Of a stretch of DNA of 64,000 nucleotides, positions 1 to 64,000 are shown one piece after another. The stretch covers positions 458,455 through 522,454 of the forward strand of contig OZ246403.1 of the NCBI GenBank assembly GCA_965230925.1. Direction: 5' to 3'. Position 1 is the first letter of the stretch. Each line of letters opens with the position of its first letter. The position numbers were made by a program, and so were the translations under genes. Source of the stretch: an uncultured Candidatus Saccharibacteria bacterium. Lineage in GTDB: Bacteria; Patescibacteriota; Minisyncoccia; Phycocordibacterales; JACOZG01. Under the pieces are notes generated by a model. The model made no database searches. It was not told the origin of the DNA and worked only from the letters and a program-made list of their open reading frames with translations.

Positions 1-1071
1 TGTTTGCAGAACACGAGTGTCCACATTGCGGAATAATTGATCCGTAAAGCGCTGGTCAGCATTACCAAGGCTAGAGTTTTGCCAACCTAGCAGTTCCCCC
101 AAATCCCGGGGTAGTCTTCGCTCCCAAGCAAGCATAGCGGCAAAGCTTCGTTCATATTCTTTTGACTTTAAAATTAAAAAAGCGCTTGAGCTTGAGGCGT
201 TATTTCCTGTAATACCAAGCATAAATTCTGGCGCGAGAGAAGAAAGTACCTCTTGCGGGAGATCGAGCTCGAGTTTCTCTTGCCAATTGCTAAAGCTTGG
301 ACGATTGCCGCCATTCGTAAAATAGAGGTCAATAATTTGGCTAGAACCTGGAAGAGCAAGATGGTTAGCGATCAGTTTTTTAATTTCCCGTCCAGAAAGC
401 GCGCTGATGTCTATTTTTTCATGTTTTTCGGCAAAAATAAGTGATTCAATAAGCGGAACAGGAGTAAAAGGGGTAGGCGTCGTTCCTCCTAAGCCTCCCG
501 TTTGATAGATAGTGTAGAAATAAGCCCCTGCACCGCCAAGGAGAAGCAACAAGATCAGAACTAAAACAAAAGTTGTTTTGCGGTGATGAGATCGCTTTTC
601 GTTTTGCTCCAATCTTTTTTTCTCTTCGGTTTGGAGAGCGATTCGAGAAAGAGATATTTTTTCATCTTGCACCGCTGAGTTTAGATCACTTCGGAGAGTG
701 CGAACCGGATTAAGATTAACTACCCCGGTTTTGAGAGTTTCAACGGTTTGTTGGGCGGCGCTAATTTTTTCTTCCCTCGCCTTAGCCGCCCCGAGAGCCG
801 CGGCCTCTTTTTCTTTTGCTGCTCTAGTTTCCGCCTCTTGCTCGGCTTTAGTTTTTTCTCGGGCCGCGAGGGCTTCCTCGCGAGCACGTTGCTCAGCTTT
901 TTCAGCAGCTTCTCGTGCTAGTCGACGAGCAGGATCTTCCATGGCTCGACGCGCTTCCGCTTGGCGGGTTCCGAGTCGTGCCGACTCTTCATCGCGACGT
1001 TTTTGACGCTCATCACCTTCAAGGGCGGCTCGGGCTTCCAGAATTCGGCTTTGTAAATCTGGATTTGCCAT
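1..1071 (-). CDS. membrane-anchored coiled-coil protein of unknown function (partial; continues beyond the window start)
   Basis: Manual reverse-complement translation shows the minus-strand reading frame open from the ATG at 1069-1071 through at least the hand-checked stretch 1-420 nt, with no in-frame stop. The N-terminus (MANPDLQSRILEARAALEGDE...) is charged and Ala/Glu/Lys/Arg-rich, followed by one transmembrane segment (TTFVLVLILLLLLGGAGAYFY) and an extracytoplasmic domain. The ATG overlaps the upstream gene's stop by 1 nt (TAATG). It is absent from the ORF track only because no stop falls within the window. Confidence 0.5.
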   Translation of the reverse strand, partial: MANPDLQSRILEARAALEGDERQKRRDEESARLGTRQAEARRAMEDPARRLAREAAEKAEQRAREEALAAREKTKAEQEAETRAAKEKEAAALGAAKAREEKISAAQQTVETLKTGVVNLNPVRTLRSDLNSAVQDEKISLSRIALQTEEKKRLEQNEKRSHHRKTTFVLVLILLLLLGGAGAYFYTIYQTGGLGGTTPTPFTPVPLIESLIFAEKHEKIDISALSGREIKKLIANHLALPGSSQIIDLYFTNGGNRPSFSNWQEKLELDLPQEVLSSLAPEFMLGITGNNASSSSAFLILKSKEYERSFAAMLAWERRLPRDLGELLGWQNSSLGNADQRFTDQLFRNVDTRVLQT

Positions 1072-1652
1072 TAACTCAAGGAGATAATTCTTTCTAATTC
1101 CGCTAGACGGGTTTTCAAAGTATCTTCTTCGGCCAGGAGTAGGCGATATTTTTGAGTCTCACTCTCAATAGTTTTAATAGCTGATGTGAGATCAGCTTCT
1201 AGTGTCCACTTTTGTTCTTCGAGAGTATGGCGCCGACCTTGGGCTTGCCACCGTTTTTCTTCAGCAGCCTTTTTTAGTTCTGGTTGGCTAGCACGGGCTT
1301 CTTCCATCTCGAGCTTCGCCTCTTCCTCTTCAAGTTTTTTCTCTTCTTCTAAAAGTGGCTTGAGTTTAAGGCTCGTTGTCTGCCGTTTATCGTCCAAGGT
1401 GATCCAATTGAGTTCAAGCTTTTCTTTTTGACTAGTGATTTGGGAAAGTTTTTTCTCTAATTCTGCCTGCTCAACTTTGGCGGTTTTTGCTTTTTCTTCT
1501 TGTTCCCATTTTGCCACCCGTTCAGGGCCAGCCATGGCAGCCTGAGCCGCAGCCACTTTTTCTTTAATTGCCGCCGCACCAGTTACTGGGGGCGGATTAA
1601 ATTCTATTCCGGCGACGATAGAATCTTTTTCTGGTTGAGTTTTTTCATCCAT
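1071..1652 (-). CDS. Glu/Lys-rich coiled-coil protein, hypothetical
   Basis: 193-aa ORF with strongly heptad-like, E/K/A/L-rich composition. The antisense plus-strand ORFs are Ala/Ser-rich artefacts. Shares a TAATG junction with the downstream gene. Confidence 0.55.
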   Translation of the reverse strand: MDEKTQPEKDSIVAGIEFNPPPVTGAAAIKEKVAAAQAAMAGPERVAKWEQEEKAKTAKVEQAELEKKLSQITSQKEKLELNWITLDDKRQTTSLKLKPLLEEEKKLEEEEAKLEMEEARASQPELKKAAEEKRWQAQGRRHTLEEQKWTLEADLTSAIKTIESETQKYRLLLAEEDTLKTRLAELERIISLS

Positions 1653-1707
1653 TTTTTAAGTATAGCAAAACCCGCCTTGATCAACATCAAGACGGGTGGA
1701 AACATGT

Positions 1708-2268
1708 TTAAGAATTAGTTCCGTTTGTGGCTGGCGGTGGAGATTTTGTTTCTCTTCGTCTGTTTATTAAAAGATATTTTCTCGGATTGTCCCCTAGGTC
1801 GGTGAATTGATCCGCCACCTCTTTAAGTTTTCCTGAAGTGCTTTTGCCGAAAGACATTACCTCGACTTGATTGCCAGTATGATTTTTTAAATATTCCACT
1901 AGGGGCACGAAATCGCCGTCACCCGAGGCGAGAATTATAGCGTCAAGTTTGGGAGCGAGTCGCACCGCGTCCATGGCAAGACCCACATCCCAATCGGCCT
2001 TCTTGGCGCCGCCAATGAAGATTTGGAGATCTTTAGTCTTAATTTCAATACCCATTCTTTCCATTGCTTCAAAGAAGTTTTTTTCTTCCCCCGACTCGGT
2101 GGTTACCACGTAGGCCATCGCCCGGACTAGATTTCGTCCCGCTACGGCTTCTTTGAGGACAGCGGCAAAGTTTACCCGCGCCTGGTAAAGGTTTTTGGCG
2201 CAATGATATAAGTTCTGCGTATCAATAAATACGCCGACCCGTTGACTAGAGTGTTTAATAACAGACAT
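1708..2268 (-). CDS. NYN / LabA-like (DUF88) domain protein, putative RNase
   Basis: 186-aa ORF. The N-terminal VGVFIDTQNLY motif and overall pattern match LabA/NYN-domain proteins. The start overlaps the rpsO stop by 1 nt (TAATG). Confidence 0.75.
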   Translation of the reverse strand: MSVIKHSSQRVGVFIDTQNLYHCAKNLYQARVNFAAVLKEAVAGRNLVRAMAYVVTTESGEEKNFFEAMERMGIEIKTKDLQIFIGGAKKADWDVGLAMDAVRLAPKLDAIILASGDGDFVPLVEYLKNHTGNQVEVMSFGKSTSGKLKEVADQFTDLGDNPRKYLLINRRRETKSPPPATNGTNS

Positions 2269-2498
2269 TATTTCTTCGCTTTCTGGCGATCAAGATATTT
2301 TAAATGAGAACGGCGCTTTGAAACAAGTTTCAATAAACCACGGCGAGAGTGCTCGTCTTTAGCATTTTTCTTCAAATGTTTTGTAAGGGCATCAATTTGG
2401 CGAGAGAGTAAAGCTGCCTGGACCTTTGATGAACCAGTGTCCTTCTCATGAACACTCTCCCGAGAAATAATGGCCTTCTTTTCTTTAGTTGAAAGCAT
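2268..2498 (-). CDS. rpsO: 30S ribosomal protein S15
   Basis: 76 aa. The [20 protein letters not shown] motif matches the S15 signature HSRRGLL...RR.LL.YL. Confidence 0.85.
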
Positions 2499-2529
2499 GG
2501 TGGTATCATATCAAAATCAGGAATTTATG

Positions 2530-3384
2530 GCAACTCCCCTTCTTTTACAACTCAAAGGTCAGTTTTTAGAATATCTTGAGATTGAGCGTGGTCGGAGTGC
2601 TAAAACGGTGGCCAATTACGACCATTATTTGAGGCGTTTCCTTGGTTTTTCGGGTGCCAAGTCTCCCGCCAACCTAACCAGTGAAATGGTGAGAAAGTAC
2701 CGCTTATGGCTTAACCGTGAGACTTTAAAGAAGAATACCCAAAACTATCACCTCATTGCCCTTCGGTCTTTTCTTAAATATCTTGAAAAGCGGGGCCACA
2801 AGACCCTTTCCCCTACGGAAATTGATCTTGCCAAGGTCCCAAGCCGTGATCTTGATCTCATGAGCGCCGAAGATCTCGAGCGATTACTTAAGGCACCTAA
2901 ATCTCCTCGAGATCGGGCTATTCTCGAACTCTTTTTCTCCACTGGGCTTCGAGTGTCTGAACTTTGCGCTCTAGATCGCGACAGTTTCAATCTCAAGCAA
3001 GATGAGTTCTCGGTTCGGGGTAAAGGTGAGAAGGTGCGGGTGGTATTTCTGTCTGACATGGCGAAAAAGGTACTCAAAGAATATCTCGACAAGCGCACTG
3101 ATACGGAAGAGTGCCTATTTGTCAGCGAAAAGAACACTCGTCTTACTCCTCGGAGTATTGAGCGGTTAATCCAGAAGTATGCTATTGCTGCCGGTATTAC
3201 CAAGAAAGTTACTCCTCATACCTTGCGTCACAGCTTTGCTACTGACCTTCTCCGTAACGGAGCCGATCTTCGCTCGGTCCAGATGATGCTCGGCCACGCC
3301 AACATTTCTACCACCCAGATCTATACTCACCTCACCGATCGTCAACTCAAAGAGATTCATAAGACATTTCATCGACGTAGCTAA
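2530..3384 (+). CDS. tyrosine recombinase, XerC/XerD family
   Basis: The C-terminal HTLRHSFATDLLRNGADLRSVQMMLGHANISTTQIYTHL is the classic tyrosine-recombinase catalytic region (R..H..R..Y). The N-terminal SAM-like domain aligns with XerD from MATPLLLQLKGQF. The track ORF begins at 2470, overlapping rpsO; the internal Met at 2530 is the more likely start. Confidence 0.8.
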   Translation, partial: ATPLLLQLKGQFLEYLEIERGRSAKTVANYDHYLRRFLGFSGAKSPANLTSEMVRKYRLWLNRETLKKNTQNYHLIALRSFLKYLEKRGHKTLSPTEIDLAKVPSRDLDLMSAEDLERLLKAPKSPRDRAILELFFSTGLRVSELCALDRDSFNLKQDEFSVRGKGEKVRVVFLSDMAKKVLKEYLDKRTDTEECLFVSEKNTRLTPRSIERLIQKYAIAAGITKKVTPHTLRHSFATDLLRNGADLRSVQMMLGHANISTTQIYTHLTDRQLKEIHKTFHRRS

Positions 3385-3526
3385 GTTATCCCCAACTTTA
3401 GTATTGTCCTTTATGTTGTCCTATATTAAACTATCGGACAGGTATGATTTGGTCTTAAAAAAGACAACATCGTTGTGTCTTTCTAATTTTCTCCACCAGG
3501 AAGGACCCAATCATATCTGTCGGAAA

Positions 3527-3553
3527 ACACCCCAAAAAGGGTGTGTTTTTTTA
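3527..3553. terminator. bidirectional rho-independent terminator between convergent xer and cca genes
   Basis: ACACCC-caaaaa-GGGTGT hairpin followed by a T-run (gtgtgttttttta). The complementary strand carries an A-run/T-run as well. Confidence 0.55.
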
Positions 3554-5014
3554 TTTTACAGCGTATTTTTGACGGATTTTTTGTAATTCCTCTTCCTCCG
3601 TTTCTTCTTTTTTTTCCTTACCAGCCTCACCAAGTTTTGTGAGTTCATTGTCAGGTAGAATAGAGAGTTCTTTTGCTCGGCCTTCAAGGTGTTCGGTGGT
3701 GTTTAACTCTGGTTTCTCGAGCACTTCTTCAAGTAAAGCATGGAGAATCTGGCCAATTTTTGGCCCCGGCTTAAGTCCGGCAACTTCGATTACCCTAGCC
3801 CCATTGATTTTAAGCATCGCCACGGATGTTGGGCTCCTTAGGGCCTCCTCAATCATTGATTCGTATTTACGCAAGCGGTAGGGACTTTCTTTGGGTCTTC
3901 CCATTCCTATACGGTCACAATTTCGTACTTTCATGAGATCCCAAACATGTTCTGGCCCCACATTACGAATGATTCTCCGGACAGCAGAAAGGGTTATTTT
4001 TTCGATATCGGTAAAAAACATATGATTTCTCACTAGTTTTTCTACGATTTCTATGGTTTTAGCCGGGAACTTAAGTCGGGTAAGGATTTTTTTTACCATC
4101 TTGGCTCCCACCACATCGTGACCATAGAAGGTCCAGTCTTTCTTTTCCTCACCCCACTTTCGGGTTCTCGGCTTTCCAATATCATGGAACAGGGCCGCAA
4201 GTCTCACGTGAAACTCAAAATTTTTATCGGCCGAATGCTGAAGAACGCGTAATGTGTGTTCCCAAACATCATATTTATGATCCCCGTTTTGTTTCATACC
4301 AATTCCCTCCTCTAGTTCAGGTAAGAAGTGCTGAAGAACGCCCATTTGGTGGCTTAAAACAAGGCCCAACATCGGTTCTGGAGACGTAATGATTTTACTA
4401 AACTCATCTCTGACGCGTTCAGCAGAGATTTTTTGGAGTAAATAAGCATTGTTTTTGATTGCCTCACTAGTCTCATTGTTTATCGTGAAACCAAGTTCTG
4501 TGGCTAAGCGTATGGCGCGTAGAATACGCAAAGGGTCTTCTTGGAACCGTTTTGTGGCTTCCCCCACCGCTTTGATGGTTTTCCACTCCAAATCCTTTTG
4601 ACCCTCGTAGAGATCGGTAATTTGTCCTTTAGAAACGGAATAGGCTAAGGCGTTTAGCGTGAAATCGCGTCGAGAGAGATCTTCGTCTAAGGTTTTGGCA
4701 AAAGAGATTTGGTCTGGGTGTCGAAAGTCAGAGTACTTTCCCTCCAAACGATATGGAGTGATCTGAATCTCGCGCAAACTGCCGGTAAGACTCTCGTTTA
4801 CTAGGGTCACTGTACCAAAGTTATTCTCGTAATAAGTTTTCTCAAATAAGCCTATAATTTGGTCTGGGGCGGCATTAGTCGCGATATCCCAGTCTTTCGG
4901 TTCACGGACTAAAAGCAGGTCTCGAACACAGCCACCGACCAAAAAGGCCTCAAAACCAGCCCTTTCTAAGGTTTCTGTTACACGTGAAACTTCGCTTGGG
5001 ATATTCTTAATCAT
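3551..5014 (-). CDS. cca: CCA-adding tRNA nucleotidyltransferase with C-terminal HD domain
   Basis: N-terminal GGCVRDLLL...DWDIATNA is the polymerase-beta-type nucleotidyltransferase head. The HD motif LAALFHDIGKP lies further downstream. 487 aa. Confidence 0.85.
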   Translation of the reverse strand: MIKNIPSEVSRVTETLERAGFEAFLVGGCVRDLLLVREPKDWDIATNAAPDQIIGLFEKTYYENNFGTVTLVNESLTGSLREIQITPYRLEGKYSDFRHPDQISFAKTLDEDLSRRDFTLNALAYSVSKGQITDLYEGQKDLEWKTIKAVGEATKRFQEDPLRILRAIRLATELGFTINNETSEAIKNNAYLLQKISAERVRDEFSKIITSPEPMLGLVLSHQMGVLQHFLPELEEGIGMKQNGDHKYDVWEHTLRVLQHSADKNFEFHVRLAALFHDIGKPRTRKWGEEKKDWTFYGHDVVGAKMVKKILTRLKFPAKTIEIVEKLVRNHMFFTDIEKITLSAVRRIIRNVGPEHVWDLMKVRNCDRIGMGRPKESPYRLRKYESMIEEALRSPTSVAMLKINGARVIEVAGLKPGPKIGQILHALLEEVLEKPELNTTEHLEGRAKELSILPDNELTKLGEAGKEKKEETEEEELQKIRQKYAVK

Positions 5015-5036
5015 CTATGGTATTCTAGACTATTCT

Positions 5037-5108
5037 GCTCTCGTGGTGAAATGGATATCACAACGGTCTTCGGAACCGTTATTGGGGGTTCGAATCCCTC
5101 CGAGAGCA
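5037..5108 (+). tRNA. tRNA-Arg (anticodon TCG)
   Basis: Hand-folded cloverleaf: acceptor GCTCTCG/CGAGAGC, D-stem GTGA/TCAC, anticodon stem ACGGT/ACCGT with loop CTTCGGA, T-arm GGGGG-TTCGAAT-CCCTC, discriminator A. 72 nt. Confidence 0.7.
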
Positions 5109-5178
5109 CAAGCGAGCTGGCGTAGCTGGTGCCAGGATTTGGCTCGTGAATAGGTTTTCTGTTAAGATCTTGCGTATT

Positions 5179-5249
5179 GCGGGCATGGTTTAGTGGTAGA
5201 ACGCGTCCTTGCCAAGGACGAGATGGGAGTCCGATTCTCCCTGCCCGCA
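5179..5249 (+). tRNA. tRNA-Gly (anticodon GCC)
   Basis: Acceptor GCGGGCA/TGCCCGC, anticodon stem CGTCC/GGACG with loop TTGCCAA, T-arm GGGAG-TCCGATT-CTCCC. 71 nt. Confidence 0.75.
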
Positions 5250-5290
5250 CCTAAAAGTCATTAAATCTGTGGATAACATTGGGGACAAGG

Positions 5291-5691
5291 TGGATAAAAG
5301 ACTGTCCGATAAGCAGGAAATAGGTCTTTTAGGCGAAGAAACAGCCTCATTGTTTCTTAAGAAACATGGGTTCACCATTCTAGACCGAAATTACCGTAAA
5401 GTTTTTGGTGAAATAGACATTATTGGAGAAAAGGATGGAATAATTCACTTTTTTGAGGTAAAGACAGTTTCACGTAGAACATTGCCCAAAGAAGGGGAGG
5501 ATGTGTATCTTCCGGAAGAGAATGTGCATCCTTGGAAGATGAAACGTCTTTCTCGGGCGGTGCAAACTTATCTTCTAGAGAAAAGGGTGCCGGAAGATAA
5601 AGACTGGCAAATTGATACCGTGGCGGTTTATCTTGAGAAGGGGACTAATAAAGTTTTGAAAATTGAGGTTTTGGAAGATGTTTTGGTATAG
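5291..5691 (+). CDS. yraN: UPF0102 / YraN-family endonuclease-like protein
   Basis: FGEIDIIGEKDGIIHFFEVKTVSRR matches the YraN/UPF0102 core (GE.D.I.......EVK). The track ORF start at 5209 lies inside tRNA-Gly; the GTG at 5291 (VDKRLSD...) is the more likely start. Confidence 0.65.
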
Positions 5692-5720
5692 TGTACTTTA
5701 GAGGTCGGACAAAAATTTTA

Positions 5721-5793
5721 CGGGGTATGGTGTAACGGCTAACATACTCGCTTTGGGAGCGAGCGACTCTGGGTTCGAATCCCAGTACCCCGA
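5721..5793 (+). tRNA. tRNA-Pro (anticodon TGG)
   Basis: Acceptor CGGGGTA/TACCCCG (C1-G72, typical of Pro), anticodon stem CTCGC/GCGAG with loop TTTGGGA (G37), T-arm CTGGG-TTCGAAT-CCCAG. 73 nt. Confidence 0.75.
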
Positions 5794-5908
5794 TACTCGA
5801 GTTTCTCGATTAGTTATCCACAACTGTCTTTTATGTCCCTTATAATAATTTTGTAGTACAATGAACGCCACTAGGTGGGGAGAAAATTATTAGCTTAGTT
5901 TCTTTACA

Positions 5909-8900
5909 ATGATTGTTAAAAAAGTTCTCGGGATTTTTTTTGTCTTAGCTCTTAGTTTAACGGTGGTTGAGGCACAGGCAGTAAATTCTTCCCCGCATTC
6001 TCAAGGTGGTTTAATTTGGGAATTACTTTCCCGGATCAATCAAATTTCTTTGCTTAGTCAGGCTGGTTGTTCAACAAACACCCCGCCAGCTCCAAGTATT
6101 AGCGTGCCAGTAAATAATTTTTCTGGTGTAGTTGGAACCCCGGTATCTTTTAGTGGTTCCGCTACAGATTCTGGTGGATCAATTTCCATCACCAGTTACA
6201 GTTGGAATTTTGGCGACAGCACTTCTGCTGGTGGTACTAGTGCGAATCATGTTTATGCAACACCTGGTCAGAAAACAGTAACGCTTACTGCAAACGATTG
6301 GTGTGGGGCTTCTGGTTCGACTAATATTTCTATAACAATTAACTCGTCGACTCCGACCAATGCCCCTGCTTCCGTTAATGCTGGCGCGGATCAAAATATT
6401 TCTTCTCTCGGTTTTCCAACTGTAAATCTAAACGCCGCAGTGACCGACGACGGTTTGCCCAATCCTCCTGGTGCTTTAACTTATACTTGGCAGCAGGTGA
6501 GTGGTCCTGCAGGCTCTGTTTTTACTGGGGCCTCGACGCTTAACCCCTCAGTTGCTCTAATGGGTTTTGGTACTTATGTTTTTCGTTTAACGGTTTGGGA
6601 TGGGGCAGTCCAGTCTTACGATGAGGTTTCTGTGACAGCAAATCAGTCAGCCAACAATCCTCCTACTGTTAATGCTGGCACTGATCAGTCTGTTGTTTTT
6701 CCAGCCAGCGCTACGCTTAGTGGCTCGGTTAGCGATGATAACTCCGCTAATCCTTATCGAGTGTGGACGAAAACTAGTGGACCAGGAACCGTTACTTTTT
6801 CTTCACCTTCCAGTAATAGTCCGCTTGCGACCTTTTCTGGGGTTGGTGTTTATGTTTTAAGATTAACAGCAAATGATGGTTTTTTGGAATCTTTTGATGA
6901 GGTTACTGTAACGGTAAACAGTCAAACAAACACTGCCCCGACCGCGTCCGCAGGCTCAGACCGCTCGGTAACTGGTTCAACTGGACCATTTGTTTTCACG
7001 ATCAACAACACTGCCTCTGTTTACGACGATGGTTTGCCTAATCCGCCAGGATCAGTTACTCAAACTTGGACGAAAGTGAGTGGTCCAGGAACTGTAACCT
7101 TCACTCCGAGTAACACTACGCTTCGCCCCACCGTTTCTTTGTCTTTGGCTGGAACCTATGTTTTACGCTTAACCGCGAGTGACAGTGTTCTTTCTGACGA
7201 TGATGAAATGACAGTAACGGTGAATCAGCCGAACAACACCCCAACGGTTGATGCCGGCCCCAATCGAACAATTTATTCATATCAAACCAACTCCGCGTCA
7301 CTTGACGGTACGGTAAATGATGATGGCCTACCTAATCCTCCTGGTGCGCTTGCAACAACATGGACAAAAGTAAGTGGTCCAGGAACAGTAACATTTGCCA
7401 ACGCTTCAAGCGTTGATACTACCGCCACCTTTAGTCAGGCTGGAACCTATGGTTTGCGATTAACCGTTTCCGACGGTTCACTTTCTGCAAACGATACGAT
7501 GACCGTTTTCTATTGGCAGAATAATCCGCCTACGGCAAATGCTGGTCCGGATCAAAATCTTTCTTTTCCTCAAGCACCAGCAATAGTTCCTTTGAGCCCC
7601 TCCGCTTCCAATCCCGATGGTTTGCCTGTTGGTGGGCAGCTTCACTTTGATTGGATTAAAGTCAGTGGACCAGGTAATGCCACCTTTAGTAATTCTGGAG
7701 GCACTTGGCCACCGAATTCTTCACCCTCAGTTACTTTATCTCAATTTGGTAGTTATATTTTGCGCCTGCTCATATCAGACGGGTCTACAAGCTTAGGAGG
7801 TCTCTCGTCGTCTGACGACGTTGCCATCACCATTTCTTCTGGTGGCAATGTTAATACTCCTCCAACGGTAAATGCTGTGGCTGAACCAGCCATAATAACT
7901 CTGCCGACCAGCCAAGTTCTACTAAACGGTACTGTTGCCGACAATAATCTTTCTCTTGTAAGTTATTTGTGGACTAAGGTTAGTGGTCCTACCACTGGTT
8001 CCACCATTGTTTCGCCCACCCAAGTTGATACTAATGTTACCTTCACTCAAGCGGGGACGTACAAATTTAAATTAACAGTCAATGATTCTGGTGTGCCGCC
8101 GTTTAATAACATCTCTTCTCCAGAAGTTACGGTAACCGTAAACCCGGTGAATCAGTGTGCTGGCAATCTTCCTCCTCTGGTTAGCGCTGGGCCGGATCGA
8201 ACAGCCACAGCTGGTGTTTTGATTACGCTTACTGGTTCTTCTTCTGATCCTAATGGTAACAACACTATTACTAACCATGCTTGGAACTTTGGTGATGGTT
8301 CTGCCACCTTTAATGCGCCAAACGCAGTGGCGATGCACACTTTTGCCGTGGCGGGCACTTACAATGTAACTCTTACAGTGACTGATGGATGCCACTCGGT
8401 GAGTGATGAAACTCAAGTAGTCGTTGCTCCACCTCAGCCGAGCAATCAGGCTCCGCAAGCTGGATTGTTGACGGCCAATCCATCCGTTCTTGCCCTGCCC
8501 CTCAACACTCTTAACTTAAGTGTTCCGATAACTGATGATTTGTTGCCCGCACCACATTCAGTGACCACAACCTGGTCACAAGTAAGTGGTCCAGCAACGG
8601 GAACCACCTTTAATCCACCTGTTAGTCAGAGTGCTTTAGCGAGCTTTACTGCTACCACCGCGGTTACTTTGCCTAGTGTTTCAGGGGACTATGTCTTTAG
8701 GGCTTCAATCTCTGATGGTTCGGGTTTGCCTGCAGTTATTCGCGAAGTTACCGTAGCTCTCGGTCCTCCAGTTGCTGGTCCCTGTGATAATAATCAGGCG
8801 CCGACGGCAAATCTTACTGGGCCGACCACTGGTCTTGTGGGGCAAACCCTTACATTTAGCGCCGACGGATCAACTACGGGAAGCAATGGCATGAATGAAA

Positions 8901-11900
8901 ACGGCCAATCTCTCAATGGCTACTGGTTTAATTGGGGTACTGGTTTCACCGGTTGGCAAACCAGCTCCACCTTAGAGCGAGTGTTTACTTCCGTTGGTAC
9001 CTATGTAATCAAACTTTGGGTCAGGGATACTTGCGCAACCAACAACGTTTCTCCTGTTGATGAACTCTCGTTGATTGTTAATAGCTCCGGACCTTCTAAT
9101 ACCGCTCCTGTGATTTCTGGATTTACCGCTGACCAGTTCTCTGTTACTTTGCCAAACAGAACCGTAACCTTAAGCGCGCAAATTTCTGACGATCGTTTAC
9201 CCAATCCGCCCGCACAAATTACCGTAGACTGGTCGCAAGTCGGGGGGACAGAAATTACCACCTTTACCAATGACCCTCAGGTCAATTCTACTGGCAATTT
9301 CACCGCAACTAGCGTTGCTACCTTGCCCAATGTTCCTGGTCTTTATATTTTGCAAGTGTCTGCCGCCGATGGTTCAGCTTTGCCAGCTGCCACGAGTCAA
9401 ATTCTCGTGATGGTAAATTCTCCGCTTCCTACTAACCAGCCTCCAGTGGTTACTGCTTCAGCCATGCCAGCAGAAATTTCTTTACCACTGAATCAGGTTG
9501 CTCTTGCGGGTAATTATACCGATGATAACTTGCCCACAGGGAGAACCATTACTACGACGTGGTCCGTTGATGAGGCGCCACAAGGAAGTTTTGTTCTCTT
9601 TGGTAACCCAGCTGCGCTTAACACCACGGCTACCTTTTCTCCTGTTGCCGGGACTTATAAGCTTAAGTTAACCGCCACGGAATTCCTCAACGGAAGCCCT
9701 GTTCTTTCTGGTGTTTCTGTAGCCACTGTGTTGGTGAACCCAATTACTGACCCCTGTATCGGCAACACGCCACCTTCCGCTAACGCCGGTTTTGACCAAA
9801 GTGTTGCTGAGGATTCATTGGTTAGTTTCAACGGTACTTTGTCGGCAGATGTTGGTGGTTCCATTTCTACCTACTCCTGGAACTTTGGTGATGGTGGTAC
9901 TGGAAGCGGAGCAACACCCACCCACATTTACACCACTTCCGGAACTTATGTCGCCACTCTTACGGTGACTGATAATTGTGGGGCCACTCATTCTGATACC
10001 GCAACCATTGTTGTTACAAGTTCAGCTCCCGCCCAGATTCCCCCAAGGGTTAATGCCGGCGTTGATCAGTTTAATCTTTCTTTTCCCACTACCGTTTCTT
10101 TGAGCGGAACGGTTTCTGGTTTTCCCTCGGGCTACTCAAAGTTGTGGACTAAAGTTGCGGGGCCAGGAACAGTTTCCTTCAGTTCCCCTAACAGTTTACA
10201 GACCACTGCAACGTTTTCGTCGGCCGGTTTCTATGCCCTCAAATTAACTGTTACATCTGGAAGCCTTGTGGTGTCAGATATCGTTGAGGTTATCTTTAAT
10301 CAAGCGGTATCAGTGAGCGCTGGTGTCGATAGATCCCTAAACTTGGCTACTAGCAATCATCAAGGTTCACTCACTTTCGATGCCTCGGTTACTGCCAGTG
10401 ACCCGTCACCATTGTCGTATTCTTGGTCACAGGTATCTGGTCCCCAAGCCTTAACTATTACTAATAGCCAGGTTCTCGATGCGACAGTCAGCGCTAACAA
10501 GGCCGGTACTTATGTTTTGCGCCTAACCGTTTCTGGTCCTGGAGTTGTTCCTTCAAACGATACAGTCACCTTGTCAGTTAGAGACCTTGAAGCTGGGTCT
10601 AATCAGAATATTGTTTTGCCTGCTTCGGTTGCTTTGTCGGGAACGGCAAGTAATTTTCCTACAGGTACTACTTATCAGTGGACACAGTTTTCTGGTCCTG
10701 CTGGTGGTTCGGCTTTCTCAAGTCAAAATAGCTTAAACACAAACGTCAGTTTTTCTCAGAGTGGGACATATCAATTGCGCTTAACCGCGACGCCTCTGGG
10801 GGAGTCTCCAATCTACGATACAGTACAAGTTGGTGTTGCTGTTGTGGGGAGTTTGGGGGTTGATGCTGGTTCTGACCAATTGAACACAACCTTCACTTCC
10901 CCGTCAGTTACTAGAAATCTAAACGGTGTTGTGGTTAATGCTCCAGTTGGTACCACTTATAAATGGACAAAAGCATCTGGGCCTTCTGGTGGTGCTCAAC
11001 CGACCTTTTCTCCAAGTGATGTGGTTTTGAACCCCGTTGTTACCCTGTATCAAACTGGAAGTTACACGTTCCAACTCAAAGCCACTCCGCCTAGTGGGCT
11101 TGCGGTATTAGATACGGTGTCTATTACGTTTAATGTTAATCCAACCAACATTTCGGTAGAAGCTTCACCAAACTATTTGACTTGGCCACAGAACTCTACG
11201 AATCTAAACATTAATTTTTCCGACAGTAATCCCGAGAGTGTGAGTGGTTTGTGGACTCAGTTTCAAGGGCCAATTGGTCAGGCAAGCTTTGCTAGCCCGA
11301 ATTCGTTTGACACCACGGTTACTTTTGGACAAGTTGGGAACTATGATCTTCGAATGACTATTGATGATGGTTTGGCTTATGATCCTCAGATTACTCGAGA
11401 AGTTAAGGTCTACCCGGCTTGTGGTGTTGGTAATCAAAAACCAACAGCCTTTGCGAGTGCCGACCAGTGGGTTCAGGTGAACCATGGTGTCGCGCTCTCA
11501 CCCTTTTCTTCTGTTGGTATTGGTTCTGCTGGATACACACCTTCAACTGACAGTGATGGCGTGATTACCAGTTATTATTGGGATTTTGGCGATGGTTCTT
11601 TCAGCGTTGAGGGTAGTACGAACCATTCTTACACCCAGGTTGGTACCTATAATGCTACGCTTACTGTGGCTGATAACTGCGGCTTGATTGATACTGAAGA
11701 AGTGGTGGTCCATGTGGTACCAGTTAATCCAGGTGCGTTTAATCCAGTTTTGAAATCTTACAGGCTAGAAGCCTATCACCCGGCTACTGGTGAAGAGGTT
11801 TGGACGGAACTTTCCGGATCAGTTGTTTCTGTTGAAACTGGAGATTTGTTACGTCTCGACCTTTTGTCTGGGGCGGGAGGTATTGGACTTTCCACCTGGA

Positions 11901-13081
11901 CAATCGGTAATCAAAATGTGGAGATAACGCAAAGTGGGTTGGTGCAAAAAGTGAAGTTTCTCTCTCCTAGTTTATTGACCAATCCAGCCAGTGTAATGGT
12001 TTATCCCGATGATTACAGCTCCTCTGTTGTTCTGAGTAAAAACTTTGACGTCAACAATGTAATGGACGAAGTTGGTGTTGGTCCGGGGATTCATCTTTCT
12101 GCTAGGGAGATGACTGTAAATGAAAATGGTTCCTTGGCTTGGGCTATTCATAGTGAGCCAAATCCCTGCACTCCTGGTGATACTTTTGGCCCACAGTGTA
12201 TGACCTTAACCCAGCTCGATTTGAGTGACGAGGATAATATTACTGTAAATGAATATATGCCAAACACAATTTCTAATCCAACTTCCCTCGCCTATTCTCA
12301 TGACCATCTTTACCTTAGAGATGGAATTAATATTAAAGTTTTTGGTGTTTCTGCCAACTCCGCTCCCCAATATCAGGGAACTTATAATTTAGGAAACTCC
12401 TCTACTGGTGGAGTTTATAAAGGAGTGGCCGCAAGGGGTCAAGTATTGTTCTCTACGGCAGGAAACCTTGGATTGAAAGTGCTCGATTTAAGACAAACAC
12501 CAACTCTTTCTCTTTTAGGTCAGACTTCATTGCCTGGTGGAGAGGTGGCAAATGTCCTCTTCTTAGATGGTAATAAGCTATATGTTGGTGGCGCTAACAA
12601 TAAAGTTCACATCTTCGACATATCTTGCTTGGGTGATTTAGAGGCGCCAAGTGCTTGTAATCCAAACATCATTGGGTCTGTGGATGTTGGTAGTAATATT
12701 AGTTTCTTAGCCAAGACCGGGTTTGGTGGTCATGATTATGTTCTGGTTTACACTTACTCTGGAGTGAAGGTTTATGATATTACTAACCTGGGTCAAATTG
12801 TTCAGGTAGGAGAGTTTAGTCCGTATCAAGTGTTTGGAGCTAATGCAACTGGGGTTCTGGCTTTTGGCAACAAGTTATATTTTGGCTTTAGTCCAACCAA
12901 CCTTAATTATGGAACAAGTGTTGCTCGTATAAACCTTGCAAATCCAAGTGAGATCTATGCCATGGAATGGATTTCTACGCTAACGGCCGGAGGTAATAAG
13001 CAAATGATTCATCAGAACGGGAAGCTCTATGTAACGAGTGATACCAACGATATTATTATCCTTGATTTGCTAAACGAATAG
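5909..13081 (+). CDS. 2390-aa secreted multi-domain surface protein (signal peptide; about 14 Ig-like 'DDGLPNPPG...W.KVSGPG...LRLTVSDG' domains; about 4 PKD domains; C-terminal LVIVD-like beta-propeller)
   Basis: Single uninterrupted 7.2-kb ORF. N-terminal signal peptide MIVKKVLGIFFVLALSLTVVEAQA. Repeated ~100-aa modules begin with N(A/V)G.DQ and carry DDGLPNPP and TWTKVSGPGTVTF motifs. PKD signatures: SYSWNFGDSTS, HAWNFGDGSATF, YSWNFGDGGTGS, YYWDFGDGSFS. The C-terminal 400 aa carry propeller-like repeats (KVHIFDIS, GVKVYDITNLG). Confidence 0.85.
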   Translation: MIVKKVLGIFFVLALSLTVVEAQAVNSSPHSQGGLIWELLSRINQISLLSQAGCSTNTPPAPSISVPVNNFSGVVGTPVSFSGSATDSGGSISITSYSWNFGDSTSAGGTSANHVYATPGQKTVTLTANDWCGASGSTNISITINSSTPTNAPASVNAGADQNISSLGFPTVNLNAAVTDDGLPNPPGALTYTWQQVSGPAGSVFTGASTLNPSVALMGFGTYVFRLTVWDGAVQSYDEVSVTANQSANNPPTVNAGTDQSVVFPASATLSGSVSDDNSANPYRVWTKTSGPGTVTFSSPSSNSPLATFSGVGVYVLRLTANDGFLESFDEVTVTVNSQTNTAPTASAGSDRSVTGSTGPFVFTINNTASVYDDGLPNPPGSVTQTWTKVSGPGTVTFTPSNTTLRPTVSLSLAGTYVLRLTASDSVLSDDDEMTVTVNQPNNTPTVDAGPNRTIYSYQTNSASLDGTVNDDGLPNPPGALATTWTKVSGPGTVTFANASSVDTTATFSQAGTYGLRLTVSDGSLSANDTMTVFYWQNNPPTANAGPDQNLSFPQAPAIVPLSPSASNPDGLPVGGQLHFDWIKVSGPGNATFSNSGGTWPPNSSPSVTLSQFGSYILRLLISDGSTSLGGLSSSDDVAITISSGGNVNTPPTVNAVAEPAIITLPTSQVLLNGTVADNNLSLVSYLWTKVSGPTTGSTIVSPTQVDTNVTFTQAGTYKFKLTVNDSGVPPFNNISSPEVTVTVNPVNQCAGNLPPLVSAGPDRTATAGVLITLTGSSSDPNGNNTITNHAWNFGDGSATFNAPNAVAMHTFAVAGTYNVTLTVTDGCHSVSDETQVVVAPPQPSNQAPQAGLLTANPSVLALPLNTLNLSVPITDDLLPAPHSVTTTWSQVSGPATGTTFNPPVSQSALASFTATTAVTLPSVSGDYVFRASISDGSGLPAVIREVTVALGPPVAGPCDNNQAPTANLTGPTTGLVGQTLTFSADGSTTGSNGMNENGQSLNGYWFNWGTGFTGWQTSSTLERVFTSVGTYVIKLWVRDTCATNNVSPVDELSLIVNSSGPSNTAPVISGFTADQFSVTLPNRTVTLSAQISDDRLPNPPAQITVDWSQVGGTEITTFTNDPQVNSTGNFTATSVATLPNVPGLYILQVSAADGSALPAATSQILVMVNSPLPTNQPPVVTASAMPAEISLPLNQVALAGNYTDDNLPTGRTITTTWSVDEAPQGSFVLFGNPAALNTTATFSPVAGTYKLKLTATEFLNGSPVLSGVSVATVLVNPITDPCIGNTPPSANAGFDQSVAEDSLVSFNGTLSADVGGSISTYSWNFGDGGTGSGATPTHIYTTSGTYVATLTVTDNCGATHSDTATIVVTSSAPAQIPPRVNAGVDQFNLSFPTTVSLSGTVSGFPSGYSKLWTKVAGPGTVSFSSPNSLQTTATFSSAGFYALKLTVTSGSLVVSDIVEVIFNQAVSVSAGVDRSLNLATSNHQGSLTFDASVTASDPSPLSYSWSQVSGPQALTITNSQVLDATVSANKAGTYVLRLTVSGPGVVPSNDTVTLSVRDLEAGSNQNIVLPASVALSGTASNFPTGTTYQWTQFSGPAGGSAFSSQNSLNTNVSFSQSGTYQLRLTATPLGESPIYDTVQVGVAVVGSLGVDAGSDQLNTTFTSPSVTRNLNGVVVNAPVGTTYKWTKASGPSGGAQPTFSPSDVVLNPVVTLYQTGSYTFQLKATPPSGLAVLDTVSITFNVNPTNISVEASPNYLTWPQNSTNLNINFSDSNPESVSGLWTQFQGPIGQASFASPNSFDTTVTFGQVGNYDLRMTIDDGLAYDPQITREVKVYPACGVGNQKPTAFASADQWVQVNHGVALSPFSSVGIGSAGYTPSTDSDGVITSYYWDFGDGSFSVEGSTNHSYTQVGTYNATLTVADNCGLIDTEEVVVHVVPVNPGAFNPVLKSYRLEAYHPATGEEVWTELSGSVVSVETGDLLRLDLLSGAGGIGLSTWTIGNQNVEITQSGLVQKVKFLSPSLLTNPASVMVYPDDYSSSVVLSKNFDVNNVMDEVGVGPGIHLSAREMTVNENGSLAWAIHSEPNPCTPGDTFGPQCMTLTQLDLSDEDNITVNEYMPNTISNPTSLAYSHDHLYLRDGINIKVFGVSANSAPQYQGTYNLGNSSTGGVYKGVAARGQVLFSTAGNLGLKVLDLRQTPTLSLLGQTSLPGGEVANVLFLDGNKLYVGGANNKVHIFDISCLGDLEAPSACNPNIIGSVDVGSNISFLAKTGFGGHDYVLVYTYSGVKVYDITNLGQIVQVGEFSPYQVFGANATGVLAFGNKLYFGFSPTNLNYGTSVARINLANPSEIYAMEWISTLTAGGNKQMIHQNGKLYVTSDTNDIIILDLLNE

Positions 13082-13113
13082 GCAGCTAAAGATCTTTCTG
13101 CTATTCTGACTCG

Positions 13114-13131
13114 GCGAAGACTCTTCGCTTT
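13114..13131 (+). terminator. weak stem-loop after the 2390-aa protein gene
   Basis: GCGAAGA-c-TCTTCGC inverted repeat followed by TTT. Stem and T-run are short. Confidence 0.3.
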
Positions 13132-13136
13132 AGTCA

Positions 13137-13207
13137 CGGGCTGTAGTATACCGGTAGTACGCGCCCATGGGGTGGGTGTAGACCGGGTTCGATTCCCGGC
13201 AGCCCGA
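13137..13207 (+). tRNA. tRNA-Pro (anticodon GGG)
   Basis: Acceptor CGGGCTG/CAGCCCG, U8, D-arm GTAT...GTAC, anticodon stem CGCCC/GGGTG (one G-U pair) with loop ATGGGGT, T-arm CCGGG-TTCGATT-CCCGG, discriminator A. 71 nt. Confidence 0.65.
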
Positions 13208-13222
13208 AGGTTATAATTAGTT

Positions 13223-13630
13223 ATGATTCAACACTTAATCGTTATTGCGGCATCAGTGGTTGGTTTTGTTGCGGCTTACTATATTGCGCGGCAGAAGGCG
13301 AGAGGGGAGAAGCTTGTGTGTCCGCTTGATGCTAATTGCGAAGCGGTGGTGCATAGCGACTATTCTCGTTTGCTCGGTATTCCGCTTGAGTATCTGGGCT
13401 TAATCTATTACGGACTAACTTTCCTAGCGCATGTTTTATTCCTCTTTTTTCCAGTCTGGTCAGAGGGGGTTTATCCTTCGATTCTGAAATTGGTGAGCGG
13501 AGGAGCCTTTCTTTTCTCTCTTTATCTCATTTGGGTACAATTTGCCAAGCTTAAGAATTGGTGTTTCTGGTGTATGGTTTCTTCGGCCGCAACTTTGGTA
13601 ATCTTTGTTTCCAGTTTTTTTCTTCACTAA
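13223..13630 (+). CDS. vitamin K epoxide reductase (VKOR) family membrane protein
   Basis: 135-aa polytopic membrane protein with a loop Cys pair (CPLDANC) and a C-terminal CFWC redox motif in a transmembrane helix, the hallmark arrangement of bacterial VKOR homologs. Confidence 0.65.
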   Translation: MIQHLIVIAASVVGFVAAYYIARQKARGEKLVCPLDANCEAVVHSDYSRLLGIPLEYLGLIYYGLTFLAHVLFLFFPVWSEGVYPSILKLVSGGAFLFSLYLIWVQFAKLKNWCFWCMVSSAATLVIFVSSFFLH

Positions 13631-13679
13631 TTTTTGCTAGGATGATTTTGCGGGCTTGCCACGCCGAAGCGTAGCGCAG

Positions 13680-13753
13680 GCGGGATTAGTTAAATGGTAT
13701 AACGTCGGTTTTCCAAACCGAGGTCGGGAGTTCGATTCTCCCATCCCGCACCA
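13680..13753 (+). tRNA. tRNA-Gly (anticodon TCC), CCA encoded
   Basis: Acceptor GCGGGAT/ATCCCGC, D-stem GTTA/TAAC, anticodon stem TCGGT/ACCGA with loop TTTCCAA, T-arm GGGAG-TTCGATT-CTCCC, discriminator A plus CCA. Confidence 0.75.
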
Positions 13754-13844
13754 GAGAATCGAAGGCCGGAGCGCGGCGGCGCGAGGCGGGGTCGCGGGCC
13801 GAGCCAGCAGGCGAGGACCTGTGACCGATTCTCCCATCCCGCAC
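13754..13844 (+). repeat. 74-bp GC-rich insert followed by a 19-bp direct repeat (13826-13844) of the tRNA-Gly 3' end (13733-13751)
   Basis: cgattctcccatcccgcac occurs at 13733-13751 inside the tRNA and again at 13826-13844. The intervening sequence (ggccggagcgcggcggcgcgaggcggggtcgcgggccgagccagcaggcgagg) is far more GC-rich than its surroundings. Confidence 0.6.
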
Positions 13845-13849
13845 TCGAT

Positions 13850-14986
13850 ATGTCAGTTACCAAAGATATTAAAAAACTGCGAACTTGGATTGAGGTAGAC
13901 ACCAAGGCTTTGGCCCATAATTTTCGTTTGTTTCGGAAATTTATTGGTCGCAAGGTGCAGTTAATGGCTGTGGTGAAGTCTAATGCTTATGGACACGGCC
14001 TGGTGGAGACCTCACAAGTTTTTGCCAAGCTCGGGGCTGATTGGCTTGGTGTGGATTCTATGACCGAAGCGATCGCTCTACGCAAGGCGGGGATTAAAAC
14101 GCCAATTTTGGTACTCGGTTATACGCTCGCGGTGCATTTTGATGAGGCGGCGAAGAAAAACATTACTCTTACAGTTTCTCAACTTGAGTCAATTAAAGAA
14201 CTGATTTCTTGGTCAAAAAAGCCCGGTAAGACAAAAATTAATGTTCACCTTAAGGTTGATACTGGTATGCACCGGCAGGGTTTCTTGCTCGGAGATTTCG
14301 AGCGGGCCCTCAATGAACTTACCAAAGCAAAACGAGTGGTGATAACTGGTTTGTTTAGTCACTTGGCTTCTCCAGGACATGAGCGATTTAGAGATAAAAC
14401 GGTGGCTCAAGGTGAGGAGTTTAAAAAGTTTCAAGCTTTGGTTTCTGTGCATAATTTAAAAGTCATGAGCCATTTAACTGCTACTGGTGGAACAATGGCG
14501 TATCCGGAATATCACTTTGACCTCGTGCGGGTTGGTTTAGGTATGTATGGTCTGTGGCCCACAGAAGAACTTTCGGTCAAAATGAAAGAGGCTTTTTCTC
14601 TCCGACCAGTTTTGAGTTGGAAAACAATTGTGAGTGAGGTTAAAACTTTGCCTAGTGATGGCGAGGTTGGGTATGACTTTACTCAGGCGGTAAAAGCGGG
14701 GACTAAGCTTGCCGTTTGTCCCATTGGTTATTGGCATGGTTTCGCGAGACATTTATCAAACTGTGGTCAAGTGCTTGTTCGTGGAGTAATTGCGCCGGTG
14801 GTGGGACGTATTTCTATGGATATGATTGTTTTTGATGCCACTAATATCTCGGAACTCAAAGTGGGAGATGTGGTAACTCTGATCGACACTAATTTAACGG
14901 CCACTCATGTCGCCAATTTGATCAATACTTCAGCTTACGAGACAATTACCACGCTTAACCCGCTTATTTGGCGTTTGTACCGCTAG
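13850..14986 (+). CDS. alr: alanine racemase
   Basis: PLP-binding motif AVVKSNAYGHG near the N-terminus. 378 aa with the alanine racemase fold pattern throughout. Confidence 0.85.
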   Translation: MSVTKDIKKLRTWIEVDTKALAHNFRLFRKFIGRKVQLMAVVKSNAYGHGLVETSQVFAKLGADWLGVDSMTEAIALRKAGIKTPILVLGYTLAVHFDEAAKKNITLTVSQLESIKELISWSKKPGKTKINVHLKVDTGMHRQGFLLGDFERALNELTKAKRVVITGLFSHLASPGHERFRDKTVAQGEEFKKFQALVSVHNLKVMSHLTATGGTMAYPEYHFDLVRVGLGMYGLWPTEELSVKMKEAFSLRPVLSWKTIVSEVKTLPSDGEVGYDFTQAVKAGTKLAVCPIGYWHGFARHLSNCGQVLVRGVIAPVVGRISMDMIVFDATNISELKVGDVVTLIDTNLTATHVANLINTSAYETITTLNPLIWRLYR

Positions 14987-14995
14987 AGACAAAAA

Positions 14996-15032
14996 ACACT
15001 CCGCCGGCGGCGGGGTGTTTTTTTGTGGGGGA
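14996..15032. terminator. bidirectional rho-independent terminator between convergent alr and hup
   Basis: aaaaaaCACTCCGCCggcGGCGGGGTGttttttt: a 9-bp GC-rich stem (one G-U) flanked by an A-run upstream and a T-run downstream. Confidence 0.75.
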
Positions 15033-15036
15033 GAAG

Positions 15037-15318
15037 TTATTTTACCGCATCCTTTAAACCCTTGGCTGGGCGGAACTTCGGAACTTTCATCGCCGCCACT
15101 TGAATCGATTCTCCGGTCCGAGGATTCCGAGCCGTGCGAGCCGCCCTTTGCTTGGTCGAGAAGATCCCCAGCCCAGCAATCGAGACCTCACCGCCCTTTG
15201 TGAGGGTGGTAACGATTGAGTCAATCAACGTGTCAACCGCTTGTTCGGCTGTGGTTTTGGTCCCGCCAATCTTCACATGAATTGCCTCAATCAAATCTTG
15301 TTTATTCATATTGGCCAT
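15037..15318 (-). CDS. hup: HU-family DNA-binding protein
   Basis: MANMNKQDLIEAI...GFGTF-like arm ...RNPRTGE... are typical HU/IHF motifs. The track ORF starts 8 codons earlier (MVDFSSQV); MANMNK is the likelier start. Confidence 0.8.
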   Translation of the reverse strand: MANMNKQDLIEAIHVKIGGTKTTAEQAVDTLIDSIVTTLTKGGEVSIAGLGIFSTKQRAARTARNPRTGESIQVAAMKVPKFRPAKGLKDAVK

Positions 15319-15433
15319 TACTTGGCTGCTAAAGTCGACCACACTTAGGCTGAATTATATATTTTGAGCCATTTATCCGCAACCACCCTTTTCGATAGAA
15401 CGACTTTTTGCCCCGGAGTCAATTTTTTTGAGT

Positions 15434-16963
15434 TTAGCGGGCGTATTCTGTAGCGCGAGATTCACGAATGGCGGTGATTTTGATTTCACCAGGATATTTC
15501 AACTCCTTCTCGATTCTAAGGGCAATCTCTCTCGCGATGCGGCGGGTTTCTAGGTCGGAAATATCACCCGGTCGGACGAAAACACGGAGCTCTCGGCCAG
15601 CTTGGATGGCATAGGCTTTCTCGATCCCAGAGAAGGAGTTGGCAATATCTTCAAGATCCTTGAGGCGTTTGAGATAATTCTCAACGCTGTCGCGTCGAGC
15701 GCCTGGTCGGCCGCCAGAGATGGCGTCGGCCACCTGGACGATGATGGATTCTATCGTTTCATACGGATACTCTTCATGATGAGCCCGCATGGCTTTAATC
15801 ACATCCTGACTCACGCCAAATTTTTCAAGAATCCGAATGCCAATTTCCACATGAGTTCCCGGTACTTCATGATCAACCGCCTTGCCGATATCGTGGAGCA
15901 GGGCGCCAGCTCGGGCCACTTGAGGATCAGCGCCAAGTTCTTCGGCGAGCATACCAGCTAGGTGACTCATCTCTATTGAGTGTTGTAAAACGTTTTGACC
16001 ATAACTGGTGCGAAAATGGAGACGACCGAGGATAAGGAGGATTCGCGGGTCAAGATTGAAAACACTGGCTTCGTAAGCGGCTTGTTCACCCTTCTCTTTA
16101 ATCGTTTGAGCGACATTGTTTTTCGCTTTTTCTACGGCCTCCTCAATACGAGCTGGATTAATGCGGCCGTCACTCAAGAGTTCCTCGAGCGCCACCTTGG
16201 CGGTGTGGCGTCGCACGGGGTCAAAGGAGGAGAGGACGATCGCTCCGGGGGTATCGTCAATAATAACTTCTACACCCGTCGCTTTCTCAAAAGCGCGAAT
16301 GTTGCGACCCTCTTTACCAATAATTTTGCCTTTCAAATCATCAGTTGGAATGGGAACCGTGGTCGACATGACCTCGGGAATATTGTTTGCCGCTAGGCGC
16401 TGAATGGTGCTAGCAAGAATGTTTTTTGCTCGACGCTCGAGTTCATTACCCGCTTCGGCCTCAAGTTTCCTGATGCGAGTTAGAAGATCTTCCTCACTTT
16501 CCTTAGCGGCAGTAGAGAGGAGTTCGGCTTTGGCGGCATCGTGAGAGAGTTTGGCTACTCGCTCAAGTTCTTCACGCTTGGTTTGGTCGAGGGCGACCGC
16601 TTTTTCCTTTAACTGCTTCAATTCTTCAGCCTTGTGTTTCAATTCTTCGGTTTCGCGGTCAACATCGGTTTGCCGCTTGTCGAGCAAGTCTTCTTTTTTT
16701 ACGATCCGTTCCTCGCGCTTTTTTAGATCAGCATCCTTCTCTTTTTCGTTTTCCTTAGCTTCTTTCAGTCTGGTTTCTGCTTCCATTTCGGCCTTTTCTG
16801 TAATTTTTTGGGCTTGGTCTTTGGCCTCAAGCATCATTTGCTTGATTGTGACCTCCATTGACCCTTTCTGGCTCAGAGTAATAAGCCATCGCAGAAAATA
16901 ACCGAAAATAATTCCGGCTAATGTTCCCGCACCACCAATGAGTAAAATCAGAGTTAAGTTCAC
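15434..16963 (-). CDS. rny: ribonuclease Y
   Basis: N-terminal transmembrane helix, long coiled coil, KH domain (GKIIGKEGRNIRAFEKATGVEVIIDD) and HD domain (LHDIGKAVDHE). This is the canonical RNase Y architecture. 509 aa. Confidence 0.85.
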   Translation of the reverse strand: MNLTLILLIGGAGTLAGIIFGYFLRWLITLSQKGSMEVTIKQMMLEAKDQAQKITEKAEMEAETRLKEAKENEKEKDADLKKREERIVKKEDLLDKRQTDVDRETEELKHKAEELKQLKEKAVALDQTKREELERVAKLSHDAAKAELLSTAAKESEEDLLTRIRKLEAEAGNELERRAKNILASTIQRLAANNIPEVMSTTVPIPTDDLKGKIIGKEGRNIRAFEKATGVEVIIDDTPGAIVLSSFDPVRRHTAKVALEELLSDGRINPARIEEAVEKAKNNVAQTIKEKGEQAAYEASVFNLDPRILLILGRLHFRTSYGQNVLQHSIEMSHLAGMLAEELGADPQVARAGALLHDIGKAVDHEVPGTHVEIGIRILEKFGVSQDVIKAMRAHHEEYPYETIESIIVQVADAISGGRPGARRDSVENYLKRLKDLEDIANSFSGIEKAYAIQAGRELRVFVRPGDISDLETRRIAREIALRIEKELKYPGEIKITAIRESRATEYAR

Positions 16964-16966
16964 ACT

Positions 16967-17554
16967 CTAACGACTGCTACTAGGTTTGATAATTTGGTCA
17001 ATGAGACCATACTCTTTCGCTTCCTCGGCCGACATGTAGTAGTTCCGGTCAGAGTCTTTCTCAATTTGCTCCAGTTTTTGGCCGGTATTTTTCGCCATAA
17101 TACGGTTTAATCGATCTTTGATCTTGAGGAGCTGTCTGGCGGTAATTTCAATATCTGACACCTGTCCCTCAGTGCCACTCATCGGTTGATGAATCATCAT
17201 CTCGGCATTGGGCAAGGCAAAACGCTTACCCTTAGCTCCCGAGGAGAGCAACATGGCTCCAGCCGAGGCGGCGAGACCGACGCAAACCGTAGAAACGTCG
17301 GGCTTTACATGGTTCATGGTGTCGAGGATGGCAAGACCCGAGGTGACCTGACCGCCAGGGGAGTTTACGTAGAGGGTGATATCTTTCTTAGGGTCTTCTG
17401 ACTCTAGGAAGAGAAGTTGGGCAATAATCAAATTGGCCACATGATCATCAATGGGTCCGCCAAGGAAAACGATCCGCTCCTTCAAGAGGCGGGAATAAAT
17501 GTCATAGGCACGTTCCCCAAATGACGATTTCTCAATAACGGTTGGAATTAACAT
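16967..17554 (-). CDS. clpP: ATP-dependent Clp protease proteolytic subunit
   Basis: [43 protein letters not shown] and the catalytic Ser context [11 protein letters not shown] place this in ClpP. 195 aa. Confidence 0.9.
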
Positions 17555-17563
17555 AATGCGGGA

Positions 17564-18421
17564 TTATACTGGTTTTTCTAAAAATTGCCAGACTTCAGGG
17601 GTAGTCGTCAAATTTTCATCAGTGGCGATTTTTCCTAAGACGAGGTTGATTTTGAGCCGCTTAATCGCTTGTTCGCGGAGACTTTCCCGGAGTTCGGCCT
17701 CAGTTTTCTTGATGTGATTTAAATAATCAGCAAACTTTGCCCCCAAGCGTTCGGTGTCGGCTTTCATTTCCTCAACCATTCGGGAGAGTTCATGGTCTAC
17801 CAAGAGCGGGGGAAGGGGTATGTCGAGTGGTTCGAGAATTTTTTCTACAATCGCTAAACGTTTCTTGTCCTCAGCCCGGTGTTTTTTGTCTTGCTCGATG
17901 CCTTGTTTTATTTTCTCCCGGATATTTTCGATTTTGAGTTTTTCTGGATCAATACGTTCAAGATCTTTTACCACCGTCTCAATTTCTTCTTCTGTTACTG
18001 CCACAGGCTCAGAAACAGCTGTCACAATTGGTTGAATTGATTTCCGGTAATCGCCAAGATTGATGGTTGGAAGCACGGCGGTGGTTAGCTTGAAGCCTAA
18101 TGGATTACCGGGAGCAAGTTTGGTAATAGTGACGGCTGGACCGCCAATAGCCTCGATATTCTTTTCTTTCAGAAATTGTGAGTAGAACCGATTGAGGGCA
18201 ATCCGGGCCATTTCCTCAAGAATGGGGGTATTACCAATTTTTTCTATTAATACCTTTTCTGGAATATGGCCAGGGCGAAATCCGGCAAGGGTAGTTTCCT
18301 CATTGAGTTTTTTCAACGCCTCTCGTCGACCCGATTCGAAATCGTCGGCGGAAATTTCGCCGACGATTTCGAGTTCCGAGTTTGGTAGCGATTTAATTTC
18401 CCAATTCAGTGTCGAGCTCAT
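17564..18421 (-). CDS. tig: trigger factor (short form, N-terminal ribosome-binding plus chaperone domains)
   Basis: N-terminal NWEIKSLPNSELEIVGEISADD...GFRPGHIPEKVLIEKIG aligns with the trigger-factor ribosome-binding domain (GFRKGKVP signature). The tig-clpP order is conserved. The start is taken at MSSTLNW. Confidence 0.7.
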   Translation of the reverse strand: MSSTLNWEIKSLPNSELEIVGEISADDFESGRREALKKLNEETTLAGFRPGHIPEKVLIEKIGNTPILEEMARIALNRFYSQFLKEKNIEAIGGPAVTITKLAPGNPLGFKLTTAVLPTINLGDYRKSIQPIVTAVSEPVAVTEEEIETVVKDLERIDPEKLKIENIREKIKQGIEQDKKHRAEDKKRLAIVEKILEPLDIPLPPLLVDHELSRMVEEMKADTERLGAKFADYLNHIKKTEAELRESLREQAIKRLKINLVLGKIATDENLTTTPEVWQFLEKPV

Positions 18422-18698
18422 TAAAGGCGGCGTCAATTTCGGTCATTCCCTCGAGGGTGGTCGCGTCTTGCTCTAAGGTGCCCAAATCCTCGGTCGCTTC
18501 GGGAGTTGGGGTAGTGTTTTCTTCCATACCAGCTCCGCTTTCAATTGGTGTTGGGGTTTGAGTTTCTTCTCGAGAAGCTAGAAGGTAAATTGCCCCAATG
18601 ACAACAATCAGGATAACGATAATGGTGCCGACCATTGAACCTTTTGGTTTATCGGCGGCAACTCCGGGTTGGAACATATTGTTTTGATCTCCGTTCAT
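18393..18698 (-). CDS. small single-pass membrane protein, hypothetical
   Basis: 101 aa. Central transmembrane helix (VGTIIVILIVVIGAIYLLA) and a Thr/Pro/Glu-rich C-terminal tail. No recognisable family. Confidence 0.45.
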   Translation of the reverse strand: MNGDQNNMFQPGVAADKPKGSMVGTIIVILIVVIGAIYLLASREETQTPTPIESGAGMEENTTPTPEATEDLGTLEQDATTLEGMTEIDAAFNELDTELGN

Positions 18699-18720
18699 GG
18701 TGAATATGGTTAGTGAATAA

Positions 18721-19206
18721 TTATAAAGCGCGGAGGAGTTTAATTGCCTCCATTAGTTTTTGCCGTGCCATTTGCACTGCCTCTCTTGCTTGATTGAGTT
18801 CCTCACGCACACCTTTGAAGCCTGGGCGAATGTCTGTGGCTGTGGCGGCGGCGGCAACCTTAGCCTCAATTCCTTGAATAGTTTCCTTCGCTTTCGTTAA
18901 CGCGGCCCCAGCTTCTTGTAGAAGTCCTTTTGCGGTAGAAACATCTTTACCCTCAGCTTCGAGCTTGGCGAGGTGGCTGTTTAACCGAGTGGTAATCCCA
19001 TCAATTCGGGCGGTTACTGCCCGGAAGTGGGTAAGTAAGCGGGTAATATTACCTTGCAGACGACCCAATCTAGCCTCACGGGTATTTTCCACCACTTCTT
19101 GAGTTCTAGTACGCAGACTTGATTCTTGGGCTCCGGCTCTCGATAGCCCCACCAGTCCAAAAACCATCACAAACACTAGTCCAGCAATAATTTTTTTTCT
19201 TTTCAT
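18721..19206 (-). CDS. secreted coiled-coil protein, hypothetical
   Basis: Probable start at MKRKKIIAGLVFVMVFGLVGLSRAGAQ (signal peptide); the track ORF extends 28 codons upstream. The remainder is alpha-helical and Ala/Glu/Arg-rich. Confidence 0.5.
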   Translation of the reverse strand: MKRKKIIAGLVFVMVFGLVGLSRAGAQESSLRTRTQEVVENTREARLGRLQGNITRLLTHFRAVTARIDGITTRLNSHLAKLEAEGKDVSTAKGLLQEAGAALTKAKETIQGIEAKVAAAATATDIRPGFKGVREELNQAREAVQMARQKLMEAIKLLRAL

Positions 19207-19216
19207 AACGCCAATG

Positions 19217-19741
19217 TTAGGCGACTTTCTTCGCCTTGTAAAGCGCCATCCCTTTCTCAAAAACCGCCTCCGCTTCGGCTTTATTGCCAAAGCCTTTTAC
19301 CTCCACCACCTTATTTTGCAGTTTCTTGTAGGTAGAGTAGAAATGTTCAATTTCTTTAAGGGTGTGAGGGTTAATGTCGGTTAGATTTTGCACCTTTTCC
19401 CACCGAGGATCATCTGTAGGTACGGCAATAATTTTGTCGTCACTATCGCCGCTATCAACCATCCGCAAAACAGCGATTGGTCGCGCTCGCACCAAGATGC
19501 CGGGTAAGAGAGGATAAGTAGTAAGGAGAATGACATCCACAGCATCCCCGTCTTCCCAGAGGGTTTGAGGAATAAAACCGTAGTCAAAAGGGAAGTCCTG
19601 GGCGGTATGTGCTACGCGATCAAGAGCGATTATGCCAGTTTCCTTATCAATCTCGTACTTATTCTTCGAGCCTTTGTTGATTTCAATAATTACATTGATG
19701 GCTGATTTATCGCCAGCCGAGAGATCATGCAATAGGTTCAT
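19217..19741 (-). CDS. ppa: inorganic pyrophosphatase (family I)
   Basis: INVIIEINKGSKNKYEIDKETG...DGDAVDVIL...RMVDSGDSDDKIIAV match the family-I PPase active-site regions. 174 aa. Confidence 0.85.
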   Translation of the reverse strand: MNLLHDLSAGDKSAINVIIEINKGSKNKYEIDKETGIIALDRVAHTAQDFPFDYGFIPQTLWEDGDAVDVILLTTYPLLPGILVRARPIAVLRMVDSGDSDDKIIAVPTDDPRWEKVQNLTDINPHTLKEIEHFYSTYKKLQNKVVEVKGFGNKAEAEAVFEKGMALYKAKKVA

Positions 19742-20906
19742 CTTGTTTGTTTTCTTCTGTTTTAGTTGCTAATTCAGGCTTGTCTGCTGGTATGGCCGGT
19801 CCTACGATATCAATTCTCCAACCAGTAAGTTTAGCGGCGAGTCGGGCATTCTGGCCACCACGACCGACCGCGAGCGAGAATTGATCGGGGTCAACCTCAA
19901 TTTTGGCTTCTCGAGCCTCTTCTTTAAGGCTAATAGACTTAATCTTGGCCGGGGCGAGGGAGTTCCCGATAAATACTTCCGGATTTTCTGACCATTCAAT
20001 AATATCAATTTTTTCGCCGCCGAGCTCGCTGATAACTGTGTTGACCCGGACGCCACGACCGCCAACACAAGAGCCAACTGGATCAATCTTTCGATCCTTT
20101 GAAGAAACAGCAATTTTTGTTCGTGAGCCGGCTTCCCGAGCAATGGAGCGGATTTCGACAATACCAGAAGCAATTTCTGGCGCCTCTTGAGCAAAGAGTT
20201 GCTCAACGAACTTGGGGTGAGATCGGGAAAGCTTAAGATTTACACCGCGCGGCGTTTCTTCTACGGCGTAGAGATAAGCGCGAATGCGTTCGCCCTGACG
20301 ATAATATTCACCTGGCATTTGTTCCTCGTAGGGGAGAATGGCGGTGGTGCGGCCGAGATCAACAAAGACATTGCCTCGCTCCAGTTTTTGCACCTTACCG
20401 GTAATTATTTCACCTTGGCGATCAGTATATTCATCAAGAACCGAGGCTCGTTCGGCTTCCCGAATCCGCTGAACAATTACTTGTTTGGCGGTTTGGGCGG
20501 CAATACGACCGAAGTCGTCCTTAGTCTCGAGTGGGAAAATCAATTCCTCTCCTAGCTCCGCATCGCGTTTAATCTTGCGCGCGTCCTCAAGCATAATGTG
20601 TTGCTCTTCATTGAAAAATACTTTTTCTGGCCTAATTTCTCCTTCGGTTACTGCCTCATCTGGTTCGGTTTCCTCGTCCTCGGTCTTCAACATTGATTCA
20701 TCAACAACAATTTTTACCTGCAGGAACTCGGTTTTGCCACTGGCGAGATCAAATCGGGCGCGAATAATCTGACCTCGATGGCCATAATCTTTCTTATAGG
20801 CGGCAGTTAAGGCGTCCTCAATGGCGCCCATAATTTTGGCTTTAGGAATTCCGCGCTCTTCCTCAAGTTGCTCGAGGGCGGAGTTCATTACTTTTAAATC
20901 AATCAT
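19725..20906 (-). CDS. nusA: transcription termination/antitermination factor NusA
   Basis: NusA N-terminal domain, S1 domain and two KH domains (..RIDPVGSCVGGRGVRVNTVISELGGEKIDII...). The N-terminus MNSALEQLEEERGIPKAKIMGAIEDAL aligns with E. coli NusA residues 1-30. The start is uncertain among the Met at 20951, 20906 and 20888. Confidence 0.85.
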   Translation of the reverse strand: MIDLKVMNSALEQLEEERGIPKAKIMGAIEDALTAAYKKDYGHRGQIIRARFDLASGKTEFLQVKIVVDESMLKTEDEETEPDEAVTEGEIRPEKVFFNEEQHIMLEDARKIKRDAELGEELIFPLETKDDFGRIAAQTAKQVIVQRIREAERASVLDEYTDRQGEIITGKVQKLERGNVFVDLGRTTAILPYEEQMPGEYYRQGERIRAYLYAVEETPRGVNLKLSRSHPKFVEQLFAQEAPEIASGIVEIRSIAREAGSRTKIAVSSKDRKIDPVGSCVGGRGVRVNTVISELGGEKIDIIEWSENPEVFIGNSLAPAKIKSISLKEEAREAKIEVDPDQFSLAVGRGGQNARLAAKLTGWRIDIVGPAIPADKPELATKTEENKQDEPIA

Positions 20907-21034
20907 GATGATATGGGTTAATTTAACAAAAATGTCCGGCAAGCCGGACACCTCTCAGACCACCGGATTTTAGGCGATTCAGCACTGCTTGTCAAATATT
21001 GTGAGTTATCAACAGTCATTCACCCCCCTCTTGT

Positions 21035-21043
21035 TGCTATAAT
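21035..21043 (+). promoter_or_regulatory. extended -10 element TGCTATAAT, 8 nt upstream of the ATG of the 21052 gene (probable leaderless transcript)
   Basis: TGcTATAAT at 21035-21043; ATG at 21052; no Shine-Dalgarno sequence between them. Confidence 0.4.
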
Positions 21044-21051
21044 TCCTCTTA

Positions 21052-21369
21052 ATGATTCGTCAAGAGGATTTACCCCAGAAAACTCATCACCCCATAATTA
21101 TTGTTTGCATTATTATTCTTGTTATTTTAATCGTGATTTTCTTGTCTCATTTATGGTGGCAAAAATGGGGTTTACCCGGAGGTGGCCAAGAGGGCAATGG
21201 CGCCATGACCGATGATCGCCGAGCTGAGATTCTTGAGAGTCTCCGTTCGGATCAGCCACCGCTCTCTGAGGAGAAGCGTCAGCAGATTCTCGAGAGCTTA
21301 GAAGTGGCACCAGGCCAGGGGACGATGACAGAAGCAGAGAGGCTAGAAATTTTAGAATCATTAGAATAA
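21052..21369 (+). CDS. small membrane protein with three (R/Q).EILESL repeats, hypothetical
   Basis: 105 aa. N-terminal transmembrane helix (IIIVCIIILVILIVIFLSHLWW), then RAEILESL, RQQILESLE and ERLEILESLE repeats. Sits 5 bp upstream of the first fibre gene. Confidence 0.5.
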   Translation: MIRQEDLPQKTHHPIIIVCIIILVILIVIFLSHLWWQKWGLPGGGQEGNGAMTDDRRAEILESLRSDQPPLSEEKRQQILESLEVAPGQGTMTEAERLEILESLE

Positions 21370-21373
21370 AAAT

Positions 21374-23014
21374 ATGAAAAATAAATTTTTTGATACGGTG
21401 CGAATTGTGTTTTTGGCCTTGCTTCTCGCTCTTGGTACGAGCTATGCCTTAGCCGATTGGGATAATGCACCTGGCAATCCTCCAGATTGCCCCAACTCTA
21501 TTGAAGGGTGCAACACACCAGTAAATATCAGTGGAGTTGACCAAGTAAAAGATGGGGGCCTCAGTGTCGGTAGTCTCTCCGTAGATGGAGGTGCGATGAT
21601 TCTTGGTGGAGTTACTTCCTCGGTTCCTACACCGATCTTCGAGCTTGCTCTTCGAGCCCTTGGTCGCATTGGTGCTACTGAGTACTGTGATCGTGATGGG
21701 ACAAGTTGTTATCCTATTAGTGCTTTAGTGGGTGGAGATGGCGGCCCGGGTGATCCTCCTGGTAACACAACTTGGACGCAAGTAGGTAATAATCAGTACT
21801 CTAGTTTGTCTGGCAATGTGGGCATTGGTCAAAGCAACCCAACGTCTAAACTGGATGTTTACACTGAAAGTAATGATGCGACCGCTCTTCGGGTAAGAAA
21901 TTGGGGCACTGGGTCAAACACTTACGGTGTTCATATTAGCACCGGAGGAACAGGTGGGGCGGGTACCGCTTTGTATGTGGCCGGTAACGCTGTTGGAGGA
22001 GGGAAGGCGATTGTAGTACCCAGCACTGGTGGCCCAGTAGAGATAAACAGCAGTTTGTGTTTAGGTTCTAGTTCTAATCCTGCAAATTGCAAATCAACTT
22101 GGGGTAGTTCGTCGGGTGACAATTTGGGTAATCACATTGCAACAGACAATATTGAGTTGAACGGCAAATGGTTGAGTAATGATGGTGATGATGAAGGAAT
22201 TCAAGTTTCTAATGCGGGTAACGTTAGAATTGGTCCTGAAATAAGTTCGACCAATAATTTTAAACTGGAAGTAAATGGTGATATTCAGACGAATGGAAGC
22301 TTAAGGTTAGAGGGCACTGGTAGTTTGTTTTTACCTACAGGAGCCGGAATCGGCAAGGTGCTTACTTCTAATGGCCCAGGGCTGGCTGCTTGGGAAAACA
22401 ATTTAGCTGACCATGGTGCCAATGAAAATATTAGACTTAGTACCTACTATTTATCTGGTGATGGCGGTGACGAAGGAATGAAGATCAGTGGTACAGGTGT
22501 TGCTACCTTTAGTAATGATGTGGACATTGTGGGCACGGGAGGAGAAAAAGGGGATTTGTTTGTCGAAGAAGATTTGACGGTAGGGAGAGACTTTGTTTTG
22601 GCTAATGGTTTCAATTTGAATGGTGAACTAAGGCCAGACAGTGTTACGTGTGGCAATAATCAAACTATTAGAAAAACTGGCGCAAATGATTGGGATTGTG
22701 TTACTTGGCCAAGTTCGTCTTCAGGTCGCTGGAAGGAGAACGTGAAGACGTTGACTGGAGCTTTGGACTCCGTGCTTAATCTCCGGGGGGTTTCTTATAC
22801 TTGGGATAAAGAACATGGCGGTAAACAAGACATTGGTTTAATTGCTGAAGAAGTGGGGAAAATTGTTCCTGAAGCGGTTGAGTGGGAAACAAATGGTAAA
22901 GACGCTCGTGGTGTGGAGTATGGTCACCTAGTCGGACTACTTGTTGAGGCTATTAAAGACCAACAGCAACAGATAGAAGACCTAAAAGCGAAAGTTAACT
23001 CTCTTGAAAATTAG
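21374..23014 (+). CDS. secreted fibre protein with phage tail-fibre-type C-terminal intramolecular chaperone (peptidase S74-like) domain
   Basis: N-terminal signal/anchor (MKNKFFDTVRIVFLALLLALGTSYALA). Gly/Ser/Asn-rich central region. The C-terminal ~100 aa (SGRWKENVKTL...DIGLIAEEVGKIVPEAVEW...GVEYGHLVGLLVEAIKDQQQQIEDLKAKVNSLEN) closely follow the endosialidase/tail-fibre chaperone domain consensus (S..R.K.N...iGliAqEv..v.Pe.V....y..L....ikeq...i..L). Confidence 0.75.
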   Translation: MKNKFFDTVRIVFLALLLALGTSYALADWDNAPGNPPDCPNSIEGCNTPVNISGVDQVKDGGLSVGSLSVDGGAMILGGVTSSVPTPIFELALRALGRIGATEYCDRDGTSCYPISALVGGDGGPGDPPGNTTWTQVGNNQYSSLSGNVGIGQSNPTSKLDVYTESNDATALRVRNWGTGSNTYGVHISTGGTGGAGTALYVAGNAVGGGKAIVVPSTGGPVEINSSLCLGSSSNPANCKSTWGSSSGDNLGNHIATDNIELNGKWLSNDGDDEGIQVSNAGNVRIGPEISSTNNFKLEVNGDIQTNGSLRLEGTGSLFLPTGAGIGKVLTSNGPGLAAWENNLADHGANENIRLSTYYLSGDGGDEGMKISGTGVATFSNDVDIVGTGGEKGDLFVEEDLTVGRDFVLANGFNLNGELRPDSVTCGNNQTIRKTGANDWDCVTWPSSSSGRWKENVKTLTGALDSVLNLRGVSYTWDKEHGGKQDIGLIAEEVGKIVPEAVEWETNGKDARGVEYGHLVGLLVEAIKDQQQQIEDLKAKVNSLEN

Positions 23015-23024
23015 TTTTTAACCC

Positions 23025-23078
23025 ATGTCTTGCGAGCATAAATTCAAATTGACCGAAGGTGGCGGGTTGTTACAATAA
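23025..23078 (+). pseudogene. degraded duplicate of the 5' end of the 23450 fibre gene (17-codon remnant MSCEHKFKLTEGGGLLQ*)
   Basis: The sequence 23008-23060 (aattagtttttaacccATGTCTtgcgagcataaattcaaattgacc) parallels 23437-23490 (aataatttttaacccATGTCTcaagagaaaaaatttaaattaacg), including the start codon. It encodes MSCEHKFKLTE versus MSQEKKFKLTQ and then terminates. Confidence 0.55.
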
Positions 23079-23082
23079 GTAT

Positions 23083-23439
23083 ATGGGAAAAGAAATCACA
23101 CTCGAATCTCTTGATAATAAGATAGATAGCAAATTTGGCACGCTTGATTCTAAGTTTACATCCCTTGATGCCAAGTTTAATTCCCTCGACACGAAATTTG
23201 ATGTGCTTCAGGAAGTCTTACAAGACAACTTTAAGATTATTGCTGAGCAGTTTAAGACGGTAAATGAGAAGTTAGACCGACACGAAGTGAAACTGGACCA
23301 ACACGACAAGAGATTTGATCAAATTGAGATTAGATTAGATGAACATGAAAGAAAACTCGACTCTTTGACGGAAGTAGTTGGTGATATTAAAGTCGAAGTT
23401 ATGGGCTTGAACCACAGAGTAGAAGTTTTAGAAAAATAA
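23083..23439 (+). CDS. heptad-repeat coiled-coil protein, hypothetical
   Basis: Tandem 7-residue repeats KIDSKFG/TLDSKFT/SLDAKFN/SLDTKFD followed by further coiled-coil sequence. Probable start MGKEITLESL; the track ORF starts 8 codons earlier. Confidence 0.5.
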   Translation: MGKEITLESLDNKIDSKFGTLDSKFTSLDAKFNSLDTKFDVLQEVLQDNFKIIAEQFKTVNEKLDRHEVKLDQHDKRFDQIEIRLDEHERKLDSLTEVVGDIKVEVMGLNHRVEVLEK

Positions 23440-23449
23440 TTTTTAACCC

Positions 23450-25363
23450 ATGTCTCAAGAGAAAAAATTTAAATTAACGCAAACCCTAAAAGTTGTTTTT
23501 CTTGGCCTGATTTTGGGCTTGGGAATTAATGTGGCTTTGGCTCAATGGGTGCCCCCAGGATTTAATCCAACCAACTGCCCTAGCACTACCGAAGGGTGCA
23601 ATACACCAATTAATCGTTCTGCTGTAAACCAGATTAAAGATGGTAGTTTGGGTATTGGCGGCATCCTCAATGTTCAAGGGGCCATTAAAGCCAGTTCAAC
23701 AATTTATTTTGACGGGGATTTGGTGCCCCGGGGGATGGTGCCATGCGACGTTTCTACTGGAGGCAAGACTGTTTATAAAGATACAGACGGTATATGGAAG
23801 TGTACTAGTTTTGCCCCCTCATTTTGGAAGTTAGATACTGCTACTGTGGGTGATACCAATGACATTACTACAGACATAGCAAGAAATGTAAATTTACCTA
23901 ATACTGTTGCGAGTGGTGGAGTTGCTACAGCCGGCGTTCTCAGGTTCGGCGCCACTGATTTTTTGCATAATTATGGAACCAACAATCTGTTTCTTGGTGC
24001 CAATGCGGGTAACTACACAATGTCCGGATCGGTTAATACGGGGATTGGATTGCAGTCTTTAGACAATAATACTTCCGGTTCTTACAACGTAGCGGTGGGT
24101 CAATTGGCTTCAGGATCAAACTCGTCTGGTTCCTACAACGTAGCGGTGGGCAGGAGAGCCTTAAACTCCAATGTTTCTGGTTCTGGTAACGTAGCTGTTG
24201 GTGATGAGGCTCTTTTTTCTAATACATCAGCCTCAAGCACAGCGGTTGGTTATCAGGCGCTGATGTCAAATACAATTGGCGCCCAAAACGTTGCTGTTGG
24301 TCACCGTGCAATATACGGCAATATTAACGGAAACAGAAACACCGGTGTTGGTTATCAGGCGCTTAGCACTGGTTCAGGAGCTACCTTTGTTGATAACACA
24401 GCGGTGGGTTGGAATTCGCTCGCAAGTACCACTGTTTCTGGGTACAACACTGCTATGGGTAGCGACTCTTTGAGAGTCAATACAACGGGAAGTTACAATA
24501 CTGCGCTTGGTTATCAGTCTTTATTTAATAATGTGGACAAGGGTTACAACACCGCTGTTGGCTATCAGGCTCTTTACTCTAATGATGGCGGGGCGCCATT
24601 TACCGCAGAAAACAATACCGCAGTTGGAAATCGTGCTTTACAGTTCAATACAGCTGGTCAAAGAAATGTGGCCGTTGGTAGTAACGCCATGACTAAGAGT
24701 GACTTTGGTAATGACAACGTTGCCATTGGATATCAAGCCCTAACTAGTTCCACCGTGAGTGTGAATCCGGATGTCGACCAAAATGTGGCCGTTGGTAGTA
24801 ACGCCCTTACTCTGGCCAACAATGACTCTGCTGACAATAATACCGCTGTGGGACACCAAACACTGGACGCTTTAACTGACGGAAACTCTAACACCGCTCT
24901 TGGTTCTGGCGCTGGTGGATCGGTGACTACTGGTCAGAGAAATGTTTTTGCCGGCGCCTTTTCTGGCGCTGGTGGTAATCCGGTGACTACGGGCGGAGAC
25001 TCTGCTACTGGTGGAAACACGTTGCTTGGTTATGGGGCGGGTTTTGCTGGCGTGAGCACTCAATACAATAACGCTACGGCTGTTGGCTACCAGGCTTTAG
25101 TAGGAGCAAGTAATGCTATGGTTTTAGGTAACGACAGTGTGAATGTTGGTATCAGAACCACAGCACCTGGAGATGTGTTGCAAATTGGTGATGGTACTGC
25201 AGACGCTGCGTATTACCTTCGTCTTGATGTTATTTCCACTTCAATTACGGGTAACCCCTGTTCTTTTCCTGGAAGAATGATCCTTTCTACTACAGGTGGT
25301 ACCGACGGAACCCTCTATGTTTGTGGGCGTAATAGCACTTGGCGCGCTGTATTACTTCCTTAG
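23450..25363 (+). CDS. secreted fibre/adhesin-like protein with YadA-head / Hep_Hag-like N.A.G repeats
   Basis: The N-terminus is paralogous to the 21374 protein (AQWVPPGFNPTNCPSTTEGCNTPINRS versus ADWDNAPGNPPDCPNSIEGCNTPVNIS). There are more than 20 repeats of the form NVAVG(Y)QAL.SNT.G..NTAVG, resembling left-handed beta-roll head repeats of trimeric adhesins and tail fibres. Confidence 0.7.
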   Translation: MSQEKKFKLTQTLKVVFLGLILGLGINVALAQWVPPGFNPTNCPSTTEGCNTPINRSAVNQIKDGSLGIGGILNVQGAIKASSTIYFDGDLVPRGMVPCDVSTGGKTVYKDTDGIWKCTSFAPSFWKLDTATVGDTNDITTDIARNVNLPNTVASGGVATAGVLRFGATDFLHNYGTNNLFLGANAGNYTMSGSVNTGIGLQSLDNNTSGSYNVAVGQLASGSNSSGSYNVAVGRRALNSNVSGSGNVAVGDEALFSNTSASSTAVGYQALMSNTIGAQNVAVGHRAIYGNINGNRNTGVGYQALSTGSGATFVDNTAVGWNSLASTTVSGYNTAMGSDSLRVNTTGSYNTALGYQSLFNNVDKGYNTAVGYQALYSNDGGAPFTAENNTAVGNRALQFNTAGQRNVAVGSNAMTKSDFGNDNVAIGYQALTSSTVSVNPDVDQNVAVGSNALTLANNDSADNNTAVGHQTLDALTDGNSNTALGSGAGGSVTTGQRNVFAGAFSGAGGNPVTTGGDSATGGNTLLGYGAGFAGVSTQYNNATAVGYQALVGASNAMVLGNDSVNVGIRTTAPGDVLQIGDGTADAAYYLRLDVISTSITGNPCSFPGRMILSTTGGTDGTLYVCGRNSTWRAVLLP

Positions 25364-25406
25364 TATTTTATTGTTGGTTTCAGTGGAAAAACTAATTTAG
25401 TGCTCA

Positions 25407-25415
25407 TGCTATAAT
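25407..25415 (+). promoter_or_regulatory. extended -10 element TGCTATAAT, 6 nt upstream of the pilB ATG (probable leaderless transcript)
   Basis: TGcTATAAT at 25407-25415; ATG at 25422; no Shine-Dalgarno sequence. Confidence 0.4.
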
Positions 25416-25421
25416 TTTTGC

Positions 25422-27173
25422 ATGTGGCTTGAAGCACCGCGGGTCAAACAATTTCTGGTTGACTCAGATTTAATTGCTCCAAAAGATTTTGAAGCGCTTG
25501 AGGCCGAGGCTGACAAGGCCGGCAAGTCGCTCGAAGAAACTTTACTGAACTCGGGGAAAATTTCGGAAGAAGATTTCCGCCGAATGAAGGCGTATCTTCT
25601 TGGTATTCCCTACATTAGTCTCGCTAAGCTCAAGGTGCCGAAGGAAATTCTTTTTCTCATCCCTGAGCCGATTGCTCGGAAGCATAATATTGTAGCCTTT
25701 GCGAAGGGGGAGAAGGGGCTCGAGGTGGCGATGCTTGACCCGGAAGATCTTCAGTCCATTGAGTTCATTAAGAAGGGAGTGGGAGCGAAGATTCTTCCGC
25801 GGCTCACCGACACTTCTTCGATTAAAAACATTCTTCTGCAATACCAGAAGAGTCTTAAGGCTGAGTTTGGCGATTTGATCCGTGAAGAGGCTACTAAGAT
25901 CGGCGTGATTGCCGAAGGTTCGAATACGCCGATGAATGAAGGCGATCTGAAGAAGCTCGCAGAAGATCTGCCGGTGGTGCGCATTGTTGATACTTTACTC
26001 TCCCACGCCATTACCCAGAAGGCGTCTGATATTCATATTGAACCATTTGAAGGTGAGGTGGTGGTGCGCTATCGCATTGATGGTGTGCTTCATGATGCGA
26101 TGATTCTGCCGAAGAATGCTGGGCCGGGGATCACGGCGCGCATTAAGATTCTTGCTAATCTCCGACTAGACGAGAAGCGCTTGCCGCAAGATGGCCGCTT
26201 TAAGATTGAAGCCGCCGGTCTCAAAGTTTCTTTCCGTGTGTCACTCTTACCCACCTACTTTGGTGAGAAGATTGTGATGCGCTTGCTGCCGGATTCCTCG
26301 CGCGGGCTGACGCTGGAGCAGTGTGGTTTCCACGGTAATGGTTTAGAACGAATTCACGAGGCGATGCAAGGCACGGTGGGGATGATTCTCGTCACCGGGC
26401 CAACCGGCTCGGGTAAGAGCACCACCCTTTACACCATGATGGATATTCTCAATACGCCGGATGTAAATATTTCGACCATTGAAGATCCGATTGAATATCA
26501 AATGATGCGGATCAATCAAACGCAAGTGAAGCCAGATATTGGCCTCACGTTTGCAGCCGGTTTGCGCAGCTTGGTTCGCCAAGATCCTGATATCATTATG
26601 GTCGGAGAAATTCGCGATAAAGAAACGGTAACGCTGGCGATTAATGCAGCGCTCACGGGTCACTTGGTCTTGTCTACCCTCCACACCAACTCGGCGGCTG
26701 GGACGATTCCGCGCCTTCTTGATATGGGGGCCGAGAGCTTCCTTATCATTTCCACGGTTCGTTTGGTTATTGGTCAGCGCTTGGTGCGACGCTTATGCTC
26801 GAGCAAAGAAAGTTATTTTCTTTCCGATGTTGAATTAAAAAACTTGGGGCGGAAAGTGGATCTTGATCGGATGCTTAACCTTTTGCGAGAGGAGCGCGTG
26901 GTGAAGGAGAAGGCAACCTGGAAAGACATTCCCTTCTACCGGCCTAAAGCCTCGGCGGAGTGTGCTGAAGGATTCCAGGGTCGAGTGGGAATTCACGAGG
27001 TGCTTGCTTTGTCGCCGGCGATTAAAGAACTCATTCTTGCTGGAGCGACGGCCGATAAACTGGAGGCGCAAGCGAAAACTGAGGGGATGATTACGATGCT
27101 CGAGGACGGAGTTTTTAAGGCGGTTGGCGGTATCACCACCATTGAGGAGGTGCTCCGCGTGGTTTCAGAGTAA
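25422..27173 (+). CDS. pilB: type IV pilus assembly ATPase PilB (GspE family)
   Basis: N-terminal GSPII_E_N-like domain. Walker A GPTGSGKSTTLY. VGEIRDKETVTLAINAALTGHLVLSTLHTNSAAGTIPRLLDMG is the hallmark PilB/GspE region. 583 aa. Confidence 0.9.
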   Translation: MWLEAPRVKQFLVDSDLIAPKDFEALEAEADKAGKSLEETLLNSGKISEEDFRRMKAYLLGIPYISLAKLKVPKEILFLIPEPIARKHNIVAFAKGEKGLEVAMLDPEDLQSIEFIKKGVGAKILPRLTDTSSIKNILLQYQKSLKAEFGDLIREEATKIGVIAEGSNTPMNEGDLKKLAEDLPVVRIVDTLLSHAITQKASDIHIEPFEGEVVVRYRIDGVLHDAMILPKNAGPGITARIKILANLRLDEKRLPQDGRFKIEAAGLKVSFRVSLLPTYFGEKIVMRLLPDSSRGLTLEQCGFHGNGLERIHEAMQGTVGMILVTGPTGSGKSTTLYTMMDILNTPDVNISTIEDPIEYQMMRINQTQVKPDIGLTFAAGLRSLVRQDPDIIMVGEIRDKETVTLAINAALTGHLVLSTLHTNSAAGTIPRLLDMGAESFLIISTVRLVIGQRLVRRLCSSKESYFLSDVELKNLGRKVDLDRMLNLLREERVVKEKATWKDIPFYRPKASAECAEGFQGRVGIHEVLALSPAIKELILAGATADKLEAQAKTEGMITMLEDGVFKAVGGITTIEEVLRVVSE

Positions 27174-27182
27174 AATTATAAT

Positions 27183-28397
27183 ATGCGATTTCGTTACAAA
27201 GGGAAAAATCAAACCGGCGAAGAGAGCGAAGGTCTGCGTGATGCTAAAGACAAATTTGAGCTGGCACGCGAGATGCGCAGTCAGGGCATCACTCTGATTT
27301 CGGCGGAACTGGTGGAAGAAGAAAAGCCCGGAATCAAATTCTCTTGGTCGAGATTTTCTCGTCGGGTGAAGATGAAAGACAAGATTCTCTTTGCTTCCAG
27401 TTTGTCTTCTATGATCTCGGCCGGTCTCTCTCTGGCGCGGGCTTTGAATGTGATTGAGCGTCAAACGCAAAGTAAAGGGTTTAAAGAAATTATTCGTACC
27501 CTTGAAGAGAAGATTAAGAGCGGCGAGAGCTTTAATGCCGCCCTCGCAACTTTTCCCAATGTTTTCCCGCCCGTGTTCATTGCTATGGTGGCCGCTGGCG
27601 AAGAATCGGGGAATTTACCCTCAGCCCTCCAGACGGTGGGTGATCAAATGGCCAAGAGTTATGAATTGCGGCGGAAGGTGAAGGGGGCAATGATTTACCC
27701 CGCGATCATCGTGATTGTGATCATTGTCATCGCAATTTTGATGATGATTTTCTTGGTGCCAAATATTACTTCGCTTTTTAAAGAAATGAATGTGGAATTA
27801 CCACTCTCGACTCGAGTCGTAATTTTTACTAGTGATTTCATTGCGGGGAGCCCACTACTTTTTGTGGGGGCTCTCATTGCGCTCGCCCTTGGTTTTGGTT
27901 TCTTGGTTCGGAGTAAGCCGGGGCACCAGGCTGTGGCTTGGACCGCCCTCCATTTTCCTGTCATTAAGAATGTCGCCAAGCAAATGAATTCGGCGCTAAC
28001 AATGCGCACTCTTTCTTCTCTGCTCGCGGCGGGGGTGGGGATGGTGGAGTCGATCACCATTACCTCGCGGGTGGTACAGAATCCCTACTATCAAACGGCC
28101 CTTGCTGAGGCGGCGAAAGAAATTCCCAAGGGAAAGAATTTGTCAGTCTTTTTCAAAGACCATGAGAATATTTTCCCGGTGCTCGTAGGTGAGATGGCCG
28201 AGGTGGGGGAAGAAACAGGCAATCTCACCGGCATGTTGCAGAAAGGCGCGAGTTTGTATGAAGAAGAGGTAAATCAAGCCACGAAGAACCTTTCTACGAT
28301 CATTGAGCCCATGTTGATGATCTTGATCGGTATTGCGGTTGGCTTCTTTGCCGTCTCGATGATGGGGCCGATTTACTCGCTGAGTAATCAAATATGA
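27183..28397 (+). CDS. pilC: type IV pilus platform protein PilC (GspF family)
   Basis: 404 aa, two GspF repeats with transmembrane helices. Sits immediately after pilB. Confidence 0.85.
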   Translation: MRFRYKGKNQTGEESEGLRDAKDKFELAREMRSQGITLISAELVEEEKPGIKFSWSRFSRRVKMKDKILFASSLSSMISAGLSLARALNVIERQTQSKGFKEIIRTLEEKIKSGESFNAALATFPNVFPPVFIAMVAAGEESGNLPSALQTVGDQMAKSYELRRKVKGAMIYPAIIVIVIIVIAILMMIFLVPNITSLFKEMNVELPLSTRVVIFTSDFIAGSPLLFVGALIALALGFGFLVRSKPGHQAVAWTALHFPVIKNVAKQMNSALTMRTLSSLLAAGVGMVESITITSRVVQNPYYQTALAEAAKEIPKGKNLSVFFKDHENIFPVLVGEMAEVGEETGNLTGMLQKGASLYEEEVNQATKNLSTIIEPMLMILIGIAVGFFAVSMMGPIYSLSNQI

Positions 28398-30169
28398 AAA
28401 AGGGTTTTACTTTGGTCGAAACACTCATTGGCGTTTTTGTTTTCAGTATTATTTCTTTGGCGATTTATCAGGGCTATTTTTTGGTGTTTTCTCTTTCGCG
28501 TGCCTCACAATACAAGAGCCTCGCGATCCTAGTGGCCAATGATCATATTGAATGGGTTCGGAATGTGGAGTATGAAGATGTGGGTATCTTGAATGGTTTA
28601 CCAGCAGGCGTGATTCCGCGCGAGACCACCAAGACGGTAAGCAATATTACTTTCGACCTTACCACGACCATTCGCAATATCGATGACCCTTTTGATGGAA
28701 CGATTGGCGGAAATCCCAACGATTTGTCCCCGGCGGATAATAAATTGGTGGAAGTTAAGGTGGAATGCGCAACCTGTAAGAACTTTACTCCTCTGGTCGT
28801 TACCACCACGGTGGCACCGGTTAATTTGGAAACGGCTTCGGGGAATGGCGCGCTCTTTGTGGAGGTTCTTGATGCAAACGGTGTGCCGGTGCCACAGGCT
28901 GAGGTAACAGTTGAGAATAATGCGGCCGCACCACCTTTTCTAATTGAAGAAGAAACCGGTAATAATGGCATGCTCCAGCTGGTGGATGTGCCGCCCGGCA
29001 ATTTGGTATATGAAATTACAGTTACCAAAGATGATTATTCTACTGCGCAAACTTATGCCATTGATCCTGCGACAAACCCTAACCCTAATCCGCCTCATGC
29101 CACCGTGGCGGCTGGGCAAGTAACGCAAATTAGTTTAGTTATTGACAAGGTCAGCACCTTTAATGTTTCCACCAAGCTAGATTCTTGCGCGGCGGTTGGG
29201 AGCGTTGGATTTAATCTTCGCGGCGATAAAAAAATTGGCAATTTACCTGATATTTATAAATATAGCGTGAACCACACCACGAGCGGTGGGGGAACAAAAA
29301 CGATTAGTGATCTCGAGTGGGATACTTATAACTTTACTCTCACGGGTACCACGCATGATATTGCTGGGACGATACCTCTTTTGCCGATTGCTTTGCCGCC
29401 TGATGTCTCACAAGACGTTTCGCTTATTTTGGCCCCGCGAGATCCAAAAGCCCTTCTTGTGACGGTGAAAGATGCGACGACGGGTTTGCCTATCTCTGAT
29501 GCCACGGTTCAAATTACGGGCACTGACGTGGATGAAACTAAGGTAACTGACCGGGGCTTCTTCCGCCAAACTGATTGGTCTGGTGGTGCCGGGCAAGACG
29601 ACTTTGTTCTTACCAATCAATTTGATGATAGTGATGGCAATGTCGACTTTACCACCCAGAGTGGCGAGATCAGATTGCGCGAGGCTCTCGGGCAATATGT
29701 GGCGAACGGTTCGCTAGAGTCTTCTACCTTCGACACTGGCGGCAATCAAGCTACTTATTACAACCTTAGCTGGTTGCCAGGAACTCAGTCGGCCTCGACC
29801 ACGCTCCAATTCCAGGTTTCGGCCTCATCTTCACCGGCTGGCCCTTGGAATTACAGTGGTCCCGACGGAACAGCAAGTTCCTACTACACCGCAAGTGATA
29901 CCAATATTCACGCTTCGATCAACAACAACCGCTATTTCCGATACAAAGTATTTCTTTCCACTATTGATCCGGTTTACACTCCTACTCTTGCAGAGGTGGC
30001 GGTGACTTATGGCACCGAGTGTTTTCCTTATGGCCAAGTGATTTTCAGTGGGTTAGGCGACACTAATTACACCCTTGATGTAACGAAAACCGGTTATCAG
30101 CCTTATAGCAATACCGCTGTGCCGACCAGTGGTAATTGGCAAAACTGGGAAGTGCCGCTCCAAATTTAA
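28394..30169 (+). CDS. large prepilin-like protein (class III signal peptide, 591 aa)
   Basis: N-terminal MKKGFTLVETLIGVFVFSIISLAIYQGY has the G/FTLVE prepilin cleavage-methylation motif plus hydrophobic helix. Long C-terminal globular region. Confidence 0.75.
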   Translation: MKKGFTLVETLIGVFVFSIISLAIYQGYFLVFSLSRASQYKSLAILVANDHIEWVRNVEYEDVGILNGLPAGVIPRETTKTVSNITFDLTTTIRNIDDPFDGTIGGNPNDLSPADNKLVEVKVECATCKNFTPLVVTTTVAPVNLETASGNGALFVEVLDANGVPVPQAEVTVENNAAAPPFLIEEETGNNGMLQLVDVPPGNLVYEITVTKDDYSTAQTYAIDPATNPNPNPPHATVAAGQVTQISLVIDKVSTFNVSTKLDSCAAVGSVGFNLRGDKKIGNLPDIYKYSVNHTTSGGGTKTISDLEWDTYNFTLTGTTHDIAGTIPLLPIALPPDVSQDVSLILAPRDPKALLVTVKDATTGLPISDATVQITGTDVDETKVTDRGFFRQTDWSGGAGQDDFVLTNQFDDSDGNVDFTTQSGEIRLREALGQYVANGSLESSTFDTGGNQATYYNLSWLPGTQSASTTLQFQVSASSSPAGPWNYSGPDGTASSYYTASDTNIHASINNNRYFRYKVFLSTIDPVYTPTLAEVAVTYGTECFPYGQVIFSGLGDTNYTLDVTKTGYQPYSNTAVPTSGNWQNWEVPLQI

Positions 30170-30172
30170 ATT

Positions 30173-30751
30173 ATGAAAAAAGGTTTTGGCATCTTAGAAC
30201 TAATCGTGAGTCTCGGGATTTTTGTCATGGTTGTATGGGTTCTGGCCAACTTCCAGGTGAATGTTTTTTCTCAAAAATCAATTATTGGGAGCGGGCTCAC
30301 GGCTGAATTTGAGGCGCGTACTTCACTCAAGAAGCTTATTGCCGAACTTCGAGCGGCGGTGATTTCTGATACCGGTTCTTATCAAATTGCCTTAGCCACC
30401 GGCTCAAGCCTTACCTTCTATAGCGACCGCGATGGCGACAACTTGGTTGAGCAAATTCGTTATTATCTTAATGGTTCCACCTTGCAGAAAGGGGTAATTA
30501 AACCAACTGGTGCGCCACTGCAATATGTGGCCGGCAATGAGCGGATTACCCGTGAGGTCGGCAATCTTACTAACCTTGTAAGTCTGTTTACTTACTATGA
30601 TGCCGCTGGAGCCGTGCTCCCAGAACCAATTGATTTACCTCTCGTGCGGTTGATTGAAGTGACTTATACTATTGACGATAATCCCAGTAAGCCGCCGGCA
30701 CCATTTACTTTAAGTAGTCAGGTTAGTGTTCGCAGTTTAAAATTGCAATGA
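30173..30751 (+). CDS. prepilin-like (pseudopilin) protein
   Basis: N-terminal MKKGFGILELIVSLGIFVMVVWVL carries a G/FGILE motif with Glu at +5. 192 aa. Confidence 0.7.
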   Translation: MKKGFGILELIVSLGIFVMVVWVLANFQVNVFSQKSIIGSGLTAEFEARTSLKKLIAELRAAVISDTGSYQIALATGSSLTFYSDRDGDNLVEQIRYYLNGSTLQKGVIKPTGAPLQYVAGNERITREVGNLTNLVSLFTYYDAAGAVLPEPIDLPLVRLIEVTYTIDDNPSKPPAPFTLSSQVSVRSLKLQ

Positions 30752-32253
30752 TTAAATTTTCTCGAGGGTACATTTTGATCCAAGCTCTCGTTTTTGGTGC
30801 CGTAGGCGTGCTTCTCATTGGTGCCCTCACTGGTTGGGCGAAGGTAAATATTCTTGGCTCGCGCCAGATGGTTCTTCGTGAGCGCGCTTTCCAAATTGCA
30901 GAAGCGGGGATTGAGTATTATCGCTGGCACCTCGCTCATGCCGCGCAAGATTATCAAGATGGTACCGGTGTAGCGGGGCCGTACATCCACGAATATTATG
31001 ATAAGGACGGTGATCAGATTGGCACCTTTACCCTCACTATTACGCCGCCGCCAGTAGGTTCAACGGTGGTGACAATTCTCTCTCAAGGTAATGTTTTGGA
31101 AAATCCAGCTATTACCCGCAAGATCGAAGCGCGGCTCGCTATTCCCTCAATTGCAAAGTATGCCTTCGTGGCCAACTCGGCCATGCGCTTTGGCGCCGGT
31201 ACGGAAGTGTTTGGGCCGATTCACTCCAATGATGGTATTCGTTTTGATGGTCTTGCTCACAACGTGGTGACCAGTGCGCGGAGCGATTATGATGACCCCG
31301 ATCATACTGGTAGTAATGAGTTTGGGGTGCACACTCATGTTAATCCGGTGGATCCAGTTCCTCCAGCCTTGCCACCGGTGCGTAATGATGTCTTTATGGC
31401 TGGTCGCCAATTTCCGGTGCCAGCGGTGAACTTTACCGGCTTTACCAACGATATGTCTGCCATCCGGGCTGACGCTCTCCGGGCTGATGGCACTTGTTGG
31501 CCAGACCCGGCGAATGGGAAATTGTGTTTCCCTGATATTGGTTACTTGGGCTATCGCGTTGTGTTGCGCAATGACGACACCTTCGAGCTTCATCGGATAA
31601 ATTCTCTGAATAATCCGCCAAGCGGTTGTAATCAGCCGACTAGTGGTGGTGTGCCCACCCAGCCCGGTTGGGGCACGTGGTCAATTAGCACCCAGAGTCG
31701 TTTGCGGCAGAATCTCACTACCGGTGGGACAGAGGTTTTCCCTTTTCCGGCCAACGGCATTGTTTTCTTTGAAGAGCATGTCTGGGTGGAGGGGACGATA
31801 AATACGGCCCGCCTTACAATTGCTTCTGGGAAGTTCCCCGAGAATGCCACCACCAATACGAGCATTACGGTGAACAATGATGTGCGGTACACCAATTATG
31901 ATGGTCAAGATGTTTTGGCCCTGATTGCCCAAAATAACTTTAATGTTGGTCTCACGAGCGAAGATGATTTACGCATTGACGCGGCGATAGTGGCCAAGAA
32001 TGGTCGCGCGGGACGACATTTATACACCAGTAGTTGTGGCGGTGATTATATCCAAAATGTGATTACCCTTTTCGGGATGTTGGGTACTAATTTGCGTTAC
32101 GGCTTCGCTTACATTAATGGTTTTGGGACTCATACTAGTGGCTACATTACGCGTAATATTACCTATGATGCCAACCTTCTCTACGGTCCGCCGCCATCTT
32201 TTCCTCTTACTTCCGACCAATATTCCACCATCTCCTGGCGTGAGGTACCGTAA
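30748..32253 (+). CDS. pilus-associated protein with non-canonical prepilin-like N-terminus (possible minor pilin or PilX-like)
   Basis: N-terminal MIKFSRGYILIQALVFGAVGVLLIGAL has a hydrophobic helix after G/YILIQ, with Gln instead of Glu at +5. Overlaps the upstream pilin gene by 4 nt. 501 aa. Confidence 0.45.
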   Translation: MIKFSRGYILIQALVFGAVGVLLIGALTGWAKVNILGSRQMVLRERAFQIAEAGIEYYRWHLAHAAQDYQDGTGVAGPYIHEYYDKDGDQIGTFTLTITPPPVGSTVVTILSQGNVLENPAITRKIEARLAIPSIAKYAFVANSAMRFGAGTEVFGPIHSNDGIRFDGLAHNVVTSARSDYDDPDHTGSNEFGVHTHVNPVDPVPPALPPVRNDVFMAGRQFPVPAVNFTGFTNDMSAIRADALRADGTCWPDPANGKLCFPDIGYLGYRVVLRNDDTFELHRINSLNNPPSGCNQPTSGGVPTQPGWGTWSISTQSRLRQNLTTGGTEVFPFPANGIVFFEEHVWVEGTINTARLTIASGKFPENATTNTSITVNNDVRYTNYDGQDVLALIAQNNFNVGLTSEDDLRIDAAIVAKNGRAGRHLYTSSCGGDYIQNVITLFGMLGTNLRYGFAYINGFGTHTSGYITRNITYDANLLYGPPPSFPLTSDQYSTISWREVP

Positions 32254-32274
32254 TCGCGTTATACTCTCCTCGCC

Positions 32275-33033
32275 GTGAAGACCATTGTTGCAAACTGGAA
32301 AATGAATCCCTTAGCGCCAAGTGAGGCGAAGAAGCTTTTTCTGGGGATTAAAAAGGTAGCGGCTAAGCTCAAGCGAACTCGGGTGGTGGTTTGCCCACCG
32401 GCGGTTTTTTTACCCTTACTAACTTCAAGCTCGAGCCGCTTAAGTCTTGGGGCGCAAGACGTGTTTACCGAGAAGGGCGGCTCTTACACAGGTTCACTCT
32501 CAGCTGAGATGCTTGGTTATGCTGGGGCAAGTTACACAATTATTGGTCACTCAGAGCGCCGCGCGGCTGGTGATAATGATGAGACGGTAAACCGTAAGAT
32601 CAAAGCCGCGGTGCGCGCGGGATTGACGCCAATTATTTGTGTGGGGGAGAAAGAACGGGACCAACAAGGGAATTATCTAAATTTTATCCGAACTCAGGTA
32701 GAAACGGCGCTTGCCGGGATGACTAAGAAGATTTCCGCTGATTGGCTGATTGCTTATGAACCCGTGTGGGCAATTGGGAAAAGTGCCGCTGAGGCCGCTA
32801 CCCCCGCCGATTTTCTTGAGAAGAAATTATTCATTCGCAAAATTATTTCCAGTCTGGTGGGGTCTAAACTTGGTCGCGAGGTACCAATTCTCTATGGTGG
32901 CTCGGTTGAGCCGAAGAATGCCTTGGGTTTTTTGCAAGAAGGGGAGGTGGACGGTTTTTTAGTCGGCCACGCTTCCTTGCGGGCCGATCAATTTGGTGAA
33001 ATTTTAAAAACAGCTGAAGCATGGAAGGCATAA
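32275..33033 (+). CDS. tpiA: triosephosphate isomerase
   Basis: N-terminal IVANWKMN signature and active-site regions (IIGHSERR, GEKERD-like). GTG start. 252 aa. Confidence 0.85.
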   Translation: MKTIVANWKMNPLAPSEAKKLFLGIKKVAAKLKRTRVVVCPPAVFLPLLTSSSSRLSLGAQDVFTEKGGSYTGSLSAEMLGYAGASYTIIGHSERRAAGDNDETVNRKIKAAVRAGLTPIICVGEKERDQQGNYLNFIRTQVETALAGMTKKISADWLIAYEPVWAIGKSAAEAATPADFLEKKLFIRKIISSLVGSKLGREVPILYGGSVEPKNALGFLQEGEVDGFLVGHASLRADQFGEILKTAEAWKA

Positions 33034-34145
33034 ATTCAGTTACAGAATTAACGAAAGAGCAGGTGGCCGGGAAGCGCGTGCTTTTGCGCCTCGATCTCAA
33101 TTTGCCACTCGAGAATGGCGAAGTGGCGGATGACTTCCGGGTGAAGCAAAGTGAGGCGACGATAAAGCACCTTCTCGATCTTGGGGCGAAGATTATTATT
33201 TTGAGCCATATGGGCGGGGAAGAAATGGCGAGCTTACTCCCTGTCGCGCGATTTTTGAAAACTAAGTGGCCGGTAACCTTTGTGGAGACTTTTGACCCAG
33301 TGGCGGTGGTGGACGGTTTAGCGCAAACCGATATTGTACTTCTCGAGAATCTTCGCCGCGACTCAGGAGAAGAACGCAATGATCCTGATTTTGCCATTAA
33401 GCTCGCGGCGCTTGGGGACTTGTATGTCAACGAGGCCTTTTCTGCCTCTCATCGGGCCCACGCCTCGATTGTGGGCTTGCCGAAAATTCTTCCCGCTTAT
33501 GCTGGACCGCTTTTTCTTAAAGAAGTTGAAGAGCTGGGAAAAGCTTTTACCCCCGAGCACCCCTTCATTTTTATTTTAGGTGGAGCCAAGCTCGCGACCA
33601 AGCTCCCGGTATTGAAGAAATTTTGTTATCTCGCCGATCAAATTTTTATCCACGGCGCTCTGGCCAATGCCTTTTTCAAAGAGCTTGGTTATGAAACGGG
33701 TCTTTCTCTCGTTGATCCCAAGAGTGATATTGCCCGGCAATTTATTAAATTTGAGAAAATTGTTTTGCCTGTAGATGTGCGTTCGCGACGCGGCGGAGAA
33801 GTTTCGATCAAAAAGCCCGACACGCTTACCAAAGAGGATGAAATTATTGATGTTGGGGTTGATTCAATTGAGCAATTACGAGACGCGGTGAGCAAGGCAA
33901 AGTTTGTTCTGTGGAATGGCCCACTCGGGCGCTTCGAATACGGTTTCCGTGGTGGCACGGATGCGGCCGCCAAGATGATTGCTGAGTCAGAGGCTTACTC
34001 GATGGTTGGTGGCGGCGATACCTTATCTTCGATCCGTGATCTTAATCTCTACGATAAATTTGACTTTGTCTCCACCGCGGGTGGCGCCATGCTCGATTTT
34101 CTTGCCGAAGGCACTTTGCCAGGGATTGAAGCCCTTAAGCATTAA
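33021..34145 (+). CDS. pgk: phosphoglycerate kinase
   Basis: VLLRLDLNLPLENGEVADDFRVK is the N-terminal PGK motif. 374 aa. Overlaps tpiA by 13 nt. Confidence 0.85.
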   Translation: MEGINSVTELTKEQVAGKRVLLRLDLNLPLENGEVADDFRVKQSEATIKHLLDLGAKIIILSHMGGEEMASLLPVARFLKTKWPVTFVETFDPVAVVDGLAQTDIVLLENLRRDSGEERNDPDFAIKLAALGDLYVNEAFSASHRAHASIVGLPKILPAYAGPLFLKEVEELGKAFTPEHPFIFILGGAKLATKLPVLKKFCYLADQIFIHGALANAFFKELGYETGLSLVDPKSDIARQFIKFEKIVLPVDVRSRRGGEVSIKKPDTLTKEDEIIDVGVDSIEQLRDAVSKAKFVLWNGPLGRFEYGFRGGTDAAAKMIAESEAYSMVGGGDTLSSIRDLNLYDKFDFVSTAGGAMLDFLAEGTLPGIEALKH

Positions 34146-35119
34146 TAATCTCCAGTTTGCTTGGGGCGAACTTCGCCACTCTGGTCGATATCGAAGACTT
34201 TTGTGCTTTGATACGCTGGTGTGCCGTCCTCGCCATCACCCTCGGCTAAATCCTCTTCTGTTACGTCGAAGGTGTCTTCTACTGTTTGGTCGAAGTGGGT
34301 GCCATCACTAGTTTCACCACTAATCACATAGGTCACATGGTATGTCCCAACTTCCGTGATATTAGAGAAAATTCCGGTGTACACGCCAGGTGATGATTCG
34401 GTTAGTTCTATAGTGAAGACGTTTCCACTTGGTGAAGTGATGATCGCGACCACATAAGCGCCGATAATCGGCGAGGTGACATTAAGATCCAGAGTTTCAA
34501 TAATCGTAATAGAGAGCGAGGCGGTGCCATTGTCTACCTCGTCTTCATCTTCCGCGGGGTTTTCTTCGTCCTCATCATCTTCATCGCCAGACGGGGTGGC
34601 GTCGACATTGTCATTATCGGAAACATCAACATTTACCGTAGTAGATTCTTCTCCATCATTGGTCACAATTACTTGCCAGGAAGAGTCACCGGTGCCGGTG
34701 CCACCGCCCGCATTTGGGGTAATCCGATAAATAGTGGCGATATTGCCCGTTGCGGGATCAGTGACCACGGTTTTGGTAATGGTAAAGTCACTTGCCTTTA
34801 CTCCGGCCGGTAGAGCGAGTTCTGGTTTTGCGGCCGCACTATCACTCAAGACTTTAATCGTTGTTTCGCCATTTACCGCAAAGGTTTCTGTGTAATTCGT
34901 GTCGGGTTGCAACACTTGCATCAAGGCACCGGAGAGACCAAATTCCCAAAGAAGCCCGCTTCTTTTTGCCTTGGGCGCAGGAGTTTCTGTTGTTGGAGAA
35001 GTTGGTGCGGGTGTTTCAACTTTTTCACCCGAGAAGAGCCAGATTGTGCCAACAATGAGCACTAAGGCCGCGAGGCTAATGAGAACGGGAGTAGCAACAC
35101 CTTGATTATATTTTTTCAT
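34142..35119 (-). CDS. membrane-anchored extracytoplasmic protein with poly-acidic stretch, hypothetical
   Basis: N-terminal anchor (VATPVLISLAALVLIVGTIWLF), Thr/Pro linker, then a beta-rich domain containing a DEDDEDEENPAEDEDEVD run. 325 aa. Confidence 0.5.
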   Translation of the reverse strand: MKKYNQGVATPVLISLAALVLIVGTIWLFSGEKVETPAPTSPTTETPAPKAKRSGLLWEFGLSGALMQVLQPDTNYTETFAVNGETTIKVLSDSAAAKPELALPAGVKASDFTITKTVVTDPATGNIATIYRITPNAGGGTGTGDSSWQVIVTNDGEESTTVNVDVSDNDNVDATPSGDEDDEDEENPAEDEDEVDNGTASLSITIIETLDLNVTSPIIGAYVVAIITSPSGNVFTIELTESSPGVYTGIFSNITEVGTYHVTYVISGETSDGTHFDQTVEDTFDVTEEDLAEGDGEDGTPAYQSTKVFDIDQSGEVRPKQTGDY

Positions 35120-35508
35120 AAATATTTTTTAATTGTTTCCGCTGATAATTTCAACTCCTCATCGGTTGCCATTTTTTCTGTACCGAAAGCGAGGTCGCCA
35201 CTTTTTTTCACTGGCACGAGGTGCAAGTGGAGATGGGGGATATCAAGACCAACAATGAGGAGAGCCACCCGCTCGGGCTGGAAGGCTTGGTTAATAGCTC
35301 GGCCAACTTTCTGAGCAGCGGGCATAATAACAGACATGGTTTCGGCTGAAGCATTAAGCCAAAAGTCAGTTTCTTGCTTTGGAATTACCAAGGTGTGACC
35401 AGGGTGAAGAGGTTTAATATTGAGGAAGGCGATAGTTTCCTCATCCTCATAAACGATGTGAGCCGGTAGTTCCTTCCGGGCAATTTTGCAAAACACGCAG
35501 CTATTCAT
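35116..35508 (-). CDS. HIT (histidine triad) family hydrolase
   Basis: CVFCKI...HPGHTLVIPK...HLHLHLVP histidine-triad motif. 130 aa. Confidence 0.8.
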   Translation of the reverse strand: MNSCVFCKIARKELPAHIVYEDEETIAFLNIKPLHPGHTLVIPKQETDFWLNASAETMSVIMPAAQKVGRAINQAFQPERVALLIVGLDIPHLHLHLVPVKKSGDLAFGTEKMATDEELKLSAETIKKYL

Positions 35509-35529
35509 TTGCTATAATCATAGCCCATT

Positions 35530-37176
35530 GTGACTGATCTGGTAAATCATTTGCTGACCCGGCGGGGGATAATTGATGAGGCCGAGCGCGAGCGCTTCTT
35601 GCGACCGAGTTATGAGCGCGATCTCCACGACCCTTTCTTGTTCTCACAGATGAGCTGGGCGGTAGAAAGGATTTTGTTTGCTCTCGAGAAAAAAGAGAAA
35701 ATTACGATTTTTGCCGATTACGACGCTGATGGGGTACCGGCGGCGGTGATTTTAAGCGAATTTTTTAAAAAAGTTGGCCATACCAACTTCGATGTTTATA
35801 TTCCCGATCGGCATGAAGAAGAATTTGGTCTCAAAGAATTTGCGGTCAAGAGAATTGCGGCGACTGACACTAAACTCGTAATCACTGTCGATTGTGGTAT
35901 CACCGATCTTCCGGGTGCGGCCCTTCTCGCTTCGCTCGGCATTGATCTCATTATTACCGACCATCACTTGGCGCCAGAAGTATTGCCAGAAGCGGTAGCA
36001 ATTATTGATCCCAAGCTGCCCGGCGATGCGTACCCGGAGAAAATGTTGTGTGGTTCGGGTGTGGCCTTTAAGCTGGTTCAAGCTTTGCTTAAAAAGTTGC
36101 CCAATAAAGTTCCCGACGGTTGGGAGAAGTGGCTCCTCGACCTGGTGGCGATTGCGACGGTGAGCGACATGGTGCCACTTACTGGTGAGAATCGGGCGCT
36201 CGTGTACTTTGGACTCAAGGTTTTGCGCCAGACGCCACGACCAGGTTTGCGCGCCTTGGCGAGAGTGTTAAAGCTTGAGCCGCAATATATTACTGAAGAT
36301 GATATTGCTTTCTCGATTGGACCGAGGATCAATTCGGCGAGCCGGATGACGCACGGAATTGAAGCCTATGAATTACTTTCGACGAGTGATTTAGCGCGGG
36401 CTGAAGCCTTGGCTAAGCACTTGGACGAGAAAAATCGCGAGCGGCGCACGGCGGTGGATCATATTCTCGCGAGTGCGCCCAGTGTGACCGGTGACCTGCC
36501 ACCCATCCTTGTTTTGGGTAATGAAAGCTGGTCGCTTGGGGTTTTGGGTCTCGCGGCTTCGCGCCTTGTAGAGCAATTTTCGCGCACCGTTTTCGTGTGG
36601 GGGAAGAATAGTAGTGGGTTGATAAAAGGTTCTTGCCGCGCCGCGCCGGGGGTGAATGTGGTCGAGTTGATGGCTAGAGCTGGAGGATCAACAATTTTTA
36701 CAAATTTTGGCGGTCATGCGGCCTCCGGTGGCTTCTCTCTTGCGCCAGAGAATTTACCGCAACTTGAAGTAAATTTGCTTGTTGCCTATGAGAAAGTTCC
36801 GCGCGAGGAAGCGGCTGTGGCAGTGGAACCGGATCTCGATCTCTTGCTCGATGAAGTTACCGAAGATTTTTGCACCAATTTACATCAGCTAGCGCCTTTC
36901 GGCTTAGGGAATCCGAAGCCACTACTCTCTTTCCATCGCGCGCCACTCATGCAGAAGAAAACTTTTGGTTCCAGCGCGACTCATCTCGAACTGCAATTTT
37001 CTCGTGAGTTTGGCCGGCCGATTAAAGCGATTAAATTTTTCGCCGCTGATCTGGCCGAGCGTGCTGATCTTGTGCCCGGCGCGGCGATTAACTTGCTTGC
37101 CAATTTAGAAAAATCATATTTCCGCGGCCGACCAGAGTTGCGTCTACGGATTGTCGAGGTCAATAAACCAAGTTAA
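35530..37176 (+). CDS. recJ: single-stranded-DNA-specific exonuclease RecJ
   Basis: DHH motifs (IFADYDADGV, ITVDCGITD, LIITDHH) and the DHHA1 region GGHAASGGFSL. 548 aa. Confidence 0.85.
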   Translation: MTDLVNHLLTRRGIIDEAERERFLRPSYERDLHDPFLFSQMSWAVERILFALEKKEKITIFADYDADGVPAAVILSEFFKKVGHTNFDVYIPDRHEEEFGLKEFAVKRIAATDTKLVITVDCGITDLPGAALLASLGIDLIITDHHLAPEVLPEAVAIIDPKLPGDAYPEKMLCGSGVAFKLVQALLKKLPNKVPDGWEKWLLDLVAIATVSDMVPLTGENRALVYFGLKVLRQTPRPGLRALARVLKLEPQYITEDDIAFSIGPRINSASRMTHGIEAYELLSTSDLARAEALAKHLDEKNRERRTAVDHILASAPSVTGDLPPILVLGNESWSLGVLGLAASRLVEQFSRTVFVWGKNSSGLIKGSCRAAPGVNVVELMARAGGSTIFTNFGGHAASGGFSLAPENLPQLEVNLLVAYEKVPREEAAVAVEPDLDLLLDEVTEDFCTNLHQLAPFGLGNPKPLLSFHRAPLMQKKTFGSSATHLELQFSREFGRPIKAIKFFAADLAERADLVPGAAINLLANLEKSYFRGRPELRLRIVEVNKPS

Positions 37177-37185
37177 GATGGCACG

Positions 37186-37638
37186 ATGGAAAAACTAATT
37201 GTTTATACCGATGGTGGTTCACGGGGGAATCCCGGTATTGCTGGTGCTGGGACGGTAATTGCCGATGCGACAGGGAAAGAACTAAAGGTGGCGACTAAAG
37301 CTCTTGGGGTGATGACCAATAATGAGGCCGAGTATCAAGGCGTGATCTTGGCGCTTGAGACGCTGAAGAAACTTCTCGGCAAAGATAAACTAAAAGATCA
37401 GCCCATCGAATTTAAGCTCGACAGTGAACTTGTGGTGAAGCAGCTTCGGGGCGAATATCAAATTAAAGAAGAGAAACTCGGCCTCCTTTTTCTCAAAATT
37501 TGGAATGCCCGTGTGGCCGACTTCCCACGCCTTACCTTTACCCATATCCCGCGCGAAGAGAACTCCCGCGCCGACGCTCTCGCCAATGAAGCGATGGATG
37601 AGCAAGAGAAAACAAGCGCTAATCTATTTACTCACTAA
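37186..37638 (+). CDS. rnhA: ribonuclease H (type 1)
   Basis: VYTDGGSRGNPGIAGAG...NNEAEYQGVILAL...SRADALAN matches RNase HI catalytic motifs (D-E-D-D). 150 aa. Confidence 0.75.
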   Translation: MEKLIVYTDGGSRGNPGIAGAGTVIADATGKELKVATKALGVMTNNEAEYQGVILALETLKKLLGKDKLKDQPIEFKLDSELVVKQLRGEYQIKEEKLGLLFLKIWNARVADFPRLTFTHIPREENSRADALANEAMDEQEKTSANLFTH

Positions 37639-38743
37639 TTGTTACCGGTTTCCCGTCTTTAATAATTCTTACGACCGCTGGTGAGATTACTAGGCCGTCG
37701 GCATCAATGCTCAGATTATTACCCACAGCAGCATCGAATCCTTTTGTTTGTTTTAATTCATTTTTAATCTGAGTGCTGGAAGGAATGGTTTTTCCATCAC
37801 CAGCTTTTTCGGTGGCTTGGACAATGAGATTTACTACATCATAAGCATTCGCCGCGCCAAATTTTGGCGAATCATTATAGGTTTGAGTATAGAGCTCAAT
37901 GAACCACGGCATTGGGTCTGCCCCATTGATGTACCACATACCTTCAAAGAGTGAGAGATCGTCAGAGAATTCAAAGGCTTCCATGGTGGTTACCGGCGTA
38001 GTAATGCCCGCTTCTCGGAGTTGTCGTGTTAACACTTCAAGCTCGGGGGAAGTGGCTTCGAGAACGTAAATTTCCGGATTAAGATTCTTGACCGCATTGA
38101 TTTGGGTACGGAAGTCTCGCGTGCCGGTATTAAATTTTTGCGTAGCAAGTACCTGGATATCAGTATTTTTAATGTCTTTCTCGAAGGTGTTGATAATAGC
38201 GGTGACTCCGGGATTATCCTGCTGACCAAAGAAGACCAGGGTTTTAATATCTCGCTTGTTTAATTCAGAGACAAAAAGCCTTGAGTCCTCATAAGCCGGC
38301 GTATAGTGAACAAAATTATAATCACCATCAGCCACGCTTGAGGCTGAGGCAAAATCATTCACATGAGTAATCTGTGCTTTCTCCGCGATAGGGCTCACCA
38401 CGTTGCCGACCGGTGATCCGAAGGAGATAAGCGCTGAAACGCCGTCAACACTAATTAATTTATTTGCGGTGGTGGCGCCAACCGCTGGTTTGAACTGATC
38501 GTCCTCAAAAATCAATTCGTAATCGTATTTTGTTTTAGAAGAGAGTTGAGCTTTCGCCAGTTCCATGGCTTTTTTTGCGCTCTGGCCTAGCACAGCCACA
38601 TTTCCGGTGAGGGGAAGAGTGACACCGATTTTAACCGTAGGCTTTGCTGTTGGCGTTTGTTGCCCAGAAAATGAAGAAATTCCCCAATACGCTAGGCCAA
38701 TCACAATAATCCCAGCAATGATTTTAACTGTTTTATTCATCAT
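37628..38743 (-). CDS. ABC-transporter periplasmic binding protein, type-1 PBP (branched-chain amino acid binding family)
   Basis: N-terminal anchor/signal, then KIGVTLPLTGNVAVLGQSAKKAMELA, typical of LivJ/LivK-like binders. 371 aa. No permease or ATPase genes adjacent. Confidence 0.65.
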   Translation of the reverse strand: MMNKTVKIIAGIIVIGLAYWGISSFSGQQTPTAKPTVKIGVTLPLTGNVAVLGQSAKKAMELAKAQLSSKTKYDYELIFEDDQFKPAVGATTANKLISVDGVSALISFGSPVGNVVSPIAEKAQITHVNDFASASSVADGDYNFVHYTPAYEDSRLFVSELNKRDIKTLVFFGQQDNPGVTAIINTFEKDIKNTDIQVLATQKFNTGTRDFRTQINAVKNLNPEIYVLEATSPELEVLTRQLREAGITTPVTTMEAFEFSDDLSLFEGMWYINGADPMPWFIELYTQTYNDSPKFGAANAYDVVNLIVQATEKAGDGKTIPSSTQIKNELKQTKGFDAAVGNNLSIDADGLVISPAVVRIIKDGKPVTISE

Positions 38744-38883
38744 TTAATTTTAAACTATCTAGTAATACAAACAATATAAGAACACGGATAAGTACAGTTG
38801 TGTATTTAGAAAACAGTTCAAGGTCATGCAAACCTTTGTTTATAGCCATTTTTTATTACTTTAATAAATTCTGTTCGTAAGAA

Positions 38884-38912
38884 TTGACAGTTTTAGTCAA
38901 GTGCGATAGGCT
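38884..38912 (+). promoter_or_regulatory. candidate promoter TTGACA-17-TAGGCT, 7 nt upstream of the TrmB-like gene's likely ATG (leaderless)
   Basis: TTGACA at 38884-38889, 17-nt spacer, TAGGCT at 38907-38912, ATG at 38920. Confidence 0.35.
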
Positions 38913-38919
38913 TTTGGCA

Positions 38920-39711
38920 ATGAATATTGGTCATTTGCCGGGAACGTTTGAGAAAGTGGGTTTATCGCCCAAAGAAGCCCTGGTATATGCGGCTTTAGTA
39001 AGGCTCAACGGAGCCTTTCCTTCTACTCTCGCTGAAGAAACAAAGTTAAATCGGAGTACGGTCTATAAGATTCTCCTTGATCTCTCGGTGAAAGGGCTGG
39101 TTAATGAAATAAAGAAAAGGAACAAAATTTATTACCAGATCGAAAAGCCATCCAAGCTTCTTCGGTATGCCAAAGATCAAGTCACGATTGCCAACGATCA
39201 TCTAGAAACAGTTCAGAAGTTAGTTCCCGATCTTGAGGGGATGTATTCACTTTTTTCTAATAAACCAAAAATCACTTACTTCGAGGGGATTGAGGGAATT
39301 TTATCGATTTATGAAGACCAGGTTGTTACGAATAAAAAATATGAAATGATGGCTTTTGCTAATGCTACCGAGCTGGAAAATGTTTTCCCAGCTAAGTTTT
39401 TTGAAAATTATCGGAGAACGAAAGAAAAAATTGGTATTACCACAAGAGGAATTATTACCGACTCCAAAGAAAACTCCACTTTCATTGAGCGAATGTACGC
39501 GGGATATAAAAAAGAGGTAATTCCCAAAACAAAATTAATTCCGGCCGCCGAGTTTCCTTTTAAGGGTGAGCTCACTATCTATCGAGATAATCGGGTTTCA
39601 ATTGTAAACCTCAATAAAGAGCATCTCACTGGCCTAATTATTGAAGACGAAACTATTTACAATATGATGCGAATGATTTTTGAACTATCGTGGAAGGGGG
39701 CAGGGAAGTAA
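38920..39711 (+). CDS. TrmB-family winged-helix transcriptional regulator
   Basis: N-terminal helix-turn-helix LSPKEALVYAALVRLNGAFPSTLAEETKLNRSTVYKILLDL matches TrmB-type regulators. The start is taken at the internal Met (MNIGHL); the track ORF starts 12 codons upstream at TTG. Confidence 0.6.
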   Translation: MNIGHLPGTFEKVGLSPKEALVYAALVRLNGAFPSTLAEETKLNRSTVYKILLDLSVKGLVNEIKKRNKIYYQIEKPSKLLRYAKDQVTIANDHLETVQKLVPDLEGMYSLFSNKPKITYFEGIEGILSIYEDQVVTNKKYEMMAFANATELENVFPAKFFENYRRTKEKIGITTRGIITDSKENSTFIERMYAGYKKEVIPKTKLIPAAEFPFKGELTIYRDNRVSIVNLNKEHLTGLIIEDETIYNMMRMIFELSWKGAGK

Positions 39712-39712
39712 A

Positions 39713-40270
39713 TTATTGATAGTCGCAGAAAACAGCGGCGGCGAAGACGGTGGTCCAGAGACAGTCCTTGTTGCCAATGGCAGATTGAGTGACATTGGTG
39801 CTTTTGATAATTTTCCCACTCATCTTATAAATTTGTTCGCGTTCATCCCAATCTTGATTGGGATCAAAGTCGATACCAAGCGTGGTGGCAAGCATTGAGG
39901 CCGCCAAGTCTTCAGCGTAATCACCGGCTTTTTGACCATCTTCACCCCAGGAGTGGTGCTCCGAGAGATATCCGTATTGGGTTGAATCAGAAGGAATCGC
40001 GACCCCCACTGAGGCAGCAATGAGCCGATTTGGTTCATTGGTAGCATTGCGATCATAGGCGGAGAAAACCACCTGACCAGGTTTAATCAGCTTCGCTCCT
40101 TCATTTTTACTCACAATTTTGCAGCCAGGAGGGAAGATGCTGGAGACGAGAACCAGGTTGCAGTGCTCCACACCCGCTTCACGGAGCGCCATCTCGAAGG
40201 AGGCGAGTTGATTCTTATGAACCCCCACCCCTTTGGTGAGGAAAATTTTTGTCGGAACAAGTAGTTGCAT
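39713..40270 (-). CDS. pdaD: pyruvoyl-dependent arginine decarboxylase (PdaD family)
   Basis: [13 protein letters not shown]...[16 protein letters not shown] matches the PvlArgDC pro-enzyme with the SSI(F/M)PP self-cleavage region. 185 aa. Confidence 0.7.
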
Positions 40271-40342
40271 TTTTATTGTCTGCGATACGCGTTAAAATGA
40301 GACTATTAATAAAACAGTTTCATTATAAGAAAATCGTCAAGG

Positions 40343-41785
40343 ATGACAACAGTGCATAAGCCTATTGTTGTGATTTTGGGTTTTACCGCTGGTGTTTGGT
40401 TTGCCGATCAAACTCTTTTTGGTCCAGCGATTCTCGGGAGCAGCCTCTTTTTTGCACTTGCTTGTTTTGTTTATGCGCGAATTTTAAGGGAATCGCGATT
40501 TGTTGTTATTGGTTTTTTCTTACTTGGGATCATGTTGGGCGCTCTTCGTTTTGGGGTTCACGAGAGTTTCACCGATCGTCGCTTGGACGAGTATCTCGGT
40601 ACAGAAGTAAATTTGCGAGCTCAGATCACGACGCCGCCAGATCGGCGAGAAGATGTGACTAAGCTTATGGTGACTCCAGAGAACACGAGCGCCGAACTTG
40701 TAATTTGGGCTCCGCGGGAAGGGGAATGGGAATATGGTAATTGGCTCGAGGTTCGCGGAATTCTTGGCCAAGAAAAATATGGCACTCGATATCAATTAAA
40801 TCGGCCAAAGCTTGAGCCGCTAACCACAGAAGAAGAAAGTAGTGTACGCAGTCAACTTTTCGGTCTTAAGGATGCAGTGCTTAATAATTTTCGTGCGGTG
40901 ATCCCGGAGCCGGCGGCGGGATTGCTTGGAGGTTTGGTTCTCGGCGAGAAGCACGGTCTTTCTCAAGTCTGGAGTGAACGTTTCCGGCGTTCCGGTCTTT
41001 CCCATATCGTTGTGCTTTCTGGATATAACCTCACCATTCTTGCCGAGAGTTTATTGCGCGCTTTGCAATTCTTGCCCCGCGCGACGGCCTACGGCGTTGG
41101 TGCCGGATCAATTATTCTCTTTACCCTCATGACCGGCGCAGAAGCGGCTACTGTCCGCGCCGCCGTAATGGCGCTTGTGGCCCTTCTGGCTCGTGCGACC
41201 GGCCGCGAGTATCAAGCCACGCGCGCCCTTTTGCTTGCTGGATTTATTATGCTTCTCTACGACCCGACCTTGCTTACTGGTGATCCCGGTTTCCAACTTT
41301 CTTTTCTCGCGACACTTGGGCTGCTCCAATTTTCACCTCTTATCGATCGTTTATTGAGTCGGTTCTGGCCGGCAAAGGGAAGATTTCCTACTTTCCGAGA
41401 AATTGCCGTGAGCACTATTGCGGTCCAAATTTTTATTCTCCCGTGGGTGCTCTATCAGTTTGGCGCCTGGTCAATTGTTGCCTTGCCGGCGAACTTGCTC
41501 GTTTTACCCATTGTACCTATCACCATGTTCCTCGGTTTTCTTGTTGGATTGGTAGGGTTTATCACTTCAGTGCTTGCTTGGCCGATAGGTTTGATCGCGT
41601 ATCTTTTTCTGGGTTACCAACTTCTGGTTGCTCGTTTCTTCGCCGCGTGGCCCGGGGCAAATTTTACTCTCGAACACTTTCCTCTCATTCTCGTGATTAT
41701 TTTCTATCTTGTTTACGCAAAACTCATTTTGTGGCATAATCGGACCAGCTCCGGTTCCTTGCCATCTGATGTGGCGGGCAGTTGA
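40343..41785 (+). CDS. comEC: ComEC/Rec2 N-terminal part: OB-fold (DUF4131-like) plus competence channel domain, no MBL domain
   Basis: Polytopic membrane protein. OB-fold-like segment (NLRAQITTPP...WLEVRGIL). Competence motif LGEKHGLSQVWSERFRRSGLSHIVVLSGYNLTIL. 480 aa. Ends without the C-terminal metallo-beta-lactamase domain. Confidence 0.75.
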   Translation: MTTVHKPIVVILGFTAGVWFADQTLFGPAILGSSLFFALACFVYARILRESRFVVIGFFLLGIMLGALRFGVHESFTDRRLDEYLGTEVNLRAQITTPPDRREDVTKLMVTPENTSAELVIWAPREGEWEYGNWLEVRGILGQEKYGTRYQLNRPKLEPLTTEEESSVRSQLFGLKDAVLNNFRAVIPEPAAGLLGGLVLGEKHGLSQVWSERFRRSGLSHIVVLSGYNLTILAESLLRALQFLPRATAYGVGAGSIILFTLMTGAEAATVRAAVMALVALLARATGREYQATRALLLAGFIMLLYDPTLLTGDPGFQLSFLATLGLLQFSPLIDRLLSRFWPAKGRFPTFREIAVSTIAVQIFILPWVLYQFGAWSIVALPANLLVLPIVPITMFLGFLVGLVGFITSVLAWPIGLIAYLFLGYQLLVARFFAAWPGANFTLEHFPLILVIIFYLVYAKLILWHNRTSSGSLPSDVAGS

Positions 41786-41812
41786 GTGTTCCCAAGCTAG
41801 GGAGGGCTTTTC

Positions 41813-42268
41813 ATGCTTAGAAGAGTGTTGATGATTGTGGTGGGTTGTTTTCTCTTGTTGATCTCGGCGGGAGGGTCGGGAATAAACAGAGAATCGGGGG
41901 TTCAAGTGGCGGGGGTTGATCTGGACTTGATAATGGTTCAGATGAAGGCTGACCTAGAGTCCGAGGAAAACGGCCAGTTCGTTCGTTTCAAGGTGGAGCG
42001 GATCGTTGATGGTTCGACCAGCGGCCAGAAATTTCTCGTGTTCGAGAAAAAGGAAGGCAGTAGCATCAAACTTTACGCCGTGCTCGACCGTCAAGCAGGA
42101 GACAATTCCGTTTACCAATACCAGGTCGGCGACATCGCGCACTATGCCGTCTGTATTCTTTCTTGTTCCTTGTCTCAGGAAGAAATTCCTTTTGGGCAAA
42201 TGCTCGTAGTGCCCTTGAGACGCGGTTCAGCTATCCCAGATTATCCGGATGCACTGGTTTTCGATTGA
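41813..42268 (+). CDS. secreted hypothetical protein lying between the two ComEC halves
   Basis: 151 aa. N-terminal signal/anchor (MLRRVLMIVVGCFLLLISAGG). No recognisable family. Local GC appears elevated. Confidence 0.45.
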   Translation: MLRRVLMIVVGCFLLLISAGGSGINRESGVQVAGVDLDLIMVQMKADLESEENGQFVRFKVERIVDGSTSGQKFLVFEKKEGSSIKLYAVLDRQAGDNSVYQYQVGDIAHYAVCILSCSLSQEEIPFGQMLVVPLRRGSAIPDYPDALVFD

Positions 42269-42454
42269 GGTGGAAAGATGGGCGTGGGTCCTGAAGAGGG
42301 GTTGTGGATTGGCTTTCTGACCCTGGTTGCGCTGGCCTTGGCCCACTTGCTGGCGGCCGCCTTTGGTAAAGATGATTAAGATAAACAATTTCGCCGGTTT
42401 CGAGCTTGAGCTCGGAACTGGCGATTTTTCTTTTGCCCGGCGATACTTAAAGGC

Positions 42455-43363
42455 ATGTGGCGGCGGGAAAATGTTAAATGGTTCGTGGTTATCGTTCTTT
42501 TTCTCGCCAATTTTCTTGTCTGGTATGCAGTTCAAGCAGAAGATCGTGGCGGATTGTTAACGGTTGCTTTCTTAGATATCGGTCAGGGCGATTCCATTTT
42601 CATTGATGCGCCAAACGGTAATCAGATTTTGCTCGATGGTGGTCGCGGGCGCCAAGTGCTCGAGGCGCTCGCGGCTGAAATGCCATTTTATGATCGTTCA
42701 CTTGATCTGGTGATTGCTTCGCACCCCGACGCGGACCACATTGGTGGTCTCACTGATGTTTTTGAGAATTATGAAGTAACCGGCTTTCTCGAGCCGGGTG
42801 TGCCGGCCGATACTGGTGTTTATGAGCGACTCCAATCTGATGTTGCGGCCGAAGGAGCTCAAACAATGCTTGCCGAGCGCGGTATGCGCATTGTTCTCGA
42901 TGATCTCCACGGTGTTTATCTCACCATTCTTTTTCCTGACCGAGACCCATCAGGCATGGAAACTAATGAAGCCTCAATTATTGCTAAACTTACTTATGGC
43001 GAGATCGACTTTCTCTTAACCGGTGATTCGCCAGCGAAAATTGAAAAATATTTGACAGGGGTTGATGGGGCAATGTTGCAGGCCGAGGTGCTAAAAGCTG
43101 GTCACCACGGATCGAAAACCTCTACCTCTGACGCTTTTCTTGGGGCTGTGGCGCCTGAATATGCCGTTATTTCTGTGGGGAAAAATAGTTATGGTCACCC
43201 GAGCCCAGAAGTGTTGGATCGACTCGAGGCGGCAAAAATAAAAACCTTTCGTACGGACGAATTGGGGACAATCCTTTTTGCGACCGACGGCGAGAAGATT
43301 TATACTAATTGGACTAGTCTAAGCGGCATTAGAGCGAATGTTGTATCAGAAAATTTATTTTAA
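42455..43363 (+). CDS. ComEC/Rec2 C-terminal-type metallo-beta-lactamase domain protein with its own N-terminal transmembrane anchor
   Basis: TM helix (VKWFVVIVLFLANFLVWYAV), then LTVAFLDIGQGDSIFIDAPNGNQILLDGG...HPDADHIGGL, the MBL motif set typical of ComEC C-termini. 302 aa. Confidence 0.75.
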   Translation: MWRRENVKWFVVIVLFLANFLVWYAVQAEDRGGLLTVAFLDIGQGDSIFIDAPNGNQILLDGGRGRQVLEALAAEMPFYDRSLDLVIASHPDADHIGGLTDVFENYEVTGFLEPGVPADTGVYERLQSDVAAEGAQTMLAERGMRIVLDDLHGVYLTILFPDRDPSGMETNEASIIAKLTYGEIDFLLTGDSPAKIEKYLTGVDGAMLQAEVLKAGHHGSKTSTSDAFLGAVAPEYAVISVGKNSYGHPSPEVLDRLEAAKIKTFRTDELGTILFATDGEKIYTNWTSLSGIRANVVSENLF

Positions 43364-45410
43364 ACTCGGAGTTACTAGCGGACTATTAATCCTAGCCTTG
43401 CTTTTATTTCAGAAATTATCTTTGTCGCCCCTTAGTCAAACTGGCCTTATTAACCAAGGGCCACTCAGTAAACGTTCAATTTCTGTGGTGGCACCGAGTG
43501 AGCCGGAGTTAAGTCCTCTAACCAATCGCCCTCCTCAGGTTTTTGCCGGGTCTGATCAAACCATTAATGCCTCAACCGCCAATCTTTTTGGGACGGCAAA
43601 CGATGATGGTTTGCCCAACCCGCCAAGCCGGCTCAGTTTCCAGTGGCAAAAAGTTGGTGGTCCAGGAGAAGTTTTGTGGGGAAACCAAGAAATGATTCTT
43701 ACTACCGCGTCCTTTTCCGATCCTGGTTCATATACCTTACGCCTCACGGTTTCTGATGGTCTTCTTAGTGCCAGCGATGATCTGGCAATTAATGCTTCTT
43801 GCGCCGGAAATACTCTACCCACGCCGGCCCTGGCTTCGCTGAGCGGAGGAGAAGTGGGGCAGCCTGTTATTTTTAACGCTTCAGGTTCGCACGATTTGGA
43901 TGGGCAGGCGCTTGAGTATAAATTTAACTTTGGTGACGGGGTGACAACAGACTGGTTGGCAACCCCGATAATTCCTCACACCTACAACCAGACCGGGAGC
44001 TATTCAATATTGCTGTGGGTGAGAGACACCTGTGGAGGCGAGTCGGAGCCGCTTATGACCTCCGTGTTGATTGAGGTTGCTGCACCGCATCAAGCTTCCT
44101 TGGTTAGAAATATCAACCCTGGAACGAGTGGCTCTAATCCCACCTTAGCCGCCCAGCTGAATGCTACCACTTTTCTTTTTGCTGCTACCCACAATACTTC
44201 TGGTCGGGAGCTTTGGCGAAGCGACGGCTCAGCTGTCGAAACCAGACTCGTAAAAGACATCAATTTAACTGGTTCCGCAGCCAACTCTTTCCCGCAGTCT
44301 TTTGTCACTTTGAATGACTTGGTTTTGTTTACTGCTGATGACGGTGTTCATGGTCGGGAGTGGTGGCGGAGTAACGGCACGAGCACAGGTACTGCTTTGG
44401 TCAAAGATGTCTATCCAGGCAATGTTGGTTCGGACCCGATTATTATTGGCCAATTAGGAAATGAAATTTATTTTGCGGCGAACGACGGTGTTCATGCTCG
44501 GGAAATATGGAAAACTGATGGTACGGAAGCCGGAACAGTTTTGGTGAGAGACATTAGTTTGACCGGTAATGGCGTGTTGGCTAATGCTCCCGATGTCCGC
44601 AGTGGCGGAGTTTTAGGTGATTACCTGTATTTTGTCGGCAATGACTTAGGTCCAGCTTTTACTGATTGGGAATTGTGGCGCACCGACGGCACCGAGGCAG
44701 GAACAACCCTGGTTAAGAACATTAATCCTACCAGCAATTCATTGCCTGAAGGGTTTTTGAGTGTTGGGTCTAGTTTATACTTTACGGCTTGGGACGGTGT
44801 TCATGGTGAGGAATTGTGGAAAACCAATGGGACTGAAGCAGGAACAATTATGGTTAAAAACATTAATCCCAATGAGGGCTTTGTTTCGTCAGGACCACGG
44901 CGTTTAACTAAATGGAATAACCAAGTTTACTTTTCAGCTGATGATGGAGTTTTTGGGTACGAATTGTGGAAAACGGACGGTTCTCTTGAGGGGACAGTTT
45001 TAGTCACCGACATTTTTCCTGGAGCCAACTCTTCTTTACCCGATGAGTTAATGGTCGGCGGTAATTCTTTCTATTTTGTTGCTGATGACGGTGTTCATGG
45101 TGCCGAACTTTGGCGAACTAACGGTACCGCTTTCGGCACTGCTTTAGTGAAAGACATTTACCCTGGATCAGAAGCGGGTGAAATCAGAGACCTTACTTGG
45201 TTTAACGGGGAGCTTTTCTTTGGGGCCAAAGATAGTCTAGCCAATAATGAACTGTGGCTAAGCGACGGTACGGCACAAGGGACGGCTCAAGTTCAAGAGA
45301 TTTATTCCGGGTTAAACGGAGCTTATCCTAACGGCTTTTTCCCTATAAACAACCGCCTTTATTTTGCTGCAGATAATGGTTTAGTAGGAGTGGAGCTTTG
45401 GGGTTACTAG
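43338..45410 (+). CDS. secreted ELWxxDGT-repeat beta-propeller protein with N-terminal Ig-like (DDGLPNPP) and PKD domains
   Basis: Signal/anchor. One module (AGSDQ...NDDGLPNPPSRLSFQWQKVGGPG...LRLTVSDG) homologous to the repeats of the 2390-aa protein. PKD motif YKFNFGDG. At least 10 repeats of ELW(R/K)(S/T)(D/N)GT..GT.LVKDI.PG. Confidence 0.8.
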   Translation: MLYQKIYFKLGVTSGLLILALLLFQKLSLSPLSQTGLINQGPLSKRSISVVAPSEPELSPLTNRPPQVFAGSDQTINASTANLFGTANDDGLPNPPSRLSFQWQKVGGPGEVLWGNQEMILTTASFSDPGSYTLRLTVSDGLLSASDDLAINASCAGNTLPTPALASLSGGEVGQPVIFNASGSHDLDGQALEYKFNFGDGVTTDWLATPIIPHTYNQTGSYSILLWVRDTCGGESEPLMTSVLIEVAAPHQASLVRNINPGTSGSNPTLAAQLNATTFLFAATHNTSGRELWRSDGSAVETRLVKDINLTGSAANSFPQSFVTLNDLVLFTADDGVHGREWWRSNGTSTGTALVKDVYPGNVGSDPIIIGQLGNEIYFAANDGVHAREIWKTDGTEAGTVLVRDISLTGNGVLANAPDVRSGGVLGDYLYFVGNDLGPAFTDWELWRTDGTEAGTTLVKNINPTSNSLPEGFLSVGSSLYFTAWDGVHGEELWKTNGTEAGTIMVKNINPNEGFVSSGPRRLTKWNNQVYFSADDGVFGYELWKTDGSLEGTVLVTDIFPGANSSLPDELMVGGNSFYFVADDGVHGAELWRTNGTAFGTALVKDIYPGSEAGEIRDLTWFNGELFFGAKDSLANNELWLSDGTAQGTAQVQEIYSGLNGAYPNGFFPINNRLYFAADNGLVGVELWGY

Positions 45411-45418
45411 AAAATTTT

Positions 45419-45619
45419 TTAAGCTTTAAACTTAAGTTGGCGATTACCCTTAAGGCAAGAAGTGCAGATCTTAATGCGCCTGCCAGCAGGTAAAGCAGCC
45501 CATTGGAGATTGGGGTACTTTCGTTTCATGCCAACCGGATTAAATTTGGTGGCGCGGACGCGGTTGGAATATTTTCCAGCCATCATCGTCCCTTTATTGC
45601 AAATGGGGCAAGCTTTCAT
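45419..45619 (-). CDS. rpmB: 50S ribosomal protein L28
   Basis: 66 aa, basic. Cys pattern (CPICNKG...CTSC) and conserved L28 spacing RATKFNPVGMKRKYPNLQW. Convergent with the ELWxxDGT-repeat protein gene. Confidence 0.6.
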   Translation of the reverse strand: MKACPICNKGTMMAGKYSNRVRATKFNPVGMKRKYPNLQWAALPAGRRIKICTSCLKGNRQLKFKA

Positions 45620-45650
45620 AACCCGAGTATGCTAACATGGCTTTCTCTTT

Positions 45651-46250
45651 ATGACAATTGACTTCGTTTTTAGTATCGCGATTCTCATTATTTCGGTGGT
45701 GATTCATGAGGTGGCTCACGGTTATGTGGCCGAGGCGCTTGGTGATCCGACCGCGCGCCTCCAAGGTCGGCTTACGCTTAATCCGATTAAGCATCTCGAC
45801 CCGTTTGGTTCATTAATTCTACCCTTACTTCTTTATTATTCTGGTTTGGGGGTAGTTTTCGGCTGGGCCAAGCCGGTGCCCTATAATCCTTACAATTTGC
45901 GGGCCGGGAAATGGGGTCCGGCTCTTGTTGCGGTGGCGGGGCCAATTTCTAATTTAATCCTAGTTTTTGTTTTTACTCTTTTCTTCCAGTTTTTACCAGT
46001 TAGTCCCGCGATTCACCCCATTTTGGGGTTGATTGTTATGGTCAATCTCTCTCTCGCGATTTTCAACCTTATCCCAATTCCACCTCTCGACGGTTCCAAA
46101 ATCCTTTTCGCTCTTATACCTTACCGCTGGCGGGCGATCGAAAACTGGATGAATACCTATTCCTTCATTTTACTTCTCTTTGTTCTCTTCTTCTTGTGGG
46201 ACCTGGTTGCACCGGTCGTTTTGTGGTTATTCTCATTACTTATTGGTTGA
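45651..46250 (+). CDS. site-2 protease family (M50-like) membrane metalloprotease
   Basis: HEVAHG (HExxH) in the first transmembrane helix, then GSLILP...NLIPIPPLDG (LDG motif), typical of small S2P-family proteins. 199 aa. Confidence 0.75.
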   Translation: MTIDFVFSIAILIISVVIHEVAHGYVAEALGDPTARLQGRLTLNPIKHLDPFGSLILPLLLYYSGLGVVFGWAKPVPYNPYNLRAGKWGPALVAVAGPISNLILVFVFTLFFQFLPVSPAIHPILGLIVMVNLSLAIFNLIPIPPLDGSKILFALIPYRWRAIENWMNTYSFILLLFVLFFLWDLVAPVVLWLFSLLIG

Positions 46251-46299
46251 CACTTGCTTGTTTCCCTAAGACATATTAAAGTAGTAACCACTCAGTTTT

Positions 46300-46719
46300 A
46301 TGGCGACATTCAATCAATTAATTAAGCGGCCGCGGCAGTCTATCCGGGCCAAGTCACGCACCGTCGGGTTGGCCCGCGGTTTCAATGTGAAGAAAAACCG
46401 CCCGGTGTTCTACCCCTCGCCTTTTAAGCGGGGAGTTTGCGTCCAGGTTAAGACCACTACGCCTAAAAAGCCAAACTCGGCTATTCGGAAGATCGCCCGT
46501 GTTCGCCTCAACAACGGCATGGAAGTCACTGCCTATATCCCAGGTATTGGCCACAATCTCCAAGAGCACTCGGTGGTAATGATCCGGGGCGGTCGGGTGA
46601 AGGATCTTCCAGGTGTGCGGTATCACATTGTTCGCGGTCGTTATGACTCTTCTGGCGTCGACAAGCGAATGCAAGGCCGATCACTTTATGGTGCCAAGCG
46701 ACCTAAGAAAGGTAAATAA
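46300..46719 (+). CDS. rpsL: 30S ribosomal protein S12
   Basis: NQLIKRPR...[19 protein letters not shown]...[34 protein letters not shown] is the S12 signature. 139 aa. Confidence 0.9.
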
Positions 46720-46727
46720 TTTTAATT

Positions 46728-47222
46728 ATGCGACGTAAAGTAAAAAATCGAATTAAAGTAAAGCCTGATTCCCTCTATCAATCCTTGAAAGTGGGGAAGC
46801 TTATTAACTATGTGATGGACTCAGGTAAGAAAAATACCGCCCGACGCTTGGTTTACGGCGCCTTCAATAATATTAAAGAGGAGACCAAGAAGGATCCGAT
46901 GGAAGTCTTTGAAGAAGCGGTTAAGAATACTGGTCCAATGATGGAGCTCCGTTCCCGCCGGGTGGGCGGTGCCAACTATCAGATTCCTCATGAAGTCTCG
47001 CCCGAACGTAAGTTGACCTTAGCGCTCCGCTGGATGGTAGAAGCCGCTTCGAGTAAGAAAGGTAAGCCGATGGCCGAGAAATTGGCCGGCGAGATCTTAG
47101 CTGCCGCGAAGAATGAGGGCGAGGCCGTGAAGAAGCGTGAAATGATCCACCGCATGGCTGAGGCCAACCGCGCCTTTGCCCACTTTGCTCGGACTCAAGT
47201 TAAGCCTAAAGTTGCTGCTTAA
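46728..47222 (+). CDS. rpsG: 30S ribosomal protein S7
   Basis: KKNTARRLVYGAF...ELRSRRVGGANYQIP matches S7 motifs. 164 aa. Confidence 0.9.
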   Translation: MRRKVKNRIKVKPDSLYQSLKVGKLINYVMDSGKKNTARRLVYGAFNNIKEETKKDPMEVFEEAVKNTGPMMELRSRRVGGANYQIPHEVSPERKLTLALRWMVEAASSKKGKPMAEKLAGEILAAAKNEGEAVKKREMIHRMAEANRAFAHFARTQVKPKVAA

Positions 47223-49364
47223 ATGAATCGCGATTATCCTCTGGAGAAGGTTCGGAATTTTGGTATCATCGCCCACATTGATGCGGGTAAAACGACGGTC
47301 AGTGAGCGCATCCTTTTCTACACCGGTGTTTCGCACAAGATTGGTGAGGTGCATGAGGGCGACACTGTCATGGACTGGATGGAGCAAGAGCGTGAGCGTG
47401 GTATTACCATTACCGCCGCGGCCACCACTTGTTTCTGGACTCCCACTTATGCTGGAGGTGATGCCGCCAAAAAGCATCGTTTTAATATTATTGATACGCC
47501 TGGACACATCGATTTCACTATTGAGGTGAAGCGCTCTTTGCGCGTGCTCGACGGCGCGGTAGTGGTCTTCGACGGCGTGTCGGGTGTGGAGCCGCAATCA
47601 GAAACCAACTGGCGCTACGCCGATGAGGGGAAAGTGCCACGCCTTTGCTTTATCAATAAACTCGACCGCATGGGCGCTTCTTTTGAATTCTCATACAGCA
47701 CCATTCTTGACCGGCTCACCAAGCAGGCAGTGCGTTATCAGATCCCAATTGGTCTCGAAGAAAATTTTGCCGGTGTGATCGATCTTCTCCAGAAGAAGGC
47801 TTATGGCTTCGAGGGCGAGAAGGGTCAGACGATCAAAGAAATTCCAATTCCAGCTGATCTCCAAGCTGATGTCGATAAGTATCATGCCGAGCTCGTGGAG
47901 CGGATTGCGGAGACGGACGATACCCTGATGAATGAGTATCTGGAGGGTAAAACGATTGCTTTTGATGTTTTAAAAGTCGCTCTCCGAAAGGCGGTGATTT
48001 CCAATAAAATTGTGCCGGTATTTTGCGGTTCGGCACTGAAGAATAAGGGTGTGCAGCTTGTTCTCGATGGTGTCATTGATTACTTACCTTCGCCGCTCGA
48101 TATCCCGCCCACTAAAGGTATTGATGAGCGAACCGGAGAAGTCATAGAACGTTTGCCTTCCGACGATGCGCCCTTTGCCGCCCTTGCTTTCAAAATTCAA
48201 ACTGATCCTTTCGTTGGTCAACTAGTTTTCTTCCGCGTTTACTCGGGGAAAATTGAAGCTGGTTCATATATTTACAACACTCGAACGCGAACCAAAGAGC
48301 GCGTAGGTCGGATTGTGCGCTTGCACGCTAATGAACGAGAAGAGGTGAAGGTGGTTTTTGCGGGAGAAATTGCCGCGACCGTGGGCTTGAAGGATGTGAA
48401 AACCTCCGATACCTTCTGCGATATTGATAATCCTATTATTCTCGACCAAATTGTGGTGCCCGAGCCAGTGGTGTCGATGAAGATTGAGCCGAAGACCAAG
48501 GCTGACCAAGAGAAAATGGGTATGGCGATGAAGAAGCTTTCTGATGAAGATCCAACGTTTAAAATTAAATCTGACCCAGAAACCTTAGAAACCATTATTT
48601 CGGGCATGGGCGAGCTCCACCTCGAGGTGCTAGTAGAACGGATGAAGCGCGAATTCGGCGTGGAGGCCAATGTGAGCAAGCCGCAAGTGGCGTACAAAGA
48701 GACGATCACGGCCGCCGCCGAGGCGGAAGGCAAGTACATTAAGCAGTCGGGTGGTCGCGGTCAGTATGGTCATGTGCGCTTGCGCGTGAAGCCTCTCGAG
48801 AAGCTTGAGGAGGGGGCCAAGATCCCGAAGAATGTGACGCGCGAGACCGGCTTCGAATTTATTAATGCCATTAAGGGTGGCGTGGTGCCGCAAGAATATA
48901 TTACGCCGGTGGAGAAGGGTGTGCGCGAGGGGATGGAGCGTGGTGTGGTGGCCGGTTTCCAGCTCGTCGATGTTTCTGTCGAACTTTACGATGGTTCTTA
49001 TCACGAAGTGGACTCATCAGAAATGGCCTTCAAAATGGCCGGTTCGATGGCGCTTCAAGAAGCAGCGCGGCGCGCTAAGCCAGTGCTCCTTGAGCCAATT
49101 ATGAAAATTGAAGTCATTGTGCCCGAGAAGTTCATGGGTGATATTACCGGGCACCTCAACTCCAAGCGTGGGCAAATTGAAGGCATGGAAGATCGCGGTA
49201 ATGCCAAGGTGATCCGCGCCAAGGTGCCGCTCGCCGAGATGTTCGGCTACGTTACGACTCTCCGCTCGCAGACCGAAGGCCGCGGCTCCTTCAACATGGA
49301 ATTCGCCGAATACGCGATTATCCCGAACAACGTCGCCCAAAAGATTGTTGAGACGAGACAGTAA
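47223..49364 (+). CDS. fusA: elongation factor G
   Basis: [12 protein letters not shown]...[10 protein letters not shown]-domain, then domains II-V throughout. 713 aa. Confidence 0.95.
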
Positions 49365-49400
49365 TTGCGGAAAAGAAAAACTCACTAATACTTGTTTGAC

Positions 49401-49438
49401 AGGGACCGAAAGCTCAGGCAAGCCGTAGGTCCCTTTTG
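49401..49438. terminator. stem-loop with T-run after fusA (also downstream of the convergent 49414 gene)
   Basis: AGGGACC-(20-nt loop)-GGTCCCT followed by TTTTG. The loop is unusually long, so confidence is moderate. Confidence 0.4.
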
Positions 49439-50082
49439 TCTTTCAAACAACTAGCCACGACCTTCTTGATATTTTTTGTTTCGTTCCATGTTTCCCTCAC
49501 AGTTTTCCTCATATTTGTGTGTTGGGGATATCCTTGATCATGAGCACCCTCCATTAAATCAACAAACTCGATATTAAGTAGCTCGGTAAGCGACTCTTTG
49601 AGGTCGTTATACTGGTTTTCATCTACCCCAACCTCTGTTAATTCGTCATGAAAAGCGTGCCAGGTATAAAAATGGAATAACTCGTGCATTATTATTCCGT
49701 TAGTAAATTTTGAGGCGAAGTATACAAAAAAGTAATTATCCTGAATATTGTAAGTACACCTTTGGTTGGTAGTTAAGTAAGTTGTGATTTTAGATGCCGG
49801 GTAAGAAATGTTAAAAATTTGTTCCATCCGCGCAATGAATGGTTTTTCGATCTTTCTCCAGTTTTGGTTTATGGACTCCAGTGACTTTGTTGTATCAAGG
49901 CCAGTTTGAGAAATAAAAGATTCTAGAAACTTTCGGACCATATTTTCTGTGTAGTTTGGGCCATGTTTATCAATATAGGACTGCTGAAGTTTTGTTGGTA
50001 GCGCGTTGTTTCTTGCTCGGGTGCCAGCAATAAAATTATCTACATCTTTGTCAAGATCATATTTAAATTCTAAGTTGGTCAT
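49414..50082 (-). CDS. HExxH-motif protein, putative zinc metallopeptidase/hydrolase of unknown family, inserted antisense between fusA and tuf
   Basis: 222 aa. IMHELFHFYTWHAFHDELTE contains HExxH plus a downstream His/Glu. No further family assignment is possible by eye. The region is visibly AT-richer than the flanking fusA and tuf genes. Confidence 0.55.
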   Translation of the reverse strand: MTNLEFKYDLDKDVDNFIAGTRARNNALPTKLQQSYIDKHGPNYTENMVRKFLESFISQTGLDTTKSLESINQNWRKIEKPFIARMEQIFNISYPASKITTYLTTNQRCTYNIQDNYFFVYFASKFTNGIIMHELFHFYTWHAFHDELTEVGVDENQYNDLKESLTELLNIEFVDLMEGAHDQGYPQHTNMRKTVRETWNETKNIKKVVASCLKDKRDLRLA

Positions 50083-50130
50083 CGAGGTTAATTATATCAT
50101 CCCAGGCTTTAGCTTGGCTCAGGTAAGGAT

Positions 50131-50159
50131 TTGACGCCGCTATAGCGGTTTGCTAGTAT
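50131..50159 (+). promoter_or_regulatory. candidate sigma70-type promoter for tuf and the S10 operon: TTGACG-17-TAGTAT, with a 12-bp perfect palindrome in the spacer
   Basis: TTGACG at 50131-50136; 17-nt spacer ccgctatagcggtttgc, which contains the palindrome CCGCTATAGCGG; TAGTAT at 50154-50159. Confidence 0.5.
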
Positions 50160-50246
50160 TCTATGGCGCTTTGGGCGCGTCGGTTTTTCTTCTATTAAAT
50201 CTCAAATTAAGAGAAATTATTAAGTAAGTAGTTTAATTTTAAAAAT

Positions 50247-51449
<1,203 letters not shown>

Positions 51450-51474
51450 TTTAAACTTCTGAGTATTTATTACC

Positions 51475-51843
51475 ATGGCCACCAAAGAGAAAAAAACTAC
51501 TACCAAGGCGGTGGCGAAGGAAAAGGATCCTAATAGCCTCCAGAAGATTCGGATTCGTGTCGCAGCCTATGAAAATAAGGTTCTCGACGCGAGTGTGAAG
51601 CAAATTGTAGATACGGCTAATCGTTACGATGCGGTGGTGCGTGGACCAGTGCCACTTCCTACAGAAATTAAGAAATACACGGTCAATCGAAGTTCCTTTG
51701 TGCACAAGAATGCTCGGGAGCAATTCGAAATGCGGATTCATAAGCGTCTCATCGATATTTTGAACCCTTCAGCTAAAATCATCGAACATCTGACCAATCT
51801 GAATCTACCTTCGGCCGTGAATATCGATGTGAAGATGCTATGA
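51475..51843 (+). CDS. rpsJ: 30S ribosomal protein S10
   Basis: KIRIRVAAYENKVLDASVKQIVDTA...GPVPLPT matches S10. 122 aa. Confidence 0.9.
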   Translation: MATKEKKTTTKAVAKEKDPNSLQKIRIRVAAYENKVLDASVKQIVDTANRYDAVVRGPVPLPTEIKKYTVNRSSFVHKNAREQFEMRIHKRLIDILNPSAKIIEHLTNLNLPSAVNIDVKML

Positions 51844-52262
51844 AATTAGTTTACGGAACAAAGCAGGGAATGACGCAAATCTTCGCCGATTCTGGCGAGG
51901 CTCATGCCGCGACGGTGATTAAGGCTGAATCACTTGCTGATTTGGCCGTGGGTGATGTGGTGCGCGTCAGTGGTATTACCAAAGGTCGCGGTTTCCAAGG
52001 TGTGGTGAAGCGCCACGGCTTTAAGGGTGGACCGCGAACACATGGTCAGAAGCACTCAGAGCGTGAGCCGGGCTCGATTGGTGGTGGTTTGCGTACCCGT
52101 GTTCCAAAAGGAATGCGCATGGCCGGCCGTATGGGTGGCAAGCGCCTCACCGTGCGCCACTTGAAGGTGCTTTCGCTCGATCAAGATAAAAACATTCTCT
52201 TTATTTCCGGAGCAACACCAGGTAGACGAGGGACGAAGCTCATGGTAAGTACTAAGGATTAA
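51840..52262 (+). CDS. rplC: 50S ribosomal protein L3 (short form)
   Basis: GTKQGMTQIF...KGRGFQGVVKRHGF...MAGRMGGKRLTV aligns with L3 motifs. 140 aa. Confidence 0.85.
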   Translation: MKLVYGTKQGMTQIFADSGEAHAATVIKAESLADLAVGDVVRVSGITKGRGFQGVVKRHGFKGGPRTHGQKHSEREPGSIGGGLRTRVPKGMRMAGRMGGKRLTVRHLKVLSLDQDKNILFISGATPGRRGTKLMVSTKD

Positions 52263-52264
52263 AT

Positions 52265-52927
52265 ATGGAAGCAAAAGTCTACAATCAAGACGGCAAAGAA
52301 ACCGGGTCAGTAGCCCTTCCCGAGCAGGTTTTTGGCTTGCCGTGGAATAATGATTTGATCTACCAGGTAGTTACTTCTACCGAGACTAGTCGTCGGTCGA
52401 ATACGGCTCAGGTGAAGGATCGTAGTGCCGTACGCGGTGGTGGTAAGAAGCCGTGGCGGCAGAAGGGAACCGGCCGAGCTCGTCATGGTTCTATTCGCTC
52501 GCCGCTCTGGCGTGGTGGTGGAGTGACTCATGGCCCAACGACCGAGAGAAATTATTTCCGAAAGGTGAACCGCAAAGTGAAGAACAAGGCGCTCGGCGTG
52601 GTGCTCTCGCGTAAATTTAAGGATGGTGAAATTCTTTTCCTTGATCAGCTAAATTTACCGGTGATTAAGACTAAGACGGCTTTTGGGGTGTTGACCCAGC
52701 TTTCTAAGCTAAAAGGTTTTGAAAAAGTTCATTATCGCCGAGGTAGTCGGGTGCTTCTTGCTATGCCTCGTGCTGATGAGAAGCTTCAGAAAAGTTTTCG
52801 TAATCTTGGAGGATCGACTCTTGCTGAAACGCGCAATCTCAATCCGGTCGATATTTTGAGTTATAAGTATCTCGTGATCGCCGATCCAAAAGCGAGTCTC
52901 GAGACCCTGAAGAACCGTCTAAGTTAA
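52265..52927 (+). CDS. rplD: 50S ribosomal protein L4
   Basis: GGGKKPWRQKGTGRARHGSIRSPLWRGGGVTHGP is the L4 signature. 220 aa. Confidence 0.9.
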   Translation: MEAKVYNQDGKETGSVALPEQVFGLPWNNDLIYQVVTSTETSRRSNTAQVKDRSAVRGGGKKPWRQKGTGRARHGSIRSPLWRGGGVTHGPTTERNYFRKVNRKVKNKALGVVLSRKFKDGEILFLDQLNLPVIKTKTAFGVLTQLSKLKGFEKVHYRRGSRVLLAMPRADEKLQKSFRNLGGSTLAETRNLNPVDILSYKYLVIADPKASLETLKNRLS

Positions 52928-52928
52928 T

Positions 52929-53237
52929 ATGTCAAAAATTGGCCAACAATTAAATCGCGCCCCACAAGTTTTACGCCACCCCTTGGTGACGGAGAAGTCG
53001 ACCATGCTCCAAGAGCGGGCGGCGGGACCGGTATATGCTTTTGCGGTTAGTGATCGAGCCACGAAGCCCGAGATTAAAGCTCTGGTGAAGCGGTTGTATA
53101 AAATTACACCGCAGAAAGTGAGTATTTTGAACGTGAAGCCGAAGAGCCTTGTTTACCGTGGTCGAGCTGGAGAACGGTCTGGATATAAAAAAGCCCTTGT
53201 TTACTTAAAGCCAGGTGAGAAATTGGAACTCGCTTAA
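52929..53237 (+). CDS. rplW: 50S ribosomal protein L23
   Basis: Position in the operon and the motif LRHPLVTEKS...YAFAVS. 102 aa. Confidence 0.85.
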   Translation: MSKIGQQLNRAPQVLRHPLVTEKSTMLQERAAGPVYAFAVSDRATKPEIKALVKRLYKITPQKVSILNVKPKSLVYRGRAGERSGYKKALVYLKPGEKLELA

Positions 53238-53246
53238 TTTTTAATC

Positions 53247-54086
53247 ATGAAAACTCATAAACCAGTTACACCCAGTCGTCGTCACACCGTTCTTTTGCCA
53301 TACCGGCAGCTGCTCTCAACCTCTGAGCCTTACAAGCCGCTCACGAGTGGTCGCAAGCGAGATGTGGGTCGCAATAACGTTGGCCGAATTACCACCCGTC
53401 ACAAGGGTGGCGGTGTGAAGCGTTTGTTCCGAGCGATTGACTTCCGTTACGAGAAATTTAATATTCCCGCCAAAATTGAGACAGTGGAATATGATCCAAA
53501 TCGCTCTGGTCTTATTGCTCTCGTATGCTATGCCGATGGTGAGCGACGTTACGTTCTCTTGCCTGGTGGGATGAAGGTGGGCGATAAATTTATTGTTTCT
53601 CCTGAGGCTGAGCTCCGACCAGGTAATCGTTTGCCTCTCTCGAAGATCCCGGTGGGTGCCTTTGTTTACAATGTGGAAGTGAAGCCAGGTGGTGGCGCTA
53701 AGCTGGTGCGCTCGGCGGGGAACTTTGCCCAAATTCTTTCTAATGATGCGGGATATACCACGCTTAAAATGCCATCGACTGAGGTGCGAAAGCTTAGCGA
53801 CAAGGTGTGGGCTTCGATTGGTACGGTCTCTGGTGAAGAAAACAAATTGATCAAACTTGGTAAAGCCGGTCGTTCACGCTGGCTCGGTATCCGTCCTACG
53901 GTGCGCGGTAGCGCCATGAATCCAGTAGATCACCCATACGGTGGTGGTGAAGGTCGTCAGGGACGTGGTACTCGTCGGCCTAAGACCTTGTGGGGTAAGG
54001 TGACTGGTGGTCGTAAGACGCGTCGCGCGAAGAAGTATTCCAATGTTTTCGTGGTCACTCGTCGTCGGTCGAGACGGAAGGCTTAG
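53247..54086 (+). CDS. rplB: 50S ribosomal protein L2
   Basis: GRNNVGRITTRHKGGGVKRLFR...HPYGGGEGR match L2. 279 aa. Confidence 0.95.
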   Translation: MKTHKPVTPSRRHTVLLPYRQLLSTSEPYKPLTSGRKRDVGRNNVGRITTRHKGGGVKRLFRAIDFRYEKFNIPAKIETVEYDPNRSGLIALVCYADGERRYVLLPGGMKVGDKFIVSPEAELRPGNRLPLSKIPVGAFVYNVEVKPGGGAKLVRSAGNFAQILSNDAGYTTLKMPSTEVRKLSDKVWASIGTVSGEENKLIKLGKAGRSRWLGIRPTVRGSAMNPVDHPYGGGEGRQGRGTRRPKTLWGKVTGGRKTRRAKKYSNVFVVTRRRSRRKA

Positions 54087-54124
54087 TTGACGACTGATAA
54101 ATATTTTGTTTAACTCCAGAATTC

Positions 54125-54487
54125 ATGACTAGATCACTTAAAAAAGGACCATTCATTGATCCTAAGCTGCTCAAGAAAATTACCGGCCATAAGCCGGGTG
54201 GTTCTGCGGTGATAAAAACCTGGTCTCGCGCTAGTCAGATTAGCCCGGAAATGGTGGGTTTTACCTTTGGCGTTCACAATGGTCGGGAGCATTTGCCGGT
54301 TCTTGTGGTTGAGGAAATGGTTGGTCATCGCTTAGGGGAATTTAGCCCGACGCGAAAGTTTATTCGTCATGGTGGTAAGATGCAGAAGGAGCTCGAACAG
54401 AAGAAGAAAGAGGCTGAAATTGCGGCCGCTAAGGCGTCTAAAGAACCGGCAGCAGCCGCCGGGGGTACCGCCGCGGCGAAGAAATAA
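54125..54487 (+). CDS. rpsS: 30S ribosomal protein S19 with Lys/Ala-rich C-terminal extension
   Basis: [16 protein letters not shown]...[25 protein letters not shown] is S19. An extra ~30-aa [21 protein letters not shown] tail follows. 120 aa. Confidence 0.9.
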
Positions 54488-54490
54488 ATC

Positions 54491-54820
54491 ATGAAAGCTC
54501 TCTTAAGTCGTTATCGACAATCACCACGGAAAGTTCGCTTAGTCGCCAATTTGGTTAAAGGCAAGAAGGTTGCCGAGGCGATGACGATGCTCAGTTTCCT
54601 TCCCAAGCGCGCCGCGACACCGGTGAAGAAGCTTATTCAATCAGCTGTTGCCAATGCGACCAGTGCGAAGGCGAGCGTGAAGGCCGAGCGACTTTTTATT
54701 AAAGATATTACCGTTAACAAGAGTTTGGTCTTGCGTCGTTTCCGCGCTGGTGGTCGAGGTCGCGGTTACCCTTTGAAGAAGCGGGCGAGTCGCTTGGAAG
54801 TTCACCTTATCGAAAAGTAA
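54491..54820 (+). CDS. rplV: 50S ribosomal protein L22
   Basis: KALLSRYRQSPRKVRLVANLVKGKKVAEAMTMLSF matches L22. 109 aa. Confidence 0.9.
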   Translation: MKALLSRYRQSPRKVRLVANLVKGKKVAEAMTMLSFLPKRAATPVKKLIQSAVANATSAKASVKAERLFIKDITVNKSLVLRRFRAGGRGRGYPLKKRASRLEVHLIEK

Positions 54821-54821
54821 T

Positions 54822-55490
54822 ATGACACATAAAGTTCATCCCTACGCGCACAGACTTGGCCTCCTCACTGGTTGGCGTTCTCGCTGGTTTGCTGGTGCTA
54901 AGAAGTATCAAGCGGCTCTCAAGGCTGATGTTTTAATTCGTGAACATTTAGAAGAAAAACTTCGGGGAAATTATGTTTCGAGCGTAGATATGGAACGCGG
55001 GGCCAATTATTGGCGGGTGATTATTAAAACGTCGCGACCCGGTATGGTCATTGGTCGCTCAGGCGAGGGGAGCACCAAGCTCAAGGCCGAAATTTTGAAA
55101 TTAGCGCAGAAACTGAAGGCGCCAATGCCCCGGGAGTTTAAACTTGATATTGAAGAGGTAAAGAATCCCGAGGCCGATGCTCCGATTGTGGCTCAGATGG
55201 TGGCCGAAGGTCTCGAGAAGCAAATGCCTTTCCGTCGGGTGCTTAAGCAAATGATTGAGAAGGTGATGGCCGCCCGCGGGGTGGAAGGTGTACGCATTGA
55301 CGTTTCTGGTCGTCTTGGCGGTGCCGAAATTGCTCGGAAAGAAAGTTTGAAAAAAGGTCGTCTCCCGCTCCAAACCTTGCGCGCTGATATCGACTTTGCT
55401 CGGGAGAAAGCTCGACTTTCCTACGGTGTGATCGGCGTAAAAGTTTGGATTTACCGCGGTCAAGTCTTTGCTGATAAAGCTACCAATTAA
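54822..55490 (+). CDS. rpsC: 30S ribosomal protein S3
   Basis: HKVHPYAHRLGLLTGWRSRWFA and the KH domain pattern. 222 aa. Confidence 0.9.
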   Translation: MTHKVHPYAHRLGLLTGWRSRWFAGAKKYQAALKADVLIREHLEEKLRGNYVSSVDMERGANYWRVIIKTSRPGMVIGRSGEGSTKLKAEILKLAQKLKAPMPREFKLDIEEVKNPEADAPIVAQMVAEGLEKQMPFRRVLKQMIEKVMAARGVEGVRIDVSGRLGGAEIARKESLKKGRLPLQTLRADIDFAREKARLSYGVIGVKVWIYRGQVFADKATN

Positions 55491-55493
55491 ACC

Positions 55494-55910
55494 ATGTTAG
55501 TCCCGAAAAAAGTAAAATATCGTAAGTGGCACACCATGCGGCGCAATCCGAAGAAGAAGCGCTTGTCTTCTCGCGGTCTTGAAGTGTCTTTCGGCTCTCA
55601 TGGTCTTAAGGCAGAAACACCGGGTCGCGTGCGCTCTAATCAAATTGAGTCGGCCCGCAAGGTGATTGTGCGCGAGATCAAGAAAGGTGGTAAGCTCTGG
55701 ATTCGCATTTTCCCCGATAAGCCTTACACGGCTAAGGCCGCGGAAGTGGGTATGGGTAAGGGTAAAGGTGATCCGCAGGGATATGAGTTCGAAGTCTTGC
55801 CGGGTCGACTTATCTTCGAGCTTGATGGTTTGCCCGATGCGGAAGCGAAGGCGGTGCTTGAGCAAGCCGGAAGCAAATTACCCATTAAGACGCGCGTTGT
55901 CCGCCGCTAA
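55494..55910 (+). CDS. rplP: 50S ribosomal protein L16
   Basis: MLVPKKVKYRKWH...R...GLKAE match L16. 138 aa. Confidence 0.9.
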   Translation: MLVPKKVKYRKWHTMRRNPKKKRLSSRGLEVSFGSHGLKAETPGRVRSNQIESARKVIVREIKKGGKLWIRIFPDKPYTAKAAEVGMGKGKGDPQGYEFEVLPGRLIFELDGLPDAEAKAVLEQAGSKLPIKTRVVRR

Positions 55911-55913
55911 ATT

Positions 55914-56102
55914 ATGGCCAAGAAAGATTTAAAAAAAGAAGGTCGGGCCGAGTGGCTTAAGCAACTTGAAGAGAAATCAAGCGCGCTAAGGAAGTGGCGC
56001 TTCGGTCTCGCGGGAGCGCGCACTGCGGATGTGAAATTGGCGCGCCGTTTGCGTCGAGAAGTTGCCGAGCTCTTGACTTTACTTGGGAAAAACGCAGGAT
56101 AA
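55914..56102 (+). CDS. rpmC: 50S ribosomal protein L29
   Basis: Short helical protein in the conserved position. EEKSSALRKWRFGLAGARTADVKLARRLRREVAEL. 62 aa. Confidence 0.8.
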   Translation: MAKKDLKKEGRAEWLKQLEEKSSALRKWRFGLAGARTADVKLARRLRREVAELLTLLGKNAG

Positions 56103-56114
56103 TACACTACTACT

Positions 56115-56333
56115 ATGAGTCGAATTTTAGAAGGAGTCATTGTTTCGGCCAAAACACCCAAATCGGCGGTGGTAGAAGTGTCGCGCCTGGTGAAGCATCC
56201 GAAGTATCAGAAGTATCTCAAGCGCAGTAAGCGTTATTTGGTGCATGATGAGACGGGGCACCAGGTAGGCGAGCGGGTGAAAATTGAGGAAACTAAGCCT
56301 TTATCCCGACGGAAACATTTTAAAATTGTATGA
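56115..56333 (+). CDS. rpsQ: 30S ribosomal protein S17
   Basis: GVIVSAKTPKSAVVEVSRLVKHPKYQKYLKRSKRYLVHDETG...KPLSRRKHFKIV. 72 aa. Confidence 0.9.
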   Translation: MSRILEGVIVSAKTPKSAVVEVSRLVKHPKYQKYLKRSKRYLVHDETGHQVGERVKIEETKPLSRRKHFKIV

Positions 56334-56698
56334 TTCAGCCACGTTCTATTGTAAAAATTGCGGATAATACCGGGGCCAAACTCGGACGTGTGTTCAAGGT
56401 GCTCGGTGGGAGTAAGAAGCGCTATGCCCGGATTGGTGAGATCGTGGTGATCTCAATTCAAACTGCCGAGCCCAAAAAGGCGGTGAAAAAGAAGGAGGTT
56501 TGCAAAGCGCTTGTGGTCCGCAGTCGCGAAGCCACTCGCCGGGCCGATGGCTCATATGTGCGCTTCGACGAGAACGCGGTGGTCTTGATTGATGAGAAGA
56601 AGGAGCCGCGCGGCGGGCGTATTTTTGGACCTATTCCTCGAGAGATTGCTGATTTGGGTTATCAGAAAATTGTGTCACTGGCGCCCGAAATTGTATAA
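56330..56698 (+). CDS. rplN: 50S ribosomal protein L14
   Basis: MIQPRSIVKIADNTGAKLGRVFKVLGGSKKRYARIGEIVVISI. 122 aa. Confidence 0.95.
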   Translation: MIQPRSIVKIADNTGAKLGRVFKVLGGSKKRYARIGEIVVISIQTAEPKKAVKKKEVCKALVVRSREATRRADGSYVRFDENAVVLIDEKKEPRGGRIFGPIPREIADLGYQKIVSLAPEIV

Positions 56699-56706
56699 AT
56701 AGAACC

Positions 56707-57012
56707 ATGGCTTTAACTCTCAAAAAAAATGATGTGGTGGCGGTAATGACCGGTAAAGACAAGGGGAAAACAGGGAAAATTCTCCGGGTATTGCCCGACC
56801 GAGTAATTGTGGAAGGAGTGAATCTTCGCAAGCGCCGCGAGAAGGCTCGCCGCTCTGGGACGAAGGGGCAAGTGGTAGAGGTGCCGAGTCCGGTTCATCG
56901 CTCGAATGTTCTCCTCTATTGTTCGGCCTGCAAGAAAGGGGTGCGTTTTGGCCAGAAAATCTCGGGGAAGAAGAAGATCCGAGTTTGCAAGAAGTGTGGC
57001 CGGGAGCTCTAA
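56707..57012 (+). CDS. rplX: 50S ribosomal protein L24 with C-terminal CxxC...CxxC zinc-ribbon extension
   Basis: KOW region LKKNDVVAVMTGKDKGKTGKILRVLPD. An extra C-terminal CSACKKGVRFGQKISGKKKIRVCKKCGREL follows. 101 aa. Confidence 0.85.
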   Translation: MALTLKKNDVVAVMTGKDKGKTGKILRVLPDRVIVEGVNLRKRREKARRSGTKGQVVEVPSPVHRSNVLLYCSACKKGVRFGQKISGKKKIRVCKKCGREL

Positions 57013-57022
57013 ACTTTAAACC

Positions 57023-57556
57023 ATGAAATTACTGAAAGAAAAATTAAAAGCCGCCCTTCCTGAACTCGAGAAGACTCTCGGGATTAAGAATCATCTGGCT
57101 TTACCGCGGATTACTAAGGTGGTGATTAGCTCGGGTACCGGAAAGGCCAAGGACAAGAAGCGCAATGAGCTTGTGTCTGATCGCTTGAACAAAATTACTG
57201 GTCAGAAGGTGTCACCTCGGGGAGCTAAGAAATCAATTGCCTCCTTCAAGTCTCGCCAGGGAGATATTATTGGCCAGGCGGTTACCTTGCGTGGTGCGCG
57301 GATGTATCACTTCTTGGATCGTTTGTTAAATATTTCCATTCCGCGTATTCGTGACTTCCGCGGCTTTGATGATAAAAGTGTAGATGAGATCGGGAACCTA
57401 ACTATTGGTATCCGGGAGCACACCGTTTTCCCTGAGACCGCTGATGAGGACCTTAAAGACGTTTTCGGCTTCGCTGTCACCATTGTTACTACCGCCAAGA
57501 ATCGTAACCAAGCCCTGGCTCTCTTCCGAGCTATCAACTTCCCGTTTAAAAAGTAG
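57023..57556 (+). CDS. rplE: 50S ribosomal protein L5
   Basis: Conserved position and L5 motifs (ITKVVISSGTGKAK...GNLTIGIREHTVFPE). 177 aa. Confidence 0.9.
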   Translation: MKLLKEKLKAALPELEKTLGIKNHLALPRITKVVISSGTGKAKDKKRNELVSDRLNKITGQKVSPRGAKKSIASFKSRQGDIIGQAVTLRGARMYHFLDRLLNISIPRIRDFRGFDDKSVDEIGNLTIGIREHTVFPETADEDLKDVFGFAVTIVTTAKNRNQALALFRAINFPFKK

Positions 57557-57598
57557 TTGCTACAATTAACTAGTTCGTTTATTAACTAGTTAATTTTT

Positions 57599-58123
57599 AT
57601 GAAAAAATATCTATTAGCCGCCCTCGGCTTATTTTTAGTAGCTGGTGTGGCTTCGGCCCAAACAGGGTCACTTTATTATTTGCTCCAACGTATTAGTAAT
57701 CTTGCTGGTCAGACGGCTAGGGTGTCTGAATCTGTTACTGCTGAGCCATTAGCACCGGACCTTACGTCCACTTTGGGGTCCTCTCAGATCAACACAGATA
57801 ATAATCTTGTTTCTACTAGTAATAGTAGCGTCAGTGGCCCCGTGAGTGGTTACCAGGTTGTTCTCAACGAAGTCGTTAATACTGGTAGTACGGTTAATGT
57901 TACTTGCCCAAGCGGCAAGACTGTTTTGGGTGGGGGGTGCAATCTTGGTAGTGCTGTCTATCCACCTGGATGGAATGGCCCTGCACATTTTTATTCTTTG
58001 GAGGATTCTTTTCCAATCTCTGCTGTCAGTGCGGGGGTGGGGATTTGGTCTTGTTCGTGGAATGGCCCGACCGACCTTCCCTACAGGAAACAGGCTATAG
58101 CTATTTGTGCGAACGTTCAGTAA
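57599..58123 (+). CDS. secreted cysteine-containing protein of unknown function, inserted between rplE and rpsN
   Basis: Signal peptide MKKYLLAALGLFLVAGVASAQ. Ser/Thr/Asn-rich mature region with 4 Cys (TCPSG, GGGCN, WSCSWNG, ICANVQ). 174 aa. Preceded by two palindromic TTAACTAGTTAA-type motifs. Confidence 0.6.
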   Translation: MKKYLLAALGLFLVAGVASAQTGSLYYLLQRISNLAGQTARVSESVTAEPLAPDLTSTLGSSQINTDNNLVSTSNSSVSGPVSGYQVVLNEVVNTGSTVNVTCPSGKTVLGGGCNLGSAVYPPGWNGPAHFYSLEDSFPISAVSAGVGIWSCSWNGPTDLPYRKQAIAICANVQ

Positions 58124-58180
58124 TTAAACCAAGGATTTGACTTGAAGGCGCCGCTTTGTTAGCATAGTGGCGCTTTCCTT

Positions 58181-58366
58181 ATGGCTAAAACTTCAGTCAT
58201 TGCGAGGGCCCAAAAGCCCCCGAAGTTTAGTACTCGCCTCGTGCGGCGTTGTTTTCGCTGCGGTCGGAAGCGGGCGTTTATGCGTGACTTTGAGTTGTGC
58301 CGCATTTGCTTCCGGGAATTAGCCAATGAGGGTAAAATCCCGGGAATTCGTAAATCTTCTTGGTAA
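58181..58366 (+). CDS. rpsN: 30S ribosomal protein S14 type Z (zinc-binding)
   Basis: 61 aa with [24 protein letters not shown] (CxxC...CxxC) typical of type-Z S14. Confidence 0.9.
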
Positions 58367-58367
58367 T

Positions 58368-58760
58368 ATGTTATCCGATCCTATTGCTGACATGTTGATT
58401 CGGTTGAAGAACGGCGCCGCCGCTGGCCGTGGGGTAATAGAGGTGCCTCTTTCTAATCTCCGAGCCGAGATTGCCCGAGTGCTCCAAGAGGCTGGTTATG
58501 TAAAGTCGGTGAATAAGAAAGGGAAAAAAGGCCGTAAGTTCTTAGAACTCGAACTGACGAAGATTGGGAACAATTTTAAACTCCGTGGTGCCACTCGAGT
58601 TTCCAAGCCCTCGCGCCGGGTTTATCAAGGCTTCCGTGATCTTCGCTCGGTGAAGCAGGGGACTGGTTATGCCGTGCTCTCGACGCCTCAAGGAGTAATG
58701 ACCGGCATAGATGCTCGGAAAAAAGGTCTTGGCGGCGAGGTCTTATTTAAAATCTGGTAA
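58368..58760 (+). CDS. rpsH: 30S ribosomal protein S8
   Basis: MLSDPIADMLIRLKNGAAAGRGVIEVPLSNL is the S8 N-terminus. The ATG is 1 nt after the rpsN stop; the track ORF starts 14 codons earlier, inside rpsN. Confidence 0.9.
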   Translation: MLSDPIADMLIRLKNGAAAGRGVIEVPLSNLRAEIARVLQEAGYVKSVNKKGKKGRKFLELELTKIGNNFKLRGATRVSKPSRRVYQGFRDLRSVKQGTGYAVLSTPQGVMTGIDARKKGLGGEVLFKIW

Positions 58761-58762
58761 AC

Positions 58763-59305
58763 ATGTCACGCCTCGCCAAACAACCAATTACGCTTCCTCC
58801 CAAAGTTGAGCTCACTCAGGCGAGTGGCGCTGTTTCGGTGAAGGGTCCGCTTGGTACCCTTACTCGTACCTTTGGCCCTTTGGTCGAAATTAAGGTTGAA
58901 GATGGCGCGGTGAAGCTCGTGGCGAAGGGTAATCAAGAGACTTTGCCTACTCGCGCGCTCATTGGTACTTATTTTTCTCATATTCAAAACATGGTTGAGG
59001 GGGTGAGTCAGGGTTTTACCAAGAAGTTGATTCTTGAAGGGGTGGGTTACAAGGTGGCTGTGAGCGGTAACAAGCTTGCGATGAGTTTGGGTCTTTCTCA
59101 CCCAGTAGAGAGACCGATTCCAGAAGGTCTTAAAGTGACGGCAGATAAAAATTTGGTCACGATCATTGGGGCAGACAAAGAATTGGTTGGTCAATTTGCC
59201 GCCGATATTCGCGCGCTCAAGAAGCCAGAGCCGTATAAGGGAAAAGGGTTCCGATATGAAGACGAAAAGATTACCCGCAAGCAAGGTAAGAAAGTTGTTG
59301 CTTAA
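58763..59305 (+). CDS. rplF: 50S ribosomal protein L6
   Basis: MSRLAKQPITLPPKVELTQASGAVSVKGPLGTL and two L6 repeats. 180 aa. Confidence 0.9.
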   Translation: MSRLAKQPITLPPKVELTQASGAVSVKGPLGTLTRTFGPLVEIKVEDGAVKLVAKGNQETLPTRALIGTYFSHIQNMVEGVSQGFTKKLILEGVGYKVAVSGNKLAMSLGLSHPVERPIPEGLKVTADKNLVTIIGADKELVGQFAADIRALKKPEPYKGKGFRYEDEKITRKQGKKVVA

Positions 59306-59308
59306 ACC

Positions 59309-59689
59309 ATGAAAACCACTAATTCTAAAGTTGCTCGTCGTCTCAACCGTCACCGCAAGATCCGAATGAAGGTGGCTGGTACCGCCGTGCGACCACGCCT
59401 TGCCGTGTTTCGCTCGAGCAAGCACATTTATGCTCAGCTCATTGATGATAGTGTGGGTAAGACGCTTGCCGCCGCCAATGATGCCGAGATTAAGAAGCTC
59501 GCTAAGACGGAAGAAGTGAAGAAAATGCTCCCGAAGGTGGCCGATGCTTACCAGGTTGGCCAGCTCATTGCCACCAAGGCGATTAATCATAAAGTTCAGG
59601 GAATCGTTTTTGATCGTGGTGGTTACCTCTTTGCTGGTCGGGTGAAGGCGCTCGCCGAAGGAGCGCGAGCTGGCGGTTTAAACTTTTAA
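59309..59689 (+). CDS. rplR: 50S ribosomal protein L18
   Basis: RRLNRHRKIRMKVAGTAVRPRLAVFRSSKHIYAQLIDD matches L18. 126 aa. Confidence 0.9.
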   Translation: MKTTNSKVARRLNRHRKIRMKVAGTAVRPRLAVFRSSKHIYAQLIDDSVGKTLAAANDAEIKKLAKTEEVKKMLPKVADAYQVGQLIATKAINHKVQGIVFDRGGYLFAGRVKALAEGARAGGLNF

Positions 59690-59698
59690 ACAATAACT

Positions 59699-60190
59699 AT
59701 GTCACCATTTAATAACAACAGAGAACGGAAGGGTCATGGGCCACGCACGCCTCGTGAGAAGCCAGAATTTGATCAAAAGACGATTGGTATCCGTCGTGTT
59801 ACCCGTGTGGTGAAGGGTGGCCGACGCTTTAGCTTTGCTGCTACGGTGGCTATTGGTGATCGCCAGGGGCGGGTGGGGCTCGGGGTGGGGAAGGCTGCCG
59901 ATGTGGCTCTCTCGCTCGATAAGGCCGTGAAGGATGCGAAGAAAAATCTTTTGAAACTTAAATTGACTAAGGAGTCGAGTGTGCCCCATGAGCTCTCAGC
60001 CAAGTTTGCGAGCTCAAAGTTGTGGCTTAACCCGGCTCCTGGTCGTGGTCTCACGGCGGGGAGTTCTGCGCGCATTATCTTAGAGCTCGCGGGTGTGCGC
60101 AATGTGACGGCCAAGTTTTTCTCGAAGAGTAAAAACAAGTTAAATAATGCCCGGGTGACCATGGTGGCACTCAAGCAACTCGTCGCTTAA
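59699..60190 (+). CDS. rpsE: 30S ribosomal protein S5
   Basis: IGIRRVTRVVKGGRRFSFAATVAIGDRQGRVGLGVGKAADV is the S5 signature. 163 aa. Followed directly by L15, with no L30 gene. Confidence 0.9.
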   Translation: MSPFNNNRERKGHGPRTPREKPEFDQKTIGIRRVTRVVKGGRRFSFAATVAIGDRQGRVGLGVGKAADVALSLDKAVKDAKKNLLKLKLTKESSVPHELSAKFASSKLWLNPAPGRGLTAGSSARIILELAGVRNVTAKFFSKSKNKLNNARVTMVALKQLVA

Positions 60191-60199
60191 TTTCCAATC

Positions 60200-60634
60200 A
60201 TGCAATTACATAATCTCAAACGCCCTCGCACGCTCCAGTCTAAGAAGACCGTTGGTCGCGGTGGTAAGCGTGGTACTACTTCCGGTCGTGGAACCAAGGG
60301 GCAGAAGGCCCGCGCTGGACACCGAATGCGACCAGAACTCAGAGATACGATTAAGAAACTGCCTAAGAATCGCGGTTATACTTTCTTTGGGCCAATTAAC
60401 CAGAAGCCGCAAACAGTAACCTTGGGGGCGGTTAACGGTGCTTTTGCGGCTGGTGGTCTCGTGACTCCGCAAACACTTGCTAAGCTCGGCTTGGTGCGCC
60501 GGGCGAAAGGAATATTACTTGCCGTGAAGGTTCTTGGTGGAGGAGTTGTGGACCGAGCGCTTACCTTTGAGCGGGTCACCGTGGCCGCTTCCGCTCGTGC
60601 TAAAATTGAGACCGCAGGAGGAAAGATTAAATGA
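60200..60634 (+). CDS. rplO: 50S ribosomal protein L15
   Basis: LHNLKRPRTLQSKKTVGRGGKRGTTSGRGTKGQKARAG matches L15. 144 aa. Confidence 0.9.
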   Translation: MQLHNLKRPRTLQSKKTVGRGGKRGTTSGRGTKGQKARAGHRMRPELRDTIKKLPKNRGYTFFGPINQKPQTVTLGAVNGAFAAGGLVTPQTLAKLGLVRRAKGILLAVKVLGGGVVDRALTFERVTVAASARAKIETAGGKIK

Positions 60635-61902
60635 ATAAATTTTTCGCGAAGTTAAAAATTATTTTCTCTGACCGACGTCTTCGTCGTCAGCTAATTTTTG
60701 TCCTTGGGGTGTTGGTCTTGTTTCGCCTCGGCGCTTCAGTGCCAATTCCGGGAGTTAACCTTGAGGTTCTTGAGCGTTTTCTCTCGGGTAATCAATTTTT
60801 CGGTCTTCTTAACCTCTTTTCTGGTGGTGGTCTTTCCAACCTTTCCATCATGATGCTTGGGGTGGGGCCGTTTATCACCGCTTCCATTATTCTTCAGTTG
60901 CTCACAATCATGATTCCTTCTCTGAAGGAGATCTATCATGAAGCGGGTGAGGCTGGCCGACGGAAATTTGCCCAATATGCGCGTCTTCTCACCGTACCTT
61001 TGGCCGTGCTCCAGAGCTTTAGCCTTATTGTTCTCCTTGAGCGTCAGGGTGTACTTTTGCCGCTTTCTCTCGCTGATCGCTTAACCAGCGTGATTGTGAT
61101 CACGGCTGGCTCTGTTTTACTTATGTGGCTCGGTGAACTCATTAATGAATATGGCATCGGTAACGGAACTTCTTTGATTATCTTTGCTGGTATTTTGGCG
61201 GGAATTCCGAGCACAATTAGTCAGACTGTTGTGAACTTTGATCCTGCTCAATTGCCGGTTTATCTTGGTTTCTTGGGCGTCGCCGTGCTCACTGTGGCTG
61301 GTGTGGTGCTGGTGACTGAAGCCGAGCGGCCGATTCCTATTACTTATGCCAAGCAGGTTAGAGGAAACAAAGTCTATGGTGGCATGTCGACCTATTTACC
61401 GATTCGCCTCAATCAGTCAGGCGTGATGCCGATTATTTTTGCCTTATCGCTCCTTCTTTTCCCGCAAATGATTTTCCAATTCTTATCGAGTGTAAACAAT
61501 GATGTGGTGCGCGCCGTTTCTGATTTGTTTCTTGATCTGCTCAATAATCAATGGGTATACGGCATCTTTTACTTTGTTCTCATTTTCCTTTTCACTTATT
61601 TTTATTCAGCAATTACTTTCGATCCCCAGTCTATTGCTGATAACTTACAGAAAAGTGGTGCCTTCGTGCCTGGGACGCGCCCCGGAACTCCGACCCGTGA
61701 TTATCTCAACCGGGTGGTAAATCGCCTGACTTTGGTTGGCGCCCTCTTTTTGGGTGTGATTGCGATACTCCCTCTAATAATGCAAGCCGCAACCGGACTT
61801 GCTTCGCTTGCCATTGGCGGTACTGGCCTCCTTATTGTGGTTTCGGTGGCTATTGACCTGGTGAAGCAGGTTGATGCTCAAGTCTCGATGCGGGAGTACT
61901 AG
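60631..61902 (+). CDS. secY: preprotein translocase subunit SecY
   Basis: Ten-transmembrane-helix pattern with the conserved RIIFVLGVLVLFRLGASVPIPGVN N-terminus. 423 aa. Confidence 0.9.
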   Translation: MNKFFAKLKIIFSDRRLRRQLIFVLGVLVLFRLGASVPIPGVNLEVLERFLSGNQFFGLLNLFSGGGLSNLSIMMLGVGPFITASIILQLLTIMIPSLKEIYHEAGEAGRRKFAQYARLLTVPLAVLQSFSLIVLLERQGVLLPLSLADRLTSVIVITAGSVLLMWLGELINEYGIGNGTSLIIFAGILAGIPSTISQTVVNFDPAQLPVYLGFLGVAVLTVAGVVLVTEAERPIPITYAKQVRGNKVYGGMSTYLPIRLNQSGVMPIIFALSLLLFPQMIFQFLSSVNNDVVRAVSDLFLDLLNNQWVYGIFYFVLIFLFTYFYSAITFDPQSIADNLQKSGAFVPGTRPGTPTRDYLNRVVNRLTLVGALFLGVIAILPLIMQAATGLASLAIGGTGLLIVVSVAIDLVKQVDAQVSMREY

Positions 61903-61926
61903 GGGCGTGATATACTAGTTCCCGTT

Positions 61927-62130
61927 ATGGCTCAAATCGTTTTTAACTCCGATGGGGAGTATTCTCGAGGTTCCGGTTCTCGTAATTTTAGTCGCGGAGG
62001 TATGGCCGGTTGGTTGAAACGAGTTTCGGGCGGAATTATTCCTACCGAGCAAGCTGCTAATTGGGTTTTGTTTTTTATTGCCGTAGTTATTTTTGCTATT
62101 GCCGCTTTGATTCTTTTCCGTAGTCTTTAG
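61927..62130 (+). CDS. small membrane protein, hypothetical
   Basis: 67 aa. Gly/Ser/Arg-rich N-terminus and a C-terminal transmembrane helix (NWVLFFIAVVIFAIAALILF). Lies between secY and adk. Confidence 0.35.
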   Translation: MAQIVFNSDGEYSRGSGSRNFSRGGMAGWLKRVSGGIIPTEQAANWVLFFIAVVIFAIAALILFRSL

Positions 62131-62132
62131 GT

Positions 62133-62738
62133 ATGATCACTGATCCTCAAGCAATCATTTTTATGGGTCGTTCGGCCGCGGGTAAGGGAACCCAGGCCTC
62201 GCTTTTGATTGATCATTTTAAAAAAGAAAACCCGGCAACACCTGAACCGGTGTTTTATATTGAAACAGGAGCGCGATTTCGTGACTATATTACCCAGGAT
62301 AATTATTCAAGCGGTCGTTCGAAAATGCTTTACACTGCCGGTGATTTGCAGCCGGCTTTTATTGTGACTTGGCTTTGGACGGAGTTAATTGTGAAGAATT
62401 ATCACGGCGATCAGCACTGGGTGGTAGATGGTACGCCGCGATCATTGGCAGAAGCTTTTACCTTTGATTCCGCCCTTCGTTTCTACGGCTTCAAGCAACC
62501 CACCATTATTTTGCTCGATATTCATAATGATGTCGCTCATGATCGTTTAAACAAGCGCGGTCGGGCTGATGATCTTGACCATCATGGCAATGAAAAGCGC
62601 TTGGCCTGGTTTGAGTCTACTGTAATGCCGGCGGTTGAATACTTCCGCAGTAAGCCCGACTACTACCGTTTTATTACGGTTGATGGTGCGGCGGGGATCG
62701 AAGAAATTCATCGGCAAGTGGTGGCAGCCTTATCATAA
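62133..62738 (+). CDS. adk: adenylate kinase-like nucleoside monophosphate kinase (divergent)
   Basis: P-loop IIFMGRSAAGKGTQ. DGTPRSLAEA (compare DGFPRT..QA). Sits at the conserved post-secY position. 201 aa. Confidence 0.7.
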   Translation: MITDPQAIIFMGRSAAGKGTQASLLIDHFKKENPATPEPVFYIETGARFRDYITQDNYSSGRSKMLYTAGDLQPAFIVTWLWTELIVKNYHGDQHWVVDGTPRSLAEAFTFDSALRFYGFKQPTIILLDIHNDVAHDRLNKRGRADDLDHHGNEKRLAWFESTVMPAVEYFRSKPDYYRFITVDGAAGIEEIHRQVVAALS

Positions 62739-63497
62739 ATGACGAAAACTGCTGAAGAAATTGTTCTCCTGCGCGAAGGTGGCAGGCGTTTAGCCGAGAT
62801 TTTGAAGACCTTGGCGCTTATGGTTGCTCCGGGAGTGACGACCAATGCTCTTGATGAACGAGCCCGTGAACTTATTGCCGAGAGTGGTGATGAGCCCGCT
62901 TTTCTTGATTATCAGAGCGAAGGGATGAAGCGACCTTATCCGGCGGCGCTTTGTGTTTCTATCAACGATGAGGTGGTGCACGGTGTACCGAGTGAACGGG
63001 CTTTGGTAGAAGGAGACATTATTACTCTTGACCTTGGTTTGTGTCACAAGGGTCTTTATACCGATTCGGCTATCACTGTGCCAGTGGGAGAGATTTCGGA
63101 AGAAGCGAAGCGGCTTATTGAAACGACGCGAGAGTCACTAATGGCAGGAATTAAAGCCATTCACGCGGGAGCACGGTTGGGTGATATTGGCGCCGCCGTG
63201 GCGGCCGTGGCCAAGAGAGGTGATCTTGGTATTGTTCGCGAACTTGGCGGTCATGGTGTGGGATATGCGGTTCACGAAGGACCTTTAATTCCTAATTATG
63301 GGACCAAAGGGAGTGGACTAGCTCTTGAGGCGGGGATGGTGCTTGCCATTGAACCCATGCTTACTCTTGGCGAAGGGCGGGTGAAGCTCGGTAAAGATGG
63401 TTTTACTTATTTAACGCGCGATGGGAGCCTGGCGGCCCATTTTGAGCACACCATTGTGGTAACCGACCGGGGGGCTGAAATTTTAACTACAGTCTGA
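62739..63497 (+). CDS. map: methionine aminopeptidase type I
   Basis: Pita-bread metal-ligand pattern (D..D, H, E, E; HGVGYAVHEGP, VLAIEPML). 252 aa. Confidence 0.85.
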   Translation: MTKTAEEIVLLREGGRRLAEILKTLALMVAPGVTTNALDERARELIAESGDEPAFLDYQSEGMKRPYPAALCVSINDEVVHGVPSERALVEGDIITLDLGLCHKGLYTDSAITVPVGEISEEAKRLIETTRESLMAGIKAIHAGARLGDIGAAVAAVAKRGDLGIVRELGGHGVGYAVHEGPLIPNYGTKGSGLALEAGMVLAIEPMLTLGEGRVKLGKDGFTYLTRDGSLAAHFEHTIVVTDRGAEILTTV

Positions 63498-63510
63498 TAG
63501 GATACTCGCC

Positions 63511-64000
63511 ATGACTCATCCAAAAGAAGAAAAGACCTTTTTAATGATTAAGCCGGACGGTGTTCGGAAGGGTTTAATTGGCGAGATTATTAGACGTTTA
63601 GAACAGCGTGACCTTAAGGTTGTAGCTCTTGAGATGTTCCAAGCAACCAAAGCCCAAGTAGACGGTCATTACCCAAAAGACGAAAAATGGATTCGCCGCT
63701 TGGGTGAGAAAACTCTCGCGACCTATGAGAAATATGGCTATGATCCTAAAAAGGAAATGGGCACAACCGATATGTTGAAAATTGGTAAAAGCGTGCGTGG
63801 TTGGCTCATTGACTACATGGTTAGCGCGCCTTTGGTGCGGATGGTTATCCAGGGTACTCATGCGGTGGCGATGGTGCGGAAAATTGTGGGTCCGACCATT
63901 CCGTCACTCGCGGAAATGGGGACAATTCGGGGTGATTTTTCGGCTGATTCACCGGCCCTTGCTAATAAAGAGAAGCGAGCGGTGGCGAATCTGGTTCATG
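63511..64000 (+). CDS. ndk: nucleoside diphosphate kinase (partial; continues beyond the window end)
   Basis: TFLMIKPDGVRKGLIGEIIRRLEQRDLKVVALEM is the NDK N-terminal signature. The ORF is open to the window end. Confidence 0.8.
   Translation, partial: MTHPKEEKTFLMIKPDGVRKGLIGEIIRRLEQRDLKVVALEMFQATKAQVDGHYPKDEKWIRRLGEKTLATYEKYGYDPKKEMGTTDMLKIGKSVRGWLIDYMVSAPLVRMVIQGTHAVAMVRKIVGPTIPSLAEMGTIRGDFSADSPALANKEKRAVANLVH

What the first reader, a model, noticed from the sequence alone, without database searches (positions are those of the whole stretch)
5721..13207. A 2390-aa secreted multi-domain protein bracketed by two tRNA-Pro genes shares modules with a downstream ELWxxDGT propeller protein
The 7.2-kb gene (signal peptide, ~14 Ig-like 'NAG.DQ...DDGLPNPPG...TWTKVSGPG...LRLTVSDG' modules, 4 PKD domains, C-terminal LVIVD-like beta-propeller) lies exactly between tRNA-Pro(TGG) and tRNA-Pro(GGG). 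More tRNAs (Arg, Gly, Gly) and a VKOR gene sit on either side, an arrangement reminiscent of an island. The 690-aa protein at 43338 reuses the same Ig-like module and a PKD domain but ends in at least 10 ELWxxDGT repeats. This implies a shared toolkit of adhesin modules shuffled onto different propellers. Such surface proteins are prime candidates for host or particle binding in an organism with few other surface systems.
Basis: partly seen in the sequence, partly recalled or inferred. Interest (0 to 1): 0.6.

Follow-up and report, generated by a model that had tools for sequence, protein, structure and literature searches.

The report
Giant secreted Ig-domain and propeller surface protein
A tiny-genome (Patescibacteria) bacterium encodes a 2390-residue secreted protein built from 20 Ig-like PKD domains ending in a seven-bladed propeller; this probably forms a long surface fibre for binding hosts or particles, it uses only known domain families, and it occupies a variable gap in a conserved tRNA cluster rather than a mobile island.

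Summary
ORF 5909-13081 (2390 aa) lies between tRNA-Pro(TGG) and tRNA-Pro(GGG).

- **Architecture:** Sec signal peptide, 19 tandem PKD-type domains (14 K319L-like, 5 classic PKD), one degenerate PKD-like domain, and a C-terminal 7-bladed beta-propeller.
- **Propeller:** it misses the Pfam LVIVD threshold, but its homologues are LVIVD-repeat proteins.
- **690-aa protein (43338-45410):** K319L-like PKD + PKD + ELWxxDGT repeats (TIGR04534), with 8 full repeats and a truncated ninth, not at least 10.

- **Not a mobile island:** the tRNA-Arg/Gly/Pro/Pro/Gly set, with CCA enzyme, UPF0102, VKOR, Alr, HU and RNase Y, is conserved housekeeping synteny in related Patescibacteria. I found no integrase, no att-type repeats and no compositional anomaly.
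- **Still lineage-specific:** five relatives have only 109-967 bp between the two tRNA-Pro genes. Only the closest relative has a PKD-array gene there.
- **Old modules:** they are at most 52% identical to each other, so there was no recent expansion. The 690-aa protein's module is no closer to the big protein's modules than modules from unrelated proteins are.
- **Likely paralogue:** a 1449-aa protein is collinear at 48.7% identity and probably comes from the same ~716-kb genome.

Verdict: a new member of a known kind. It is most likely a fibrillar surface or adhesion protein. Interest is low to moderate.

The parts
5721..5793 (+). tRNA-Pro(TGG), upstream neighbour of the big gene (115-nt gap)
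   Evidence: ARAGORN; Rfam tRNA 64 bits. Conserved next to UPF0102 in relatives.
5817..5846 (+). Sigma-70-like promoter match (TCCACA-18-TATAAT, 10/12) between the tRNA and the start codon; weak evidence only
   Evidence: The number of such matches in the region equals the shuffle expectation.
5909..13081 (+). CDS of the 2390-aa secreted multi-domain protein
   Evidence: The identical protein occurs in several independent SRA assemblies and an NCBI record.
5909..5980 (+). Sec-type signal peptide (aa 1-24, MIVKK + hydrophobic core + AQA|V). This is the only hydrophobic segment in the protein.
   Evidence: Sequence. Kyte-Doolittle scan. The cleavage site is inferred by the AXA rule.
6005..6064 (+). 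Post-signal amphipathic segment GLIWELLSRINQISLLSQAG, shared with relatives P0002 and P0007 (SLDLLRSFLNILQMQLSGAG). Role unknown; possibly surface retention or oligomerisation.
   Evidence: sequence comparison by eye.
6083..11719 (+). Array of 19 tandem PKD-type Ig-like domains (aa 59-1937). Classic PKD: D1 59-145, D8 755-840, D10 964-1058, D13 1288-1370, D19 1844-1937. The other 14 are K319L-like, many with the DDGLPNPPG...TWTKVSGPG motifs.
   Evidence: Pfam; own HMM; alignment and identity matrix; PDB homology to AAVR PKD.
11744..12055 (+). 20th, degenerate PKD-like beta-sandwich (aa ~1946-2049) that always precedes the propeller in this family
   Evidence: AF2 model. The family profile matches ColH PKD at 5.6e-12 and S-layer protein 1L0Q at 1.8e-4.
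12062..13069 (+). C-terminal 7-bladed beta-propeller (aa ~2052-2387), a divergent LVIVD-repeat relative; proposed ligand-binding head
   Evidence: AF2 with a 14-sequence alignment gives pLDDT 86 and pTM 0.85, with 28 strands. Foldseek top hits are BamB, WD40 and YncE propellers. phmmer hits LVIVD proteins. 10 of 14 family members hit PF08309.
13137..13207 (+). tRNA-Pro(GGG), downstream neighbour (55-nt gap)
   Evidence: ARAGORN; Rfam 50.4 bits. Conserved next to VKOR in relatives.
5037..5691 (+). Conserved context: tRNA-Arg(TCG) 5037-5109, tRNA-Gly(GCC) 5179-5251, UPF0102 gene 5269-5691
13223..13753 (+). Conserved context: VKOR gene 13223-13630 and tRNA-Gly(TCC) 13680-13753
   Evidence: VKOR lies next to tRNA-Pro(GGG) in L010, L017 and L021, which lack the big gene.
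43338..45410 (+). 690-aa protein: N-terminal hydrophobic segment, K319L-like PKD (aa 65-154, nt 43530-43799), classic PKD (aa 161-248, nt 43818-44081), ELWxxDGT-repeat region (aa ~255-690, nt 44100-45407; 8 full repeats plus a truncated one)
   Evidence: Pfam; NCBIfam TIGR04534 at 452.9 bits; HMM; motif count.

Best explanation
The gene encodes a Sec-exported, non-enzymatic fibrillar surface protein of a Patescibacteria (CPR) bacterium.

**Shown:**
- a cleavable-looking signal peptide;
- a rod of 20 Ig-like PKD-fold domains (14 K319L-like, 5 classic PKD each bracketed by a Cys pair, 1 degenerate);
- a terminal 7-bladed beta-propeller homologous to LVIVD-repeat propellers;
- no catalytic domain and no second hydrophobic segment or C-terminal anchor.

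**Inferred:**
- The Ig array acts as a stalk. At roughly 4 nm per PKD domain it would be about 70-90 nm long and would hold the propeller away from the cell.
- The propeller is the ligand-binding head for a host cell surface, polysaccharide or particle.
- This fits the episymbiotic lifestyle proposed for this class and the Ig/PKD secreted proteins reported as highly expressed in cultured Paceibacteria (PMC10936435).
- Retention on the cell may use the conserved post-signal amphipathic segment.

**Locus.** The gene is a lineage-specific occupant of a variable gap (tRNA-Pro(TGG) to tRNA-Pro(GGG)) inside an otherwise conserved housekeeping tRNA cluster. It is not a mobile island. The 690-aa ELWxxDGT protein, and a probable 1449-aa paralogue elsewhere in the same ~716-kb genome, use the same old domain families.
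For: - **Architecture:** Pfam K319L-like_PKD 7e-123 and PKD 1e-81; 19 domains delimited; homology to solved AAVR PKD domains.
- **C-terminal module:** pLDDT 86, an Ig-like sandwich followed by 28 strands; Foldseek top hits are all propellers, E about 1e-10.
- **LVIVD relationship:** an exhaustive phmmer search gives 530 hits. The full-length ones are PKD arrays ending in the same module and carry Pfam LVIVD, and the more distant ones are canonical LVIVD proteins.
- **Hydrophobic segments:** only the N-terminus is hydrophobic.
- **Cysteines:** the 14 Cys form 7 positional pairs, 5 of which bracket the classic PKD domains.
- **Organism:** flanking-gene relatives are all Patescibacteria/Paceibacterota MAGs.
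- **Conserved tRNA framework:**
- **Pro-Pro gap:** 109, 344, 817, 963 and 967 bp in L006, L025, L021, L017 and L010, against 7343 bp here.
- **Closest relative:** L001 (CCA enzyme 81% identical) has a PKD-array gene starting right after tRNA-Pro(TGG).
- **Paralogue:** P0002 is collinear at 48.7% over 1236 aa, with positional module identities of 54-74%.
- **Literature:** secreted Ig-like/PKD proteins are highly expressed in host-attached Paceibacteria (PMC10936435).
Against: - No experimental or expression data exist for this protein.
- No recognised cell-wall or membrane anchor is present, so it could be released rather than displayed.
- The ligand of LVIVD-type propellers is unknown, and propellers can be purely structural.
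- The window's own propeller does not reach the Pfam LVIVD threshold.
- Family members also occur in non-CPR bacteria with outer-membrane-type neighbours, so the architecture is not specific to episymbionts.
- The stalk length and the adhesin role are inferences from domain type only.
Confidence: 0.6

Rival explanations
1. tRNA-targeted genomic island: the 7.3-kb segment was acquired horizontally by site-specific integration at a tRNA-Pro gene and is mobile cargo.
For: The gene is absent from the Pro-Pro interval in five relatives and from the 10-kb flanks of most others. Homologous architectures occur in unrelated bacteria from the same sample series. A tyrosine recombinase lies 2.3 kb upstream.
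Against: - The flanking tRNAs are two different isoacceptors that are neighbours in relatives too.
- There are no direct repeats of a tRNA 3' end or any other att-like repeat around the gene.
- The recombinase is Xer-type and sits in the same place in nearly all relatives.
- VKOR, Alr and the other tRNAs are conserved context.
- GC of 0.46 and GC3 of 0.37 are within the window's range.
- The segment contains a single gene and no mobility genes.
- The closest relative already has a PKD-array gene at the same spot.
Confidence: 0.07
2. Structural envelope component: the protein is an S-layer or sheath subunit, like the Methanosarcina S-layer proteins that combine a 7-bladed YVTN propeller with PKD domains (PDB 1L0Q). 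It would not be a specific adhesin.
For: The family profile's PKD-like domain matches 1L0Q 'Surface layer protein' (E 1.8e-4). LVIVD repeats were first described in archaeal and bacterial cell-surface proteins (PMC2447325). The combination of a propeller with PKD domains is the same.
Against: A 20-domain rod is atypical for lattice-forming S-layer subunits. The gene is not conserved among relatives, whereas a main envelope protein would be expected to be. No SLH or other wall-binding domain was detected.
Confidence: 0.15
3. Released substrate-capturing or enzyme-accessory protein: the PKD arrays and propeller bind polysaccharide or protein substrates in the environment for nutrient scavenging, as PKD domains do in collagenases, chitinases and M36 peptidases. 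There would be no role in cell-cell attachment.
For: NCBIfam partial hits fall in the PKD regions of M36 metallopeptidases and HypBA2. PDB hits to collagenase PKD domains. No anchor was detected.
Against: No catalytic domain exists anywhere in the 2390 aa. The NCBIfam hits are far below the family cut-offs (262 against 1500 bits) and cover only the Ig domains.
Confidence: 0.12

Closest known systems
K319L-like PKD domain (Pfam PF22352; KIAA0319L/AAVR PKD domains, PDB 6NZ0)
   Same: 14 of the modules match this family well above threshold. Sequence homology to the solved AAVR PKD domains is E 8e-12. The fold is an Ig-like beta-sandwich and the arrangement is tandem.
   Different: This is a bacterial variant with the DDGLPNPPG...TWTKVSGPG motifs, in a much longer array interspersed with classic PKD domains. 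It has no relation to the eukaryotic receptor function.
LVIVD-repeat beta-propeller proteins (Pfam PF08309; Adindla et al. 2004, PMC2447325)
   Same: The C-terminal module is homologous: phmmer E reaches 1e-15 against canonical LVIVD proteins, and 10 of 14 family members hit PF08309. It is predicted to be a 7-bladed propeller, and the protein context is cell-surface.
   Different: The window's own sequence does not reach the Pfam threshold (E 7.1). It belongs to a distinct subfamily that is always C-terminal and always preceded by a degenerate PKD-like domain.
Methanosarcina mazei surface-layer protein fragment (PDB 1L0Q): YVTN 7-bladed propeller + PKD
   Same: It combines a 7-bladed propeller with PKD domains in an exported envelope protein. 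The PKD-like domain of the family profile matches 1L0Q (E 1.8e-4).
   Different: The domain order is opposite (propeller then PKD), the propeller repeat family differs (YVTN against LVIVD-like), and there is one PKD domain rather than 20.
ELWxxDGT repeat proteins (NCBIfam TIGR04534), for the 690-aa protein
   Same: 452.9 bits against a cut-off of 65, with 8 repeats of about 48 aa.
   Different: None that matters. It is preceded by one K319L-like PKD and one PKD domain.
Fibrillar adhesins (stalk of repeated Ig-like domains plus a terminal binding domain, e.g. SiiE, PMC5466336)
   Same: A long tandem Ig-like stalk, a terminal globular domain, and export.
   Different: No T1SS signal, LPXTG motif or other known anchor. 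The binding head is at the C-terminus and is a propeller. The adhesive function is untested.

Membership tests
K319L-like PKD domain (PF22352) | Sequence match to the Pfam model above its gathering score | tested here: met
   401.4 bits against a cut-off of 27, 13 stretches. The 690-aa protein scores 34.6 bits.
K319L-like PKD domain (PF22352) | Ig-like/PKD beta-sandwich fold | tested here: met
   Established by homology to solved AAVR PKD domains (6NZ0, E 8.2e-12) and 2YRL. No separate structure prediction of a module was run.
Classic PKD domain (PF00801/PF18911) | Match above gathering score, with the WxFGDG motif | tested here: met
   PKD_4 269 bits and PKD 206 bits, 5 stretches each. Motifs such as YSWNFGD and HAWNFGDG are visible in D1, D8, D13 and D19.
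LVIVD repeat (PF08309) | Direct match of this protein to the Pfam model above its gathering score (20.2 bits) | tested here: not met
   6.5 bits, E 7.1. No families at E <= 0.01.
LVIVD repeat (PF08309) | Homology to proteins that are members | tested here: met
   phmmer gives P0003-P0005, P0010 and P0011 (E 5.5e-31 to 2.3e-18) and the canonical P0013 (1e-15), all of which carry PF08309. 10 of 14 members of alignment A1 hit LVIVD, best 1.3e-15.
LVIVD repeat (PF08309) | Beta-propeller fold | tested here: met
   AF2 pLDDT 86 with 28 strands, i.e. 7 four-stranded blades. Foldseek PDB top hits are BamB, WD40 and YncE.
ELWxxDGT repeat protein (TIGR04534), 690-aa protein | Match above the NCBIfam cut-off | tested here: met
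   452.9 bits against 65, 8 stretches. Motif count of 8 + 1 truncated.
tRNA-integrated genomic island | Integrase belonging to the element, next to the tRNA | tested here: not met
   The only recombinase (2470-3384) is Xer-type. It is conserved beside the CCA-enzyme gene in nearly all relatives, including those without the big gene.
tRNA-integrated genomic island | Direct repeat of the tRNA 3' end (attL/attR) bounding the segment | tested here: not met
   No such repeat around 5721-13207. The two tRNAs are distinct isoacceptors that are also adjacent in relatives.
tRNA-integrated genomic island | Deviant base composition or codon usage | tested here: not met
   GC 0.46-0.49 against a window range of 0.41-0.51. 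GC3 0.37 within the 0.35-0.58 range of window genes.
tRNA-integrated genomic island | Presence or absence polymorphism among relatives | tested here: met
   The Pro-Pro gap is 109-967 bp in five relatives against 7343 bp here. tblastn finds a PKD-array gene at this spot only in L001.
Fibrillar adhesin | Stalk of tandem repeated Ig-like domains | tested here: met
   19-20 tandem domains.
Fibrillar adhesin | Recognised cell-surface anchor (LPXTG, TM, T1SS retention, SLH, etc.) | tested here: not met
   No Pfam anchor domain. No hydrophobic segment other than the signal peptide. The protein ends in the propeller.
Fibrillar adhesin | Demonstrated binding by the terminal domain | not testable with these tools
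   Needs binding experiments.
DGR (diversity-generating retroelement) target protein | Template/variable repeat pair and a reverse transcriptase nearby | tested here: not met
   No long near-identical repeat involving the gene anywhere in the 64-kb window.

The most novel reading that the evidence does not exclude
The tRNA-Pro(TGG)/tRNA-Pro(GGG) gap, and the tRNA cluster around it, is a hot spot where Paceibacteria-type episymbionts swap lineage-specific surface-fibre genes. The 2390-aa protein and its 1449-aa paralogue would present divergent LVIVD-like propeller heads (34% identical) on positionally conserved Ig stalks, and these heads would act as the host-recognition determinants that set host range.
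Probability: 0.15. Interest if true: 0.55.

Novelty: new member of a known kind. Interest (0 to 1): 0.25.

Why it matters
How Patescibacteria/CPR cells recognise and attach to hosts is largely unknown. Large secreted Ig-domain proteins are among the few candidates. This protein is a well-defined example: a complete gene, assembled identically in several samples, with a confident model of its terminal propeller. It could be expressed and tested for binding.

As a genomic feature it is ordinary. All its domains belong to described families, the same architecture occurs in other phyla, and the tRNA 'bracket' is conserved housekeeping synteny.

Tried and rejected
1. **Word-indexed homologue search with the C-terminal 454 aa:** no hit at all. 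The exhaustive HMMER search was needed.
2. **Single-sequence AF2 of the C-terminus:** unusable, pLDDT 41. It was redone with a 14-sequence alignment.
3. **Profile search of the word-indexed database with alignment A1:** it mostly returned PKD proteins through the flanking Ig domain and added little.
4. **Metagenome scan for close relatives of the C-terminal module:** one weak locus at 25% identity, not informative.
6. **Exact-sequence look-up of P0002 and P0007 contigs:** not on record. That P0002 lies in the same genome rests only on the identical recorded contig length.
7. **att-like or TR/VR repeats:** none found.
8. **Recent repeat expansion:** rejected. Modules are at most 52% identical at protein level and each is closer to its positional counterpart in P0002, at 54-74%.
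9. **A special relationship between the 690-aa protein's module and the big protein's modules:** rejected, because foreign modules are equally close.
10. **VKOR adjacency as a functional operon with this Cys-paired protein:** considered. VKOR sits beside tRNA-Pro(GGG) in relatives that lack the gene, so the adjacency is inherited context.
Full report
**1. The observation**

The ORF at 5909..13081 (+) encodes 2390 aa. ARAGORN places tRNA-Pro(TGG) at 5721-5793 and tRNA-Pro(GGG) at 13137-13207. tRNA-Arg(TCG) and tRNA-Gly(GCC) lie upstream, and tRNA-Gly(TCC) lies downstream.

Rfam confirms all five tRNAs. The whole-window pass missed tRNA-Pro(GGG), but it scores 50.4 bits when a short stretch is searched, so that was a filter loss.

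The gene is separated from the two tRNA-Pro genes by 115 and 55 nt. The identical 2390-aa protein was found on contigs from several independent SRA assemblies with the same neighbours, and in an NCBI record. It is therefore not an assembly artefact of a repetitive gene.

**2. Anatomy of the protein**

- **Domain families.** Pfam gives K319L-like_PKD (PF22352, E 7e-123, 13 stretches) and PKD/PKD_4 (5 stretches).
- **Domain count.** An HMM built iteratively from the protein's own modules delimits 19 tandem domains covering aa 59-1937 without gaps. Five are classic PKD domains with WxFGDG (D1, D8, D10, D13, D19). Fourteen are the K319L-like type with DDGLPNPPG...TWTKVSGPG...LRLTVSDG.
- **Fold.** Modules D2-D5 are sequence-homologous to the solved PKD domains of KIAA0319L/AAVR (6NZ0, E 8e-12), so the Ig-like fold is established by homology.
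- **N-terminus.** It is a typical Sec signal peptide (MIVKK, hydrophobic core, AQA|V). This is the only hydrophobic stretch in the protein.
- **Cysteines.** The 14 cysteines form seven positional pairs. Five of these bracket the five classic PKD domains.

**3. The C-terminal 454 aa**

This region has no significant Pfam hit (LVIVD E 7.1). It had no hit in the word-indexed search either.

The exhaustive HMMER search of 1.84 billion representatives found 530 proteins.
- The full-length matches (P0002-P0005, P0010, P0011 and others) are PKD arrays that end in the same module. Most carry Pfam LVIVD above threshold.
- The more distant matches are canonical multi-repeat LVIVD propeller proteins (for example P0013, with 12 LVIVD stretches).
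- Of the 14 sequences in my alignment A1 of the module, 10 hit LVIVD. The window's own copy does not.

With that alignment AlphaFold2 gives a confident model (pLDDT 86, pTM 0.85).
- First comes a beta-sandwich at aa ~1946-2049. At profile level it matches collagenase PKD domains (5.6e-12) and the Methanosarcina S-layer protein 1L0Q (1.8e-4).
- Then come 28 strands, which I read as seven four-stranded blades.
- Foldseek against the PDB returns only propellers at the top: BamB, WD40 proteins and YncE, at E about 1e-10.

Strict Pfam membership of this copy is not met.

**4. Age of the repeats**

- Pairwise identity among the 19 modules is at most 52%. DNA repeats are short and 60-90% identical.
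- Modules D13-D19 are each 54-74% identical to the positionally equivalent module of P0002 (1449 aa). That is far more than to any paralogous module in the same protein.
- The two proteins align collinearly at 48.7% over 1236 aa.

The array is therefore old and positionally conserved. It is not a recent expansion.

P0002 is recorded on an NCBI contig of 715,934 bp, the same length recorded for both window proteins. It is therefore very probably a paralogue elsewhere in the same ~716-kb genome. This is an inference: the exact look-up of its contig failed.

**5. The 690-aa protein (43338..45410)**

It has a hydrophobic N-terminus, one K319L-like PKD, one classic PKD and ELWxxDGT repeats (TIGR04534, 452.9 bits). 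There are 8 full repeats and a truncated terminal one.

Its K319L-like module is 53% identical to D5. Modules from other proteins (P0021, P0014) are 54-58% identical to D5, and the DNA identity is about 61%. The sharing is therefore at the level of a widespread domain subfamily. There is no evidence of recent exchange between the two genes.

**6. Genomic context and the island question**

A scan with the neighbouring CCA-adding enzyme found 28 related loci. All but one are Patescibacteria/Paceibacterota-type MAGs, at 49-81% identity.

The gene order here is NYN - Xer - CCA - tRNA-Arg - tRNA-Gly(GCC) - UPF0102 - tRNA-Pro(TGG) - [gap] - tRNA-Pro(GGG) - VKOR - tRNA-Gly(TCC) - Alr - HU - RNase Y. 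This order recurs in relatives and is complete in L021.

| Locus | Gap between the two tRNA-Pro genes |
|---|---|
| L006 | 109 bp |
| L025 | 344 bp |
| L021 | 817 bp |
| L017 | 963 bp |
| L010 | 967 bp |
| This window | 7343 bp |

- In relatives these gaps hold only small unrelated ORFs.
- tblastn with the PKD array and with the propeller finds nothing at this position in any locus except L001.
- L001 is the closest relative (CCA enzyme 81% identical). There a signal-peptide/PKD-array gene begins right after tRNA-Pro(TGG) and runs off the contig end. It is only 34-41% identical to parts of the window protein.
- No att-like repeats exist.
- The tyrosine recombinase is Xer-type and conserved in place.
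- Composition is unremarkable.

Conclusion: the tRNAs are conserved housekeeping context. The gene is a lineage-specific occupant of a variable gap, and there is no sign of a mobile island.

**7. Function**

Shown: an exported protein made entirely of Ig-like domains plus a propeller, with no catalytic domain and no recognised anchor.

Inferred: a fibrillar surface protein in which the Ig array is a stalk of about 70-90 nm and the propeller is a binding head. This fits three things.
- LVIVD repeats were first described in cell-surface proteins (PMC2447325).
- The Methanosarcina S-layer protein 1L0Q also combines a propeller with a PKD domain.
- Secreted Ig-like/PKD proteins are among the most highly expressed genes of host-attached Paceibacteria (PMC10936435).

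The rivals are an S-layer or structural role and a released substrate-binding protein. Neither can be excluded from sequence alone.

The same architecture occurs in a bacterium with outer-membrane-type neighbours, from the same sample series. The architecture is therefore not specific to CPR.

**8. Verdict**

- 5 classic PKD domains rather than 4;
- an extra degenerate PKD-like domain;
- 8-9 ELWxxDGT repeats rather than at least 10;
- LVIVD similarity only by remote homology.

The Ig/PKD fold, the propeller, the shared domain families and the variable presence of the gene hold up. The island reading, recent expansion or shuffling, and 'few other surface systems' do not. On the last point, this window also encodes type IV pilus genes, ComEC and a Peptidase_S74 fibre-like protein.

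This is a new member of a known kind, and interest is low to moderate.

Noticed in passing
window 13812-13844 (compare 13719-13751): A partial copy of the 3' end of tRNA-Gly(TCC) lies about 60 nt downstream of that tRNA, just before alr. It is 82% identical over 33 nt and includes an exact 18-mer, GATTCTCCCATCCCGCAC. It could be an att-like scar of a past integration or excision at tRNA-Gly (family D10).
   Followed up: no
window 23006-23053 and 23431-23478: A 48-nt direct repeat (81% identical) flanks a 126-aa coiled-coil XhlA-like ORF (23059-23439). Each copy contains a stop codon followed by ATGTCT. The first copy heads only a 17-codon ORF that mimics the start of the 637-aa gene at 23450. 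This looks like a small cassette insertion with target duplication. The region is low in GC (0.417).
   Followed up: partly
window 21374-23014: A 546-aa protein carries a C-terminal Peptidase_S74 domain, the intramolecular chaperone of endosialidase and tail-fibre proteins (E 2e-13). It is a phage-tail-fibre-like or surface-fibre protein, and it sits just upstream of the type IV pilus genes.
   Followed up: no
window 25422-30169 and 40343-41785: A type IV pilus gene set is present: a PilB-type ATPase (T2SSE), a PilC-type T2SSF protein, and a 591-aa pilin-like protein with an N-methylation motif and a CarboxypepD_reg domain. ComEC is also present. The organism therefore has other surface systems in this same window.
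   Followed up: partly
L021 8383-8778; L025 3925-4173: Small GIY-YIG-looking ORFs (for example 'YVYILQSKSDGGWYTGY') sit inside the variable gaps of the tRNA cluster in relatives. They may be selfish endonuclease genes contributing to turnover there.
   Followed up: no
window 6005-6064 (aa 33-52 of the big protein): The post-signal amphipathic segment GLIWELLSRINQISLLSQAG is conserved in relatives P0002 and P0007 (SLDLLRSFLNILQMQLSGAG) but not in more distant family members. It is a candidate retention or oligomerisation element.
   Followed up: partly
window 13137-13207: The Rfam gathering-threshold scan of the whole window missed tRNA-Pro(GGG), although it scores 50.4 bits (cut-off 29) when a 900-nt stretch is searched. 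Whole-window Rfam passes can drop real tRNAs.
   Followed up: yes
L035 6001-9399 (NCBI GCA_964494205.1) and L036 (SRR12808457): A 1132-aa PKD-array protein with an LVIVD-like propeller, from the same family, occurs in a different organism from the same SRA project series. Its neighbours are of a non-CPR type (DUF481, Secretin_N, DUF1573, ECF sigma). The family therefore spans phyla within one habitat.
   Followed up: no

Follow-up and report, generated by a model that had tools for sequence, protein, structure and literature searches.

Phage-like fibre proteins encoded beside type IV pilus genes in a Paceibacteria-type bacterium

Why are two secreted proteins that resemble phage tail fibres encoded next to type IV pilus (T4P) genes in a Paceibacteria-type (Patescibacteria/CPR) bacterium, and what might they do there? 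The locus lies in a 64-kb stretch of DNA, here called the window (Table 1). The original prediction described a co-directional block following nusA, with host-encoded fibres, one ending in an S74 chaperone and one with YadA-head repeats, stationed beside pilB in an arrangement outside any recognised class. This description is partly supported. The coordinates of the nine ORFs agree with the ORF list, and the host-encoded fibres, the S74 domain and the proximity to pilus genes stand; the nusA direction, the YadA-head label, an obligatory link to pilB and the lack of a recognised class do not. With nusA on the minus strand, the two are transcribed divergently.

Table 1. Coordinates of features in the window
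Feature	Position	Strand	Basis or remark
Tyrosine recombinase, XerC/D type	2470-3384		Phage_integrase Pfam domain
nusA	19725-20951	-	
TGCTATAAT, extended -10-like element, candidate fibre-cassette promoter	21035..21043	+	8 nt upstream of mem105 ATG
mem105, 105-aa small membrane protein	21052..21369	+	One TM segment, three repeats (ORF list)
fibS74 signal peptide, aa 1-27, ...YALA/DW	21374..21454	+	n-h-c layout, A-x-A site by inspection
fibS74 N-module, aa 28-115	21455..21718	+	39% identity to fibHead N-terminus
fibS74 Gly-rich shaft, aa 116-448	21719..22717	+	PHROG tail-fibre families
fibS74 Peptidase_S74 intramolecular chaperone, aa 449-546 plus stop	22718..23014	+	Pfam PF13884
cc126, coiled-coil protein, 126 aa	23059..23439	+	118 aa if started at an alternative ATG, 23083
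fibHead signal peptide (aa 1-31, ...VALA/QW) and N-module (aa 32-120)	23450..23809	+	
fibHead 17-residue repeats, aa ~180-540, predicted beta-solenoid	23987..25069	+	Period 17; AF2 pLDDT 80-89
fibHead C-terminal non-S74 tip, aa 541-637, Cys pair	25070..25363	+	AF2 confidence low
Second TGCTATAAT element, candidate pilB-operon promoter	25407..25415	+	6 nt upstream of pilB ATG
pilB, T2SSE/MshEN ATPase	25422..27173	+	Pfam T2SSE 7.4e-123, MshEN 5.4e-11
pilC, T2SSF platform protein	27183..28397	+	Pfam T2SSF 1.3e-58
591-aa minor-pilin-like protein, MKKG/FTLVE, CarboxypepD_reg-like domains	28394..30169	+	N_methyl 1.1e-5, TIGR02532, CarboxypepD_reg 2.3e-11
192-aa minor-pilin-like protein, MKKG/FGILE	30173..30751	+	N_methyl 0.014 (below cut-off), motif by inspection
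501-aa protein, hydrophobic N-terminus SRG/YILIQ, no Glu5	30748..32253	+	Position kept in relatives

Four genes and two fibres

The region from 21035 to 25363 comprises four genes, mem105, fibS74, cc126 and fibHead. As originally proposed, the two fibres, fibS74 (546 aa) and fibHead (637 aa), have a common N-terminal module (39% identity over 115 aa, E 4e-19). In fibS74, this N-module has the motif W..P..C-x6-C-N-T-P-V-N...Q-x-K-x-G-x-L ... Y-C-x6-C and follows a signal peptide, the position of which is conserved across the N-module family. Modelled as a monomer by AF2, the module has an extended shape nearly devoid of secondary structure (pTM 0.32).

The shaft of fibS74 contains a GNVGIG..P..KL.V motif and, just ahead of the predicted cleavage site, a C-x-x-N-Q-T-I-x-K-x5-W-x-C hairpin. 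PHROG tail-fibre families match aa 152-544 (phrog_1699 at 1e-19, phrog_18186 and phrog_1980), with the shaft resembling long-tail-fibre distal subunits and not tailspikes, and two homologues (P0002 and P0006) align over the full length. The S74 chaperone is genuine: PF13884 matches aa 449-502 with E 2.3e-13 and 50.7 bits, where the cut-off is 22, and a profile of the C-terminus matches solved chaperone domains in the PDB (6F45, 1.6e-16; MYRF 7DC3, 1.1e-13; also 8JOV, T5 pb1 8HQZ and GA-1 3GUD). Alignments show no variation at S449, R452 or K454, and autocleavage is predicted at Ser449 with Lys454 as its dyad partner. Such an intramolecular chaperone would drive the folding and trimerisation of the Gly-rich, tail-fibre-like shaft and would afterwards cut itself off at Ser449.

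For fibHead, the YadA-head label failed the check that had been proposed for it, with no Pfam match at E<=0.1, YadA_head PF05658 included. Instead of more than 20 N.A.G-type repeats, there are only 14 strict N-x-[AS]-x-G matches, within a unit N-x-A-x-G-x-x-A-L-x-x-N-T-x-G that has a period of 17 residues. This repeat belongs to a class shared with viral fibres: PHROG 6002/4636/23837 match it at 1e-41 to 1e-46, Foldseek matches to viral structures in BFVD reach 5e-14, and the repeat region has 7587 sequence relatives. fibHead would form a beta-solenoid of 17-residue repeats followed by a small Cys-containing tip, the motif of which, C...G(R/T)(M/L)...(Y/M)VC...W(R/K), is also found in P0309, P0366 and the 705-aa orthologue in a close relative, L087.

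The two smaller proteins are as originally described. cc126 is a coiled coil without a TM segment; its XhlA-like match scores 30 bits, less than the Pfam cut-off of 34.7, and L087 has a 73-aa homologue (E 5e-4) in the corresponding place. mem105 has a single TM segment and three (A/Q/L)EILESL repeats, in fuller form (T/S)xE(E/R)(K/R)xxILESL. It matches no family in Pfam, NCBIfam or PHROG, and its L087 homologue (E 6e-18) likewise has three repeats.

A mosaic family with a membrane partner

A profile search with the N-module gave 866 cluster representatives at E<=1e-3, all with the match at the extreme N-terminus, always directly after the signal peptide and followed by mosaic cargo; the four members that are named all belong to Patescibacteria. 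N-module proteins apparently represent a large, undescribed family of mosaic surface fibres. Because most members are short, Cys-rich proteins of about 280 aa (median 282 aa) and not long fibres, the family may lack a single function. Other proteins combine the N-module with S74 (L100, L122 and P0292), and therefore S74 and non-S74 tips are mounted on one chassis, as in the mosaic adhesive trimer (MAT) fibres discussed below.

A gene with mem105-like architecture is directly upstream of the N-module gene in 46 of 79 cases, and thus the core unit is a small TM protein plus a fibre. The partners are likened by architecture and not by family-specific homology, as the profile search drifts to other small TM proteins, and by positive-inside count an N-in topology is favoured in only 20 of 35. 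In this pair, which is widespread in the phylum, the first gene encodes a small membrane protein that has one TM pass and some three short amphipathic repeats, and the second a Sec-exported protein with a conserved, disulfide-containing module of ~90 aa at its mature N-terminus.

The cassette is hypervariable. L087 has the same four genes in the same slot with the tip of the first fibre swapped; cassette proteins are 31-45% identical between the two loci and flanking proteins 67-85%, and the breaks in DNA similarity coincide exactly with the borders of the cassette, similarity resuming at 25404. The L087 slot also holds IS200 and toxin-antitoxin genes. In the relatives L008, L013 and L014, other giant secreted proteins occupy this slot, and in another relative a fibre gene is between dnaA and dnaN. 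The GC3 of the cassette is below that of its flanks and is low as for a PKD giant protein.

Linkage to type IV pilus genes

As predicted, pilB and pilC have clear Pfam matches (T2SSE and T2SSF). Of the three downstream genes described as prepilin-like, those for the 591-aa and 192-aa proteins have a canonical G/F-x-x-x-E motif, while the 501-aa protein lacks Glu5 and has no match in Pfam or NCBIfam; it is possibly a GspK/PilX-type tip pilin. All three genes are conserved at this position, after pilC, in relatives.

The fibre cassette and pilB are each preceded by a candidate promoter. TGCTATAAT is present in only three copies in the 64 kb (0.23 expected; 0 of 100 shuffles reach three), all of them 7-12 nt upstream of the first gene in a co-directional run. 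Similar elements are 8-10 nt upstream of TM-partner genes (L093, L094, L126 and L168), and an identical element is 7 nt before pilB in L093, L095, L168 and L170.

Fibre-family genes adjoin T4P genes far above chance. pilB or pilC is within 5 kb in 9 of 22 dereplicated fibre loci (41%), in at least four gene orders (the window type, L094, L098, L126 and L162), and L040 additionally adjoins pilM/N/O. Moreover, the five loci with PilB closest to that of the window all have the cassette. By contrast, the remaining 13 loci have no T4P linkage, and an N-module gene was not found within 6 kb upstream of pilB in any of the 21 PilB-selected related species, each of which has 2 kb or more of sequence upstream; in many of these relatives nusA directly abuts pilB. 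In two relatives, L090 and L092, fibres are kept in the nusA-tpi slot with neither pilB nor pilC, and loci that have the cassette and loci that lack it can have an identical set of pilins. Linkage to pilB/pilC is thus recurrent and not obligatory, contrary to the expectation that fibre genes always neighbour pilB.

Possible functions of the fibres

The layout of signal peptide, conserved N-domain, fibre and S74 or non-S74 tip is that of a recognised class, the MAT superfamily of Bdellovibrio bacteriovorus (Caulton et al. 2024, PMC10769870). In both systems, a bacterium that lives on other bacteria, and not a phage, encodes fibres in which a paralog-conserved N-domain immediately follows the signal peptide and a phage-like fibre carries an interchangeable tip. 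This tip is a self-cleaving S74 chaperone (SDxxxK in MAT, SSGRWK in fibS74, where cleavage is predicted) or a non-S74 domain; one and the same genome has both types, and relatives show tip swaps. However, MAT fibres belong to a diderm predator and the fibres described here to a monoderm-like CPR cell; the N-domains, likened by layout, are ~130 aa and beta-rich in MAT and here ~90 aa with two Cys pairs and not predicted to be beta-rich as a monomer; no small TM partner is described for MAT; and MAT proteins are about 1000 aa compared with the CPR median of 282 aa. Patescibacteria are missing from that paper's list of other MAT-bearing lineages, and its authors raise a possible interplay with T4P (PMC10769870).

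Because they are built like prey-recognition fibres of Bdellovibrio, the fibres of the window are good candidates for host attachment. With slightly better than even confidence, we suggest that the region is a self-contained, hypervariable surface-fibre cassette between nusA and a separately promoted pilB-pilC-minor-pilin operon, and that it encodes Sec-exported, probably trimeric adhesive fibres for host contact that are often but not always found beside pilus genes. In this model, the N-module would hold the fibres at the cell surface, with the extracytoplasmic repeats of the membrane partner as candidate anchor, and the variable fibre segments and tips grafted behind it would bind glycans or proteins on the host cell. 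This binding would complement T4P, which reach and pull, in parallel to MAT fibres and phage receptor-binding proteins. In cultivated Saccharibacteria, T4P and predicted surface adhesins are essential (PMC11665869).

Alternatively, the fibres could be T4P accessories with the N-module docking on the minor-pilin tip complex or the shaft and the pilus presenting the variable tips. PilY1/PilC adhesins are Sec-exported and dock on proteobacterial T4P; they are likewise large adhesin candidates encoded beside pilus genes, but the fibres have no detectable sequence or domain similarity to them (Pfam) and their own pilus linkage is facultative. The frequency and diversity of linked loci argue for this possibility, as do the large minor-pilin-like proteins that are the only ones encoded in the window operon and the direct fusion, in other phyla, of the same head-repeat and S74 fibre to a prepilin N-terminus (P0154 and P0231). 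We nevertheless regard it as unlikely, given the unlinked loci, the fibres of L090 and L092, the invariant pilin set and the cassette's own promoter-like element and dedicated membrane partner; moreover, P0154 is among diderm housekeeping genes and not in a pilus locus. It is more doubtful still that the proteins are depolymerases or lysins degrading host capsule or wall for access or nutrients. The beta-helices matured by S74 chaperones are typically enzymes, for example endosialidases, a connection reflected in the Pfam description and in the PDB neighbours 8HQZ and 3GUD, and the best PDB folds for the fibHead repeat region, although weak matches, are beta-helices of tailspikes, pectate-lyase-type proteins and polygalacturonases. 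However, none of these folds reaches significance (E>=0.05, TM about 0.1), Pfam and NCBIfam found no catalytic family, and the Gly-rich shaft of fibS74 is fibre-like.

A general structural role in the envelope or S-layer, with no host specificity and with variability arising from phage or predator pressure, would fit a large family of mostly short, Cys-rich proteins with members in housekeeping neighbourhoods, the alternative giant secreted proteins in the slot and the low GC3. We consider such a role about as doubtful as the enzymatic one: the patchy distribution among close species argues against an essential structural function, and tail-fibre shafts, maturation by S74 and the swapping of tips are all characteristic of receptor-binding proteins. 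That the cassette is what is left of a degraded prophage or tailocin appears highly improbable, even though both fibres have strong PHROG tail-fibre/tail-spike matches, cc126 is XhlA-like, the fibHead repeats have viral structural neighbours, L087 has IS200 and toxin-antitoxin genes in the slot and GC3 is lowered. Within about 20 kb on either side there are no capsid, terminase, portal, baseplate, sheath, lysis or other phage structural genes, as originally noted, and the surroundings are housekeeping genes; the additional claim that no integrase is nearby has to be qualified by the XerC/D-type recombinase 18 kb away. Each fibre has a Sec signal peptide, a limited pattern search did not find the N-module in viral contigs, and the gene pair recurs with its cellular membrane partner at conserved chromosomal positions in many Patescibacteria. 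While fibS74 ends in S74 with a Ser-Lys dyad and has a shaft matching PHROG long-tail-fibre families like phage fibres and tailspikes (K1F endosialidase, T5 pb1, GA-1 neck appendage, S16-type long tail fibre), it has no virion context and carries a signal peptide and a cellular N-module in place of a baseplate-attachment domain.

The repeat of fibHead, NTAxGxxALxxNTTGxx, is also found in Bacteroidota 'Tail fiber domain-containing'/COG5295-type proteins and in viral 'Chlorovirus glyco repeat'/'FhaB-like' fibres, including their predicted structures; identity to thousands of these proteins is 31-47% over about half the length of fibHead. The CPR N-module is missing from these proteins, and their usual C-terminus is S74 and/or a T9SS sorting domain (PF18962), whereas fibHead ends in its small Cys tip. 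YadA/Hia trimeric autotransporter adhesins have similarly repetitive N-x-A-x-G-type beta-roll repeats, but with a period of 14 residues, and they insert in an outer membrane, which the window organism does not have; fibHead lacks both a YadA_head match and the YadA anchor barrel. JGI labels many relatives 'trimeric autotransporter adhesin', and YadA_head matches one of them, P0134, a single time.

A proposed surface-fibre cassette and its gene context

On balance, we favor the view that the four genes at 21035-25363 constitute a patescibacterial surface-fibre cassette that combines a small single-pass membrane protein (TM partner) with mosaic fibres built on a common, Cys-containing N-terminal region of ~90 aa (N-module), one of the fibres being matured by a Peptidase_S74 intramolecular chaperone (S74). 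Its function would most likely be host adhesion, and it is often, not necessarily, found beside a type IV pilus (T4P) operon. The original prediction, which placed secreted fibre proteins immediately upstream of pilus genes, described a real arrangement except in three details, i.e. the orientation of the block relative to nusA, the nature of the repeats in the second fibre and the lack of any matching class of system.

All listed ORFs are present in the window (see table), and identical proteins occur on public contigs as long as 716 kb. The block was said to follow nusA co-directionally; nusA is on the minus strand and is thus divergent from the block. Eleven co-directional genes, mem105 to pgk, are separated by gaps of -13 to 58 bp; in a genome this compact, co-direction by itself is, therefore, weakly informative. 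The pilB product matches T2SSE (7.4e-123) as well as MshEN and the pilC product T2SSF (1.3e-58) in Pfam; thus, the PilB-type ATPase and the PilC-type platform protein by which a T4P cluster is recognized are both encoded. The nearest PilB proteins, 60-65% identical, are encoded in MAGs of Paceibacterota, Taylorbacteria, Yonathbacteria and Nomurabacteria, which places the organism among Parcubacteria-type CPR bacteria. Among the predicted pilin genes, the pil591 product scores 25.2 bits against N_methyl and 21.3 bits against TIGR02532, above the respective cut-offs of 21.2 and 16.3, that of pil192 is below the N_methyl cut-off and still has the canonical prepilin motif MKKG/FGILE, and that of pil501 has no prepilin-type cleavage/methylation motif in Pfam or NCBIfam. 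Genes for a major pilin, prepilin peptidase, PilM/N/O or PilT are absent from 21035-32253.

Features of the window discussed in the text
Feature	Position	Strand	Length (aa)	Remark
tRNA-Pro	5721-5793
PKD protein	5909-13081	+	2390	secreted
tRNA-Pro	13137-13207
Single-pass membrane protein	18393-18698	-	101	between tig and ppa
nusA	19725-20951	-
TGCTATAAT	21035-21043			ahead of mem105
mem105	21052-21369	+	105	small membrane protein
fibS74	21374-23014	+	546	secreted fibre
cc126	23059-23439	+	126	coiled coil
fibHead	23450-25363	+	637	secreted fibre
TGCTATAAT	25407-25415			ahead of pilB
pilB	25422-27173	+	583
pilC	27183-28397	+	404
pil591	28394-30169	+	591
pil192	30173-30751	+	192
pil501	30748-32253	+	501
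Secreted protein with an Asp/Glu-rich stretch	34142-35119	-	325	past pgk
TGCTATAAT	35510-35518			ahead of recJ
Second PKD protein	43338-45410		690	downstream of comEC

Two fibres, their common N-module and the membrane partner

The S74 domain proposed for the fibS74 C-terminus is borne out, since residues 449-502 match PF13884 (E 2.3e-13) with 50.7 bits, well beyond the curated Pfam cut-off of 22. The domain starts with S449-S-G-R-W-K454, in which Lys follows Ser five residues on as in SDxxxK-type motifs, and Ser449, Arg452 and Lys454 are invariant in two homologue alignments. The S74-domain profile matches the solved ICDs 6F45, MYRF 7DC3, 8JOV, T5 pb1 8HQZ and GA-1 3GUD in the PDB; these matches came only with the trimmed S74 profile, and phmmer searches of the PDB with full-length fibS74 or fibHead gave nothing. 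The chaperone would be expected to mature one of the two fibres, fibS74, by chaperoning a trimeric beta-helix and then releasing itself autoproteolytically. As judged by inspection, both fibres have signal peptides with n-h-c regions and with cleavage sites ALA/D (fibS74) and ALA/Q (fibHead).

FibHead had been assigned YadA-head repeats. It matches no Pfam family at E<=0.1, YadA_head PF05658 included, so the search proposed in support of that assignment fails, and its repeat has a period of 17 residues (consensus NTAxGxxALxxNTTGxx) and not 14. Its 7587 sequence relatives are mostly named 'tail fiber domain-containing', and many of them end in an S74 or T9SS domain. AF2 predicts the monomer as a beta-solenoid with the repeats at pLDDT 80-89. 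Foldseek found nothing significant for this model in the PDB (best E 0.05, TM about 0.1), which leaves the fold unassigned to either YadA head or tailspike. Its predicted viral neighbors are significant, down to E 5e-14, and include giant-virus 'FhaB-like', 'Chlorovirus glyco repeat' phage and S74-bearing Caudovirales proteins. The C-terminus is a Cys-containing tip of ~95 aa that is common to a few relatives.

A trimeric autotransporter adhesin (TAA) would carry YadA-type head repeats and a C-terminal membrane anchor; the Pfam results for the repeats, their 17-residue period and the missing anchor (no Pfam match to the YadA membrane-anchor beta-barrel at the fibHead C-terminus) reject this reading. 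A prophage origin was considered because both fibres resemble phage proteins: the fibS74 shaft matches PHROG tail-fibre families (best 2e-24), and PHROG 6002, 4636 and 23837 match fibHead at 1e-41 to 1e-46. However, the genes that flank the block have housekeeping roles (RNase Y, clpP, tig, ppa and nusA before it; tpi, pgk, HIT, recJ, RNase H and comEC after it), and virion, packaging or lysis genes adjoining the fibres are not found among the surrounding genes; an XerC/D-type recombinase is 18 kb off the cassette. Gene context and signal peptides together reject the prophage reading, in agreement with the earlier view that these are not prophage tail fibres. FibS74 belongs to the S74 family, and the fibres belong to neither the TAA/YadA family nor a prophage module.

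Past the A-x-A signal-peptide sites, fibS74 and fibHead share 39% identity across 115 aa (E 4e-19), confirming that they have an N-terminal module in common. An exhaustive HMMER search with the N-module retrieved 866 cluster representatives at E<=1e-3, 49 of them at E<=1e-10. In every family member found, the match is at the extreme N-terminus. The members have the motif W-x-x-P...C-P-x4-G-C-(D/N)-x-P-(I/V/L)-N...Q-x-K-x-G-x-L and, behind it, mosaic cargo, i.e. fibre repeats of the type GNVGIG..P..KL.V, a collar with GKVLTS, head repeats and tips that are mostly rich in Cys. The proteins have a median length of 282 aa and rarely carry S74 or head repeats; other combinations of N-module and S74 are found in L100, L122 and P0292. 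The members with a source name (4/4) are from Patescibacteria or Paceibacterota. Profile searches identified no relatives of the N-module in Pfam, NCBIfam or the PDB, a word-indexed search with a 4-sequence alignment returned 3 candidates and no match, and a viral-contig scan with a single degenerate pattern returned 58 pattern matches and no relative. The AF2 monomer based on an 80-sequence alignment is predicted as an extended chain (pTM 0.32). The latter half of the N-terminal region (profile ~57-125) is matched 8 times in P0270 (1259 aa) and 11 times in P0282 (1686 aa), two long proteins, and can, therefore, also be an internal repeat. A disulfide hairpin module, C-x-x-(N/G)-Q-T-I-x-K-x5-W-x-C-(T/V), recurs one or several times in these fibres (fibS74 aa 406-448, 22589-22717; fibHead aa 95-125; aa 145-192 of a 705-aa protein of the related locus L087; P0298); in fibS74, it directly precedes the predicted S74 cleavage site.

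The metagenome scan for N-module loci used a tight alignment and samples the GCDAP[IL]NV subfamily only. Of the 79 N-module genes in the 80 metagenomic loci of the family, 46 are directly preceded on the same strand by an ORF of 60-150 aa whose product has a TM helix at its N-terminus and, in most cases, three repeats of the type (L/P)(T/S)xxE(K/R)xxI(L/I)xxL, and many of the genes lacking such an ORF are the second gene of a tandem. Thus, the core unit consists of a TM partner and one or more N-module proteins. The mem105 homologue in L087 (E 6e-18) has three ARILESLN repeats, and similar proteins are present in L092 and L126. An iterative profile from mem105 recruited 37/38 partners together with unrelated small TM proteins and is, therefore, no evidence for specific homology of the partners. 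The positive-inside count favors N-in for only 20/35 partners. Two arrangements in Paceibacterota stand beside these: three tandem N-module genes (229-253 aa, Cys-rich C-terminal halves) in a MAG (L059 1501-3754), 6-8 kb upstream of pilB and adjoining a PKD-like repeat protein gene (end ...PIYEEF), and four small genes with T4SS_pilin (PF18895) matches on a contig (L088 3585-5690), 4-6 kb from a pair of TM-partner and N-module genes.

Pilus linkage, sequence turnover and transcription

Among species representatives selected by PilB, the backbone is clpP-tig-ppa-nusA(-) / pilB-pilC-pilins-tpi-pgk(+). In many of them, nusA directly adjoins pilB, and in the 21 loci that extend >=2 kb ahead of pilB, no module gene precedes it within 6 kb. 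L087, a close relative (PilB 85% identical), has the order nusA, a ParE pair, mem108, a 365-aa module fibre, a 73-aa coiled coil, a 705-aa fibHead orthologue, an IS200 transposase and pilB. The window-type arrangement is also present in L093/095/168, L119, L120, L133 and the truncated loci L138 and L170, which overturns the idea that the cassette is unique to this genome, and module genes are tied to T4P genes in different orders in L094, L098, L126, L162 and L040. After dereplication, pilB/pilC is within 5 kb in 9/22 (41%) informative loci, against the few percent expected by chance for any gene in a genome of ~1 Mb. By contrast, the fibres of L090 and L092 are between nusA and tpi without pilB or pilC there, and a fibHead-like gene of L083 is between dnaA and dnaN. 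Pilus linkage is, therefore, enriched and recurrent, yet patchy and not obligatory: the expectation that the fibres neighbor pilB in relatives is correct as a recurrent pattern and not as a rule.

In related Paceibacteria, accessory genes have a hot spot at the nusA-pilB/tpi junction. Three species encode unrelated secreted proteins of 1713-2296 aa between nusA and pilB (L008 3648-8810, L013 3711-8870, L014 3012-9953); L087 has the ParE toxin pair and the IS200-type Y1 transposase there (7661-8184 and 12257-12937), and in L092 a Y1 transposase (9541-10197) is near the nusA-tpi slot.

Between the window and L087, protein identity is 67-85% in the flanks and 31-45% in the cassette, and DNA similarity ends at 20950 and returns at 25404. 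The first fibre is alignable in the N-module only; at the position orthologous to fibS74, the 365-aa fibre has a Cys-rich tip in place of S74. GC3 is lower in the cassette genes (0.35-0.43) than in the flanks (0.44-0.56) and is similar to the cassette in the giant PKD gene (0.37).

TGCTATAAT occurs exactly 3 times in 64 kb (0.23 expected), each copy 7-12 nt ahead of a gene that opens a co-directional run. In relatives, the same element is 7 nt ahead of pilB, and similar ones are ahead of TM partner genes. This suggests that the elements are extended -10 promoters giving rise to leaderless or near-leaderless mRNAs. Because they precede both mem105 and pilB and are kept in relatives, the fibre cassette and the pilus operon are probably transcribed separately, with leaders that are very short or absent. 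A generic promoter/terminator scan, in which counts were at chance level and these elements were missed, found no terminator-like site between the two, and read-through is, therefore, possible.

Relation to described fibres and further putative surface proteins

For ultra-small CPR/Patescibacteria, host recognition and attachment are a central unsolved problem, and nearly all of these organisms are so far uncultivable. To our knowledge, the attachment factors implicated to date are only T4P and a few unnamed adhesins. Full-text searches found no literature linking CPR with S74, tail-fibre-like or mosaic adhesive trimer (MAT) proteins. In cultivated Saccharibacteria, T4P and predicted adhesins are essential (PMC11665869).

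The composition of the cassette was thought to match no recognized class; its architecture is that of the Bdellovibrio MAT fibres, which are the closest described system. This superfamily comprises 21 surface fibres for prey recognition, each with a signal peptide, a conserved N-domain of ~130 aa, a trimeric shaft and a tip, which is a self-cleaving S74 in 13 and another domain in 8, and its authors suggest an interplay with T4P; Patescibacteria are absent from the other MAT-bearing lineages listed (PMC10769870). Similarly, in both window fibres an N-terminal domain that the paralogs have in common follows directly on the signal peptide, and one chassis carries S74 (fibS74) and non-S74 (fibHead) members, with the tip swapped in L087. 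However, the MAT N-domain is ~130 aa and beta-rich, while the N-module is unstructured in the AF2 monomer. The likeness to MAT fibres concerns the architecture, and the cassette fibres are candidate MAT members.

With the cassette fibres proposed to serve adhesion to the host, these data define a searchable gene family characterized by the N-module, the paired membrane protein, phage-like shafts, tips of the S74 self-processing or another type and a very rapid turnover among close relatives. Its members are concrete candidate host-range determinants in a phylum whose attachment mechanisms are largely unknown, and they are open to metagenome cataloguing, correlation with host taxa, expression and glycan-binding tests. 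The family would also extend to episymbionts with monoderm-like envelopes the idea of cellular tail-fibre-like adhesins put forward in 2024 for predatory proteobacteria. More speculatively, and we regard this as rather doubtful, it might represent a phylum-wide, undescribed two-gene system of >=866 clusters (50% identity), in which a small three-repeat membrane anchor and a mosaic fibre on the conserved N-module are the equivalent of phage receptor-binding proteins and MAT fibres, the hypervariable tips set the host cell attached to, and the fibres work together with the T4P often encoded alongside.

In L090, a 427-aa protein (11613-12896, minus strand) beside an N-module fibre matches Por_Secre_tail, the T9SS sorting domain, which is odd without an outer membrane, as the backbone looks patescibacterial. 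In the non-CPR proteins P0154 (L173 8001-10472) and P0231, a prepilin-type N-terminus (GFTLAE; N_methyl E 3e-6 and 1e-7) is fused ahead of the same head-repeat fibre with S74, and this type would be a pilin-anchored, self-processing fibre; the P0154 gene is among diderm housekeeping genes, with BamA and ExbD near, and not in a pilus locus. Within the window, the 101-aa single-pass membrane protein has an acidic Thr/Pro-rich tail and is encoded at the same place in relatives, and the 325-aa secreted protein has a long Asp/Glu-rich stretch; neither has a Pfam family. The 2390-aa protein, encoded between the two tRNA-Pro genes, consists nearly entirely of PKD / K319L-like PKD repeats (11+ copies, E 7e-123), and it and the 690-aa PKD protein are probably further giant surface proteins.

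What the first reader, a model, noticed from the sequence alone, without database searches (positions are those of the whole stretch)
49414..50082. Antisense, AT-rich HExxH gene inserted between fusA and tuf in the str operon
rpsL-rpsG-fusA-tuf is one of the most conserved gene strings in bacteria. Here a 222-aa protein with an HELFH...H...E zinc-site-like motif is encoded on the opposite strand, exactly between fusA and tuf. The insert is visibly more AT-rich than its neighbours. It is flanked by a terminator-like hairpin on one side and a fresh TTGACG-17-TAGTAT promoter for tuf on the other. This looks like a horizontally acquired gene that has split the operon and forced tuf onto its own promoter. 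The family could not be assigned by eye. Possibilities include a DUF45/WLM-like, SprT-like or ImmA/IrrE-like metallopeptidase.
Basis: partly seen in the sequence, partly recalled or inferred. Interest (0 to 1): 0.6.

Follow-up and report, generated by a model that had tools for sequence, protein, structure and literature searches.

The report
Uncharacterised zinc-hydrolase gene between fusA and tuf
A real, conserved gene for a small zinc-hydrolase-like protein of unknown function sits backwards between the genes for elongation factors G and Tu, but in this group of tiny bacteria (Patescibacteria) that junction is routinely interrupted and tuf normally has its own promoter, so the arrangement is ordinary for the group.

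Summary
A 222-aa ORF (49414-50082, minus strand) lies between fusA and tuf, is AT-rich and carries HExxH. It is a real gene: 165 word-index homologues and 705 cluster representatives, invariant H133/E134/H137/E163, and a confident model (pLDDT 94.9) with HExxH on a long helix and E163 on the next helix. It matches no Pfam, NCBIfam, PADLOC or PHROG model and no solved structure. The only fold resemblance, which is not significant, is to M1/M61 gluzincins. The family is Patescibacteria-wide, with a distant DPANN member.

The placement is lineage-specific: none of the 80 relatives' fusA loci carries it, and none of about 90 homologue loci lies beside fusA or tuf. But the fusA-tuf junction is commonly interrupted in Patescibacteria (median gap about 800 bp; 882 bp here; about 74 bp in other phyla). 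A sigma-70-like tuf promoter is also common in relatives, including those with an uninterrupted junction, so it is not fresh. Low GC is a family trait and GC3 is only 1.3 sd low. There are no mobile-element marks. Most likely this is a cytoplasmic gluzincin-type metallohydrolase of unknown substrate. Interest is low to moderate.

The parts
47223..49364 (+). fusA (EF-G, 713 aa), the last gene of the rpsL-rpsG-fusA unit
   Evidence: ORF list. Pfam GTP_EFTU/EFG domains on the same gene in the source contig. 74% identical to the best EF-G among genome relatives.
49401..49434 (+). Inverted repeat (GGGACC...GGTCCC, 7-bp stem) followed by TTTTGTCTTT on the + strand. A terminator-like hairpin for fusA that overlaps the stop codon and last codons of the antisense gene.
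   Evidence: Sequence, fold and inverted repeat I6. Not more stable than shuffles (z -0.85), so it is only suggestive.
49414..50082 (-). Gene for a 222-aa zincin-like (HExxH...E) protein of an uncharacterised Patescibacteria family
   Evidence: ORF. 165 homologues and 705 cluster representatives. Invariant residues. AlphaFold model with pLDDT 94.9 and pTM 0.90. No family model matches.
49672..49686 (-). Codons for H133-E134-L-F-H137, the HExxH motif inside helix 127-150
   Evidence: Read from the sequence. Invariant in alignments A1 and A2. Helix assignment.
49594..49596 (-). Codon for E163, the invariant Glu in the next helix (155-172) and the proposed third metal ligand
   Evidence: Invariant in A1 and A2. 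Helix assignment. The coordination geometry itself could not be measured.
50091..50099 (-). TGATATAAT, a perfect extended -10 element 8 nt upstream of the ATG of the antisense gene. Candidate own promoter giving a leaderless or very short-leader mRNA.
   Evidence: Read directly from the sequence. Missed by the scan, which requires a -35 match. This is inference and is not tested.
50131..50159 (+). TTGACG-17-TAGTAT (with TG), a sigma-70-like promoter candidate 88 nt upstream of tuf
   Evidence: Scan. Equivalent motifs are enriched upstream of tuf in relatives (13 of 31 against 1.6 expected).
50164..50192 (+). GC-rich hairpin (GCGC TTTGG GCGC) followed by a T run, directly after the tuf promoter candidate. 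Role unknown.
   Evidence: Terminator-like scan. No Rfam match.
50247..51449 (+). tuf (EF-Tu, 400 aa), followed by rpsJ and the S10 cluster

Best explanation
The ORF is an expressed, selected gene for a soluble protein of about 215 aa with a zincin-type catalytic core.

Proposed site and chemistry (inferred from zincin chemistry, not shown):
- H133 and H137 lie on one long helix and the invariant E163 on the following helix. Together they are proposed to hold a Zn2+ ion.
- E134 acts as the general base that activates a water molecule to hydrolyse an amide bond, most likely a peptide bond.
- The nearly invariant Y185, R192 and D182 are candidates for transition-state and substrate contacts.
- The segment around R108-Y111-N112, between the two strands, is a candidate substrate-binding edge.

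The protein belongs to a family that no library describes. The family is widespread in Patescibacteria (Parcubacteria-type lineages) and has a distant member in a DPANN archaeon. It occurs as a free-standing gene in many different neighbourhoods.

In this lineage only, the gene sits in the fusA-tuf spacer, convergent with fusA and divergent from tuf. That spacer is a permissive slot throughout Patescibacteria. fusA ends with a terminator-like hairpin, and tuf typically has its own sigma-70-type promoter in relatives, with or without an insert. Different genes have therefore settled there in different lineages. The gene did not break an intact operon, and its placement says little about its function.
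For: Real gene:
- 165 homologues at E <= 1e-3, the closest non-self at 69% identity.
- 705 cluster representatives at E <= 1e-3 and 392 at E <= 1e-10.
- The same arrangement on all 6 contigs that carry the identical protein.

Catalytic core:
- W75, H133, E134, H137 and E163 are invariant in the diverse alignment. Y111, T166, N170, D182, G184, Y185 and R192 are nearly invariant.
- The model has pLDDT 94.9. HExxH lies in helix 127-150 and E163 in helix 155-172, preceded by a three-stranded sheet.
- The best Foldseek PDB matches are nearly all gluzincin catalytic domains (M1, M61). The best has TM 0.34, 137 aligned columns and 20% identity.
- The only recurrent sub-threshold Pfam hits are zincin families, matching where checked (the query's SprT-like hit, residues 123-145) at the HExxH helix.
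- No hydrophobic N-terminal stretch is evident in the translation (read by eye, no signal-peptide or TM predictor was run).

Permissive slot:
- Six more Patescibacteria loci have no tuf within 3.5-6 kb downstream of fusA.
- The gaps of relatives hold unrelated ORFs on either strand.
- The promoter motif upstream of tuf is enriched in relatives and present at uninterrupted junctions.

Lineage-specific placement.

Not obviously foreign.
Against: - Model coordinates are not exposed, so the metal-site geometry was not measured.
- The His-to-Glu spacing (25 residues between H137 and E163) is longer than in thermolysin or M1. By the helix boundaries, E163 sits about one turn out of register with H137. 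D182 (at least 90% conserved) therefore remains an alternative third ligand.
- Neighbours and fusion partners are mostly nucleotide- or RNA-directed enzymes, not peptidase partners. They include LigT-like 2H phosphoesterase, Pth, NUDIX, nucleotidyltransferases, GrpB and a TehB-like methyltransferase. The substrate may therefore not be a peptide.
- The promoter and terminator are consensus matches only.
Confidence: 0.7

Rival explanations
1. One reading: a recently acquired foreign gene was inserted into an intact rpsL-rpsG-fusA-tuf operon, split it, and forced the evolution of a new tuf promoter.
For: The placement is unique to this lineage. Overall GC is 2.9 sd below the window's genes. A hairpin lies on one side and a promoter-like site on the other.
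Against: The junction is interrupted in most Patescibacteria, with a median gap of about 800 bp. tuf-proximal promoter motifs are enriched in relatives, including those without any insert. Low GC is shared by homologues in other genomes, and GC3 is only 1.3 sd low. The family is native to the phylum. There are no repeats, integrase or tRNA, and no phage, plasmid or viral matches.
Confidence: 0.1
2. An ImmA/IrrE-like regulatory protease that cleaves a partner XRE-type repressor.
For: In one subclade (7 loci) a 70-73-aa XRE HTH gene lies 4 nt upstream of the homologue. M78 gives sub-threshold hits in 2 of 34 members.
Against: There is no XRE gene next to it in the window or in most loci. The M78 model is not matched at threshold. 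The 7 loci belong to one closely related group.
Confidence: 0.07
3. A zincin-fold hydrolase acting on a nucleotide-derived or small-molecule substrate rather than on peptides. From memory, not checked here: the HExxH protein YgjP (DUF45) of E. coli is listed as a UTP pyrophosphatase, which would be a precedent.
For: Fusions to a TehB-like SAM methyltransferase (408-aa forms) and to GrpB (E = 3e-44). A TehB-like methyltransferase is encoded separately with a 4-nt overlap. Nucleotidyltransferase, NUDIX, GNAT and metallo-beta-lactamase-fold neighbours also occur.
Against: No partner is constant. The fusions are confined to one subclade. The only fold resemblance is to peptidases.
Confidence: 0.15
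4. A translation- or tRNA-linked enzyme, for example one that processes peptides or RNA-linked products released by Pth or LigT. On this reading its position between EF-G and EF-Tu is functionally meaningful.
For: Immediate neighbours with 3-4-nt gaps or overlaps include peptidyl-tRNA hydrolase (8 loci), LigT-like 2H phosphoesterase (6 loci, in both gene orders, across members 37-60% identical to the query), class II Asp/Asn-tRNA synthetase and tRNA-binding proteins. In a control set of 93 ORFs lying 3-4 genes away, no family exceeded 2 members, and neither Pth nor LigT was among those listed.
Against: Small Patescibacteria genomes are rich in translation genes. Several of the counted loci are near-duplicates. 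Most loci show unrelated neighbours. The fusA-tuf slot holds unrelated genes in other lineages.
Confidence: 0.12
5. Not a gene: a chance antisense ORF in an AT-rich spacer.
For: None beyond the absence of annotation names.
Against: Hundreds of homologues with invariant catalytic residues and a confident fold.
Confidence: 0.01

Closest known systems
Gluzincin catalytic domains (MEROPS clan MA(E): thermolysin M4, aminopeptidase N family M1, M61)
   Same: HExxH lies on a long helix, an invariant Glu on the next helix, and a conserved Tyr further downstream. A small sheet precedes the active-site helix. These are the only (weak) Foldseek matches.
   Different: There is no significant sequence or fold score. 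The His-to-Glu spacing is 25 residues, not 18-20. There is no GxMEN exopeptidase motif. The protein has about 215 aa, with its own N-terminal five-helix region (residues 10-90) containing the invariant W75.
Minimal stand-alone zincins (minigluzincins, SprT-like PF10263, DUF6782, DUF5700, DUF3267)
   Same: Small soluble single-domain HExxH proteins. They give sub-threshold Pfam hits; the one checked (the query's SprT-like hit, residues 123-145) falls at the HExxH helix.
   Different: None reaches its Pfam threshold (SprT-like: 11.5 bits against 25.6). There is no zinc-ribbon or DNA-binding extension as in SprT/Wss1.
ImmA/IrrE (M78, PF06114) with an XRE partner
   Same: An HExxH protein directly downstream of an XRE HTH gene in one subclade.
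   Different: The M78 model is not matched. The partner is absent in the window and in most loci.
Insertions between ribosomal or translation operons in other bacteria (Brandis et al. 2019, PMC6735719; abstract as listed)
   Same: Conserved translation gene strings become separated by inserted genes at operon boundaries in some lineages.
   Different: Here the break lies inside what is a single str operon in E. coli. In Patescibacteria, however, it behaves as an operon boundary with its own tuf promoter.

Membership tests
Zincin / gluzincin metallohydrolases | HExxH motif located in an alpha-helix | tested here: met
   H133-E134-x-x-H137 is invariant in 83 and in 34 sequences. It lies in predicted helix 127-150 of a model with pLDDT 94.9.
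Zincin / gluzincin metallohydrolases | Third metal ligand is a Glu on the helix that follows the HExxH helix, positioned to complete the site | tested here: inconclusive
   E163 is invariant and lies in helix 155-172. The spacing is longer than in M1 or M4. D182 is an alternative ligand.
Zincin / gluzincin metallohydrolases | Significant fold similarity to a solved zincin | tested here: inconclusive
Zincin / gluzincin metallohydrolases | Binds Zn2+ and hydrolyses amide bonds | not testable with these tools
   Needs biochemistry.
SprT-like (PF10263) | Pfam model matched at the gathering score | tested here: not met
   11.5 bits against a 25.6 cut-off, covering residues 123-145 only. 3 of 34 family members match, the best at E = 0.0044.
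ImmA/IrrE (Peptidase_M78, PF06114) | Pfam model matched, and an adjacent XRE-type repressor gene | tested here: not met
   No hit for the query. 2 of 34 members match at E >= 0.016. An XRE neighbour occurs in only 7 of 64 called upstream neighbours, all in one subclade, and not in the window.
DUF45/YgjP and WLM | Pfam model matched | tested here: not met
   Absent from the hits even at E <= 10 for the query. Not among the 25 most frequent of 44 families at E <= 1 for the 34 members.
M1 aminopeptidases | GxMEN motif plus HExxH-X18-E | tested here: not met
   There is no GxMEN motif; the conserved upstream motif is R-C-(T/P)-Y-N. The spacing is 25 residues.
Mobile element or genomic island insertion | Flanking repeats, an integrase or transposase, a tRNA target, and foreign composition | tested here: not met
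   Only chance-level short repeats. No tRNA within 30 kb. The neighbours are ribosomal genes. GC3 is within 1.3 sd. No phage, plasmid or viral homologues.

The most novel reading that the evidence does not exclude
The family could be a translation- or tRNA-linked zincin shared by the two great groups of ultra-small symbionts (Patescibacteria and DPANN). It would work with peptidyl-tRNA hydrolase and LigT-like 2H phosphoesterases on peptide- or RNA-linked products. Its placement between EF-G and EF-Tu in this genome would then be one more instance of that link.
Probability: 0.1. Interest if true: 0.6.

Novelty: new member of a known kind. Interest (0 to 1): 0.3.

Why it matters
The practical value is mainly corrective. 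In Patescibacteria the fusA-tuf junction behaves as an operon boundary. It has its own tuf promoter and a variable cargo of inserted genes. Gene-order arguments taken from E. coli or Bacillus therefore do not carry over, and a gene found there should not be assumed to be foreign or functionally tied to elongation factors.

The protein itself is one of many conserved, model-less families of these reduced-genome organisms. A confident fold, five invariant residues and a handful of recurrent partners (Pth, LigT-like, methyltransferase and GrpB fusions) make it a tractable target for biochemical characterisation. Nothing here points to a new kind of system.

Tried and rejected
- Pfam, NCBIfam, PHROGs and PADLOC scans of the query gave nothing significant. 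A Pfam scan of 34 diverse members gave only sub-threshold zincin hits.
- Profile searches of PDB sequences with both alignments found no relative.
- Foldseek against the PDB and BFVD gave no significant match.
- A viral-contig scan and tblastn against phage and plasmid collections found nothing.
- Rfam (E <= 1) on 49200-50400, Rfam at gathering score on the whole window and a tRNA scan found nothing in the spacer.
- The search for flanking repeats found only chance-level matches. The 11-nt pair at 49412 and 50117 (10 of 11 identical) is within my estimate of about 6 such pairs by chance in 1.2 kb.
- The tuf-upstream regions of relatives could not be aligned.
- The metagenome scan with the diverse alignment A2 failed for lack of a conserved stretch and was repeated with A1.
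- hhalign of the family against a second HExxH protein next to a homologue (L165) gave only 34% probability.
- Two literature searches found nothing on this family or on the fusA-tuf junction in Patescibacteria.
- The reading 'chance ORF' is rejected, and so is 'fresh promoter'.

Full report
**1. What is in the sequence**

The window carries rpsL (46300-46719), rpsG (46728-47222) and fusA (47223-49364). An 882-bp spacer follows, then tuf (50247-51449), rpsJ, rplC, rplD and rplW, all on the + strand. The spacer holds one long ORF on the minus strand, 49414-50082 (222 aa, ATG start). It is convergent with fusA and divergent from tuf. The same arrangement is on all six public contigs that encode the identical protein.

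GC falls to 0.35-0.36 inside the ORF, against 0.51-0.59 in the adjacent coding sequence.

- A GGGACC/GGTCCC hairpin lies at 49401-49434, followed by a T run on the + strand. In that orientation it would terminate fusA, not the ORF. It overlaps the ORF's stop codon and is not more stable than shuffled sequence (z -0.85).
- TTGACG-17-TAGTAT with a TG extension lies at 50131-50159.

I add two elements:
- A perfect extended -10 (TGATATAAT, 50099-50091 on the minus strand) lies 8 nt before the ORF's ATG. This suggests an own promoter and a leaderless-type mRNA. It is read and is an inference.
- A GC hairpin plus T run lies at 50164-50192, just after the tuf promoter candidate. Its role is unknown.

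The spacer contains no Rfam family and no tRNA.

**2. It is a real gene of an undescribed family**

- The word-index search found 165 homologues. The closest non-self is 69% identical and most are 207-227 aa. The only names given are 'hypothetical protein', from Patescibacteria MAGs (Taylor-, Portnoy-, Harrison- and Zambryskibacteria).
- An exhaustive profile search found 705 cluster representatives at E <= 1e-3 and 392 at E <= 1e-10.
- One distant cluster carries a DPANN archaeon label.
- In 83 close sequences H133, E134, H137, E163, D182, G184, Y185, R192, R108 and W75 are among the invariant columns.
- In 34 diverse sequences (22-52% identity to the query) W75, H133, E134, H137 and E163 stay invariant. 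Y111, T166, N170, D182, G184, Y185 and R192 stay at 90% or more.
- No Pfam, NCBIfam, PHROG or PADLOC model matches.
- Scanning all 34 diverse members gives only scattered sub-threshold zincin hits: SprT-like, M78, DUF6782, DUF5700 and DUF3267.
- No solved structure is a sequence relative.

**3. Fold**

AlphaFold2 with the 83-sequence alignment gives pLDDT 94.9 and pTM 0.90. The elements are, in order:
- a short strand (residues 3-7);
- five helices (10-90);
- two strands (98-104 and 117-121);
- a 24-residue helix carrying HExxH (127-150);
- a second helix carrying E163 (155-172);
- two C-terminal helices.

This is the zincin layout: a sheet, an active-site helix and a ligand helix.

Model coordinates are not exposed, so I could not measure the metal site. 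By the helix boundaries, E163 lies about one turn out of register with H137. D182 therefore remains a possible third ligand. E163 is the better candidate because it alone is invariant.

**4. Is the placement special?**

*For the gene, yes.*
- tblastn finds no homologue in any of 80 fusA loci from species-representative genomes.
- None of 80 metagenome loci that carry a homologue has fusA, tuf, rpsG or rpsJ within 5 kb.
- Nine homologues looked up individually, including the closest ones, sit in unrelated contexts.

*For the junction, no.*
- In 33 Patescibacteria loci where both genes are visible, the fusA-tuf gap is 115-4663 bp. The median is about 800 bp, and only six gaps are under 200 bp.
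- Six further loci have no tuf within 3.5-6 kb downstream of fusA.
- In 19 loci from other phyla the gap is 30-209 bp, median about 74.
- The gaps of relatives hold unrelated ORFs on either strand. The window's 882 bp is typical of the phylum.

**5. Is the tuf promoter fresh?**

No.
- 13 of 31 relatives have a sigma-70 motif matching at least 10 of 12 positions within 150 nt upstream of tuf. Shuffles predict 1.6, and 1 of 31 control windows inside tuf reached that score.
- The motif is present at uninterrupted junctions: L032 (115-bp gap, 11 of 12), L053 (10 of 12) and L078 (10 of 12).
- L026 has TTGACC-17-TAGTAT with TG, almost the window's site.

tuf is therefore probably its own transcription unit across the group. 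That would explain why the spacer tolerates insertions.

**6. Is the gene foreign?**

This is unproven and not favoured.
- Its GC (0.375) is the second lowest of 64 ORFs (mean 0.481, sd 0.037). GC3 (0.399 against 0.477, sd 0.062) is only 1.3 sd low.
- Homologues in five other genomes are likewise 0.04-0.12 lower in GC than their flanks. AT-richness is therefore a trait of the family, whose proteins are rich in Asn, Lys, Phe, Tyr and Ile.
- Repeats around the gene are at chance level.
- There is no integrase or tRNA nearby, and no match in viral, phage or plasmid collections.
- Relocation within the genome, or transfer within the phylum at some past time, are both possible.

**7. Clues to function**

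I called the ORFs flanking the homologue in the 80 metagenome loci. This gave 125 immediate neighbours, which I scanned against Pfam.

| Neighbour family | Loci | Notes |
|---|---|---|
| Peptidyl-tRNA hydrolase | 8 | 3-nt gap in five loci, 44-nt in three near-identical loci |
| XRE HTH | 7 | 4-nt gap in six, 2-nt in one; one subclade |
| LigT-like 2H phosphoesterase | 6 | 4-nt overlaps, both gene orders, members 37-60% identical to the query |
| NUDIX | 5 | |
| GNAT | 3 | |
| Nucleotidyltransferase | 3 | |
| Radical SAM | 3 | |
| Class II tRNA synthetase | 2 | also |
| tRNA-binding domain | 2 | |
| LD-carboxypeptidase | 2 | |

In one subclade the protein is fused to a TehB-like SAM methyltransferase (408-aa forms) or to GrpB (E = 3e-44). 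Elsewhere the same methyltransferase is a separate gene with a 4-nt overlap.

In a control set of 93 ORFs lying 3-4 genes away, no family had more than two members. There is therefore a modest enrichment for RNA-, tRNA- and nucleotide-directed enzymes. No partner is constant, and several of the loci are near-duplicates.

**8. Verdict**

The most likely reading is a cytoplasmic gluzincin-type metallohydrolase of an uncharacterised Patescibacteria (and DPANN) family. It was parked, in this lineage, in a spacer that is a common landing site because it lies between a transcription end and an ancestral promoter.

*Shown:* the gene is real; the catalytic-type residues are conserved; the predicted fold is confident and its secondary-structure order fits a zincin; the placement is lineage-specific; the junction is variable in relatives; the promoter motif is enriched in relatives.

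*Inferred:* metal binding, hydrolytic chemistry, the substrate, and use of the promoter and terminator.

The finding is a new member (an undescribed family) of a known kind. Interest is low to moderate.

Noticed in passing
Loci L011-L053, L057, L059, L078 (fusA-tuf spacers), compared with L054-L090: In Patescibacteria the fusA-tuf spacer is an insertion hot spot: 115-4663 bp, median about 800, with several loci having no tuf within 6 kb. In other phyla it is 30-209 bp. The cargo differs between lineages and lies on either strand.
   Followed up: partly
L035:8125-8535, L044:4570-4959, L045:5637-6014, L047:8062-8418, L048:8181-8468, L041:4391-4684, L050:4394-4882, L031:9385-9657 (all + strand, between fusA and tuf): A recurrent small protein (90-162 aa) occupies the spacer in at least 8 of 33 relatives. 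Its N-terminus resembles Phd/YefM or RelB antitoxins (sub-threshold Pfam, E about 2e-3). It has a low-complexity acidic middle and a conserved C-terminal tip, (L/V/D)(E/D)D(L/I)P(F/L). The tip resembles the C-terminal tail of SSB as I recall it. The gene is not present in the window.
   Followed up: partly
window 51840-52262 (+): Ribosomal protein L3 is only 140 aa here. The Pfam L3 match covers residues 35-117 only. Short L3 forms (140-153 aa) also occur in L030, L032, L042 and L023, whereas most relatives have 187-236 aa.
   Followed up: partly
window 50164-50192 (+): A GC-rich hairpin plus T run lies 5 nt after the -10 element of the tuf promoter candidate, at the very start of the putative tuf leader. 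It could be an attenuator, a remnant terminator or chance. No Rfam match.
   Followed up: no
L099:1196-2422, L100, L101, L105, L170 (408 aa); L102, L108:1575-2768 (371 and 397 aa); P0058; P0106: Within one closely related subclade, the zincin-like protein is fused at its C-terminus to different domains: a TehB-like SAM methyltransferase, GrpB, a nucleotidyltransferase-like region (P0058; read by eye, no Pfam support), or an unknown domain (P0106). It is preceded by an XRE HTH gene and followed by a conserved 176-aa protein with no Pfam match.
   Followed up: partly
L165:2914-3501 (-) and L166:719-1306 (-): A second, 195-aa HExxH protein (VLMHELLHIIL) is encoded divergently, 625 bp from the homologue. 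hhalign to the family gives only 34% probability, but the alignment spans the Trp helix through to HExxH. It is possibly a very distant paralogue.
   Followed up: partly
window 23059-23439 (+) and 38884-39711 (+): These are the two other lowest-GC ORFs of the window (0.367 and 0.389). One is a 126-aa coiled-coil protein with a sub-threshold XhlA-like hit. The other is a 275-aa TrmB-family HTH regulator.
   Followed up: no
window 45651-46250 (+) and 43338-45410 (+): A short (199-aa) M50-family membrane metalloprotease lies directly upstream of rpsL. It is preceded by a 690-aa protein with PKD domains and a run of ELW/EPW-type repeats.
   Followed up: no
L056, L067, L079, L083, L086, L088 (Acidobacteria / Vicinamibacterales): In these loci fusA is followed directly by rpsJ with no tuf between them. 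The string is therefore also broken, in a different way, outside Patescibacteria.
   Followed up: no
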